DNA of 39,757 nucleotides. Source: a virus. The number at the start of each line of letters is the position of its first letter. Positions within the stretch are counted from its first letter, which is position 1. Shown one piece after another: positions 1 through 39,757 of this stretch. Made by a program: the position numbers and the translations under genes. The DNA lies in IMG/VR virus record IMGVR_UViG_3300028585_000011. One strand, 5' to 3'. The notes beneath the pieces are model-generated. The model searched no databases, was not told the origin of the DNA, and saw nothing but the letters and a program-made list of their open reading frames with translations.

Positions 1-127
1 AGGACGCCAAGGATTATGCTGCGGCAGGCAGTGGGGGATAAACGATGGCGGGATCTGGCGGAGTCTATCGGGCCGGTAACAATCCGGGCGGCTCGACACG
101 CTTCGCAGGGGCCAGCCCGGATGCGTT
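1..127. repeat. Terminal direct repeat, copy 1 (identical to 39631-39757). It marks circular closure or terminal redundancy of a ~39,630-bp unit.
   Basis: Compared base by base: 1-127 (aggacgccaaggattatgctgcgg...cccggatgcgtt) equals 39631-39757. The repeat spans a gene junction (3' end of CDS 39249-39671 and 5' end of CDS 45-2033), so it is duplicated coding sequence rather than a structural repeat. Confidence 0.95.
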
Positions 128-2033
128 CGGCGCCGGCGTCGGGCAGGCGATTTCCAAGATCGGCGACGTCATCCAGGACAAGCGCGTACAGGATCACGCG
201 CTCGAGACGCGACAGAAGCGCGAGGATCAAGGCGCGCTCGCCGGCGTCGACATGGCGAAGGTCATGGGCGACACTACGACGGACGTGCAGGAAATGCGCG
301 TCGGATCCGCGCCGGGTGCGGCGGGCCATACCGAGGCAGTAGCGGCCCGCGTCGACGAGCGGCTCAACACATTTCTCGGCACGATCACCGACGAGCATGT
401 CCGCAACCAGTACAAGGTACAGGCGGCGCAGTATCGCGCGCGGGTCATCGGCGAGGAAGACGGATGGCAGCGCGGTCAGGCTGTCGAATATCGCGTATCA
501 AACATCGACACGCAGGGCACGGCGCTGGCGAACATTCAGGCCACGCACCCGAGCGCTGACGGACTGGCGGATAGTCTGGGTCAGATCAAGACGGCGATCG
601 CGCTCCAGGAAGTACCGCCCGGCGTGAAGGACAAGCTCGTAAAGGAGCAGTCGCGCAAGGTGGTCATGGCTTGGGGCAACGCGCTCCAGACGTCCAACCA
701 TGAAGGCTTGCTCGCGACGCTCGATAGCGGGGCGCTCAACCAGTATCTCGAGCCCGAAGACATCGACCGGTTGCGATCGGGCGCGATCGTCGAGGGTCGC
801 CGCGCGGCCGCGGCGCAAAAGGCTGTCATCGCCGAAACGAAGGCGACGCTTCTCGAAGACGTGCGCATGACAAATGCCCGGCTGGGCGCAGGCGACTATA
901 TCCCAGACGACGAGCTCGAGGAAAAACAGAAAGCATACGCCGGCGCCGGGCTCGAGGTCGAAAGCTTTAACATCGGCGTCGCGCGATCGCGCAATCTGGT
1001 CAACCGCGAAACCCGCGACTGGACGCCGCAGCAGTTCGGCGCCGAGATCAATACGCTGCGCGCCAAGGGCGACAACCGTACGCAGGCGGAAAACGTCCGC
1101 ATGCAGCAACTCGAGCAGATCCAGGGGCCGCGGATCTCCGAATTCAACAGGGATCCGCAGGGGCACGCGGCGCGCGTCGGCAACCCGGCGCCGGCGCTGG
1201 ATCTGGCCGCGCCGACAGCGCAGAGCCTTTCCGCACGCGTGTCATGGGCGCAGGGCTATGCCAAGGCGAACGGGCTCGTAAACGCTCCATATCTGTCCGA
1301 TCTGGAAATGAAGCTGCTGCGCGATCGCGCCGAGCAGGGGCCGGCGGGTCGGCTCGAGGTCGCGCAGCAGCTCCGCGGCATGTTCGGTGCGAGCATCGGG
1401 GGCAAGATCGCGGGGCAGATGGCGCCGAACGATCGCGCGATGTTGCTGGCGGTCGGCCTGCCAACGACGACGGCAAACACCTATACGCGCGGGCTCGATG
1501 CGTTGAAGCGCAACGGCGCGTTGAAAGACGACGGACAGGAACAAGAGATATTCCGCGAGGTCGCGCCGGCAATCCCGCAGGCATTGCGCACGCCGGTATT
1601 CGAGGCAGCGCGCGCGATCGCAGCCGGGCTCGTCGACACCGCCAGCGGCGACAAGTTCAACGAGGACACCTACCGAAACGCGCTGCATCTGGCGATGGGC
1701 GCGACCAGTCAGGGCGGTGGGCTCGCCGGCGGGATCGGCTATTGGCGCCACGCGCCGGTCTGGCTTCCTCCCGGCGTCAGTCAAGGCGAGCTCGAGCGCC
1801 GCGTGTCGCGCGCGTCGCCACAATCGATGGTTGACGCCGCGGGCGGCATTGCGCCGCACTATTGGGATCAGGCGAAAGGCAAGGCGGGCCGGGCGTTGAC
1901 GGCAACCGAGATCCGATCGATGCAGTTCGAGACGGTCCGCCCCGGCGTGTTCCGCGTCAAGGGGCCGATCGGCGGGGTTCTGACCGATGCCAAGGGTCGG
2001 CCGTGGGAGATGGACGTGAGTAAGCTCAAGTGA
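45..2033 (+). CDS. Internal virion / DNA-ejection protein (gp15-like slot), 662 aa
   Basis: Long ORF whose ATG lies 4 nt after the stop of the preceding gene in the circular unit. It has a Gly/Ala-rich N-terminus and a long helical Q/R/E-rich body. It sits downstream of the tail tubular genes, where T7-like phages encode core proteins. Confidence 0.6.
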   Translation: MAGSGGVYRAGNNPGGSTRFAGASPDAFGAGVGQAISKIGDVIQDKRVQDHALETRQKREDQGALAGVDMAKVMGDTTTDVQEMRVGSAPGAAGHTEAVAARVDERLNTFLGTITDEHVRNQYKVQAAQYRARVIGEEDGWQRGQAVEYRVSNIDTQGTALANIQATHPSADGLADSLGQIKTAIALQEVPPGVKDKLVKEQSRKVVMAWGNALQTSNHEGLLATLDSGALNQYLEPEDIDRLRSGAIVEGRRAAAAQKAVIAETKATLLEDVRMTNARLGAGDYIPDDELEEKQKAYAGAGLEVESFNIGVARSRNLVNRETRDWTPQQFGAEINTLRAKGDNRTQAENVRMQQLEQIQGPRISEFNRDPQGHAARVGNPAPALDLAAPTAQSLSARVSWAQGYAKANGLVNAPYLSDLEMKLLRDRAEQGPAGRLEVAQQLRGMFGASIGGKIAGQMAPNDRAMLLAVGLPTTTANTYTRGLDALKRNGALKDDGQEQEIFREVAPAIPQALRTPVFEAARAIAAGLVDTASGDKFNEDTYRNALHLAMGATSQGGGLAGGIGYWRHAPVWLPPGVSQGELERRVSRASPQSMVDAAGGIAPHYWDQAKGKAGRALTATEIRSMQFETVRPGVFRVKGPIGGVLTDAKGRPWEMDVSKLK

Positions 2034-5000
2034 CGGACCAGCGCCAAGGGCTCCAGCGTGGCGGCACGATCGCCGACGTCGTCGAGGGATTGCCGCAAGC
2101 ACAAGCGGCGATGCCTGCCGCAGAGCCGACAAGCGCCGGCGATGTGTTTTCCGCGTCGCGGATCCTCGCGCGCAGCGATCGCAGCGATGCCGAGGAATTG
2201 CGGCTGAACCGCGGATACAGCCCGATCGTCGAAGCGCTCGGCATGGACGCGGTCGACAACCCTGCCAATTTTTACAACTCGCAGGGCCTATACAATATCA
2301 GCCGCGGCAAGTTCGAATTCTGGAGCGACACGACGCGCGACCAGCAAGAACAAAATATTGCCAACCGCATTCGCGAGCGGCGCAAGAAGGATCCGGGGTT
2401 TCTGCCCGGTGTCCCCGACAACGTCACGAACCTGCGACAGTATTTTCTCCAGGGTGAAAAGTCGCGACGCGACGATGCGCGCAGCACGGTATCGCGTGCG
2501 ACGGGGATCGGCGCGACGGTTGCGGGGTTCGCCGGCGGTGTCGCCGAAAGTATGCTGGATCCGGTCAACATTGCGACGCTGCCGCTTGGTGGTGGTGGCA
2601 AGACGATCCTTGGCATTGCGGCGCGTGAAGCGCTGTTCAACGGCGCGATCGAAGTGCTCCAGGCGCCAACCGTTGCGGCCAATCGCAAGGCGCTGGGCGA
2701 GGACTATACGACGGAAGATTTCCTAACCAGCGTTGGCTATGCGGCCGCAGGCGGCGCCGTGCTGGGGACCGGCGCGCACGTCGGGGGCAAGGCGCTGGGC
2801 CGCGGCTATGACGCGACGGTCGCGCAAGTGTTCCAGGCGATGCCGGAAGGGGTGCAGCGTCGCTGGGCCGATCGCATGAAGGTCGGCGATCAGCCGGTTA
2901 GCGAGTTCTTCGCCGGGCTATCCGATCGCGATGCAATCCGGTTCTCGCGCGACGTCATCGGCCGCGACAGCATGGCGCCGGATGAACGGGCGGCAAGCGT
3001 CGTGCTCAATCGCGCGGCCGATGTCAGCGAGGCGTCCCCGTTCCACGGTTCACCAACGGGTGACGAGGCGCATACGTCTCGCCTTGCCGAAACCCTCAAT
3101 GCCCTGCTCGAGCGGCGCCCGCCGCCCCCCGAACCGACGATTGCGCCTGGCGCTACGACGTCGCGCCTTGTGTCGCCGGCGATCGCCAACGGATCCGGCG
3201 CCGCGCCGCGGCCGATCGCGTACGGCGTCAGCGGCGAAGGCGCGATCGACAGCTACATGGTGAAAACGCGCGGCGCTGAAAGCAGCGGCGACGACATGGC
3301 GACGGCCGGCACGTCGAGCGCGGGTGGCCGCTACCAGTTCACGGACGGCACATGGGTATCCTACTATCGCCGGCGGTTCGGCGCCAACGTCTCGAGGCAG
3401 GAGGCGCTTGCGCGCAAGTTCGATGGCGGCGTGCAAGAAACGCTTATGCGGGATCTGACCGCAGACAACGCAGCGCAGCTCCAAGGATCCGGTCTGCCGG
3501 TCAATGAGGGCACGCTGTACCTGTCGCACTTCCTCGGGCCTCGCGATGCCAAGCGCGTGCTCCAGGCGGATCCTGCGCGGCCCCTCGAGGGGCTGATCAG
3601 CCAAGACAGCATCAACGCCAATGCGAGCATATTGCGCGGCAAATCGGCAAGCGAGGTTGTGCAATGGGCGCAACGCAAGATGGGCGGCGACGCGGCCGCG
3701 GTGCAGCTCCGCGCCGGGCAATCGCTGGGTGGCGACGTCGAGGGCGGTGACTTCAAGATCGCGCAGCTCCGCGCGGAAGCGCTGGCGCTCCAGACGCAGG
3801 CGATCGGCGAGGTATCGCTTACCGCCGGCGGATCCGTGCCGACGATGTCGACCAAGGCTTTCCGGCCCGACGATCTGATCGTCGACGCAGCGCGGTTCCA
3901 GTTCAAATCCGGGGGCGATGACTTCGGCGTTTCGGATCGGCTCCAGGGCATCACCGAATGGAACCCGATCTACGCGGGGCGCGTCGTCGTTTGGGAGGAC
4001 GCCGCGGGGCGCAGCTTCATTGCGGATGGACACCAGCGCCGCGGGCTTGCCAAGCGGATCGAGACGAACGGGGGCGGCGACGTTCAGCTCGACGCGACCG
4101 TACTGCGCGAGGCGGACGGCGTATCGGCGCAAGATGCGCGCGTATGGGCCGCGCTCAAGAACATCGCGGAAGGCACGGGCACCGCGATCGATGCGGCAAA
4201 GGTGGTGCGCGATGCCGGTATCGACGTCCTTCGAGATCTCCCGCCGAAATCGCCGCTGGTGCGTGACGGCGCTGCCCTCGCCCGCCTGTCCGATGACGCG
4301 TTCGGCGCGGTCTATAACGGCGTCGTCCCTGCCGATCAGGCGGCGATAATCGGGCACCTTCTCCCCGATCGGCCGGAAGCGCACGGCGCCATGATCGACC
4401 TTCTTGCCCGGCTGGATCCTGCCAACCGCGGGCAGGCTGAAAGCATCGTGCGGCAAGGCATCGCCGCGGGGTTCCACAAAGAGGTTCAGGAAGAATTGTT
4501 CGGCGCCCGCGAAATGACGTCGAGCCTGTTCATGGAACGCGCGCGCGTGCTCGAGCGCGGGCTTGCTCGCCTTCGCAAGTTGAAGCTGGTATATGGCACC
4601 GCTGCCAAGGAAGCCGATACGCTCGAGCGTGCGGGATCCGCGATCGCACGGGACCAATCCGCCAAGGAAGCCGCGAACAATGCTCAAGCCCTCGAGATCG
4701 TCAGCCGGCTCGCGTTCAGCGCCGGCACCCCTGTCGCAGACGCCCTCAACGCCGCAGCCGCAAAGCTCGCAGCCGGCGGGCGGATTGCCGACGTCGTCGG
4801 GGAGTTCGTCGACAGCGTCCGAGCCGTCGACCTACGCGATGCCGCCAGAGGCAAAGGAGCGGACGATAGCGGCCGTCTCGCGCCTGATGGAGCTGGACGC
4901 GGGGGCGATGCTGGAGCGGAGGACGTCGGTATTCCGGCGGAACCAAGCGATACGAGACAGCCAAGCCTAGCCGAGCTCGAGGACGCGGGACAGGTTTCGA

Positions 5001-5350
5001 TGTTCGACGTCGCACAGGTCAAGCGGTTCGATGATCCGATCCACGGCGATGGACCGACGCGCCAGATCGAAAGCCTCGAGCATGATGTGCGCATGGATCT
5101 CGCGCCGGCCCGCGACCCTAACGTTGCGTCGAAGGCGGCGCTCGCAGCCGGGCTCCAGGCGAAAGCGCCGTTGCGGCCGGTCGGCGTCGACACAGAAGGG
5201 ACAATCGGCATGGGGTTATTCGACGCCGTTGATCAGCCGACGTTCCGCCTCGATACCGATGGCGGTGAGCGCGACGCGGCGGATCTGCTGCGCGAGCTCG
5301 ACGAGGACGACGCCGCGATCGCGACGTTGCAAGCGTGCATGGTTCCATGA
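2030..5350 (+). CDS. Polyvalent internal virion/ejection protein with lytic-transglycosylase-like and ParB-like domains, 1106 aa
   Basis: GTG start overlaps the upstream stop (GTGA). Motif GAESSGDDMATAGTSSAGGRYQFTDGTW (Glu-Ser plus G.YQF, SLT type) is encoded at ~3270-3350. Motif VVVWEDAAGRSFIADGHQRRGLAKRI (ParB/Srx-type DGHQR) is encoded at ~3980-4060. Gly-rich hydrophobic stretches lie in the N-terminal third. Confidence 0.7.
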   Translation: MTDQRQGLQRGGTIADVVEGLPQAQAAMPAAEPTSAGDVFSASRILARSDRSDAEELRLNRGYSPIVEALGMDAVDNPANFYNSQGLYNISRGKFEFWSDTTRDQQEQNIANRIRERRKKDPGFLPGVPDNVTNLRQYFLQGEKSRRDDARSTVSRATGIGATVAGFAGGVAESMLDPVNIATLPLGGGGKTILGIAAREALFNGAIEVLQAPTVAANRKALGEDYTTEDFLTSVGYAAAGGAVLGTGAHVGGKALGRGYDATVAQVFQAMPEGVQRRWADRMKVGDQPVSEFFAGLSDRDAIRFSRDVIGRDSMAPDERAASVVLNRAADVSEASPFHGSPTGDEAHTSRLAETLNALLERRPPPPEPTIAPGATTSRLVSPAIANGSGAAPRPIAYGVSGEGAIDSYMVKTRGAESSGDDMATAGTSSAGGRYQFTDGTWVSYYRRRFGANVSRQEALARKFDGGVQETLMRDLTADNAAQLQGSGLPVNEGTLYLSHFLGPRDAKRVLQADPARPLEGLISQDSINANASILRGKSASEVVQWAQRKMGGDAAAVQLRAGQSLGGDVEGGDFKIAQLRAEALALQTQAIGEVSLTAGGSVPTMSTKAFRPDDLIVDAARFQFKSGGDDFGVSDRLQGITEWNPIYAGRVVVWEDAAGRSFIADGHQRRGLAKRIETNGGGDVQLDATVLREADGVSAQDARVWAALKNIAEGTGTAIDAAKVVRDAGIDVLRDLPPKSPLVRDGAALARLSDDAFGAVYNGVVPADQAAIIGHLLPDRPEAHGAMIDLLARLDPANRGQAESIVRQGIAAGFHKEVQEELFGAREMTSSLFMERARVLERGLARLRKLKLVYGTAAKEADTLERAGSAIARDQSAKEAANNAQALEIVSRLAFSAGTPVADALNAAAAKLAAGGRIADVVGEFVDSVRAVDLRDAARGKGADDSGRLAPDGAGRGGDAGAEDVGIPAEPSDTRQPSLAELEDAGQVSMFDVAQVKRFDDPIHGDGPTRQIESLEHDVRMDLAPARDPNVASKAALAAGLQAKAPLRPVGVDTEGTIGMGLFDAVDQPTFRLDTDGGERDAADLLRELDEDDAAIATLQACMVP

Positions 5351-5556
5351 CACACGAAACCAACGTCGACTTCCGGGGCGAAAAACGCGCGGTTGAGTTC
5401 GAGCATGAAGGCGACGACGTTATCGTTTGGTCATTCGTCGGCGAGAATGTTTGCGGTGGCATCGATACGACGCAGGCCGAACAAGATGCCGTATATGAGC
5501 AGCTTTGGGCGTACCTCGAAGACTGGTGGGCGAGCATAGAATGGAACAACGGATGA
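5347..5556 (+). CDS. Hypothetical small acidic, Trp-rich protein, 69 aa
   Basis: ATG overlaps the stop of the 1106-aa gene (ATGA at 5347-5350), and its own stop overlaps the next start (ATGA at 5553-5556). No recognisable motif. Confidence 0.5.
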   Translation: MTHETNVDFRGEKRAVEFEHEGDDVIVWSFVGENVCGGIDTTQAEQDAVYEQLWAYLEDWWASIEWNNG

Positions 5557-5795
5557 GCGGGATTAGAGATCTGCGGCTTGTGCAAGGTGGCGGCGACGTC
5601 GTTACGCAACTCGAGCAATTGCTTGCACGAGCTCGCGCGGGCGAGATCGATGGTGTCGTTACGTGCGTTGCCTACTCCGACAACAAAACCGGATGGGCGT
5701 GGTCGCATCGCGACGATATGCCTGCCGCGTGTGCGCGCCTTCATCTGGCGGTAAGCTTTGCCTTGCATGATCTCAATACGAGCGGCCTTGTATGA
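5553..5795 (+). CDS. Hypothetical protein, 80 aa
   Basis: ATGA overlaps at both ends (5553 and 5792) link it translationally to its neighbours. No recognisable motif. Confidence 0.5.
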   Translation: MSGIRDLRLVQGGGDVVTQLEQLLARARAGEIDGVVTCVAYSDNKTGWAWSHRDDMPAACARLHLAVSFALHDLNTSGLV

Positions 5796-8260
5796 GCCTC
5801 GGCGCCTGCATTCCCGGCCTAGTCGCAGAGGGCAAACTTCCCGAACGCAGCGCGCGCGAGGCGCAAGCATTGTTCGACGAGCTCGAGCCGGTCTTTCGCC
5901 GTCAGTTCGGCGATCAGGCTGCGGCCGCGATGGCGAGCGACGCGACGATCGCGCAGCTCCGCGCCACGGCCGCGCTCAAGCGCCGACAGGGTTTGCTCCA
6001 GGTGCAGGCGCAAAAGGGCTTGTACAAGCGCATGCGCGAGTATGATGGCGGCGACCCAATGGGAACCGGCCCGATCGACCCGAAGGCAGCGGCCGCGATC
6101 CTCGACGTCGACGGCAAGGGCGGCGGTCGCGGCGTCGAGGCGCGGCGCAAAGTTATACTCGGTCGCGCGCATGGGTATATGGACAAGCTCCTTGCCGATC
6201 ATCACCGCAACATCGTCGGCAACGTGCGCAACAAAGCGGAGCTCGACGACGTCACGCGCGAGCTGTTCCAGCCGGGCAGCACGCAGAACGAAAACGCACG
6301 CCAGCTTGCGGACGCATGGACGCAAGCGGCCGAATACCTACGCCAGCGCTTCAACGCGGCGGGCGGGAACATTGGCAAGCTCGAGCGCTGGGGCCTACCG
6401 CAGAGCCACGACAGCCTTGCCGTACACGCGGCGGGCGAGCGTGCGTGGAAAGAGTTTACCGCGCCGCTGCTCGACCGCGACAGGATGATCGACAATCGGA
6501 CCGGCCTACCGTTCTCCGATCAGTCGCTGGATCTCGCGTTGTCCGATGTCTATCGCACGATCAGCTCGGACGGCTGGGCCAAGGCAACGCCGGGCGGGCA
6601 GTCGGGCAGCGGGAAACTGGCAAACAGCCATACCGAACATCGCTTCTTGCACTTCACGGATGCAGATAGCTGGAACGCGTACGCCGATGCGTTCGGATCC
6701 GGCACGTCGTTTGATGCGATGATGGGGCACATGTCGGCTATGAGCCGCGACATAGCTGCAATGGAAGTGCTCGGACCAAACCCGGATGCAAGCGTGCAAT
6801 GGGTCCAGGACATGCTGAACAAGTCGGCATCGAACAGCGGCGCAAAGGAGCGTAACGCGGCCTCCGCTGGGGCCGATGTCGTCAAGCTTCTATATGATCA
6901 GTATAACGGCAACCTCGGGCGCCCGGAGAACCGCAGGATCGCGCTGGGGTTCGGCGCCGTGCGCGCGTTCCAGACGTCGGCAAAGCTGGGCTCGGCAATT
7001 CTGTCGGCGCTTCCTACCGATCCGCAGTTCGGCGCGATCGCGCGGCGCTTCAATGGTCTGCCGGTCATGCCGATGCTGACCAACTACATCAAGGGAATGG
7101 CGGCGCCGGAGTTCCGGCAACAGGCAGTGCGTGCCGGGTTGATTGCGGAAAGCTGGGCGACGATGGCCGCGGGGCAACATCGGTTTCTTGGCGAGGAATT
7201 GACGGGCGAAGTTGCGCGCCGGATGGCGACGGGCGTGCTGCGCGCATCGGGCCTCGAGCGGTTCACGCAGGCGGGACGCTGGGCGTTCGGTATGGAATTC
7301 CTCGGGCACGTTACCGATCAGGTAGGCAAGGGTTTCGGCGATCTGGATCCAGCGCTGGCGCGATCGATGCAGCGGTACGGGATCGGAAGCGACGGCTGGG
7401 ACAGGATCCGCGCGACGGCGCTGGAAAGCGACAACGGCGCCGACTGGCTGTATCCCAAGAATATCGAGGATCGCGAGCTCGGCGATCGCCTGCTCGAAAT
7501 GGTGCAAAGCGAGACAGACTTCGCGGTTCCCGTTGCCGATCTGCGAACGCAAGCGCGCATCAATCAGGCGGCAAAGCGGGGGACCTGGATGGGCGAAGTC
7601 GTCCGATCGGCCGCGCTGTTCAAGACGTTCGGGATCTCGCTGATGCTGACGCAGGGGCGCCGCATGCTGGAAAGCGGGCAGCTCGGCGGTGCGGCCGCGC
7701 TGGGCGCCACGTACGCCTTTCGCTATGCGGCCGGGTTCTTCATCCTGACGACGATCGGCGGGGCGGCTGCGCTCCAGCTCAAGGCGATCGCCAAGGGGCA
7801 GGATCCGCGCGACATGACAACCAAGGAATTCTGGGGCGCCTCGGTTCTCCAGGGTGGCGGCTTCGGGATCTTCGGCGATTTCCTGTCATCGACGGAAAAC
7901 CGGTTCGGCGGTGGCTTTGCGGAAACGCTCGCGGGGCCGATGGCGTCGACGGTCAACTCTGTTGGATCGCTGACCTACGGCAATGCGGTGCGTGCGGCGA
8001 AGGGCAAGAAAACGACGGTCGGGAAAGACGTCGTCGCGCTGATGCGATCGGAAACGCCGGGCGGTTCGCTGTGGTTCAGCCGGCTTGCATTTGAGCGCGA
8101 GGTGCTTGATCAGCTTCAATCTGTTGCGGATCCTGATTATCGCAGCGCGTGGCGTCGAATGGACAAGCGCGCAGCAGAAGCGGGGACGGACTTCTATTGG
8201 GAGCCGGGCGAGCGGCTACCCGATCGCGCGCCGGATCTCGCCAATGTTGGGGGTCAGTAA
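5792..8260 (+). CDS. Internal virion / DNA-ejection protein, 822 aa
   Basis: Long ORF with an ATGA-coupled start. The C-terminal third carries hydrophobic Gly-rich segments (YAFRYAAGFFILTTIGGAAALQL, VLQGGGFGIFGDFL) typical of membrane-inserting ejection proteins. It lies immediately upstream of the tail fibre. Confidence 0.6.
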   Translation: MSLGACIPGLVAEGKLPERSAREAQALFDELEPVFRRQFGDQAAAAMASDATIAQLRATAALKRRQGLLQVQAQKGLYKRMREYDGGDPMGTGPIDPKAAAAILDVDGKGGGRGVEARRKVILGRAHGYMDKLLADHHRNIVGNVRNKAELDDVTRELFQPGSTQNENARQLADAWTQAAEYLRQRFNAAGGNIGKLERWGLPQSHDSLAVHAAGERAWKEFTAPLLDRDRMIDNRTGLPFSDQSLDLALSDVYRTISSDGWAKATPGGQSGSGKLANSHTEHRFLHFTDADSWNAYADAFGSGTSFDAMMGHMSAMSRDIAAMEVLGPNPDASVQWVQDMLNKSASNSGAKERNAASAGADVVKLLYDQYNGNLGRPENRRIALGFGAVRAFQTSAKLGSAILSALPTDPQFGAIARRFNGLPVMPMLTNYIKGMAAPEFRQQAVRAGLIAESWATMAAGQHRFLGEELTGEVARRMATGVLRASGLERFTQAGRWAFGMEFLGHVTDQVGKGFGDLDPALARSMQRYGIGSDGWDRIRATALESDNGADWLYPKNIEDRELGDRLLEMVQSETDFAVPVADLRTQARINQAAKRGTWMGEVVRSAALFKTFGISLMLTQGRRMLESGQLGGAAALGATYAFRYAAGFFILTTIGGAAALQLKAIAKGQDPRDMTTKEFWGASVLQGGGFGIFGDFLSSTENRFGGGFAETLAGPMASTVNSVGSLTYGNAVRAAKGKKTTVGKDVVALMRSETPGGSLWFSRLAFEREVLDQLQSVADPDYRSAWRRMDKRAAEAGTDFYWEPGERLPDRAPDLANVGGQ

Positions 8261-10431
8261 TGACGACAAATAGTAAAACGCCAGTCGTCGAAGATCTCGA
8301 AGATGGCGCATCGGTCCGTCACGATACGAAGTTCATGTTCGACACTAACGATGCGTTGATCGTCACAAGAATTGTGAATGGCGTTGAGTTTCCGCTAACG
8401 CTGGGGATCGGATACTCTGCGTTCGGCGCCGGCAACCCCAACGGCGGATATATCATCAAGACAAGTGGGGGTGTTCCCGGTGCGGTTCTGCGCATCAACA
8501 GGCGCACGCCGCTTATCCAGTCGATGAGCTACACCGCAAGCGACACCTTCCCCGCCAAGAGCCACGAAAAAGCGCTCGACCGGCAAATGCTGATCGCGCA
8601 GGAAATGGCGGCGGACGTCGTAGATCTCGAGCGTCGATCCTTGATGGTGCCACGCGACGACGCGATCGGGGCACTGCCCGGCGCCTTGATCCGAGCGGGA
8701 CGATTTCTGGCATTCGACGCCGATGGCGAAGCTATCGCGGCGAGCGGGACCGGCGCGGATGGTGCGCTGCGATACGATCTGGCGACCGGCGCCGGCGGTT
8801 TGCTAATGGGATACGCCGCGCCCGGCGATAGCACGCCGCAATCCTATGCTGCGCGCGAAGACGCAAGCGCTCGTCGCGTCGGCGATTACGTCAAGTTTGC
8901 TGACATCAGTTATTCGTCTGCGATCTCGCGCGCTTATTACGAGCTGTACCGATCACGGACAGTAAGCGGTATCACGCCAGAGCCCGGACTTGGTGAGATT
9001 GTCGAAGGCAAAGGCGTGTTCAATCTACTGCCCTTGACGATCACAAGTACAGTCGGCGCCTATAGCTTTAGCTGGCGTGGGCAGGGCCGTGCCGCAACCG
9101 TTTATGTCTTCTCGATAGATCGCGAAGCTGGAGTTCCGCTTGATGGCTATCGCGGGCTGATGGTCAGCGACTTCGGAATGGTGAACGTTCTGCCACCCGC
9201 GGCCGGGCAAACGACGACTGCGTTTAAGATGAGCGGCAACGGGAAAGCCGGGCATATCGCAAACTTCGAACGGTTGCAGCTCGGCGGTTGGACATACGAT
9301 TTCTATATCGACGGCACAACCAACGGCGACTTTGGCCGGTACACGCAGATCGAAAGCGGTTCCGATATTCTGTTCGGCAACGGCAACAACAAGAACGCAA
9401 TCAGCCATATCTTCGATCAGCTAACGGTGTCCTGCCCGCAAGCCATCTTTGAGCTAGGCGGCGCCGGCATCGTCGAGGCGCGCGGGGGCGGCGCCAACAT
9501 TCAGAACGCGGCCGTTCGATATCTGGAGGGCGCAGGCGTTAACGGCGTCCATCCCCAGATTGTCCACCTCAAGGATATGAAGTGGGAGTATGGCGGGACA
9601 GCCGGCGCCACGCAGCTCGTCATAGACGCGGGCCAGTGTGTCGCGACACCGGACAATGGCGGCGCCGATACCGAAACAATCTTGAGCGAAATAACTTTCG
9701 TTCTAGGTGACAATCCGCCGGGTACGCCCGCGGATAGTTCTTACGATCTTCACCGCATCGTCAATATCGAAAACGGCCGGCATCGGATCCACGCGATCGG
9801 CGGTTATATCCGCGGCGCCATCCGGCACCTGTCAAGCTTCACGGACACCATTGCCCGGTCTTCGTTCACTCGGATGCGTGCAGCGCCGCTCATGCGCAAT
9901 CTGCTGTTGGGTGGCACTGGCAAGCACAACCTCTATTCATGGCGTTGGAACGAGAACCAAGCCAACGGCACGCGCGGCGGGCAGGCTGGCATGCGGTGCG
10001 TCGAGCCACACGCAGCAATCCTGTGGCGCCATCTGCTTGACCAAATTGTCAACACCGGCGTCGTGCAAAACCCATTCGATCAAGGTGGGGGCGTCACGCG
10101 GTACGGCGCCAACTTTACGATCGACCTGACGCTGGCGCCGGTTAACCTTCCCACGCTTATGACGATCGAGGGGCTGTTCCTCTACGTCGAGAACAACGCG
10201 AACAATTCGAATACCAAAATTGAATGGTTTACAGACGCCACCTTTGCCAATCTTGTAGCGCCGGCTGTTACCGTCCAGGGCGGGCAGCGCTGCAAGATCC
10301 AGCTCGTAAAACAGGATTTCACGATTACCGATGGGCGGGTATATGTCCGCATTACAAAGCCGACAGTCGGCGATAACGGGACGATCGGCGCGTTGGGTAT
10401 CGAATATTTCTCCCACTTTGGTAACGGCTGA
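8260..10431 (+). CDS. Tail fibre / tailspike, 723 aa
   Basis: I chose the ATG at 8260, which overlaps the upstream stop (TAATG), over the ORF-track start at 8149. The N-terminal ~130 aa (FMFDTNDALIVTRI...LRINRRTPLIQS...EKALDRQMLIAQE) resemble the particle-binding domain of podovirus fibres. The C-terminal part is rich in beta-helix-like G/N/T/I repeats. Visibly lower GC than flanking genes. Confidence 0.7.
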   Translation: MTTNSKTPVVEDLEDGASVRHDTKFMFDTNDALIVTRIVNGVEFPLTLGIGYSAFGAGNPNGGYIIKTSGGVPGAVLRINRRTPLIQSMSYTASDTFPAKSHEKALDRQMLIAQEMAADVVDLERRSLMVPRDDAIGALPGALIRAGRFLAFDADGEAIAASGTGADGALRYDLATGAGGLLMGYAAPGDSTPQSYAAREDASARRVGDYVKFADISYSSAISRAYYELYRSRTVSGITPEPGLGEIVEGKGVFNLLPLTITSTVGAYSFSWRGQGRAATVYVFSIDREAGVPLDGYRGLMVSDFGMVNVLPPAAGQTTTAFKMSGNGKAGHIANFERLQLGGWTYDFYIDGTTNGDFGRYTQIESGSDILFGNGNNKNAISHIFDQLTVSCPQAIFELGGAGIVEARGGGANIQNAAVRYLEGAGVNGVHPQIVHLKDMKWEYGGTAGATQLVIDAGQCVATPDNGGADTETILSEITFVLGDNPPGTPADSSYDLHRIVNIENGRHRIHAIGGYIRGAIRHLSSFTDTIARSSFTRMRAAPLMRNLLLGGTGKHNLYSWRWNENQANGTRGGQAGMRCVEPHAAILWRHLLDQIVNTGVVQNPFDQGGGVTRYGANFTIDLTLAPVNLPTLMTIEGLFLYVENNANNSNTKIEWFTDATFANLVAPAVTVQGGQRCKIQLVKQDFTITDGRVYVRITKPTVGDNGTIGALGIEYFSHFGNG

Positions 10432-10910
10432 TGATGGCAACTCTTGATCTTGTGCGCCCATGGCTAAGTACAATTTCGCTTATGGGCCTTTTGACGTTTG
10501 CCTCGAATATGTGGCTTCAAAACAGGCGTCTAAAGCTTGTCGAAAACAAGGACGATCGCGACGGGTACGGCGCGCTGATTACGACGCTTCAAGAAGCTGT
10601 CAAAAGCATGGATAGCAAGCACTCGGAAGCGCTGAAGGTTATCCGTCTTGACCATAGCAATCAGGTTGAGCGTCTCGCCAAGGAGAACAAAGAGCATCTG
10701 GATCGAATAGCGGAAGAACATCGCCGCTGCGAGGAACGTCTTTCGAAAATCGAAGGCGAATTAATGGGGTTTCATCGTGCAGCCCTGACGAGATCGCAAT
10801 ACGGGCTCGCGGAGTTACCCGCATCGCCAATGATCATCGCCGCAGCCGAGCGTTCGGTTGCCGCGGCGAACAAGGCAGCGGAGCAACAAAGAGGGGGTAA
10901 CGTCGAATGA
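10431..10910 (+). CDS. Lysis-associated membrane protein (single N-terminal TM plus coiled coil; holin or i-spanin-like), 159 aa
   Basis: Start overlaps the fibre stop (TGATG). It has one N-terminal hydrophobic segment (WLSTISLMGLLTFASNMWL) followed by a charged coiled-coil region. It lies directly upstream of the endolysin. Low GC. Confidence 0.45.
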   Translation: MMATLDLVRPWLSTISLMGLLTFASNMWLQNRRLKLVENKDDRDGYGALITTLQEAVKSMDSKHSEALKVIRLDHSNQVERLAKENKEHLDRIAEEHRRCEERLSKIEGELMGFHRAALTRSQYGLAELPASPMIIAAAERSVAAANKAAEQQRGGNVE

Positions 10911-11530
10911 ACAGGGCGGCATTCTACAAGACGGTTCGCGCGAAGCTTGGCTCGCTGGATCAATCGCAAGTCGACGGCTTCGAGACGATCTTAAACGCGA
11001 TCGCGGGGCAACCGCTTTCCTATCAGGCGTACATGCTCGCAACGACGTGGCACGAAACCGCGGACACGATGCAGCCTATCAAGGAAAAGGGCAGCAACGA
11101 ATATCTCCGCAACCAGTACGATATCACAGGCCGGCGACCCGACACAGCGAAGGCGTACGGCAACGTCAATCCGGGCGACGGCATCAGGTATTGCGGCCGC
11201 GGCTATGTGATGAACACATGGTACACCAACTACGCGAAGGCCGATGCGGCGCTCGCCAAGGCAGGGATCCTCAAGCAAGGCGAGCTGCTGGCAAACCCGG
11301 ATCTGGCGATGCGTCACGACGTCGCAGCGTTCATCATGCTTGCCGGCATGCTGGGCGGCTGGTTCAGCGGCAAGCGCCTGTCATCGTATCTGCCGGCGAA
11401 GGGCACGGCGACCCGCGCGCAATACATCGCAGCTCGACGCATCATCAATATCCAGGACAAGGCGGATCTGATCGAGGACTATGCGCAGATCTTCGAGCGC
11501 GCCTTGCGTGACGCGGGGATCCTCGAATGA
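10907..11530 (+). CDS. Endolysin, GH19 (chitinase-like) type, 207 aa
   Basis: Motifs ATTWHETA (catalytic Glu context), YGNVNPGDGIRYCGRGYVMNTWYTNY and ANPDLA match the GH19-type phage/GTA endolysin pattern. ATGA coupling at both ends. Confidence 0.8.
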   Translation: MNRAAFYKTVRAKLGSLDQSQVDGFETILNAIAGQPLSYQAYMLATTWHETADTMQPIKEKGSNEYLRNQYDITGRRPDTAKAYGNVNPGDGIRYCGRGYVMNTWYTNYAKADAALAKAGILKQGELLANPDLAMRHDVAAFIMLAGMLGGWFSGKRLSSYLPAKGTATRAQYIAARRIINIQDKADLIEDYAQIFERALRDAGILE

Positions 11531-11931
11531 AGATCTATGATCTGCTCGACCGCATAGGCGAGCGTCGCCTCGAGCGATATCGGCTATCGCCCCCAAGGCC
11601 GCGCGACACGCGCATGCTGGTCGGCTCGCTGTTCTTTCTGGGCTATTACATTCTCGTCTTCACGATGCTGAAAATCGTAGTGCCCGAAAGCAACGGGCCG
11701 CTCGTCCGCGACAGCCTGCTTGTACTCGGACCTGTCGTGGGCGCGATCGGATCCGCGCTGTTCCGCACCGACGTCAAGGACGAGATCGCAGCCACCAATA
11801 CAGGCGCCGCGTTCCGCGCGGTTGGCGAACAGGCAAAGGCAACGGTCGCGGCCGCGGCAACGACGCCGCCAACGGTCGACGGGCTGCGCGATGGCGACAG
11901 CGTCACACTGGAGAGGGCGCCTGATGCTTAG
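11527..11931 (+). CDS. Holin-like membrane protein (two predicted TM segments), 134 aa
   Basis: Hydrophobic segments MLVGSLFFLGYYILVFTMLKIVV and SLLVLGPVVGAIGSALF. ATGA-coupled to the endolysin. Confidence 0.5.
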   Translation: MKIYDLLDRIGERRLERYRLSPPRPRDTRMLVGSLFFLGYYILVFTMLKIVVPESNGPLVRDSLLVLGPVVGAIGSALFRTDVKDEIAATNTGAAFRAVGEQAKATVAAAATTPPTVDGLRDGDSVTLERAPDA

Positions 11932-12148
11932 GGCCGGGCTCGCAGCGGACACTCGCGCGCGAATGGACAAGCGGCCGATCGCGATGCAGGCGCAAGAGCT
12001 GGCGATCGCGCAAGTGCAAGCCAGCTCGAGCGCGGCCGCTGTCGCGACGGCCGTCGACGAGGCGGTAAGCGGGGATCTCGTCGAGCGATCGCCGGCGCTG
12101 GCGGAACGACTGCGCAACGTCGAGAACCGATTGCAAAATCTGGAGTAG
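11924..12148 (+). CDS. Hypothetical helical protein, 74 aa (last gene of the late arm)
   Basis: ATG at 11924 is preceded by GGAGAGGG and overlaps the holin-like stop by 8 nt. The ORF-track start (11720) would lie inside the previous gene. No Cys, so it is not an o-spanin lipoprotein. Confidence 0.4.
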   Translation: MLRAGLAADTRARMDKRPIAMQAQELAIAQVQASSSAAAVATAVDEAVSGDLVERSPALAERLRNVENRLQNLE

Positions 12149-12157
12149 GTCAAACAG

Positions 12158-12194
12158 AAAGGGGGCGGCGGTAGATCATACCGTTGCCCCCTTT
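12158..12194. terminator. Bidirectional rho-independent-type terminator between convergent arms
   Basis: AAAGGGGGC-GG-CGGTA gatca TACCG-TT-GCCCCCTTT hairpin. T-rich tracts follow it on both strands (cctttg on the plus strand, tttctgtttg on the minus strand). It sits between convergent genes ending at 12148 (+) and 12216 (-). Confidence 0.7.
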
Positions 12195-12215
12195 CCTTTG
12201 CGCAATCGCGCCGCG

Positions 12216-12515
12216 TCAAGGTTTTAGATACGCATCGATCAGGAGCTCGAGCGCGACGCGATCCTCGGGCGGCACGATCGGCGTGTCGTACACCGCATGA
12301 TCGATAGCGTAGGGTGTGCCGCGCCGGCCCCGTACGTGCTTCATCATGTCGTGATCGTTCGTGACGGGCACCAACTTCAAGGCGTCGGGGGGACGATCCT
12401 GCCGGCGCAAAAGGTCACGTATAGCAGTCGTCTCGCCGTGCGCCGGAACGATGAAGTATATCGCGCCATCGGGCAGTGCCTCGATCGCGCGCCATGTTTT
12501 GCCGCTAGCTGTCAT
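12216..12515 (-). CDS. Hypothetical protein, 99 aa
   Basis: Last ORF of the leftward arm. Its start overlaps the upstream stop (ATGA at 12512-12515). Confidence 0.5.
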   Translation of the reverse strand: MTASGKTWRAIEALPDGAIYFIVPAHGETTAIRDLLRRQDRPPDALKLVPVTNDHDMMKHVRGRRGTPYAIDHAVYDTPIVPPEDRVALELLIDAYLKP

Positions 12516-12754
12516 CGCTTCATCATCCCGAACAGCTCGTCCAGTCCCTCCACGTCGGCCTCGAGCGCCGGGCCAATAGCCCGGACGGCAACGAACCCGT
12601 TGTCGATGTTCAGATCATCGATCTCGAAACGATCGATCCGGGCCATAGACCCGGATGCAAAAGAACGATGCGCGCGCAAGACCTGATCAAGCGAATACTC
12701 GGCGGGATAATTTTTCGTTATCCCGATCTCGCCACCTGTAACCATGATCGTCAT
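12512..12754 (-). CDS. Hypothetical acidic protein, 80 aa
   Basis: ATGA overlaps with both neighbours. No recognisable motif. Confidence 0.5.
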   Translation of the reverse strand: MTIMVTGGEIGITKNYPAEYSLDQVLRAHRSFASGSMARIDRFEIDDLNIDNGFVAVRAIGPALEADVEGLDELFGMMKR

Positions 12755-12855
12755 CGACCCAGCGCCAGCAAGTTACGCAGGATCCAGTGGCCGAGCCTCT
12801 CCCCCAATCGGACAGGCAGTCGCTTGCCATAGGCGTTGACCGTGTAAATCTTCAT
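12751..12855 (-). CDS. Hypothetical micro-ORF, 34 aa (MKIYTVNAYGKRLPVRLGERLGHWILRNLLALGR)
   Basis: Not in the ORF track because it is under 60 aa. I read it from the sequence: the ATG at 12855 overlaps the upstream stop (ATGA), and its stop overlaps the downstream ATG (ATGA at 12751-12754). It exactly bridges two genes. Confidence 0.4.
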   Translation of the reverse strand: MKIYTVNAYGKRLPVRLGERLGHWILRNLLALGR

Positions 12856-13352
12856 ATCCCTAACTCCTGTTGTGTTGTCTCGTCGCCGCGATCGACGAGC
12901 TCGATGTGTTTCCATACAGCATCATGGTAGGCGTCGCTGCCGCGCTCGACACCGGGCGGCAGATCCCATCCGAACATATGCCGCCAGTAGAGATCCCGCA
13001 CCATCTGCACGATCTCAATCCGATGCTGTGCCGTCGCGTTATCCATGCGACCTTTGTCGACCCGATCGGGGTACAGCCGGCGCCGATAGTCGAGTTCGCG
13101 ATCGAGCGCCTCGATCTTCTGCCTCCAGCTATGCTTGCGACCGGTGACATGCCAGTCGGCCGATCCGAGCTTCTCGCCCACGTTCGCCGAGATCTCCTGC
13201 CAGACCGAGATCTGATAGTCGGCTTCGCGTTGCTGCATCCGCCCCTTGTTGATCCGATCGGGGAAGACGTCGCGACGGCTATCGAGTTCGCGCTTGAGCT
13301 CGAGCACGATAGCGCCGCGCGCCTCGGTGATGTGGTGCGAGGCGAACGGCAT
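12852..13352 (-). CDS. Hypothetical protein with an internal tandem duplication, 166 aa
   Basis: I preferred the ATG at 13352 (TGATG overlap with the upstream stop) to the TTG at 13364. Two ~37-aa repeats are present: RELDSRRDVFPDRINKGRMQQREADYQISVWQEI and RELDYRRRLYPDRVDKGRMDNATAQHRIEIVQMV. Confidence 0.55.
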   Translation of the reverse strand: MPFASHHITEARGAIVLELKRELDSRRDVFPDRINKGRMQQREADYQISVWQEISANVGEKLGSADWHVTGRKHSWRQKIEALDRELDYRRRLYPDRVDKGRMDNATAQHRIEIVQMVRDLYWRHMFGWDLPPGVERGSDAYHDAVWKHIELVDRGDETTQQELGI

Positions 13353-13579
13353 CAGTGCGTGCAATCGGCTTCGGTGACGATCTGGTTTGCGAGCAACGGC
13401 GCATCGGGCCAGTCGCGCGATACGGTAATCACAAACATCTCGCCGTCGAGCTCGAAGCGCGCGCCGGCTTCCGTAGCAACGAAATCGTCCGCCAGCTCTA
13501 GATCCTGCATTGCGGCGATGTTGTCGGCGACGATACGGCCGAGCTGCACAAGCTGTTGATCGGTGAATGCCTTAGCCAT
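13352..13579 (-). CDS. Hypothetical protein, 75 aa
   Basis: ATG at 13579 is preceded by a strong RBS (AAGGAGGATTTC ATG on the minus strand). The ORF-track extension to 13777 is Arg/Pro-rich and lacks an RBS. Confidence 0.55.
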   Translation of the reverse strand: MAKAFTDQQLVQLGRIVADNIAAMQDLELADDFVATEAGARFELDGEMFVITVSRDWPDAPLLANQIVTEADCTH

Positions 13580-13599
13580 GAAATCCTCCTTTGGCCTGG

Positions 13600-13749
13600 T
13601 TAGATCCAGAAGCGCCGAACGACGCCGCTGTTGCGATGGCGCACGGTAACGAACCGCTTGGGCTTGCGGCGGTGCCGTGCGTATTCGAGTGTCGCGATCG
13701 CGGCGAACCCCAGCACGATCAGACAGAACCCAATTTGACCCAGATCCAT
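13600..13749 (-). CDS. Hypothetical small membrane protein, 49 aa (MDLGQIGFCLIVLGFAAIATLEYARHRRKPKRFVTVRHRNSGVVRRFWI)
   Basis: Read from the sequence; it is below the ORF-track cutoff. It has one hydrophobic segment followed by a basic tail and would be the first gene after the divergent control region. The RBS is weak (AGGGAA). Confidence 0.4.
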   Translation of the reverse strand: MDLGQIGFCLIVLGFAAIATLEYARHRRKPKRFVTVRHRNSGVVRRFWI

Positions 13750-13839
13750 TCCCGTATTCCCTGTTAGCTATCAGCAAACATTTACTGACAGAGCAGAGGG
13801 GGGCTTGTCAAACGGGTAATCAGATCGCTAACAAAGAGC
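13750..13839. promoter_or_regulatory. Divergent control region with paired operator-like inverted repeats
   Basis: TGTTAGCTATCAG (13762-13774) and CAGATCGCTAACA (13821-13833) are 11/13 reverse complements, and each abuts one of the divergent start codons. An inner inverted pair TGACA (13786-13790) / TGTCA (13806-13810) is present. Candidate rightward promoter TTGTCA (13805-13810)-N17-CTAACA (13828-13833). Leftward -35 TTGACA lies on the minus strand at 13810-13805. Confidence 0.45.
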
Positions 13840-14130
13840 ATGGCAAAAAAACGCACCATTCAAGAGCTGCGCGTCTGGCGCATGTCGCGCGGACTGACGA
13901 TGGAAGCGGCCGGCGCGCTGATCCGTATCGCGCATGACGATCCGAACGACGTCGGCGTAAGCCGGGTGACGTGGCATAGTTGGGAGCGCGGCGCGAAGAT
14001 CCCGAGCGCTGCCTATATGACAGAGCTCGAGCGCGTGACGGGCGTACAGCCGAACGCCTATTATGATCGACCGGCATCGCGCATTGTGGTTCCCGAAAAC
14101 GATCAGCGACAAATGGCACTCATCGCCTAA
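13840..14130 (+). CDS. XRE/Cro-type helix-turn-helix transcriptional regulator, 96 aa
   Basis: LRVWRMSRGLTMEAAGALIRI...VSRVTWHSWERGAKIPSAAYMTELERVTGV fits the XRE-family HTH pattern. It is the first gene of the rightward arm, next to the operator-like repeats. Confidence 0.65.
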   Translation: MAKKRTIQELRVWRMSRGLTMEAAGALIRIAHDDPNDVGVSRVTWHSWERGAKIPSAAYMTELERVTGVQPNAYYDRPASRIVVPENDQRQMALIA

Positions 14131-14144
14131 CCAGAGGTATCAAC

Positions 14145-14696
14145 ATGGCTGAAACTGACGTCGTTACGTCGAAGCTCGAGGACAGGATCCTCGGGGTTCG
14201 CATCCTCGCAACTGCTGTTCTTGGTGCGGCGATCGCGACCGATCACGAAACGGCGCTTGCCGTCGCCGTGCTCGAGGCGTCAACACGCAACATGACGACG
14301 GACGCGGAACCGCGCGAAGTCGAAAGCATTGCGTCGTCGTTCAACCGGCATATGGACGCGGTGCTTGATGCCGCCAACGCCAGCCACGCGGCCGACAGCC
14401 GGGTCACGCGCCGCGCGCATATGGCGAAGGCGATCGACCGGGCAGGGCTGCTGCTGGTCGAGCGCGGCTATGTCGCTGCCATGTTCGACGCGCTGAACCG
14501 CACGCGCGAGCAGGCGCAGGCGATCCGCAAATACCCGCTGCACAACGTCATGCCCGACAACGTCCGCACCGCGACAGCGTACCTGGACGATGTCCTTGCC
14601 GCGCAGCATCCCGAGATCTTCAAAGAATGGCTGATCGTCTGCGAATGGATCGGCAAGCCGGTCGAGGGCGTGGCCTCCGATAGCGAGGCACGCTGA
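14145..14696 (+). CDS. Hypothetical protein, 183 aa
   Basis: ORF with an AGAGG RBS, positioned between the regulator and the primase. No recognisable motif. Confidence 0.5.
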   Translation: MAETDVVTSKLEDRILGVRILATAVLGAAIATDHETALAVAVLEASTRNMTTDAEPREVESIASSFNRHMDAVLDAANASHAADSRVTRRAHMAKAIDRAGLLLVERGYVAAMFDALNRTREQAQAIRKYPLHNVMPDNVRTATAYLDDVLAAQHPEIFKEWLIVCEWIGKPVEGVASDSEAR

Positions 14697-14845
14697 TGCC
14701 GCGGGACAAGCGTATCGACAACGCATTGCGCGGGGTCGACTATTACCGCGACATGCGCGATCGGCTCGATAAGCTGTCCCGCACCCGCGCGCTGACCGAG
14801 GCGGAAAGCATCCAGCTCGAGCGGGCAATCTATCATGCAGGGTAG
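14696..14845 (+). CDS. Hypothetical micro-ORF, 49 aa (MPRDKRIDNALRGVDYYRDMRDRLDKLSRTRALTEAESIQLERAIYHAG)
   Basis: Read from the sequence. The ATG overlaps the upstream stop (TGATG at 14694-14698). Its end overlaps the primase start by 11 nt. Confidence 0.35.
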   Translation: MPRDKRIDNALRGVDYYRDMRDRLDKLSRTRALTEAESIQLERAIYHAG

Positions 14846-15938
14846 CGCGCACCGTCCGCAACGTCGCGTCGTCATCGAGCCGCGCGAGCTCGAGCAATTG
14901 TTGCGCGCCGAGACACTGCGCCTTGCGCGCAAGCTGCTGCCGAACGGCATGGAGAATTGCGGCTATTACGAGATCGGATCCGTCGCCGGCGACAAGGGGC
15001 AAAGCCTCAAGATCAACCTGTCGGGATCGCTGAAAGGATGCTGGACAGATTTCTCGGCGCCGAAAGGAACGCTCGAATATAGCGGCGACATGCTCAAGCT
15101 GATCGCCATTACGAAGTTCGGCGGGCGTCTGGGCGATGCGATCTCATGGGCGATCTCGTGGCTGGGTCTCGACGGACTGGATCCGGCGCGGCTGGCGACC
15201 GAGCGGGCGACGGCGAAGCGCGCGGCGATCGCGGCCGATGAAGATCAGGCGGCGCAAGCCGAGAAGCGCCGGCGCAATGCGATGAACCTGTACCTGTCGG
15301 GAACGTCGATCGCCGACACGCCGGCGGAACGCTACCTGATCTCGCGCGGCATCGATCTGCGCGCGCACGGCATGGCGGCGCCGGGCTCGCTCAAGTATCA
15401 GGCGGACGGCGTCTACTGCATGGAGGTACAGCGCAAGCTCCCGTGCATGGTCGCGGCCGTCACGAACATCGAAGGGCGCCACGTCGCCACGCACCGCACC
15501 TGGATCAAAGAAGACGGCAGCGGCAAGGCGGATCTGAAAGAGCCCAAGAAGGCGCTTGGCAAATATCAGGGCGGTTTCATCCCGATCTGGAAGGGCGACC
15601 ACAAGGTATCGATGGCGAACCTTCCCAAAGGCACGCCGATCCTGTGTTCGGAGGGGATCGAGGACGCGTTGACCGCGGCGATCGCGCGGCCGCAACACCG
15701 CGTCATCGCCGCGATCTCACTGTCGAACATCGGCGGGCTTGTGCTACCTGACGGCTGTCCGCTGATCATCCTCGCGCAGCGGGATCCGCCGGGATCGAAG
15801 GCAGAAGCGAGTCTTGAGCAGGCGATCGCGCGGCAACAGGAAGCGGGGCGAGACGTCCGACTGGCGTTTCCGCCTGCGGGAGTAAAAGACATCAACGATC
15901 TAGCTACAAAGAGTGGGGCGCAACGTAATGGCTGGTGA
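14835..15938 (+). CDS. Toprim-domain DNA primase (P4-alpha / plasmid primase-like N-terminal module), 367 aa
   Basis: N-terminal LLPNG...GQSLKINLSGSLKGCWTDFS...GDMLKLI pattern is typical of phage/plasmid primase N-domains. Toprim-like CSEGIEDALT and RDPPGSKAE...VKDINDL follow. Confidence 0.7.
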   Translation: MQGSAHRPQRRVVIEPRELEQLLRAETLRLARKLLPNGMENCGYYEIGSVAGDKGQSLKINLSGSLKGCWTDFSAPKGTLEYSGDMLKLIAITKFGGRLGDAISWAISWLGLDGLDPARLATERATAKRAAIAADEDQAAQAEKRRRNAMNLYLSGTSIADTPAERYLISRGIDLRAHGMAAPGSLKYQADGVYCMEVQRKLPCMVAAVTNIEGRHVATHRTWIKEDGSGKADLKEPKKALGKYQGGFIPIWKGDHKVSMANLPKGTPILCSEGIEDALTAAIARPQHRVIAAISLSNIGGLVLPDGCPLIILAQRDPPGSKAEASLEQAIARQQEAGRDVRLAFPPAGVKDINDLATKSGAQRNGW

Positions 15939-24336: not shown

Positions 24337-24365
24337 TTATAGGCACACCGTAAGGAGACAGTCAA
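24337..24365 (-). promoter_or_regulatory. Sigma-70-type promoter for the leftward recombinase arm
   Basis: The minus strand reads TTGACT (24365-24360), a 17-nt spacer, then CTATAA (24342-24337), about 27 nt upstream of the first RBS. Confidence 0.45.
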
Positions 24366-24607
24366 CAGCGATCTCGGGCGGTGCCCTGGACGATCTGCGC
24401 AACGCTCAACGCGCGCGGCCAGCTCGAACGGCCGCAGGCCGGCTCGAGCGGTGCGGCCGCGCCCTCATCATTCGCTGCCAAGCGAACGCGCGCAAGCAGC
24501 GCCGACGCAGTCGGTGCGACCGGCTTGCGCACAGCTCAATCTCTCCGCGCCCACGCCCGTTCCTTGTGGCCCAAGATCCGTCCCGCGCCCTCTTTTACCC
24601 CGGCCCA

Positions 24608-24636
24608 TTGCTTTCGAACATTCATGAGGCCATTAT
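24608..24636 (+). promoter_or_regulatory. Candidate rightward promoter reading into the iteron array
   Basis: TTGCTT (24608-24613), a 17-nt spacer, then CATTAT (24631-24636). Confidence 0.3.
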
Positions 24637-24662
24637 TGCTCGCAGATCGGGGGTTCGGGATT

Positions 24663-24921
24663 GTTCCCATGTTCCCAGCGATGTTCCCACGGCGGAACAC
24701 GCTAACCCACTGATAATACAGCGAAAATCGGCAATGTTCCCATGTTCCAACGGGAGGCGCGACAGCTACACGCATACACACGCACACTCGCGCGCGCATA
24801 CGCGAGGATTTGTGTGTTTATGTGGGAACATGGGAACATGTAGATATAGGTAAGCGATCTCAATGACTTACGCGTTCCCAATCATGTTCCCAATCGATCA
24901 GGCAGTTGGGAACATGGGAAC
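24663..24921. repeat. Iteron array: 11 copies of GTTCCCA/TGGGAAC (octamer TGTTCCCA) with a central alternating Py-Pu tract; candidate replication origin or pac/TerS binding region
   Basis: Forward copies start at 24663, 24671, 24683, 24736, 24744 (variant GTTCCAA), 24874 and 24886. Reverse copies start at 24823, 24831, 24907 and 24915. There is a 15-bp perfect inverted repeat: 24734-24748 ATGTTCCCATGTTCC and 24825-24839 GGAACATGGGAACAT. An alternating pyrimidine-purine tract runs 24767-24804. Confidence 0.85.
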
Positions 24922-25007
24922 AATTGGCCGCGTCTCGCGACGATCGCGGCGCCGTGCTATGCGGCCTGATCGGACGCGACGACGGCGCGAATAAAGAAAG
25001 GACTTTT

Positions 25008-25559
25008 ATGGACCAGCGGCCCGGACCGATCGAAGACGAGCTCAAAGAGGCCCGCGACACGGGGTTGCTCGCGGATCCCCAGCAGCTCGAGCTGATCCGC
25101 GACCAGATGCCCGATCGTGATGCAGCCACGGCCGTCGAGGTCGCGCGGCGACAGGGTCCAGGGCGGCGCAAGGGCTCGCGGAACAAGCGCAACGCCAAGT
25201 TCCGCGACCAGATCCTTTCGCTTGGTCAGCATCCGGGCATCGCGCTCCAGCGCGCCTATTCGACGCCGGTCGACGTGCTGGCGGCGCAGCTAGGCTGCTC
25301 GCTGCTCGAGGCCGCGCAGCTCGGGATCCGCGCCGCTGCCGAGCTGCTGCCCTACATCGAGGGCAAGCAGCCGGTCACGATCGACCTACGCGAGAAGCAT
25401 GACGTGGTGCTGATCATGGCCGGCGCGCCGGGCGTCGCTGGCGCCGATCTGGAGGCGATCGGCGACGATGTGCGGCAACGTGGCACGCTCGACGACGCGA
25501 TCGATTGGGATGGCGTGACGATCGAGGGCAATCGGATCGTCGACGACGACGGCGCGTAA
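25008..25559 (+). CDS. terS: Putative terminase small subunit, 183 aa
   Basis: ATG at 25008 follows AAAGGA. The ORF-track start (24906) lies inside the iterons. A basic GPGRRKGSRNKRNAKF motif and AAELLPYIEGK resemble alphaproteobacterial phage small terminases. It is the first gene of the packaging/head arm. Confidence 0.5.
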   Translation: MDQRPGPIEDELKEARDTGLLADPQQLELIRDQMPDRDAATAVEVARRQGPGRRKGSRNKRNAKFRDQILSLGQHPGIALQRAYSTPVDVLAAQLGCSLLEAAQLGIRAAAELLPYIEGKQPVTIDLREKHDVVLIMAGAPGVAGADLEAIGDDVRQRGTLDDAIDWDGVTIEGNRIVDDDGA

Positions 25560-25950
25560 GAACAGGGTAGAGCGTGACGTGACGTCTCGCGATCGCGGAT
25601 CATAGGAGGCAGATCGCAGCGCAAACCGGGCAATGGTCGGCGGTCTAGACCCTGCCGAGACGGATCGCACCCCCTCCCCCCGTCGATCGGCGACGACGCC
25701 GCGGCGCCACCCCCTACCCCCCCAAGCCGCGCGCGCGCCCGGTCTCCAGCCCCCAAGCGCACGACACAGGTCGAAATCCGGGCCGAAATCCCGCCCTCAC
25801 TACCTGTTCGCAATCTGAAAACCGCTAATTTTGAAAACGCCCTACGGGTCGGGGCGGGGGTATGGGTTAGCCGATTGACAACAGGCTTTCGGACCGTGCA
25901 GATGGGTAGGCCGGGAACCGACGCCGGCGCAAGGGGCTAGGGTCTGGGTT
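25560..25950. repeat. Repeat-rich 390-bp non-coding region downstream of terS
   Basis: Short direct repeats: CACCCCCT(C/A)CCCCC at ~25668 and ~25709; CCCCCAAGC(C/G)GC at ~25718 and ~25749; CGAAATCC at 25772 and 25784; TGAAAAC(C/G)C at ~25816 and ~25832. A G-rich tract at 25846-25869 is partly complementary to the C-rich repeats. The only ORF (25633-25818) is Pro/Arg-rich and has no properly spaced RBS. Confidence 0.7.
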
Positions 25951-26304
25951 ATGACGATTGATCGAAACGACGTGCTGCTCGCGGTCGAGGCGCTGACGGC
26001 GCTGAACGAGGCGAAGCTTCCCGATCTGAAACGGCTGTCGCTCGAGCACAATGCGCAGCTCGTCCGCATAGGCGCGGAGATCCGCCGGATGGCTGGTGGC
26101 GATCAGCCCTATCTCCCGATGATCAACGCAGCGACGACGCTGGATGCCATCGGCCGCGCAAAGCCGTTCGAAATGGTGCCCTGGGGCGAATGGATCCGCA
26201 CGGCGATCGACGATCTGGAACGGCTTGCGCTCGAGCCCCCGGTCGAGCATACACCGAACCGGGCCGAGCACCGCGCCATCGCCGCGACCAGCCGCCCCCA
26301 ATGA
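25951..26304 (+). CDS. Hypothetical protein, 117 aa
   Basis: First ORF after the non-coding region. Its stop overlaps the next start (ATGA at 26301-26304). Confidence 0.5.
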   Translation: MTIDRNDVLLAVEALTALNEAKLPDLKRLSLEHNAQLVRIGAEIRRMAGGDQPYLPMINAATTLDAIGRAKPFEMVPWGEWIRTAIDDLERLALEPPVEHTPNRAEHRAIAATSRPQ

Positions 26305-26567
26305 TTACCGAAGCCGCACCCGGTCCTGAAAAGAGGACCAGTAGCCAAATCGAGCGATTGATGGCGCTCGAGAAGCTCGTTGAGCTGCTCGGCAGTCAGA
26401 AACGCGCAGCGGAAGCGATCCTAGTCGATCCATCTTCGTTTCGTCGCAAGCTTCGCGGCGATCGCGAGGTCAGTGCGTTCGAAATGAAACTAGCCGGCGA
26501 CGAGCTGTTTCGTCTGGGAAATCAAATGCTCGAGTATGCCGAGCGAATTAGGAGTGTTCACGCATGA
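26301..26567 (+). CDS. Small HTH-like protein, 88 aa
   Basis: I chose the ATG at 26301 (ATGA coupling) rather than 26190. LVELLGSQKRAAEAILVDPSSFRRKLRGDREVSAFEMKLA fits a Cro/XRE-like helix-turn-helix pattern. Confidence 0.5.
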   Translation: MITEAAPGPEKRTSSQIERLMALEKLVELLGSQKRAAEAILVDPSSFRRKLRGDREVSAFEMKLAGDELFRLGNQMLEYAERIRSVHA

Positions 26568-27574
26568 CTGATACGACAGACCAGCAAGCGGTGACGGTTG
26601 CGCAGGAGGACCGGGAGGCTGCAGCAAAACTGTTCGGCTTCCCGGCGTGGGAGAACATCATGTACGTCGAGGATCGCGCAACGAGCGAACGTGTGCGGGC
26701 CGCCGTTCTAGCCTTCGCCCGCCACCGCCTCGCCTCTGTATCATCCGCGAGTGCAGAGGCTGTGACCGAAGCAGCAAAGCCGTGGGCGAATTATCATGGC
26801 GACCTGCCCGATTACGATCATCCGTTGCGGCCGGTATTTGAAAGCGGGATTCAGTACACGGTTGAAATGCTGGCGAAGCAATTGGACGTTGCCGAGTGGG
26901 TGCCGTGCGACGGGACGGAAGAGTTCGACGGCGACCTTGGCGGCACGCTGATGAACATCGTTTTGGAGGCCATGCCGAAGGACGAGCACGGCGATGCGAT
27001 CTGGCCGCGCGATCTGCCGGGAAACGCCGCATCCTCCGAACCTGTACCCGCGACCAATCAGGCGGGAGAGGTGGAGCGAGCAGTCCTGACCCGCATCATG
27101 GTAGCTCATAACCGCCTGAACCGTTCGGAAACGACCGCGCAGGAGTTCGAGGATTACACGCTCCCGTTGCTCGCCGCCCTCGCTACCCAGCCCGCAACGT
27201 CGCAGGAGGGGGAGCGCGTCCGCCTGTTGGTCGCACAAGTCGAAGCTGGTCAGTTTGACGAGTTGGCTGCCGTCGCGGACCGGTGGGCTGAGGCTGCCGG
27301 CGTGCAGCGGATGATGAACGCCATTGCATCGGTGTTCGAGAAGTATGCGCCGCAGGAGATCATGGACCGGTTCCGCGAGAAGCTGGCGGGGCTGATGCAT
27401 CTGGCGTTCGTAGAGGGTGCGGCACAGGGAGTTTTACAGATCGCCGCCACCCCGACGCCTCCCACCCTATCGGAGGACTTGACGGTGCTGACGTGCGATT
27501 GTGATTGCGCAACCGTGTGCCCTAATGGGAAGACCGGCAGCGAGGCAGTCTGCCAGATCCTAGTGAGGCAATGA
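26564..27574 (+). CDS. Hypothetical acidic protein with C-terminal Cys cluster, 336 aa
   Basis: ATGA-coupled start. The C-terminus reads LTCDCDCATVCPNGKTGSEAVC. No recognisable enzymatic motif. Confidence 0.5.
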   Translation: MTDTTDQQAVTVAQEDREAAAKLFGFPAWENIMYVEDRATSERVRAAVLAFARHRLASVSSASAEAVTEAAKPWANYHGDLPDYDHPLRPVFESGIQYTVEMLAKQLDVAEWVPCDGTEEFDGDLGGTLMNIVLEAMPKDEHGDAIWPRDLPGNAASSEPVPATNQAGEVERAVLTRIMVAHNRLNRSETTAQEFEDYTLPLLAALATQPATSQEGERVRLLVAQVEAGQFDELAAVADRWAEAAGVQRMMNAIASVFEKYAPQEIMDRFREKLAGLMHLAFVEGAAQGVLQIAATPTPPTLSEDLTVLTCDCDCATVCPNGKTGSEAVCQILVRQ

Positions 27575-27575
27575 A

Positions 27576-29177
27576 TTGAGCACGCTTCCGCAGTTGATGA
27601 AGCCGGTAGGCCCCAAGGCGGAAGCGTTCGTGTGGGACAAGCGGATGATCACCGGCATCATGGGGCCGGTGGGATCCGCTAAAACGACGTCCTGCATCCG
27701 CAAAATGATCCAGTCGACGCTATGGCAGAACCCCGGCCCCGATGGCGTCCGTCGCGCGAAGTGGGGCGTCATCCGCGACACGTACCCGCAGCTCAAGAAA
27801 ACTGCGCTCGCGTCGTGGTTTACGTGGTTCCCGAAGGAATTGGGACAGTGGAACGGCGAGGCGCCGTTTGAGCATACCGTTTCCATCCTGATCCCAGGCC
27901 AAGGCAAGCTCGAGATCACTGTCCTGTTCGCCGCTATGGGCGAAAACAAGGTCGAGGACGTCATGCGCGGCTGGGAGCTGACCGGGCTCTGGCTGAACGA
28001 GGGCGATCTTCTTTCGAAATCCGTCTTTACCTACGGTCTAGGCCGCATCGGTCGCTATCCGGGCGCGGTGCTGGGGGGCTGCACTTGGCGCGGTATCATT
28101 CTCGACATGAACGCGCCCGACGTGGAGAATTGGACGTATGATGTTTTCGTGGATCAGAACCTTGGGCTCGACAAGGAAATCGAGGAAAGCGTCAAGGAAG
28201 ATCTGGGCGAGCTGTTCGGTGTCGGTTTCTATCGCCAGCCGGGCGGCCGTTCTAAGGATCCGATGCCCGAAAACATCACCAATCTACCGAAGGGCTACTA
28301 TGCGCAGCAGATGATCGGCGCGTCGGCCGACTATGTGCGCCGGTTTATCGACAGTCTATTCGGCGCGACGCGTCGCGGGCAACCGGTCTATCCCGAATAC
28401 AACGACGAGATCCACTGCGCGAAGCTGGAAAGCCGGGCGCACAAGCTCGCGCCGATCCCCGGCGTGCCGATCACGATCGCGACCGATCAGGATCTATCCG
28501 CCGCGGCCGTCGTCATGCAGCGCGATCACCGCGGGCAGGTCAGGATCCTTGGCGAAATCGTCAATTTTGCGGACAACGACGAAACCGAGCTCGAGCAGCT
28601 CGGCGCGACGGCGTTCGGCCGCAAGTGCGGGCGGTATTGCAAGGATGAGTTCCCCGATAACCCGGTCGCGGACATCGCATGGTGCGATCCGGCCGCGACG
28701 GCAGGCGAAAGCGCGACAGGCGCGGATCCGAGTTGGCGGCAAAACTTCCAAAAGGGTCTGAATGAGGAGCTGGGGCGGACCGGCAACGACACGATCCGCG
28801 TCAAGGCCGCGCCGATCCCCGGCAACAAGATCGACGAACGGCTCGACGCCGTCCGCAAACCCATGCTGCGACTGGTCGAGGGCGGCGAGCCGGGCTTCAA
28901 GATCTGCCCTGTTCGATGCAAGGTCACGCGCCGCGGGTTTACCGGCATGTATGTGTTCTCGCGGATCCAGTTGCGCGGGGGGCATGGTAGCTGGCAAGAC
29001 AAGCCGCTGAAAAACGACTATGCGAACGTCCAGGATGCGATCCAGTACGGCTGCATCGCCATTGCCAAGCACGGCAACGGCAGGATCAGCGGCACGGGGC
29101 ATCACCATCCAGGCAGCGGACCCGCCGCAACGCGTGTTCAGAACGTGAAGGATTACGATATTCATGCAGGGGGGTGA
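27576..29177 (+). CDS. terL: Terminase large subunit, 533 aa
   Basis: Walker A is GIMGPVGSAKTT and Walker B-like is TGLWLNEGD. The C-terminal half has acidic nuclease-like motifs. The TTG start at 27576 lies 7 nt after GAGG. ATG 27597 is an alternative start. Confidence 0.8.
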   Translation: MSTLPQLMKPVGPKAEAFVWDKRMITGIMGPVGSAKTTSCIRKMIQSTLWQNPGPDGVRRAKWGVIRDTYPQLKKTALASWFTWFPKELGQWNGEAPFEHTVSILIPGQGKLEITVLFAAMGENKVEDVMRGWELTGLWLNEGDLLSKSVFTYGLGRIGRYPGAVLGGCTWRGIILDMNAPDVENWTYDVFVDQNLGLDKEIEESVKEDLGELFGVGFYRQPGGRSKDPMPENITNLPKGYYAQQMIGASADYVRRFIDSLFGATRRGQPVYPEYNDEIHCAKLESRAHKLAPIPGVPITIATDQDLSAAAVVMQRDHRGQVRILGEIVNFADNDETELEQLGATAFGRKCGRYCKDEFPDNPVADIAWCDPAATAGESATGADPSWRQNFQKGLNEELGRTGNDTIRVKAAPIPGNKIDERLDAVRKPMLRLVEGGEPGFKICPVRCKVTRRGFTGMYVFSRIQLRGGHGSWQDKPLKNDYANVQDAIQYGCIAIAKHGNGRISGTGHHHPGSGPAATRVQNVKDYDIHAGG

Positions 29178-29179
29178 AA

Positions 29180-29407
29180 ATGGCTGTCGTCGGTAAGGTT
29201 CTGGCAGCGCCGCTCAAGGCGATCGGGCTTGTCAAGACGCCGGGCAAGGCGCCCGCCCCTCTGGCCGCGGTCACCCGTGACGATGCGCGGGACATGGCGA
29301 GCCAAGCGGACGAATTGAGGCGACGCCGCGGCGGTGCCGCTGATATTCTGACTTCATCCGGTGGGGCCGAGCTCACCGGTGGGACCGGCAAGACCACACT
29401 CGGGTAA
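29180..29407 (+). CDS. Hypothetical small protein, 75 aa
   Basis: ATG at 29180 follows GGGGGGTG. GTG 29174 is an alternative start. The protein is Ala/Gly-rich and ends in GGTGKTTLG. It lies between terL and the portal. Confidence 0.45.
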   Translation: MAVVGKVLAAPLKAIGLVKTPGKAPAPLAAVTRDDARDMASQADELRRRRGGAADILTSSGGAELTGGTGKTTLG

Positions 29408-29421
29408 CGGAAGGATCTACC

Positions 29422-30375
29422 ATGCGACATTTTGCACTGATGGGCTGCGCATCCGCGCTTGCGATGGGGTTTGCCTCCCCTTCGATCTGTTCGATGGCAG
29501 CGGAGGGAAGCGACAGCGCCGGCGGATCCGGTGGCAAGGGCAAAGCGCCGGCGCCGGCCGATGTTCTCGCCGAAACGCAGCGTGCCGACGCGGCGATCGC
29601 GCGCGCGGAGGCGGCAGAAGCCCGGCTCGAGACGGCAACGCAGCAGATCGCGGAAGCGTCGCAGCGCGCCGACAAGCTCGAGCAGGAGCTTGCGCCGCAC
29701 CGCGCTAACGAGCTCGAGCGCGGATCCGACTATGTCGCCAACCTCGAAAAGCGGCTGGCCGATGCGTCTGCCGTCGAGCCGCTCGAGAAGGTTCGCGGCC
29801 TGATCATCGACGCCGGCAGCGATTTTGCTATCGAACCGAAGGACGGCGAGGAAGTCGCCGACTTCTTCGAGCGGTTCGCGATCGCGGCGATGGAGTCCAA
29901 GGCCAAGCTGACGCAGGAACGCGACGACGCCAAGGAGGATCTCGTCCAGGCCGAAACCAAGCTCGCGGCCGCGCGCAAAAAGCGGGATCCCGGCGCGATC
30001 GCCAAGGGTCGCAGCTCGAAGCCTCGCAAGCTGGGGGCGGACTTCGACAAGCCCGAAGGCGGCAACGGTGATCAGAGCGAGCTCGATGTGATCATGGCGG
30101 GCGAAAGCGCGCTCGAGCTGGTCTTTTCGAACGGCACGAATGAGATCATGGAATTCGCGCCGTACGACGTCCGCGGCGCATCGTTCGAACGGCATGCGGG
30201 TGGCTGGCGTCTACGCGACGCCATCAACCTCAAGGGCGCGAGCGAGCTGACGCGCGTTCGCGGCGTGGCATTGCTCAAGGACGGCAAGCAGATCGCCTGG
30301 GCGCCGTTCCCGGAAGTGGTTATCGTTCCCGCGCATCAAGAAGTCGCCTTCGACAAGATGATCGTATTCGCATAA
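29422..30375 (+). CDS. Hypothetical coiled-coil acidic protein with hydrophobic N-terminus, 317 aa
   Basis: RBS is GGAAGGA. The hydrophobic N-terminus (FALMGCASALAMGFA) is followed by a Gly-rich segment and a long Ala/Glu coiled coil. Confidence 0.5.
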   Translation: MRHFALMGCASALAMGFASPSICSMAAEGSDSAGGSGGKGKAPAPADVLAETQRADAAIARAEAAEARLETATQQIAEASQRADKLEQELAPHRANELERGSDYVANLEKRLADASAVEPLEKVRGLIIDAGSDFAIEPKDGEEVADFFERFAIAAMESKAKLTQERDDAKEDLVQAETKLAAARKKRDPGAIAKGRSSKPRKLGADFDKPEGGNGDQSELDVIMAGESALELVFSNGTNEIMEFAPYDVRGASFERHAGGWRLRDAINLKGASELTRVRGVALLKDGKQIAWAPFPEVVIVPAHQEVAFDKMIVFA

Positions 30376-30433
30376 GACCGTCGCCGGCGCTGCGATCCGC
30401 AAGGACGCGAGCGCCGGCGAGCTCGGGGGCGCT

Positions 30434-32098
30434 ATGGAAACGCAAGATCAGGATTGGGTGCGCGGGATCCTTCGCGATCAGGCGCGGATGGAAAGCGAGC
30501 GAAGCGGCTACGAGTCCACGTGGCGCGACATCGATCGGTATATCGACCCATTCGGCGCCGGCGGGTTCCTGCAAATCTCGCTCGGCAATCGCCGTGTCGA
30601 GGATCTGTACGACGTCACTGCGATCGAGGGTCTGGATCGGTGCACGGCCGCGATCGCCGGCCTGACCATCCCGCGCAATCAGAAGTACGAGCTCGTCGGG
30701 TTCGCGGACAAGGAGCTGATGAAGCTTCCCGCGGTCAAGCGCTGGTGCGCGCACGCGACCGATCGCAAGTATGACTGCCGGTATGCGCCGCACGCAGGGT
30801 TCGAAACGCAGGCGCACGAAGACATCAGGCAAGAGTGCAAGTACGGCACCGCGCCGCTATGGGTCGACGAGAAAAAGGGCGTCGGCCTGTACTACAAGGC
30901 TCTGCACCTGTCTGAAATCTGGTGTGACGAAAACTATTACGGCCGCATCGACCGCGTGCATCGCAAGTTTGAACAGACGTTGCGCCAGTCGGTCGACCAA
31001 TTCGGGCTGGAAAACCTTTCCGATCGCGTGCGGACATTGTGGGACGATCCGAAAAAGCGCGACGATCGCCACGAGATTCTCCACATGATCCGGCCAAACT
31101 CGCAATACGAGAATGGCAAGCTGGGGCCGATCGGCAAGCCGGTCGAAAGCGCGTACATCGAGCCGGCCGAGAAGCATATCATTCGCCGCGGCGGGTATTA
31201 TTCGAACCCGATCCCGGTGTCGCGCCATATCACCGGACCGCGCGACAAGTACGGCCGATCGCCGGCGATGAAGGTGCTTGCGACCGTGCGCGGGTTGCAG
31301 CTCATGGCGCGCACGGTGCTCGACGCCGGCAACAAGGCGGTGAACCCGGCGTATCTGTTCCACGACGATGCGCAGATCACGCAGCTCATCAGCAAGCCGG
31401 GCGGCATGAACCCCGGCGGGATCGACGAATATGGGCGGATCCTTGTGCGGCCGCTCGAGCAGGGCGGAAGCCTGCCGTTCGGCCTCGAGCTGATGAACGC
31501 GGAGCGCGCCGTCGTCGACAAGTCGTTCCTTGGCGAGTTCTTCCGCCTGATGTCGGACCCCTCGGATCGCCAGACGGCGACACAGGTGATCGAGACGCTA
31601 CAGAAAGAGGGCGTGCTGATCGCGCCGTACATCGGGCGCCGTGAAACCGAAAAGGCGTATCCGGTCGCAGAGCGCGAGCTCGACATTCTGATGCGTGCCG
31701 ACCAGATCGACCCGCTGCCGCCCGAAGTGCTCGAGGCGGGCGCGCGTCCCGTGTTCACCCTGACCAACCCGGCCGCGCGTATGGCGCGTGCGGAGGAAGT
31801 CAGCGGCTTTACGCGCTGGGCCGAGATCGGCGTCCAGGCGGCATCCGCCGGTGCGCCCGAAGCGCTCGACCGCGTCAATTGGGACACGGGGATGCAGGAC
31901 GTCGGCGAGCTGCTCGGCGTGCGTCCGACGAACATTCGCACCGATGACGAAGTCGCCGCGATCCGGGCGGCGCGGCAGGACAAGGAAGCGGCCGCAGAGG
32001 TCGCGACCGTCGCACCGCAGGCCGCGGGCGCCGTGCTGGATCTGGCGCGCGCGAATGACTTGAGCAATCAGCTCGCAGCCGGTGGAGGTATGGGTTGA
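30434..32098 (+). CDS. Portal (head-to-tail connector) protein, T7 gp8-like, 554 aa
   Basis: Its size and its position upstream of scaffold and capsid fit a portal. The N-terminal W..I..Y..P pattern (STWRDIDRYIDPFG) and overall pattern resemble podovirus connector proteins. Confidence 0.75.
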   Translation: METQDQDWVRGILRDQARMESERSGYESTWRDIDRYIDPFGAGGFLQISLGNRRVEDLYDVTAIEGLDRCTAAIAGLTIPRNQKYELVGFADKELMKLPAVKRWCAHATDRKYDCRYAPHAGFETQAHEDIRQECKYGTAPLWVDEKKGVGLYYKALHLSEIWCDENYYGRIDRVHRKFEQTLRQSVDQFGLENLSDRVRTLWDDPKKRDDRHEILHMIRPNSQYENGKLGPIGKPVESAYIEPAEKHIIRRGGYYSNPIPVSRHITGPRDKYGRSPAMKVLATVRGLQLMARTVLDAGNKAVNPAYLFHDDAQITQLISKPGGMNPGGIDEYGRILVRPLEQGGSLPFGLELMNAERAVVDKSFLGEFFRLMSDPSDRQTATQVIETLQKEGVLIAPYIGRRETEKAYPVAERELDILMRADQIDPLPPEVLEAGARPVFTLTNPAARMARAEEVSGFTRWAEIGVQAASAGAPEALDRVNWDTGMQDVGELLGVRPTNIRTDDEVAAIRAARQDKEAAAEVATVAPQAAGAVLDLARANDLSNQLAAGGGMG

Positions 32099-32424
32099 GC
32101 ATCTACGAGCGATCGCGCGAAATGGTGGAGATCGTCGCGCGTCGGCTCGGGTTTCTCCGCGTCGTCAGCTATAAGCGGGTGTTCCACGACGCGGAGCTTC
32201 CCGGCAACGTCGTGTCGCGCGACGCGAGCCACGTTCTTGCGGATTTGCGCAAGTTCGCATGGATCGGCAAGCATTCGTTCGGCCGCGACCAAACCAATCG
32301 CATCGATCCGATCGCGATGGCGCGCATAGAGGGTCGACGCGAGGTATTTTACAGGATTATGGATCACTTAAATCTGGACGAGACGGCGATCCAGACTTTC
32401 ATGGAGGTAAGTGTAGATGAATAG
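32095..32424 (+). CDS. Hypothetical protein, 109 aa
   Basis: TTG start overlaps the portal stop (TTGA), with GGAGG 6 nt upstream. No firm motif. Confidence 0.45.
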   Translation: MSIYERSREMVEIVARRLGFLRVVSYKRVFHDAELPGNVVSRDASHVLADLRKFAWIGKHSFGRDQTNRIDPIAMARIEGRREVFYRIMDHLNLDETAIQTFMEVSVDE

Positions 32425-33457
32425 GGCACGTATGTTTGGCGGTGGCATTGCCGCAATGATGACGTCGGCGATCGCGCTGACGCCGTGGGCGCCTTCGTCC
32501 ATGTGCATGATCGAGGGCGAAGGCGACGCGGGCGCCGGCGGGGGCGGTGGTGGCGCTGCCGGCCTGCTCGATGACGAAACGCCTACGCCGTCGCCAAGTC
32601 CGACGCCCACGCCAAGCCCGACACCGACGCCGACACCCGGCCCGACTGGCGAAGCTGATGCGCTTGCGTGGGCGTCGGGTGTGTCGACGACGGCGGACGG
32701 CGAGAACGCCAGCAACTTCGATTGGTTGAAGTCCAAGGGCGTCAAGGATCTCGACGGCCTGGTCAAAATGACGCGGGACACCGAGGCGGCGTTTCACGGC
32801 AAAGGAACGATCAAGGTTCCCGGCGAGGGCGCTAAGCCGGAGGAAGTCGCAGCCTTCAACAAGGCGATCGGCGTGCCCGAGAAAGCGGCCGACTATACGA
32901 TCGAGCTGCCGGCGGTCGGTGAAGGCGACGACAAGCTTGAGCTCGACGTCGCGTTTCTGGATCCGATGCGCGAGGCGGCGCTAAAGGCCGGCGTCCCCAA
33001 AGCGGCATTCGAGGCACTCGGCAAGGCGTTCGTGCAACACCAGCTCGACAACATGGCGAACGCCGCGCGTGCGCAGGACGGCGAGGTTGACGCGCTTTAC
33101 AAGGAATGGGGGCCGAACAAGGCGGCGAACGTCCAGGACTTCCGCGCCGGCGCGAAGGTGCTGGGCCTGTCCAGGGCGGATATTGCCGAATGGCAGACCG
33201 GCGCCGGCTCGAGGAAGGTCATGGAGAAGCTCGCCGCGATCGGCAAGATGGCCGGCGAGGATCTTCTTTCCGGCGGGCAGCGGCAGAATTTTGGCGTCGC
33301 CAGCAAGGAGGAAGCGCAGCGGCAGATCGCGGCAATGTCCAATGACAAGGACATTCAGGCGAAGCTCAAGCAGAAGGACGCCGCGACGGTCGCCAAGTGG
33401 AACCGGCTTAACGACGCGATCGCCGAATTCAGCAAGCGCGAAGCTAACACCAAGTGA
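32417..33457 (+). CDS. Scaffolding protein, 346 aa
   Basis: GGAGG lies 9 nt upstream of the ATG. A low-complexity Gly and (Thr/Ser-Pro)n region is followed by helical repeats with GVPEKAADYTIELP-type motifs typical of podovirus scaffolds. It sits between portal and capsid. Confidence 0.65.
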   Translation: MNRARMFGGGIAAMMTSAIALTPWAPSSMCMIEGEGDAGAGGGGGGAAGLLDDETPTPSPSPTPTPSPTPTPTPGPTGEADALAWASGVSTTADGENASNFDWLKSKGVKDLDGLVKMTRDTEAAFHGKGTIKVPGEGAKPEEVAAFNKAIGVPEKAADYTIELPAVGEGDDKLELDVAFLDPMREAALKAGVPKAAFEALGKAFVQHQLDNMANAARAQDGEVDALYKEWGPNKAANVQDFRAGAKVLGLSRADIAEWQTGAGSRKVMEKLAAIGKMAGEDLLSGGQRQNFGVASKEEAQRQIAAMSNDKDIQAKLKQKDAATVAKWNRLNDAIAEFSKREANTK

Positions 33458-33519
33458 AAGTGCCGCCTCGGCAACGTCGGTTGCTCGAGGCGATCACGCA
33501 ACGCAGAAGGAAGTACGAC

Positions 33520-33822
33520 ATGACGTTGAAACCCGTAGAACCCGCCGATTTCGACCGATCGCGCGCGGCCGATCTTCACCAGACCGCGACGTCGCAGGCA
33601 TTGCCGATGACCGCGACGCCGGCGCCGGAACACGTCCAGCGCGTCCACACCGAACGGCGCGAGCTGTTCGAGAAGCTGGAGAAGCTCGAGGCGTTCATCG
33701 CCGGCCCCGCGATCGGCGAGCTCGACAAGGTCGATGCGATGCTGCTCGAGTTGCAGGCAAGCGCAATGCGGCAGTATCTCGAGATCCTCGTACGGCGTCT
33801 CAACCGGTTCGGGGTCGCCTGA
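33520..33822 (+). CDS. Hypothetical helical protein, 100 aa
   Basis: ATG at 33520 follows GAAGGAAG. The ORF-track GTG start (33454) overlaps the scaffold stop and a strong hairpin at 33463-33491. Confidence 0.5.
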   Translation: MTLKPVEPADFDRSRAADLHQTATSQALPMTATPAPEHVQRVHTERRELFEKLEKLEAFIAGPAIGELDKVDAMLLELQASAMRQYLEILVRRLNRFGVA

Positions 33823-33829
33823 TCTCGCG

Positions 33830-33906
33830 GCCGGGGTAATCCGCCAAGGTGGGGGACCGGCGCTAGGCGCGCTGAGTGTAGGTTGGTTCGATGCCAACCC
33901 CCGGCC
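33830..33906 (+). ncRNA. tRNA-like structure (non-canonical; possibly a degenerate tRNA or tRNA mimic)
   Basis: A 7/7 acceptor stem pairs GCCGGGG (33830-33836) with CCCCGGC (33899-33905). T is present at position 8. The T-arm GTTGG-TTCGATG-CCAAC (33882-33898) is canonical. The anticodon arm CGGCG-CTAGGCG-CGCTG (33858-33874) is weak, giving anticodon AGG with C at position 37. The D-arm is poor and no CCA is encoded. Confidence 0.3.
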
Positions 33907-33911
33907 ACACC

Positions 33912-33929
33912 AAACCGCGCCGGCGGTTT
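33912..33929 (+). terminator. Small hairpin immediately after the tRNA-like element
   Basis: AAACCGC gccg GCGGTTT followed by TC. Confidence 0.35.
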
Positions 33930-33950
33930 CCGGCAACACAGGAGTGCAAC

Positions 33951-34190
33951 GTGGGAGATGAAAATACGGTCGGCAGCGCGTCCGACGATCGCACGGCGAA
34001 CAACGCAGTTCGCCACCAGTACCGGGTGCTCGACGACAGCGAAAAGGCGGCAATGCTTGCGGTCAAGGATGCCGGTGCGGCGTTCCTCGACATGCTCGAC
34101 CAGCACTGCAAGCCCGGTCGGGAAACCGCGCTCGCGAAGACGAATTTACAGCAGGCGGTCATGTGGGCGGTGAACGGTATTACCGGCTAA
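33951..34190 (+). CDS. Acb2/Tad1-hairpin-family small protein (candidate cyclic-oligonucleotide sponge, anti-CBASS), 79 aa
   Basis: The in-frame GTG at 33951 lies 6 nt after AGGAG. The C-terminal motif GRETALAKTNLQQAVMWAVNGI, together with the upstream HQYRVLDDSEKAAMLAVKDAG, matches the family pattern Y..l..e.....iK......RE.slA.T.LEeA.MWAn.aI as I recall it. Confidence 0.55.
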   Translation: MGDENTVGSASDDRTANNAVRHQYRVLDDSEKAAMLAVKDAGAAFLDMLDQHCKPGRETALAKTNLQQAVMWAVNGITG

Positions 34191-34218
34191 CGCGTTCGCG
34201 ATCAGGTAACACATATTG

Positions 34219-34255
34219 ACAGGCCGCGGATCCCGTTACAGGTTCCGCGGCCTGT
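34219..34255 (+). terminator. Strong hairpin / terminator after the Acb2-like gene
   Basis: ACAGGCCGCGGA (34219-34230) pairs with TCCGCGGCCTGT (34244-34255) to give a 12-bp stem, followed by TCCTTTG. Confidence 0.5.
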
Positions 34256-34414
34256 TCCTTTGGGGGGGCGGACCCCGGATTAGCCGAGCCATCGGCCCCG
34301 GCGCTGATGGGAAAGCCACCCGGCGATCGGCCGTTAAACGATAGAGCGGCCCGGCTATCCAGCCGACTAGCCTTTCGCAGATGATCCGCACTTTTCATTT
34401 GTAGGGAGGCCCCG

Positions 34415-35347
34415 ATGGGCGACGTTACCTTTACCGCGCAGACCCGTTTCGAAAACAACATGCGTCTGGCACTGAACCAGACCAAGCCCAAGCTCGCGAT
34501 CCATTCCGCCGATCGCGATTGCGCCGGCTCGGACAAGATCAAGATCGACAACGTCATTCAGAACAAGAAGACGTCGAAGAAGACCGAGCGTGAAACCGAC
34601 GTCCAGTACGATCAGACCGGCTGGGATGGCATCTGGGTCGCCAAGCCCGACGCCGACTATCTCGCCAAGCTGATCGACAACGACGACAAGCTGATGACGG
34701 AAGTCGACCTGGAGGGCGGCGAAGTCATGGCGCAGAGCGCCGCGATCAACCGCGCGTGGGACGATGCGTGGCTGGGCGGGTTCTTCTCGTCGATGATCAC
34801 CGGCAAGCAGGGCACGGTTCTGAACCCGTTCCCGATCGGCAACGTCGTGCCGGTCGATCTGCGCGTCACCGGCACCGGCCCGACCGGGATGAACACCAAG
34901 AAGCTCAAACGCGCGAAGCGGATCCTGACGCAGAATTTCGTCGACATCGAGAATGTCGAGATCTTTATCGCGTTGACCGCGCAGGCGATCGAAGATCTCG
35001 AAGGCGAGATCGAGATCACCAACGCGGATTACAAGTCGCTCGGCGCGCGCCTCGCACCGGACGGCAAGACGATCCTCGGCATGCTGGGCTTTACGTTCGT
35101 CACGATCGAGCTGGGCAATCCCCTGTTCGACAACTCGGCGCTGACCGTGACGACGGACGGCAACAACTATCGCAAGCTGCCCTTCTGGTCGAAGGACGGC
35201 ATGGTGATGTGCCCGTGGGAACGCCTGTTCACGTCGGTCGACCCGATGCCCGGCAAGCATCACGCGCATCAGGTCTATTCGCGCACGACGGTTACGGCGT
35301 CGCGCACGGATCAGAACCGCTGCGGGTACGTGCTCGTCGCCGAGTAA
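34415..35347 (+). CDS. Major capsid protein, 310 aa
   Basis: Strong RBS (GGGAGG). It lies downstream of the scaffold and is followed by a terminator hairpin. Its size and sequence character fit podovirus HK97-fold coat proteins. Confidence 0.7.
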   Translation: MGDVTFTAQTRFENNMRLALNQTKPKLAIHSADRDCAGSDKIKIDNVIQNKKTSKKTERETDVQYDQTGWDGIWVAKPDADYLAKLIDNDDKLMTEVDLEGGEVMAQSAAINRAWDDAWLGGFFSSMITGKQGTVLNPFPIGNVVPVDLRVTGTGPTGMNTKKLKRAKRILTQNFVDIENVEIFIALTAQAIEDLEGEIEITNADYKSLGARLAPDGKTILGMLGFTFVTIELGNPLFDNSALTVTTDGNNYRKLPFWSKDGMVMCPWERLFTSVDPMPGKHHAHQVYSRTTVTASRTDQNRCGYVLVAE

Positions 35348-35364
35348 GCCAACGCGATCGCGCA

Positions 35365-35387
35365 GCGCCGGCGGGTTATCCGCCGGC
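35365..35387 (+). terminator. Terminator/attenuator hairpin after the capsid gene
   Basis: CGCCGGCGG gttat CCGCCGGCG (9-bp GC stem) followed by tcctgccatcgctttt. Confidence 0.5.
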
Positions 35388-35418
35388 GTCCTGCCATCGC
35401 TTTTGAAGGGAACACCGA

Positions 35419-35856
35419 ATGCGTTACTATTCTCGCGAACAGGTCGGCGTCCTGGATGGGACGGTACAGCCGCCCCTCCTTGCTGACGGCCAGCTCATCA
35501 ACGCCAAGGAGCGCCGCGTGCGCGCTACGATCAACTTCGCAGATCGTCAGCTCGCGATCGGCGACGACGTCATTCTCGGCAAGCGTCCGCGCAACTCCTA
35601 CTACATGGGGCATCGCATCATCGCGAGCGTCTCGCTCGGCGCTACGACGCTCGCGCTTGGCGCAGTCGGCAACAGTCAGAAGTATCGCCCGGCCGCAGTG
35701 TTCACGTCGATCGATACGCCGCTCGCCGTTGCGCTGACGGCACAGGTCGCAGCCGACAAGCTCGCGACCGATGAATTGCAGCTTGCTACGTTCGCCGCAG
35801 CGGCACCGCCCGCGGCGGGTCTTCTCGTCATCGAGACGATCTACACGTACGACTGA
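35419..35856 (+). CDS. Putative minor capsid / head decoration protein, 145 aa
   Basis: Immediately downstream of the capsid gene. Beta-rich, Ala/Gly-rich sequence. RBS is GAAGGGAA. Confidence 0.4.
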   Translation: MRYYSREQVGVLDGTVQPPLLADGQLINAKERRVRATINFADRQLAIGDDVILGKRPRNSYYMGHRIIASVSLGATTLALGAVGNSQKYRPAAVFTSIDTPLAVALTAQVAADKLATDELQLATFAAAAPPAAGLLVIETIYTYD

Positions 35857-35957
35857 TCCCAAGGCGCGGGCGGGTTCACTCCTGGCTTGCCCGTGCTTCC
35901 GTCGACCTCGCTGGCAGACCGAGGGGGATAGTCTGCCACCAAATTAGGGGATCTGAA

Positions 35958-36590
35958 ATGCCGCTGGATTATGTGACCGTCGCCAACCTCGCGTGCGGTT
36001 TTTTCGGCGAAGACAATCAGATCTCGGACAAGGATCAAGACAGCAAGGCGGCGAACGCGGTTCGCAACGCATGGGATCTGGTCCGCCTGTTCGTGCTATC
36101 GAAAACCGACTGGACCTTCGCGACGCGCCGGCAACGGCTCGCAGCTCGCGTTCCTAACGTCGAATGGCCGATCATCAACTTTGAATTCGCCTATCCGCTG
36201 CCAAGTGATTTCGTAAAGCTCGTCAGCGTGTTTGATCAGCAGATCGGCGAGGAAGACTTTGCGCTCGAGTCTGGGCCGAACGGGCGCGAGATCCTGCTAG
36301 ACCGCCGCGGCCCGCTCGAGATCCGGTATATCTGGGACGTCGAGGAAGTCGCGCGTTGGTCGCCAGAATTCATCGAAGCGTTTTCCATGCGGCTCGCATG
36401 GCAAGTTGCCGATCAGCTATCCGGCGACAAGCAGCGCAAGCAACAGGCGCTCGACGCGTTCAAGACGGCGATCACCGACGCGCGCGGATCCGACGCGCGG
36501 CAGAAGCCCCCGCGGCAGATGGTCGAAACGGACTGGTCGCGCGGCCGTCGCGGCTATGGCCTGTCGACCCGCGCGCCGGGCACCTACTGA
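35958..36590 (+). CDS. Tail tubular protein A / adaptor (T7 gp11-like), 210 aa
   Basis: The N-terminal pattern VTVANLACGFFGEDNQISDKDQDSKAANAVRNAWDLVRLFVLSKTDWTFA is typical of gp11-like adaptors. It lies directly upstream of the nozzle gene. Confidence 0.65.
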   Translation: MPLDYVTVANLACGFFGEDNQISDKDQDSKAANAVRNAWDLVRLFVLSKTDWTFATRRQRLAARVPNVEWPIINFEFAYPLPSDFVKLVSVFDQQIGEEDFALESGPNGREILLDRRGPLEIRYIWDVEEVARWSPEFIEAFSMRLAWQVADQLSGDKQRKQQALDAFKTAITDARGSDARQKPPRQMVETDWSRGRRGYGLSTRAPGTY

Positions 36591-38812
36591 TGGTCAAGAC
36601 GATCATACCAACCGGCAACGGTGGCGAGCTATCCAGGCGGATGGAAGGCCGCGTAGATCTCGACGGGATCTATGATCGCGGCTTTGCCGAAATGTTCAAT
36701 TTCGTGCCGACGGTTGAGGGGCCGATCGGCAAGCGGCCGGGGACGCGGCATATCGCCGCGGGGTTCGGTTCGTGGATCTCGAGCTATGTGCCGCAACTCC
36801 GACAGGGCTATATTCTGGAATGGGGCGAGCAGGCGCTTCGCTTCTACACGAACGGCGGGCAGATCCGCGACGGCGCCAACCCCTACCAGATCTCTACGCC
36901 GTACGCGGCCGCGGACGCTCGCAAGATCTGGAAGCACAAAAGCAAGGATCGGCTCTACCTGACGCATGCCAGCTATCCGCCGGCGTCGCTCAACCGCACG
37001 GGCGCCGCGGTGTTCAATGTCGCGCCGCTGCCATTGATGCGCGGACCGTTCAAGACGCAGAACGGCGACGAGGCGATCCGGGTCAATGTCAGTGCGACGA
37101 CTGGCACGGCAGTGGCAACGGCATCCGCGGCGATCTTCAAGCCCGGCCATGTCGGCGCACCTTTCCTGATCGAAGCGCAGGACTTTTCCGACGTGACGGC
37201 ATGGGAGCCGGGATACAACGGCGTCACGATCGGGGCAAAGCGGCGATCGGACGGCAAGGTCTATCAGGCGGAAACCGCCGGCAAAACGGGGACCGTCCAG
37301 CCGACGCACACGGAAGGCACCGAATACGACGGCGCCGCGATCGGCAAGGACATCAACGACAAAGACGCCGGCGGGATCAAGTGGACGTATCTTTACGATC
37401 GGTTCGGCGAAGCGACGATCGCGACCGTCGCCCCCGATGGCCTGTCCGCTACGCTCAACATCACCCGGCGCTTTGCCGACAGTCTTGTTTCGACGCCGTC
37501 TTTCCGCTGGGCGCACTGCGCATTCAGCGCCGCGGAAGGCTGGCCGCATCTGGCGTGCATCTGGGCGGGTCGTCTGTTTCTGTTCAAGGAGCTGGAATTC
37601 TACGGGTCGGTCCGAAACGACTTTTTCAACTTCGCCTATTACACGGACGGCGGGCTGTTCGCGGAGGATATGGCGTTTCGGCGTACGCTGGGATCCAGTG
37701 AGGCGCCGATCTGGGTCAAGGCCGATCAGCAATTGCTTGTCGGCACGCCATCGGGCGAGCTGTTGCTTGGCGCCATCAACTCGCAGGCGGGCGTATCGGG
37801 CGACAATATCGACGCCTTCCCGCAATCGAGCTACGGATCGTCCGACGTCGAGCCCGTCGACATCGGTACGGGGATCCTCTTCGTCCAGCGCGGCAACCGC
37901 AAGATCCGCGAGGCTGAATACCAGTTCGAACGCAACAGGTTCGTCGGCGTCAACACCACGATCTACGCGCGCCACATCATGCGATCGGGATTGCTCCAGC
38001 TCGCCTACCAGCAGGAGCCGGAAGAATTGGTGTGGGGCGTCCGCAATGACGGCGTGATGATCGCGCACGCGCATAGTCCAGAACAGCAGATCAAGGGCTT
38101 TTCCCGCGCCGCGCTGGGCGCCGGCCGCGCGTTGTCGCTGGCGACGATCCCGGCGGACAATGCCGAGACGGACGAATTATGGATCCTTGCGGATCTCGAC
38201 GGCACGCGGGCTGTTCTACAGCTCGGCGACTGGTGGGAAGAAGACGAGGACGCGACGGATCTCGAGCAGCTCGCCAAGCTCAAGGAGGCGTTTTTTGTAG
38301 ACTTCGGCGTCTCGTACCGCGGGGCGCCGAAGACGAGCTTTACGCAAGGGCTGTCGCATCTGGCCGGACGCGACGTTCGGATCCTCGCCGATGGCGGCGT
38401 GGTCGGCGGGCGATCGGTGACACAGGCCGGCGTCCTAACCCCGGATCTGCCCTATCCGGCGTCGACGGTGCATATCGGCATCGGATACCAAGCCCGGCTG
38501 AAACCCATGCGGCCCGAGCTGCGCGGCGCCGGCACTGTCCAGGGGCGGCGCAAGCGCGTCGTCAAGATCATGCTTCGCCTGATCGACACCGCGGCCGCGT
38601 ATCTGCGCAACCCCAAAGGCCACCTTGACAGCATGATCGACCGGCCGCGCAATGCGAACATGGACGAGCCCGTGCCGCTGTTCAACGGCGACACCAAGAA
38701 CACCAGCTATTCGGGCGCGTACGATCGCGACGGCCAGCCTGTCATCGTGTCGGACGATCCGCTACCAATGATGATCTCGGCAATCATGCCAGACATCGAG
38801 ATAGAAAATTGA
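36590..38812 (+). CDS. Tail tubular protein B / nozzle (T7 gp12-like), 740 aa
   Basis: I chose the ATG at 36590 (TGATG overlap) over 36356. The N-terminal FVPTVEGPIGKRPGTRHI pattern, the size and the synteny after the adaptor all fit. Confidence 0.65.
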   Translation: MVKTIIPTGNGGELSRRMEGRVDLDGIYDRGFAEMFNFVPTVEGPIGKRPGTRHIAAGFGSWISSYVPQLRQGYILEWGEQALRFYTNGGQIRDGANPYQISTPYAAADARKIWKHKSKDRLYLTHASYPPASLNRTGAAVFNVAPLPLMRGPFKTQNGDEAIRVNVSATTGTAVATASAAIFKPGHVGAPFLIEAQDFSDVTAWEPGYNGVTIGAKRRSDGKVYQAETAGKTGTVQPTHTEGTEYDGAAIGKDINDKDAGGIKWTYLYDRFGEATIATVAPDGLSATLNITRRFADSLVSTPSFRWAHCAFSAAEGWPHLACIWAGRLFLFKELEFYGSVRNDFFNFAYYTDGGLFAEDMAFRRTLGSSEAPIWVKADQQLLVGTPSGELLLGAINSQAGVSGDNIDAFPQSSYGSSDVEPVDIGTGILFVQRGNRKIREAEYQFERNRFVGVNTTIYARHIMRSGLLQLAYQQEPEELVWGVRNDGVMIAHAHSPEQQIKGFSRAALGAGRALSLATIPADNAETDELWILADLDGTRAVLQLGDWWEEDEDATDLEQLAKLKEAFFVDFGVSYRGAPKTSFTQGLSHLAGRDVRILADGGVVGGRSVTQAGVLTPDLPYPASTVHIGIGYQARLKPMRPELRGAGTVQGRRKRVVKIMLRLIDTAAAYLRNPKGHLDSMIDRPRNANMDEPVPLFNGDTKNTSYSGAYDRDGQPVIVSDDPLPMMISAIMPDIEIEN

Positions 38813-39252
38813 CGGTAGACTTTCGCGATATGCTGGCCGGTGATCTGGTACAGCTCGAGCTCCAGAGCAGTCAGGTGCATGCGCTCGACGCGTATCTACC
38901 GGGAATGTCGGTAATGGATAAGGGGCGCGATCTGGCCGAGAACGGCACCGCCTGGACGGCGATCGCCGATGGCCGGATCATTGCATGCGGAGGCTTTCGC
39001 GACATCTATGCCGGGCAGGGTCTCGCGTGGGTCGCTATGGCGGATGGCGTCGGGGCGGCGCATCTGGCAGTAACGCGGCACGCGCGGCGATGCGTCGAGT
39101 CCGGCACCTATCACCGGATCGAAGCGACGGTCGAGGCCGACAACGATCGCGCGATCGCATGGGCGACGATCATCGGGCTCGAGCCGGTACATACGCTGCG
39201 CAAGTGGGGGCCGAATGTAGGGTCTTATATCCTGTTCGAGAGGGTGGCATGA
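38809..39252 (+). CDS. GNAT-fold protein in the T7 gp13 slot, 147 aa
   Basis: IIACGGFRDIYAGQGLAWVAM...YHRIEATVEADNDRAIAWATIIGLE is an acetyltransferase-like beta-alpha pattern. The start is uncertain: TTG 38809 overlapping the upstream stop, or ATG 38830. Confidence 0.55.
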   Translation: MTVDFRDMLAGDLVQLELQSSQVHALDAYLPGMSVMDKGRDLAENGTAWTAIADGRIIACGGFRDIYAGQGLAWVAMADGVGAAHLAVTRHARRCVESGTYHRIEATVEADNDRAIAWATIIGLEPVHTLRKWGPNVGSYILFERVA

Positions 39253-39671
39253 CGATCGGCAAGGCATTCGGGCAAATCATCGGGGGCGTCGCGCAGCAGG
39301 AAGCCGGCAAATACACGCGCAGCGTCATGCAGACGAACGCGGCGAATGCCGAGGCTGACACGCAAAGCGAGATCGAGCGGCTGCGCACGACGGCGCGGCT
39401 CGCGATGGGGCGACAGGTCAATACGCCGGGCGCCAGCGGGCTCGAGTTCAGCGGATCCGCGCTCGACGCGCTTCGCGAAAGCGGCATCGAAAGCCAGCTC
39501 GAAATGATGCAGACGCGCCGGCAGGGTGCGACGGCCGCAACAGGCTATCGCACACAGGGCAAGATCGCGTATGCGCAAGGCTACAACGGCATGATCCAGG
39601 GCTTTGCCGGCGCCGCGGCCGCGATCGGCGAGGACGCCAAGGATTATGCTGCGGCAGGCAGTGGGGGATAA
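39249..39671 (+). CDS. Small internal virion protein (gp14-like slot), 140 aa
   Basis: ATG at 39249 overlaps the upstream stop (ATGA). The protein is Gly/Ala/Gln-rich (MTIGKAFGQIIGGVAQQEAGKY...), typical of podovirus core proteins. Its last 41 nt are duplicated at 1-41. Confidence 0.55.
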   Translation: MTIGKAFGQIIGGVAQQEAGKYTRSVMQTNAANAEADTQSEIERLRTTARLAMGRQVNTPGASGLEFSGSALDALRESGIESQLEMMQTRRQGATAATGYRTQGKIAYAQGYNGMIQGFAGAAAAIGEDAKDYAAAGSGG

Positions 39672-39757
39672 ACGATGGCGGGATCTGGCGGAGTCTATCG
39701 GGCCGGTAACAATCCGGGCGGCTCGACACGCTTCGCAGGGGCCAGCCCGGATGCGTT
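39631..39757. repeat. Terminal direct repeat, copy 2 (identical to 1-127)
   Basis: See copy 1. Bases 39675-39757 re-read the first 83 nt of CDS 45-2033. Confidence 0.95.

What the first reader, a model, noticed from the sequence alone, without database searches (positions are those of the whole stretch)
24663..24921. Eleven TGTTCCCA iterons around an alternating Py-Pu core: candidate P4-type origin
**The array.** The largest non-coding gap (24311-25007) lies between divergent arms. It holds 11 copies of GTTCCCA/TGGGAAC within 259 bp, mostly as head-to-tail doublets with 8-bp periodicity. There are seven forward and four reverse copies.

**Its centre.** Doublets at 24734-24748 and 24825-24839 form a perfect 15-bp inverted repeat. 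The ~76-bp spacer between them contains a 38-nt alternating pyrimidine-purine tract (24767-24804, CA/CG type, with one phase break). AT-richer stretches flank the tract (24711-24733 and 24841-24870).

**Why an origin.** As I recall, satellite phage P4 ori and crr are built from the octamer TGTTCACC, which the C-terminal domain of the P4 alpha primase-helicase binds. This genome's only replication genes are a split P4-alpha-like Toprim primase and helicase (14835-17769), and its octamer shares TGTTC with the P4 one.

**Alternative.** The array ends 86 bp upstream of terS, so it could instead be a pac/TerS recognition array. It could also serve both roles.
Basis: partly seen in the sequence, partly recalled or inferred. 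Interest (0 to 1): 0.72.

Follow-up and report, generated by a model that had tools for sequence, protein, structure and literature searches.

The report
Iteron replication origin beside terS
A 260-bp cluster of eleven short repeats in a circular ~39.6-kb phage genome is most likely the replication origin read by the phage's own helicase, an arrangement already known from phage satellites, although a role as the DNA-packaging start site is not excluded.

Summary
Nine exact and two one-mismatch copies of TGTTCCCA lie in 24662-24922, with one exact copy elsewhere. A perfect 15-bp inverted doublet pair flanks a 76-bp centre. That centre holds the window's longest alternating purine-pyrimidine tract.

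About 70 of 80 phages with a homologous helicase carry one array of the same design. Each lineage has its own iteron, nearly always N-GTT-xxxx, a pattern that P4's TGTTCACC also fits.

The helicase folds as a D5/SaPI-Rep-type SF3 helicase. Iteron type follows the helicase when terS and terL are controlled for. It does not follow TerS once the helicase is controlled for.

TGTTCCCA arrays also abut unrelated DUF927 or VapE primase-helicase genes in other elements.

My best reading is a SaPI/PICI/P4-like iteron origin (confidence about 0.6). The closest described match is the SaPI/PICI origin.

The main rival is a pac site (about 0.22). It rests on one fact: the array always stays just upstream of terS, while its distance from the helicase gene varies from 65 bp to 6.9 kb. 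No binding or replication was tested.

The parts
24580..24661 (+). Conserved left-flank block. It has a T-run (a likely remnant of the early-operon terminator), then CCCGGCCCATTGCTTTC (a -35-like TTGCTT), and ends in GGGGG just before the first iteron.
   Evidence: It aligns across 16 relatives, with invariant CCC..CCC..G....C columns. The standard sigma-70 scan found no promoter here.
24662..24699 (.). Left outer iteron cluster. Forward copies of TGTTCCCA start at 24662, 24670 and 24682. A degenerate reverse copy lies at 24692-24699.
   Evidence: The same pattern of three forward copies and one reverse copy is seen in L011, L032, L034, L047, L048 and L037.
24700..24734 (.). Left spacer, richer in A+T (ctaacccactgataatacagcgaaaatcggcaa).
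   Evidence: Relatives share a GAAATC-type motif at this position.
24735..24750 (+). Left inner iteron doublet, TGTTCCCA TGTTCCAA, pointing toward the centre.
   Evidence: With 24823-24838 it forms the perfect 15-bp inverted repeat.
24751..24822 (.). Central region. It holds the 38-nt alternating Py-Pu tract (24767-24804) with a GC hairpin (24787-24806), followed by a short T-rich stretch (gatttgtgtgtttatg). I propose it as the site of strand opening.
   Evidence: single-strand DNA fold -29.6 kcal/mol, z = -5.3. CG/CA-type alternating centres are conserved in high-G+C relatives. Lower-G+C elements have (TA)n or AT-rich centres instead.
24823..24838 (-). Right inner iteron doublet: two exact TGTTCCCA copies on the minus strand, pointing toward the centre.
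24839..24872 (.). Right spacer, richer in A+T (gtagatataggtaagcgatctcaatgacttacg).
   Evidence: Relatives share a TAAGT...TGAA motif at this position.
24873..24922 (.). Right outer iteron cluster. Forward copies start at 24873 (CGTTCCCA) and 24885. A reverse doublet occupies 24907-24922.
24989..25001 (+). GAATAAAGAAAGG motif just before the terS start codon. It may be ribosome-binding-site context or a -10-like element.
   Evidence: GAATAAA(C)TAG is conserved 70-90 bp to the right of the array, both in relatives where terS follows directly and in relatives where about 700 bp of non-coding DNA follows.
25008..25559 (+). Small-terminase-like gene (183 aa) carrying an invariant AT-hook-like RGxGRPxGxxNKR motif.
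   Evidence: It has no Pfam family and matches only phrog_15261, of unknown function. Homologues always lie upstream of TerL. There is a weak HMG-I/Y AT-hook hit.
14835..15938 (+). Primase (DUF7146 plus Toprim_3).
15913..17769 (+). SF3 D5-like helicase and the proposed initiator. Public gene calls start it at 15928, giving 613 aa. Its C-terminal ~140 aa (about 17335-17766) is the proposed iteron-reading domain.
   Evidence: The AlphaFold2 model has pLDDT 86. Foldseek matches ASFV PrimPol, MPXV E5, vaccinia D5, SaPI5 primase-helicase and NrS-1 at E = 4e-7 to 1e-5. Columns that covary with the iteron are enriched in residues 471-618.

Best explanation
The array is the phage's replication origin. 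It is of the kind used by self-loading SF3 primase-helicases such as SaPI/PICI Rep and P4 alpha.

**Proposed mechanism (inferred).**
1. The C-terminal domain of the helicase (15913-17769) binds the TGTTCCCA iterons.
2. The two inner doublets point toward each other. They position two helicase hexamers on either side of the 72-bp centre.
3. The centre is an alternating purine-pyrimidine tract plus a short T-rich stretch. It takes the place of the AT-rich melting region seen in lower-G+C elements and is where the strands open.
4. The separately encoded Toprim primase (14835-15938) then primes synthesis.
5. The outer iteron clusters raise local helicase occupancy.

**What is shown:** the anatomy, its conservation, the helicase fold class, and co-inheritance of iteron type with the helicase.

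**What is inferred:** binding, hexamer loading, melting at the centre, and any origin activity.
For: 1. **Uniqueness.** The array is unique and highly non-random in the window.
2. **Recurrence.** About 70 of 80 IMG/VR loci with a helicase homologue carry one ~250-bp array of 7-12 iterons with the same layout. Each lineage has its own iteron, nearly all of the form N-GTT-xxxx (example L058). P4's annotated TGTTCACC repeats fit the same pattern.
3. **Position.** In 46 of these loci the array starts 65-700 bp after the helicase stop codon. The P4 crr likewise starts 46 bp after alpha, and SaPI origins lie immediately downstream of rep (PMC9371898).
4. **Match to the published SaPI origin.** PMC9371898 describes 6-12 iterons, half on each side of a central region, with at least two on each side pointing in opposite directions. 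PICIs have two iteron sets flanking an AT-rich region (PMC6092414). The layout here matches.
5. **Helicase fold.** The helicase model matches D5-type SF3 helicases, including the SaPI5 primase-helicase 7OLA.
6. **Co-inheritance with the helicase, not TerS.**
   - Partial Mantel: iteron similarity versus the helicase core region (residues 50-450), given terS and terL, r = 0.17, p = 0.001. For the helicase C-terminal region (470-613), r = 0.135, p = 0.0045.
   - Iteron similarity versus TerS, given the helicase, r = 0.05, p = 0.17.
   - The nearest helicase neighbour has the same iteron in 27-29 of 54 loci, against 18-19 of 54 for TerS.
   - Discordant pairs point the same way. L069/L084 share ACTTCCCA and have 71% identity in the helicase C-terminus, but only 40% in TerS and TerL. 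L071 and L074 versus L082, and L063 versus L133, behave alike. Conversely, TerS proteins 58-67% identical go with different iterons, and there the helicase C-termini are only 23-36% identical.
7. **Covarying columns.** The top 5% of iteron-covarying alignment columns make up 11% of helicase residues 471-618. They make up 2.8% of the rest of the helicase, 6.5% of TerL, and 0 of 59 columns in the TerS N-terminal half.
8. **Unrelated elements.** A search by the octamer doublet alone found TGTTCCCA arrays abutting DUF927 or VapE primase-helicase genes in seven unrelated lineages. Several of these have no terS nearby.
9. **TerS motif.** The only conserved DNA-binding-like motif in TerS is an invariant AT-hook. 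An invariant motif cannot explain lineage-specific GC-rich iterons.
Against: 1. **Distance from the helicase.** In this window the array lies 6.9 kb from the helicase gene and 87 bp from terS.
2. **Anchoring to terS.** Across relatives the distance from array to terS is fixed (about 50-300 bp, or about 750-880 bp). The distance from the helicase varies from 65 to 6900 bp.
3. **Rearranged genomes.** In L110 and L120 the array stays with terS or terL, away from the helicase.
4. **The centre is not AT-rich.** It is 58% G+C.
5. **No fold match for the reader domain.** The C-terminal domain model (pLDDT 92) has no significant PDB match, so a winged-helix origin-binding fold is not demonstrated.
6. 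**No domain-specific signal by Mantel.** The helicase C-terminus predicts iterons no better than the helicase core does. The covariation signals are modest overall (r = 0.1-0.3), and TerL also keeps some residual signal.
7. **Contig ends.** Two contigs (L007, L009) end inside the central tract. That could mark a physical DNA end.
8. **GC skew.** It is uninformative here.
Confidence: 0.6

Rival explanations
1. The array is the packaging recognition site, either a pac site or a cosB-like site. TerS oligomers would bind the repeats on both sides, and TerL would make the first cut in the central tract, as in SPP1 (pacL, pacC, pacR). A dual origin-plus-pac role is a sub-case.
For: - The array ends 87 bp before terS.
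- In roughly 70 relatives it always lies just upstream of terS, or upstream of a conserved leader that precedes terS, whatever its distance from the helicase.
- It travels with terS or terL in the rearranged genomes L110 and L120.
- In group B phages the same octamer doublets lie 300-400 bp upstream of an unrelated Sf6-type TerS.
- The SPP1 pac site also has repeats on both sides of a cleavage region around the terS start (PMC4737164).
- The circular assembly is compatible with headful packaging.
- Contigs L007 and L009 end inside the central tract, and L023 and L038 end about 140 bp outside their arrays.
- The TerS AT-hook could bind the A+T-richer spacers.
Against: - Iteron type shows no association with TerS once the helicase is controlled for (r = 0.05, p = 0.17; r = -0.04 when terL is also controlled).
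- No iteron-covarying columns fall in the TerS N-terminal half.
- The same TGTTCCCA iteron occurs with TerS proteins only 23-29% identical by alignment-column identity. Those proteins also have a different insertion architecture (L063, L133).
- TerS proteins 51-54% identical by tblastn go with unrelated iterons (L103, L105).
- L020, L028, L029, L031 and L039 have arrays next to helicase genes and no terS nearby.
- If the array were pac, an SF3 initiator would be left with no candidate repeated binding site anywhere in the window.
Confidence: 0.22
2. The array is an upstream regulatory region of the late (terS) operon. A lineage-specific regulator, or the helicase acting as a transcription factor, would bind the repeats to time late transcription.
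For: - A conserved promoter-like block lies on the left, and a conserved GAATAAA(C)TAG motif on the right, just before terS or before the conserved leader.
- The array has a fixed position relative to the start of the late operon.
- It sits between divergent gene arms in the window.
Against: - No sigma-70-like promoter was found by the scan.
- Eleven or twelve sites arranged symmetrically around a structurally labile centre is not a typical operator layout.
- The same design abuts helicase genes in elements that have no late operon beside it.
- No candidate regulator gene co-occurs with the array. The small ORF 24164-24311 has homologues in only a few relatives.
Confidence: 0.07
3. The array consists of sites for another DNA transaction. 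Candidates are the serine recombinase at 22373-22978 (res or inversion sites), a plasmid-type partition centromere, or a host factor such as LexA or DnaA.
For: - A resolvase/invertase-type recombinase lies 1.7 kb away.
- The repeats contain GTTC, the half-site of the alphaproteobacterial SOS box (own knowledge).
Against: - Most relatives that carry arrays lack the recombinase within the fetched loci. Among the loci compared, only L050 has a homologue.
- No ParA or ParB was found among the genes scanned.
- The GTTC spacings are N4 and N8, not the N7 of the SOS box.
- Iterons differ between lineages that probably share hosts, which argues against a conserved host factor.
Confidence: 0.03

Closest known systems
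SaPI and PICI replication origins (Rep or Pri-Rep plus ori)
   Same: - The initiator is a self-loading SF3 helicase, and the primase is encoded just upstream of it.
- There are 6-12 short iterons in two sets around a central melting region, with at least two on each side pointing in opposite directions. Iterons are lineage-specific (PMC9371898, PMC6092414).
- The window helicase model matches the SaPI5 primase-helicase 7OLA.
- In 46 relatives the array directly follows the helicase gene.
   Different: - The iterons here are octamers, not penta- or hexamers.
- The centre is a GC-rich alternating Py-Pu tract rather than AT-rich.
- In this window the array is 6.9 kb from the helicase and 87 bp from terS.
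- The host element is a complete tailed phage with its own terminase, not a satellite.
- A winged-helix fold for the helicase C-terminal domain is not shown.
Satellite phage P4 ori and crr, bound by the alpha primase-helicase
   Same: - Octamer iterons of the same N-GTT-xxxx form (TGTTCACC against TGTTCCCA), in mixed orientation and as close doublets.
- crr lies 46 bp downstream of the alpha gene.
- The helicase belongs to the D5-like SF3 class.
   Different: - There is no detectable sequence-profile homology beyond Walker A.
- Primase and helicase are separate proteins here.
- There is a single array rather than ori plus crr, and no type 2 repeats.
- Similarity to the P4 alpha origin-binding domain (1KA8) was not found.
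SPP1/SF6 pac site (pacL, pacC, pacR). P1 pac is cited from memory only.
   Same: - Repeated boxes lie on both sides of a central region at the terS start, over a few hundred bp (PMC4737164).
- The location is immediately upstream of terS.
   Different: - Here the repeats covary with the helicase, not with TerS.
- The same design occurs beside helicase genes that have no terS nearby.
- No cleavage data exist.
pRN1 ORF904 replicon
   Same: It has a primase, SF3 helicase and C-terminal DNA-binding protein, and the essential cis region lies just downstream of the gene (PMC2777425, PMC4234260).
   Different: No iterons were found in pRN1. It is an archaeal plasmid with a prim-pol type primase.

Membership tests
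SaPI/PICI-type Rep-iteron origin | The element encodes a self-loading SF3 (D5/Rep-like) helicase with an adjacent primase. | tested here: met
   Foldseek of the AlphaFold2 model (pLDDT 86) matches D5, E5, ASFV PrimPol and SaPI5 7OLA at E = 4e-7 to 1e-5. The primase has DUF7146 and Toprim_3 domains.
SaPI/PICI-type Rep-iteron origin | There are 6-12 short iterons in two sets, with at least two on each side of the centre pointing in opposite directions. | tested here: met
   There are 11 copies, plus one degenerate copy. The inner doublets are inverted and flank a 76-bp spacer.
SaPI/PICI-type Rep-iteron origin | The central region is AT-rich. | tested here: not met
   The centre is 58% G+C and holds a 38-nt alternating Py-Pu tract. 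Only a ~16-bp T-rich stretch is present. Lower-G+C elements with the same iteron do have AT-rich or (TA)n centres.
SaPI/PICI-type Rep-iteron origin | [quoted passage not shown] | tested here: not met
   In the window it is 6897 bp downstream. The feature is met (65-700 bp) in 46 related loci.
SaPI/PICI-type Rep-iteron origin | The Rep C-terminal winged-helix domain binds the iterons, and pri-rep-ori replicates autonomously. | not testable with these tools
   Only indirect evidence exists. Covarying columns are enriched in residues 471-618. The Foldseek search with the C-terminal domain model was uninformative.
P4 ori/crr system | The initiator is homologous to P4 alpha: fused Zn-ribbon/Toprim primase, SF3 helicase and a 1KA8-type winged helix. 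| tested here: not met
   hhalign aligns only 45 columns around Walker A, at 9.9% probability. The genes are split. No 1KA8 hit was found.
P4 ori/crr system | Type 1 octamer TGTTCACC. | tested here: not met
   The window iteron is TGTTCCCA, which shares 5 of 8 positions (TGTTC). The P4 octamers were verified in NC_001609.
P4 ori/crr system | Two separated cis sites (ori and crr). | tested here: not met
   The window has a single cluster.
pac site of SPP1/P1 type | The site is located at or just upstream of terS, with repeats flanking a central region. | tested here: met
   The array ends 87 bp before the TerS-like gene. The TerS identity is positional only.
pac site of SPP1/P1 type | The repeats are the recognition sites of the cognate TerS. 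| tested here: inconclusive
The comparative proxy is negative (partial Mantel r = 0.05, p = 0.17; 0 of 59 N-terminal columns). However, the TerS alignments are short and divergent.
pac site of SPP1/P1 type | The genome is packaged by headful, starting at this site (terminal redundancy, read starts). | not testable with these tools
   The circular assembly with a 127-bp overlap is compatible with this but not specific to it. No reads are available.

The most novel reading that the evidence does not exclude
The array is a combined replication and packaging hub. The helicase reads the GC-rich iterons to fire the origin. The AT-hook of TerS binds the two conserved A+T-richer spacers in the same 260 bp. 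The conserved flanking promoter-like motifs place both events in the leader of the late operon. Origin firing, late transcription and the first packaging cut would then be physically coupled. This would explain why the array is inherited with the helicase yet is positionally locked to terS.
Probability: 0.12. Interest if true: 0.7.

Novelty: new variant of a known kind. Interest (0 to 1): 0.42.

Why it matters
If this is the origin, it extends the SaPI/PICI/P4 logic to a large family of complete temperate phages. That logic is a self-loading SF3 helicase plus a lineage-specific iteron origin. The family has several hundred members in public data, and many are prophages of Sphingomonas-type bacteria.

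It would also show that in high-G+C genomes an alternating purine-pyrimidine tract can take the place of the AT-rich melting region.

The family offers more than 25 natural iteron variants built on a constant GTT core, each paired with its helicase sequence. That is a ready data set for working out how these initiators read DNA, and for designing orthogonal replicons.

The unresolved tension is a concrete, testable question about how replication and packaging modules are joined. The array is inherited with the helicase but anchored to terS.

Tried and rejected
- **DNA similarity.** Searching the gap against GenBank phages found no match.
- **Literature search for the octamers.** It returned only primers and unrelated hits.
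- **Rfam.** No hits on the window gap or on the related L058 leader.
- **Promoter scan.** No sigma-70 promoter was found. One terminator-like hairpin lies inside the central tract.
- **GC skew.** The local minimum near 24-25 kb coincides with a switch in gene orientation, so it is uninformative.
- **Alphaproteobacterial LexA box (GTTC-N7-GTTC, own knowledge).** The spacings here are N4 and N8.
- **DnaA box.** It does not match by eye.
- **Serine recombinase sites.** Arrays occur without the recombinase in most relatives.
- **Sliding-window Mantel scan along the helicase, TerS and TerL.** It was inconclusive, with r = 0.1-0.26 for all three proteins.
- **Shared-6-mer definition of 'same iteron'.** It was too lax.
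- **Foldseek of the helicase C-terminal domain.** No PDB match. The only BFVD hit was an uncharacterised Synechococcus phage protein.
- **TerS family against Pfam and the PDB.** Nothing was found except a weak AT-hook hit.
- **RNA structure in the conserved class-2 leader.** The RNAalifold structure was weak and showed no covariation support.
- **Apparent 378-aa ORF over the L008 array.** I judged it spurious.

Full report
**1. Observation**

The sequence at 24662-24922 holds nine exact TGTTCCCA octamers and two one-mismatch copies. Seven are forward and four reverse.

The 7-mer GTTCCCA occurs 14 times in the window, against 3.0 +/- 1.9 expected, and ten of those copies lie in 259 bp. A twelfth, degenerate reverse copy sits at 24692-24699, where relatives have a full iteron.

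The inner doublets form a perfect 15-bp inverted repeat around a 76-bp spacer. The 38-nt alternating Py-Pu tract at 24767-24804 is the longest in the window; the next is 22 nt, and simulations reach at most 29.

The only correction is that the tract's interruption is a substitution, not a phase shift.

The window itself is a circular assembly of 39,630 bp with a 127-bp overlap.

**2. Context**

- To the left is a small minus-strand ORF (24164-24311).
- To the right is a 183-aa gene (25008-25559). It has no Pfam family, but its homologues always lie upstream of a BcepC6B-like TerL. TerS is thus a positional assignment.
- The TerS family has an invariant AT-hook-like motif, RGxGRPxGxxNKR.
- The only recognisable replication genes are a Toprim primase (14835-15938) and the following 618-aa protein.
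- The AlphaFold2 model of that protein (pLDDT 86) matches D5/E5, ASFV PrimPol, NrS-1 and the SaPI5 primase-helicase.

**3. Relatives**

*Search by octamer doublet.* A search of viral contigs for the doublet found about 35 contigs with clustered copies.

- One group shares the TerS-like gene and shows the same architecture almost base for base in layout. The order is outer cluster, spacer, inward-pointing doublet, CG/CA alternating centre, inward-pointing doublet, spacer, outer cluster, then terS.
- In unrelated elements the same octamer arrays abut DUF927 or VapE primase-helicase genes (L012, L020, L028, L029/L031, L039, L044, L056). Their centres are AT-rich or (TA)n.
- Some of these elements have no terS nearby.
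- Another group has the doublets upstream of an unrelated Sf6-type TerS.

*Search by helicase family.* A search with the helicase family (537 homologues, several in Sphingomonas and Rhizorhabdus genomes) gave 80 loci.

- About 70 of them carry one ~250-bp array of 7-12 iterons.
- Each lineage has its own iteron, nearly always N-GTT-xxxx.
- A Sphingomonas prophage shows the identical layout with GGTTCCA.

**4. Which protein reads the iterons?**

*Position favours terS.*

- The distance from array to terS falls into two tight classes.
- The distance from helicase to array ranges from 65 bp to 6.9 kb.
- In the rearranged genomes L110 and L120 the array stays with terS or terL.

*Inheritance favours the helicase.*

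| Test | Helicase | TerS | TerL |
|---|---|---|---|
| Nearest neighbour has the same iteron | 27-29 of 54 | 18-19 of 54 | 22 of 54 |
| Partial Mantel r against iteron similarity | 0.17 (core, p = 0.001) and 0.135 (C-terminus, p = 0.0045), given terS and terL | 0.05 (p = 0.17), given the helicase | 0.115 (p = 0.0075), given the helicase |
| Share of top-5% iteron-covarying columns | 11% in residues 471-618; 2.8% elsewhere | 0 of 59 in the N-terminal half | 6.5% |

- Recombinant-like pairs share the iteron and the helicase but not the packaging genes (L069/L084; L071 and L074 versus L082; L063/L133).
- The converse pairs share TerS at 58-67% identity but have different iterons and divergent helicase C-termini.

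These signals are consistent but modest. The C-terminal domain is no better a predictor than the helicase core in the Mantel test.

**5. Comparison with known systems**

- *P4.* The GenBank record annotates TGTTCACC 'type 1' repeats in ori and in crr, and crr begins 46 bp after the alpha gene. However, the helicase family shows no profile homology to alpha beyond Walker A. The confident C-terminal domain model (pLDDT 92) finds no PDB match. There is also only one array.
- *SaPI/PICI.* The published description of SaPI origins fits the anatomy closely (PMC9371898; also PMC6092414 for PICIs). It specifies 6-12 iterons directly after rep, half on each side of a central region, with at least two on each side pointing in opposite directions, read by the Rep C-terminal domain, and two hexamers loading on either side. 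Two things differ here: the centre is GC-rich and alternating, and the array is displaced from the helicase gene.
- *SPP1 pac.* This site, with repeats flanking a cleavage region at the terS start, is the closest model for the rival (PMC4737164).

**6. Verdict**

- The best-supported reading is an iteron origin for the phage's SF3 helicase (confidence about 0.6).
- A pac site is the serious rival (about 0.22).
- A late-operon regulatory array is less likely (about 0.07).
- Other DNA-site roles are unlikely (about 0.03).

Nothing here demonstrates binding or origin activity.

The kind of element is known. The GC-rich alternating centre, the fixed placement in front of terS, and the family-wide catalogue of iteron variants make it a variant worth a bench test rather than a surprise.

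Noticed in passing
window 1-127 and 39631-39757: The two window ends are identical over 127 bp, so the window is a circular assembly with a 39,630-bp unit. The join falls at a gene junction.
   Followed up: yes
window 25008-25559 (residues ~48-62): The TerS-like protein carries an HMGA-type AT-hook motif (RRQGPGRRKGSRNKR). It is invariant across the family as RGxGRPxGxxNKR. The only PDB hit is a weak one to HMG-I/Y (E = 0.2).
   Followed up: partly
L058 13709-14347; L063 2268-2961; also L065, L075, L087, L090, L092, L104, L112, L133: In one class of relatives a conserved 600-750-bp stretch with no convincing ORF lies between the array and terS. Its invariant blocks include GGAATGGCGGATTTCNGCCGTTTTC, two ATGTTGGAAGG copies 15 bp apart, an AGCCTGNCAGGCT hairpin and three GGGCCGGGG motifs. 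It has no Rfam hit, and the RNAalifold structure is weak with no covariation support. Its function is unknown. A leader, or the real pac region of that class, is possible.
   Followed up: partly
window 24580-24661: An ~80-bp block left of the array is conserved in 16 relatives. It contains a T-run, then CCCGNGCCCNTTGCNTTC, and ends in a G-run. It could be a terminator remnant plus a promoter reading into the array.
   Followed up: partly
window 24989-24999 and the equivalent position in relatives: The motif GAATAAA(C)TAG lies 70-90 bp right of the array. It is conserved whether or not terS follows directly, so it may be a -10-like promoter element rather than just ribosome-binding-site context.
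   Followed up: no
window 22373-22978 (minus strand): This is a small serine recombinase (Resolvase N-terminal domain plus HTH_23; PHROG 'DNA invertase') in the minus-strand block between the helicase and the array. A homologue occurs in L050. Its target sites were not sought.
   Followed up: no
L007 (contig end 19 bp past the inner doublet) and L009 (contig ends inside the central tract): Two contigs from the same metagenome, representing different phages, break inside or at the edge of the central alternating tract. This could reflect a physical DNA end, or poor sequencing and assembly of that tract.
   Followed up: partly
L029 3920-4156, L031 9444-9680: Elements encoding a 934-aa Zn-ribbon/Toprim/DUF927 primase-helicase carry 9-12 TGTTCCCA copies about 108 bp after its stop codon. 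A CA/CG alternating tract lies at one edge. The layout resembles P4 crr and there is no terS nearby.
   Followed up: partly
window 24787-24806: A terminator-like GC hairpin (CTCGCG...CGCGAG) followed by a T-rich tail lies inside the central tract, on the plus strand.
   Followed up: no
L110 1370-7051: The gene order here is array, terS, primase, helicase, terL. In this relative the primase-helicase pair therefore sits between terS and terL.
   Followed up: partly

Follow-up and report, generated by a model that had tools for sequence, protein, structure and literature searches.

A predicted Acb2-family sponge gene paired with a Sequestin gene at the scaffold-capsid junction of a metagenomic podovirus-type phage

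What is the role of a gene for a 79-aa protein that lies between the scaffold and capsid genes of a phage? This question is raised by the viral record IMGVR_UViG_3300028585_000011 of IMG/VR, and the whole 39,757-nt stretch of its DNA that was analysed is called the window here. An earlier reading of the letters alone (the sequence-only reading) had assigned the gene to the Acb2/Tad1 hairpin family and had described it as an insulated cassette inserted in the head-gene block. In this study, the gene, its product and its surroundings were analysed computationally. The features of the locus are as follows.

32417..33457, + strand: putative scaffold gene, left border of the site, between portal/Bbp19 and capsid (phrog_3742; equivalent place in relatives; role from position only)
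33520..33822, + strand: Sequestin-family gene, 100 aa, with the ribosome-binding site GAAGGAAG upstream (Pfam PF21825)
33829..33908, + strand: tRNA-like element between the two predicted sponge genes (ARAGORN, tRNA-Pro(AGG))
33912..33929, + strand: 7-bp hairpin AAACCGC-GCCG-GCGGTTT between the tRNA-like element and the acb2 ribosome-binding site (RNA fold)
33940..33944, + strand: Shine-Dalgarno sequence AGGAG, read from the sequence, 6 nt before the GTG of the acb2-like gene
33951..34190, + strand: acb2-like gene for a 79-aa Acb2-family protein (ORF and translation, Pfam PF24729, AF2, Foldseek); protein parts are a conserved N-terminal extension (residues 9-23) and a helical hairpin (residues 29-78)
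34191..34414, + strand: structured leader or intergenic region of 224 nt upstream of the capsid gene (fold)
34216..34255, + strand: TTGACA and 12-bp GC hairpin at the start of the capsid upstream region (fold, conservation)
34415..35347, + strand: major capsid gene, right border of the site (Pfam PF19821 Phage_capsid_2, 130.8 bits)

Translation of 33951..34190 on the + strand from the GTG start gives the 79-aa product MGDENTVGSASDDRTANNAVRHQYRVLDDSEKAAMLAVKDAGAAFLDMLDQHCKPGRETALAKTNLQQAVMWAVNGITG, and an independent public gene call on the same phage (P0001) gives an identical product. The sequence, the translation and this gene call uphold the ORF, the GTG start and the AGGAG ribosome-binding site as they had first been described. 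An alternative in-frame ATG at 33891 falls within the tRNA-like element. About 430 homologues were obtained by a word search, and nearly all of them are 73-87 aa long, clustering at about 75-80 aa; therefore, the GTG start is favoured over the ATG. The ORF is confirmed to be a real conserved gene.

The product matched the Acb2/Tad1 hairpin profile of Pfam, PF24729, with 66 bits (E 3.4e-18; gathering cutoff, 27 bits) at residues 24-78, covering 56 of the 58 profile positions, and this domain was present in 120 of 120 homologues among the matches listed. A single-sequence phmmer search of the PDB returned no Acb2 and only noise (WD40, HslU). A subfamily profile built from 30 homologues matched PaMx33 Acb2 (8ixz/8h2j) with an E-value of 2.4e-4, Acb2_43 (9ptq) with 0.007 over the second helix only, T4 Vs.4 with 0.05 and Tad1 with 0.13. 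Thus, a profile is needed to reach the Acb2 structures in the PDB. When the profile was compared by hhalign with the validated JBD67 Acb2, the probability was 85.8% (E 5.3e-6; 36% identity over 55 columns). PADLOC and NCBIfam yielded nothing for either the acb2-like protein or the Sequestin. The subfamily comprises at least 648 clusters at 50% identity (E <= 1e-10). In ten long subfamily representatives, which are probably over-extended gene calls, a second Pfam domain that would indicate a Sequestin-Acb2 fusion was absent.

The fold agrees with the profile matches. In the AF2 (AlphaFold2 with alignment) monomer, residues 29-52 and 57-78 form two antiparallel helices with a pLDDT of about 98, that is, the helical hairpin of the family, while the N-terminal ~20 residues are of low confidence and poorly defined. 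The best Foldseek matches in the PDB were Acb2 (8h2j/8h2x; probability 0.99, rmsd 2.7 A over 78 columns), followed by Vs.4 and then Tad1; the E-values were weak (0.24), which is common with short helical hairpins. In a structure search of BFVD, 15 of the 16 best matches were named 'Acb2/Tad1 hairpin domain-containing protein' and one was unnamed, with a probability of 1.00. By profile, fold and the ligand-residue conservation described below, the 79-aa protein belongs to the Acb2 family, as the sequence-only reading had proposed.

In PaMx33 Acb2, Y11 and K26 are essential for cGAMP binding and R67 and T74 for cA3 binding, to which A70 and I71 contribute contacts, and mutation of the pocket residues abolishes or weakens binding (PMC10312549). 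Both HMMER and hhalign placed Y24, K39 and L27 of the 79-aa protein on Y11, K26 and L14 of the cyclic-dinucleotide pocket, and R57 and T64 together with A60 and L61 on R67 and T74 together with A70 and I71 of the cyclic-trinucleotide pocket. The Tyr-to-Lys spacing given in the sequence-only reading is correct because Y24 and K39 align with Y11 and K26, whose roles are published. None of Y24, K39, R57 and T64 varies among the 30 homologues. A set of 18 more remote homologues likewise shows no change at Y24 and K39, and conservation of at least 90% at R57 and T64; the residues of the cyclic-trinucleotide pocket are known to vary within the Acb2 family. L27 is invariant, like Y24 and K39, in both alignments. 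The C-terminal tail of PaMx33 Acb2 (P90) helps to cover the base in the dinucleotide pocket; the equivalent of P90 is absent here because the protein stops at G79. At the other end, the 23-residue N-terminal extension lies outside the PF24729 domain and carries a motif, SxSDxRTxNNxVRH, that is conserved across the subfamily and reads S9-A-S-D-D-R-T-A-N-N-A-V-R-H22 in this protein.

Which ligand would such a protein bind? Family membership alone does not fix the ligand, because Acb2_43, which uses residues of an additional N-terminal strand to bind 3'cADPR, inhibits type I Thoeris but not CBASS (Hadary et al. 2025). In that study, 44 Acb2 homologues were tested, and ten of them inhibited type I Thoeris; for the CBASS of E. 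albertii, 3'3'-cGAMP and 3'3'-cUA were the nucleotides tested. We scored all 44 sequences with the subfamily profile. The nearest were Acb2_18 (44 bits), Acb2_7 (37 bits) and Acb2_13 (33 bits), each with at most 35% identity to the 79-aa protein, and the SASDDRTANNAVRH N-terminal motif is missing from all three. According to Hadary et al., the E. albertii CBASS is inhibited by each of the three. Acb2_18 acts on both CBASS systems and not on Thoeris, Acb2_7 on the E. albertii CBASS as well as type I Thoeris, and Acb2_13 on both CBASS systems as well as type I Thoeris. Judged by residues and relatives, a CBASS cyclic-oligonucleotide sponge of the PaMx33 type is the best-supported predicted function.

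An alternative keeps the Acb2 fold but supposes that the main ligand is not a CBASS oligonucleotide but either a signal of the Thoeris type, namely 3'cADPR or a related derivative of ADPR, or some other nucleotide; the extension from S9 to H22 would then remodel the pocket or add one, like the N-terminal beta-strand of Acb2_43. Thoeris inhibition by ten of the 44 tested homologues, among them two of the three nearest (Acb2_7 and Acb2_13), is in its favour, as are the subfamily-wide conservation of a motif outside PF24729 and the loss of the pocket-covering tail. However, all four CBASS-ligand residues of PaMx33 Acb2 are kept and strongly conserved, whereas Acb2_43 is without the Tyr-equivalent arrangement and aligns with the profile over the second helix only. 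A 3'cADPR-binding family, moreover, is already represented next door by the Sequestin described below, so a second 3'cADPR sponge would be redundant. We consider this alternative unlikely, although an extra or shifted ligand specificity of the 79-aa protein is a real possibility. A binder of the Acb2_43 type in the strict sense was rejected, since the AF2 monomer has no strands and no C-terminal extension and helix 2 alone aligns; a different N-terminal pocket may nevertheless be present.

The gene upstream changes the view of the locus. The product of 33520..33822, which the sequence-only reading did not identify, matched Pfam PF21825 with 62.4 bits (cutoff, 24.8), and a newer Pfam listing gives this family the name Sequestin. 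Sequestins are dimeric sponges of 3'cADPR, the signal of type I Thoeris, and were discovered through their frequent fusion to other sponge domains (Tal et al. 2025). Acb2/Tad proteins that additionally carry PF21825 have been mentioned by Hadary et al. Residues R41, E45, Q79 and R93 have the same spacing as R7, E11, Q45 and R59 of SequestinB and are invariant in comparison with two Sequestins of related phages. When these four residues of SequestinB were mutated, E, Q and the distal R were found to be required and the first R was not; the same requirement holds in SequestinA, where the first R is dispensable (Tal et al.). A homologue search with the Sequestin as query returned only itself, a PDB sequence search returned nothing, and a structure search with its single-sequence model matched only generic helical bundles. 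The locus is a predicted two-sponge island of Sequestin and Acb2 and not a single gene.

We then consider where the island lies. The order of genes in the window is of the podovirus type, with a portal (PF12236), a scaffold (by position), a capsid (PF19821) and tail-tube genes (phrog_394 and phrog_376), and in this form the scaffold-capsid block order given by the sequence-only reading was recovered. Ten large ORFs of the window had no Pfam match; PHROGs yielded only the tail proteins. A blastn search of 30000-37000 against GenBank phages matched nothing but unannotated contigs of gut phages, over short stretches and at low identity. The capsid protein as a single query found no viral contigs, and an alignment with the capsid of one relative (L012) was needed; in this way, 24 related viral contigs with the order portal - Bbp19 - scaffold - capsid were gathered by their capsid protein. 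In most of these relatives, the scaffold-capsid gap is about 230-240 nt and contains no sponge gene, with a small peptide ORF in some of them. The gap of the closest relative (L016), whose capsid is 43% identical, is likewise without sponge genes. The same gap holds Sequestin only in L026, Acb2 only in L012, and Sequestin, a small hydrophobic peptide and Acb2 in L017. Because the gaps of relatives thus hold none, Sequestin only, Acb2 only, or both, the acb2-like gene is an accessory, moron-like insertion at a hot-spot, and the moron-like layout that had been claimed stands. The Acb2 of L012 is 70% identical to that of the window phage, whereas the capsids are only 26% identical, which suggests horizontal exchange. 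The composition of the acb2-like gene gave no sign of recent acquisition.

These observations also bear on the proposal that the protein assists head assembly or has a structural role, for example as a helper of scaffold or capsid, and resembles Acb2 only in having the shape of a helical hairpin. Its position between scaffold and capsid on the strand of the head genes would suit such a role. However, the gene is absent from most relatives with the same head module, and homologues with 60-78% identity in other, unrelated phages adjoin an S24 repressor gene, lie in early or replication regions, or precede the terminase gene; further close homologues are found after a Mu-like portal gene and, in Sinorhizobium phage Aussie, between the adaptor and stopper genes. 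The family match is specific at the sequence level, ligand residues included, and is not a likeness of fold alone. This proposal is therefore very improbable. The idea that this ORF arose merely by chance in DNA of high GC content, suggested by several long spurious ORFs that overlap it on both strands and are a usual by-product of 63% GC, is refuted by the homologue and profile searches and has practically no weight, given hundreds of homologues conserved at the protein level, the Pfam E-value, a correctly spaced ribosome-binding site and a GC3 of 0.76 in this frame as compared with about 0.62-0.65 in flanking non-coding DNA.

Is the insertion an insulated cassette? Upstream, a tRNA-like element and a hairpin are present as had been described, at 33829..33908 and 33912..33929. 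In the former, an acceptor stem of 8 bp and a canonical T arm are combined with a weak 3-bp D arm and an atypical anticodon loop, CUAGGCG, with A34, which is unusual in bacteria, and C at position 37. A genuine tRNA was rejected: the best Rfam match, tRNA-Sec, reached 23.1 bits (E 0.078) where the gathering score is 47, only three base pairs form the D arm, and position 37 is C instead of a purine. ARAGORN made four calls in 150 dinucleotide shuffles of the window, so that the tRNA-like call is unlikely to have arisen by chance; the element folds with an unremarkable energy (z = -0.8). All public copies of the phage, three in number, carry it with 100% identity. Relatives with acb2 at the scaffold-capsid site lack it, and it is therefore not part of a transferable acb2 cassette. 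An exact search with its 3' half in genome and viral contig collections gave nothing; hence no host tRNA and no attP-type origin was found. The hairpin at 33912..33929 is not followed by a T-run and was not called in the intrinsic-terminator scan.

Downstream, the 12-bp GC hairpin at 34219..34255 (-26.9 kcal/mol) exists directly after TTGACA (34216), and the combination occurs at one site in the window. It lies within the 224-nt region upstream of the capsid gene, which is strongly structured (MFE -103.1 kcal/mol; z = -3.67 against shuffles). Every relative examined, with or without sponge genes, has TTGACA and the hairpin at the same place before the capsid gene; thus, they belong to the capsid upstream region and not to the cassette, and the insulator role proposed for the hairpin was lost. 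No sigma-70 promoter was detected in a scan of 32000-36000, and the intrinsic-terminator scan of the same interval did not call the GC hairpin, whose tail, TTCCTTT, is a weak T-run. With a hairpin that belongs to the capsid region and a tRNA-like element that acb2-bearing relatives lack, the description as an insulated cassette is not supported.

The N-terminal extension and the tRNA-like element can be joined in one tentative reading. The strongly conserved extension may mark a large Acb2 subfamily with a new ligand spectrum or an extra binding site, and might stand in place of the C-terminal pocket lid of PaMx33 Acb2. The tRNA-like element may be an RNase P-type processing or stabilising signal in the island; alternatively, it could be a tRNA mimic directed against a tRNA-targeting defence. 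Taken jointly, an extension-defined subfamily and a functional tRNA-like element in the island make a reading that we regard as rather doubtful.

We return to the reading that we prefer, namely that the 79-aa product is an Acb2-family sponge that forms a hexamer, captures cyclic nucleotides and counteracts CBASS; its probability is roughly 0.75. We infer the hexamer, the ligands, the timing of expression and the anti-CBASS effect as follows. By analogy with the solved structures of the family, six copies would assemble into a hexamer. In three pockets at the two-fold interfaces, Y24 would stack on a base and K39 would form a salt bridge with a phosphate, so that cyclic dinucleotides of the cGAMP type would be sequestered. 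Two pockets on the three-fold axis, formed by R57, A60, L61 and T64, would sequester cyclic trinucleotides such as cA3. Removal of the second messenger made by a host CBASS cyclase would keep the killing effector off. The adjoining Sequestin would do the same for 3'cADPR of Thoeris, and the pair would constitute a small anti-signalling island. Transcription of the island presumably accompanies that of the head genes and would then coincide with the stage at which CBASS and Thoeris are triggered by virion-assembly proteins. Such timing would fit reports that CBASS activation is determined by late virion assembly (10.1101/2023.05.21.541620) and that the capsid has been implicated in triggering type I Thoeris. 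On the other hand, sponges of this kind could expose the phage to Panoptes-type decoy systems.

The 79-aa protein joins a well-populated known family as an ordinary member: catalogues already contain about 9,000 Acb2 homologues, and relatives appear in public databases under the name 'Acb2/Tad1 domain-containing protein'. As far as we could find, there is no experimental study of the subfamily with the N-terminal motif. The present analysis turns two 'hypothetical' genes of a metagenomic podovirus-type phage into predicted sponges, one against CBASS and one against Thoeris, and it identifies the scaffold-capsid junction of a phage clade as a recurrent landing site for sponge genes. The location of sponges beside the capsid gene agrees with published evidence for virion-assembly proteins as triggers of CBASS and type I Thoeris. 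What is currently understood about sponge proteins is unchanged by this locus; modest added interest comes from the scaffold-capsid hot-spot, the N-terminal motif and the tRNA-like element between the sponges.

Among known systems, the Acb2 proteins of PaMx33 and JBD67 (8H2J, 8H2X, 8IXZ) are the closest. They are small helical hairpins, they are the best structural match, and their YRxL...K (Y11/K26) and RxxA[IL]xxT (R67/T74) motifs are both found in the 79-aa protein. JBD67 acb2 is likewise a head-module gene, placed two genes downstream of the major head gene. However, identity to the 79-aa protein is just ~24-36%, and its 79 residues compare with 92-93 in the PaMx33 chains and 108 in the JBD67 ORF. 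The 79-aa protein has neither the long inter-helix insert nor the C-terminal kink and tail (P90) and has instead the conserved 23-residue N-terminal extension. T4 Vs.4 (7UQ2), an Acb2 homologue of the same family and fold, is the second-best structural match; it retains only T74 of the trinucleotide-pocket pair, whereas the 79-aa protein retains both R and T. Acb2_13 and Acb2_18 have the R-x-YR/K-x-L...K...T...MW pattern in common with the 79-aa protein, and the inhibition of type I Thoeris by Acb2_7 and Acb2_13 means that the activity spectrum near the 79-aa protein is not uniform.

Acb2_43 (9PTQ) shares the family and the hexameric hairpin architecture and also has an extra N-terminal element, which in Acb2_43 is ligand-binding. 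It differs in its beta-strands at both ends and in its 3'cADPR pocket of T4, H5, L6, V7, K19 and K55, whereas the 79-aa protein keeps the residues of the PaMx33 type. Tad1 (7UAV, 7UAW) has the PF24729 hairpin domain and gave weak profile and fold matches. Its solved chains are of ~120-140 aa, of which only the C-terminal hairpin region aligned, and the 79-aa protein is without a further domain. The rest of Tad1 is an N-terminal beta-rich domain. Identity with Tad1 was rejected, since the protein has 79 aa and no N-terminal domain was modelled, and the Tad1 matches are weak and confined to the hairpin. At the level of the locus, the fusion or clustering of sponge genes in phages has precedents (Tal et al. 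2025; N4-like hot-spot, bioRxiv 2026.06.04.730250). In comparison with the known anti-signalling hot-spots and fusions, the island described here lies within the portal-scaffold-capsid block and not in an early or replication region, and its two predicted sponges are encoded by separate genes with a tRNA-like element between them.

The acb2 gene and the Sequestin gene directly upstream of it constitute a two-sponge island between the putative scaffold gene and the capsid gene. The features of this region of the window are as follows:

33520..33822, +: Sequestin gene (PF21825, 62.4 bits)
33829..33908, +: tRNA-like element, called as tRNA-Pro(AGG) by ARAGORN, between the two sponge genes
33951..34190, +: acb2 (PF24729)
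34216..34255, +: TTGACA directly abutting a strong hairpin, upstream of the capsid gene

Sequestin family proteins are known as sponges for 3'cADPR and have anti-Thoeris activity. The Sequestin of the window phage has an N-terminal extension of ~36 aa, which is unusual compared with the 65-aa Sequestins of related phages.

The acb2 product is 70% identical to its counterpart in the related viral contig L012 (5001..5222), whereas the capsid proteins of the two phages share only 26% identity. This disparity suggests that the sponge gene has been exchanged horizontally into the same genomic site. Three relatives also carry a small ORF at the scaffold-capsid site:

L012 5222..5329: hydrophobic peptide ORF
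L017 3470..3601: hydrophobic peptide ORF
L019 about 3747..3854: hydrophobic peptide ORF

These ORFs encode strongly hydrophobic peptides of 35-43 aa, for which a Pfam search gave no matches, and in carriers that also possess sponge genes they adjoin these. The scaffold-capsid site of the window has no hydrophobic peptide ORF.

The TTGACA-hairpin element is found at the same position upstream of the capsid gene in eight relatives (L012, L016, L017, L019, L026, L031, L034 and L035), that is, its position is kept throughout the clade. The hairpin sequences following TTGACA vary from phage to phage, and no recognisable -10 box is present nearby in the window or at the equivalent positions of the relatives. 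It may have a late regulatory role specific to this clade. The tRNA-like element is confined to the window phage, with no counterpart among the relatives examined. In the ARAGORN model its acceptor stem is 8 bp long and its T arm is canonical; its D arm is weak, position 37 is C, and its Rfam score is under the threshold. An exact search with its 3' half in genome and viral contig collections found no matching host tRNA. It may function as a processing signal or a tRNA mimic, or may be a degenerate tRNA.

The window has a 127-nt terminal repeat (1..127 = 39631..39757). The assembly is complete and closes into a circle of about 39,630 bp; the three contigs publicly available for this phage show 100% identity. 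None of the ten large ORFs queried against Pfam (nine within 45..29177 and one at 36356..38812) had a match, and current family libraries cover this phage lineage poorly.

An Acb2 homologue also occurs in L015, a 68-kb contig unrelated to the window phage, in the following arrangement:

L015 3001..5004: portal-Acb1 fusion gene (667 aa; PF06381 at residues 55-403, PF23474 at residues 516-662)
L015 5001..5231: gene for the close Acb2 homologue P0011 (75% identical), immediately downstream

The 667-aa protein joins a phage portal (PF06381) to the anti-CBASS nuclease Acb1 (PF23474).
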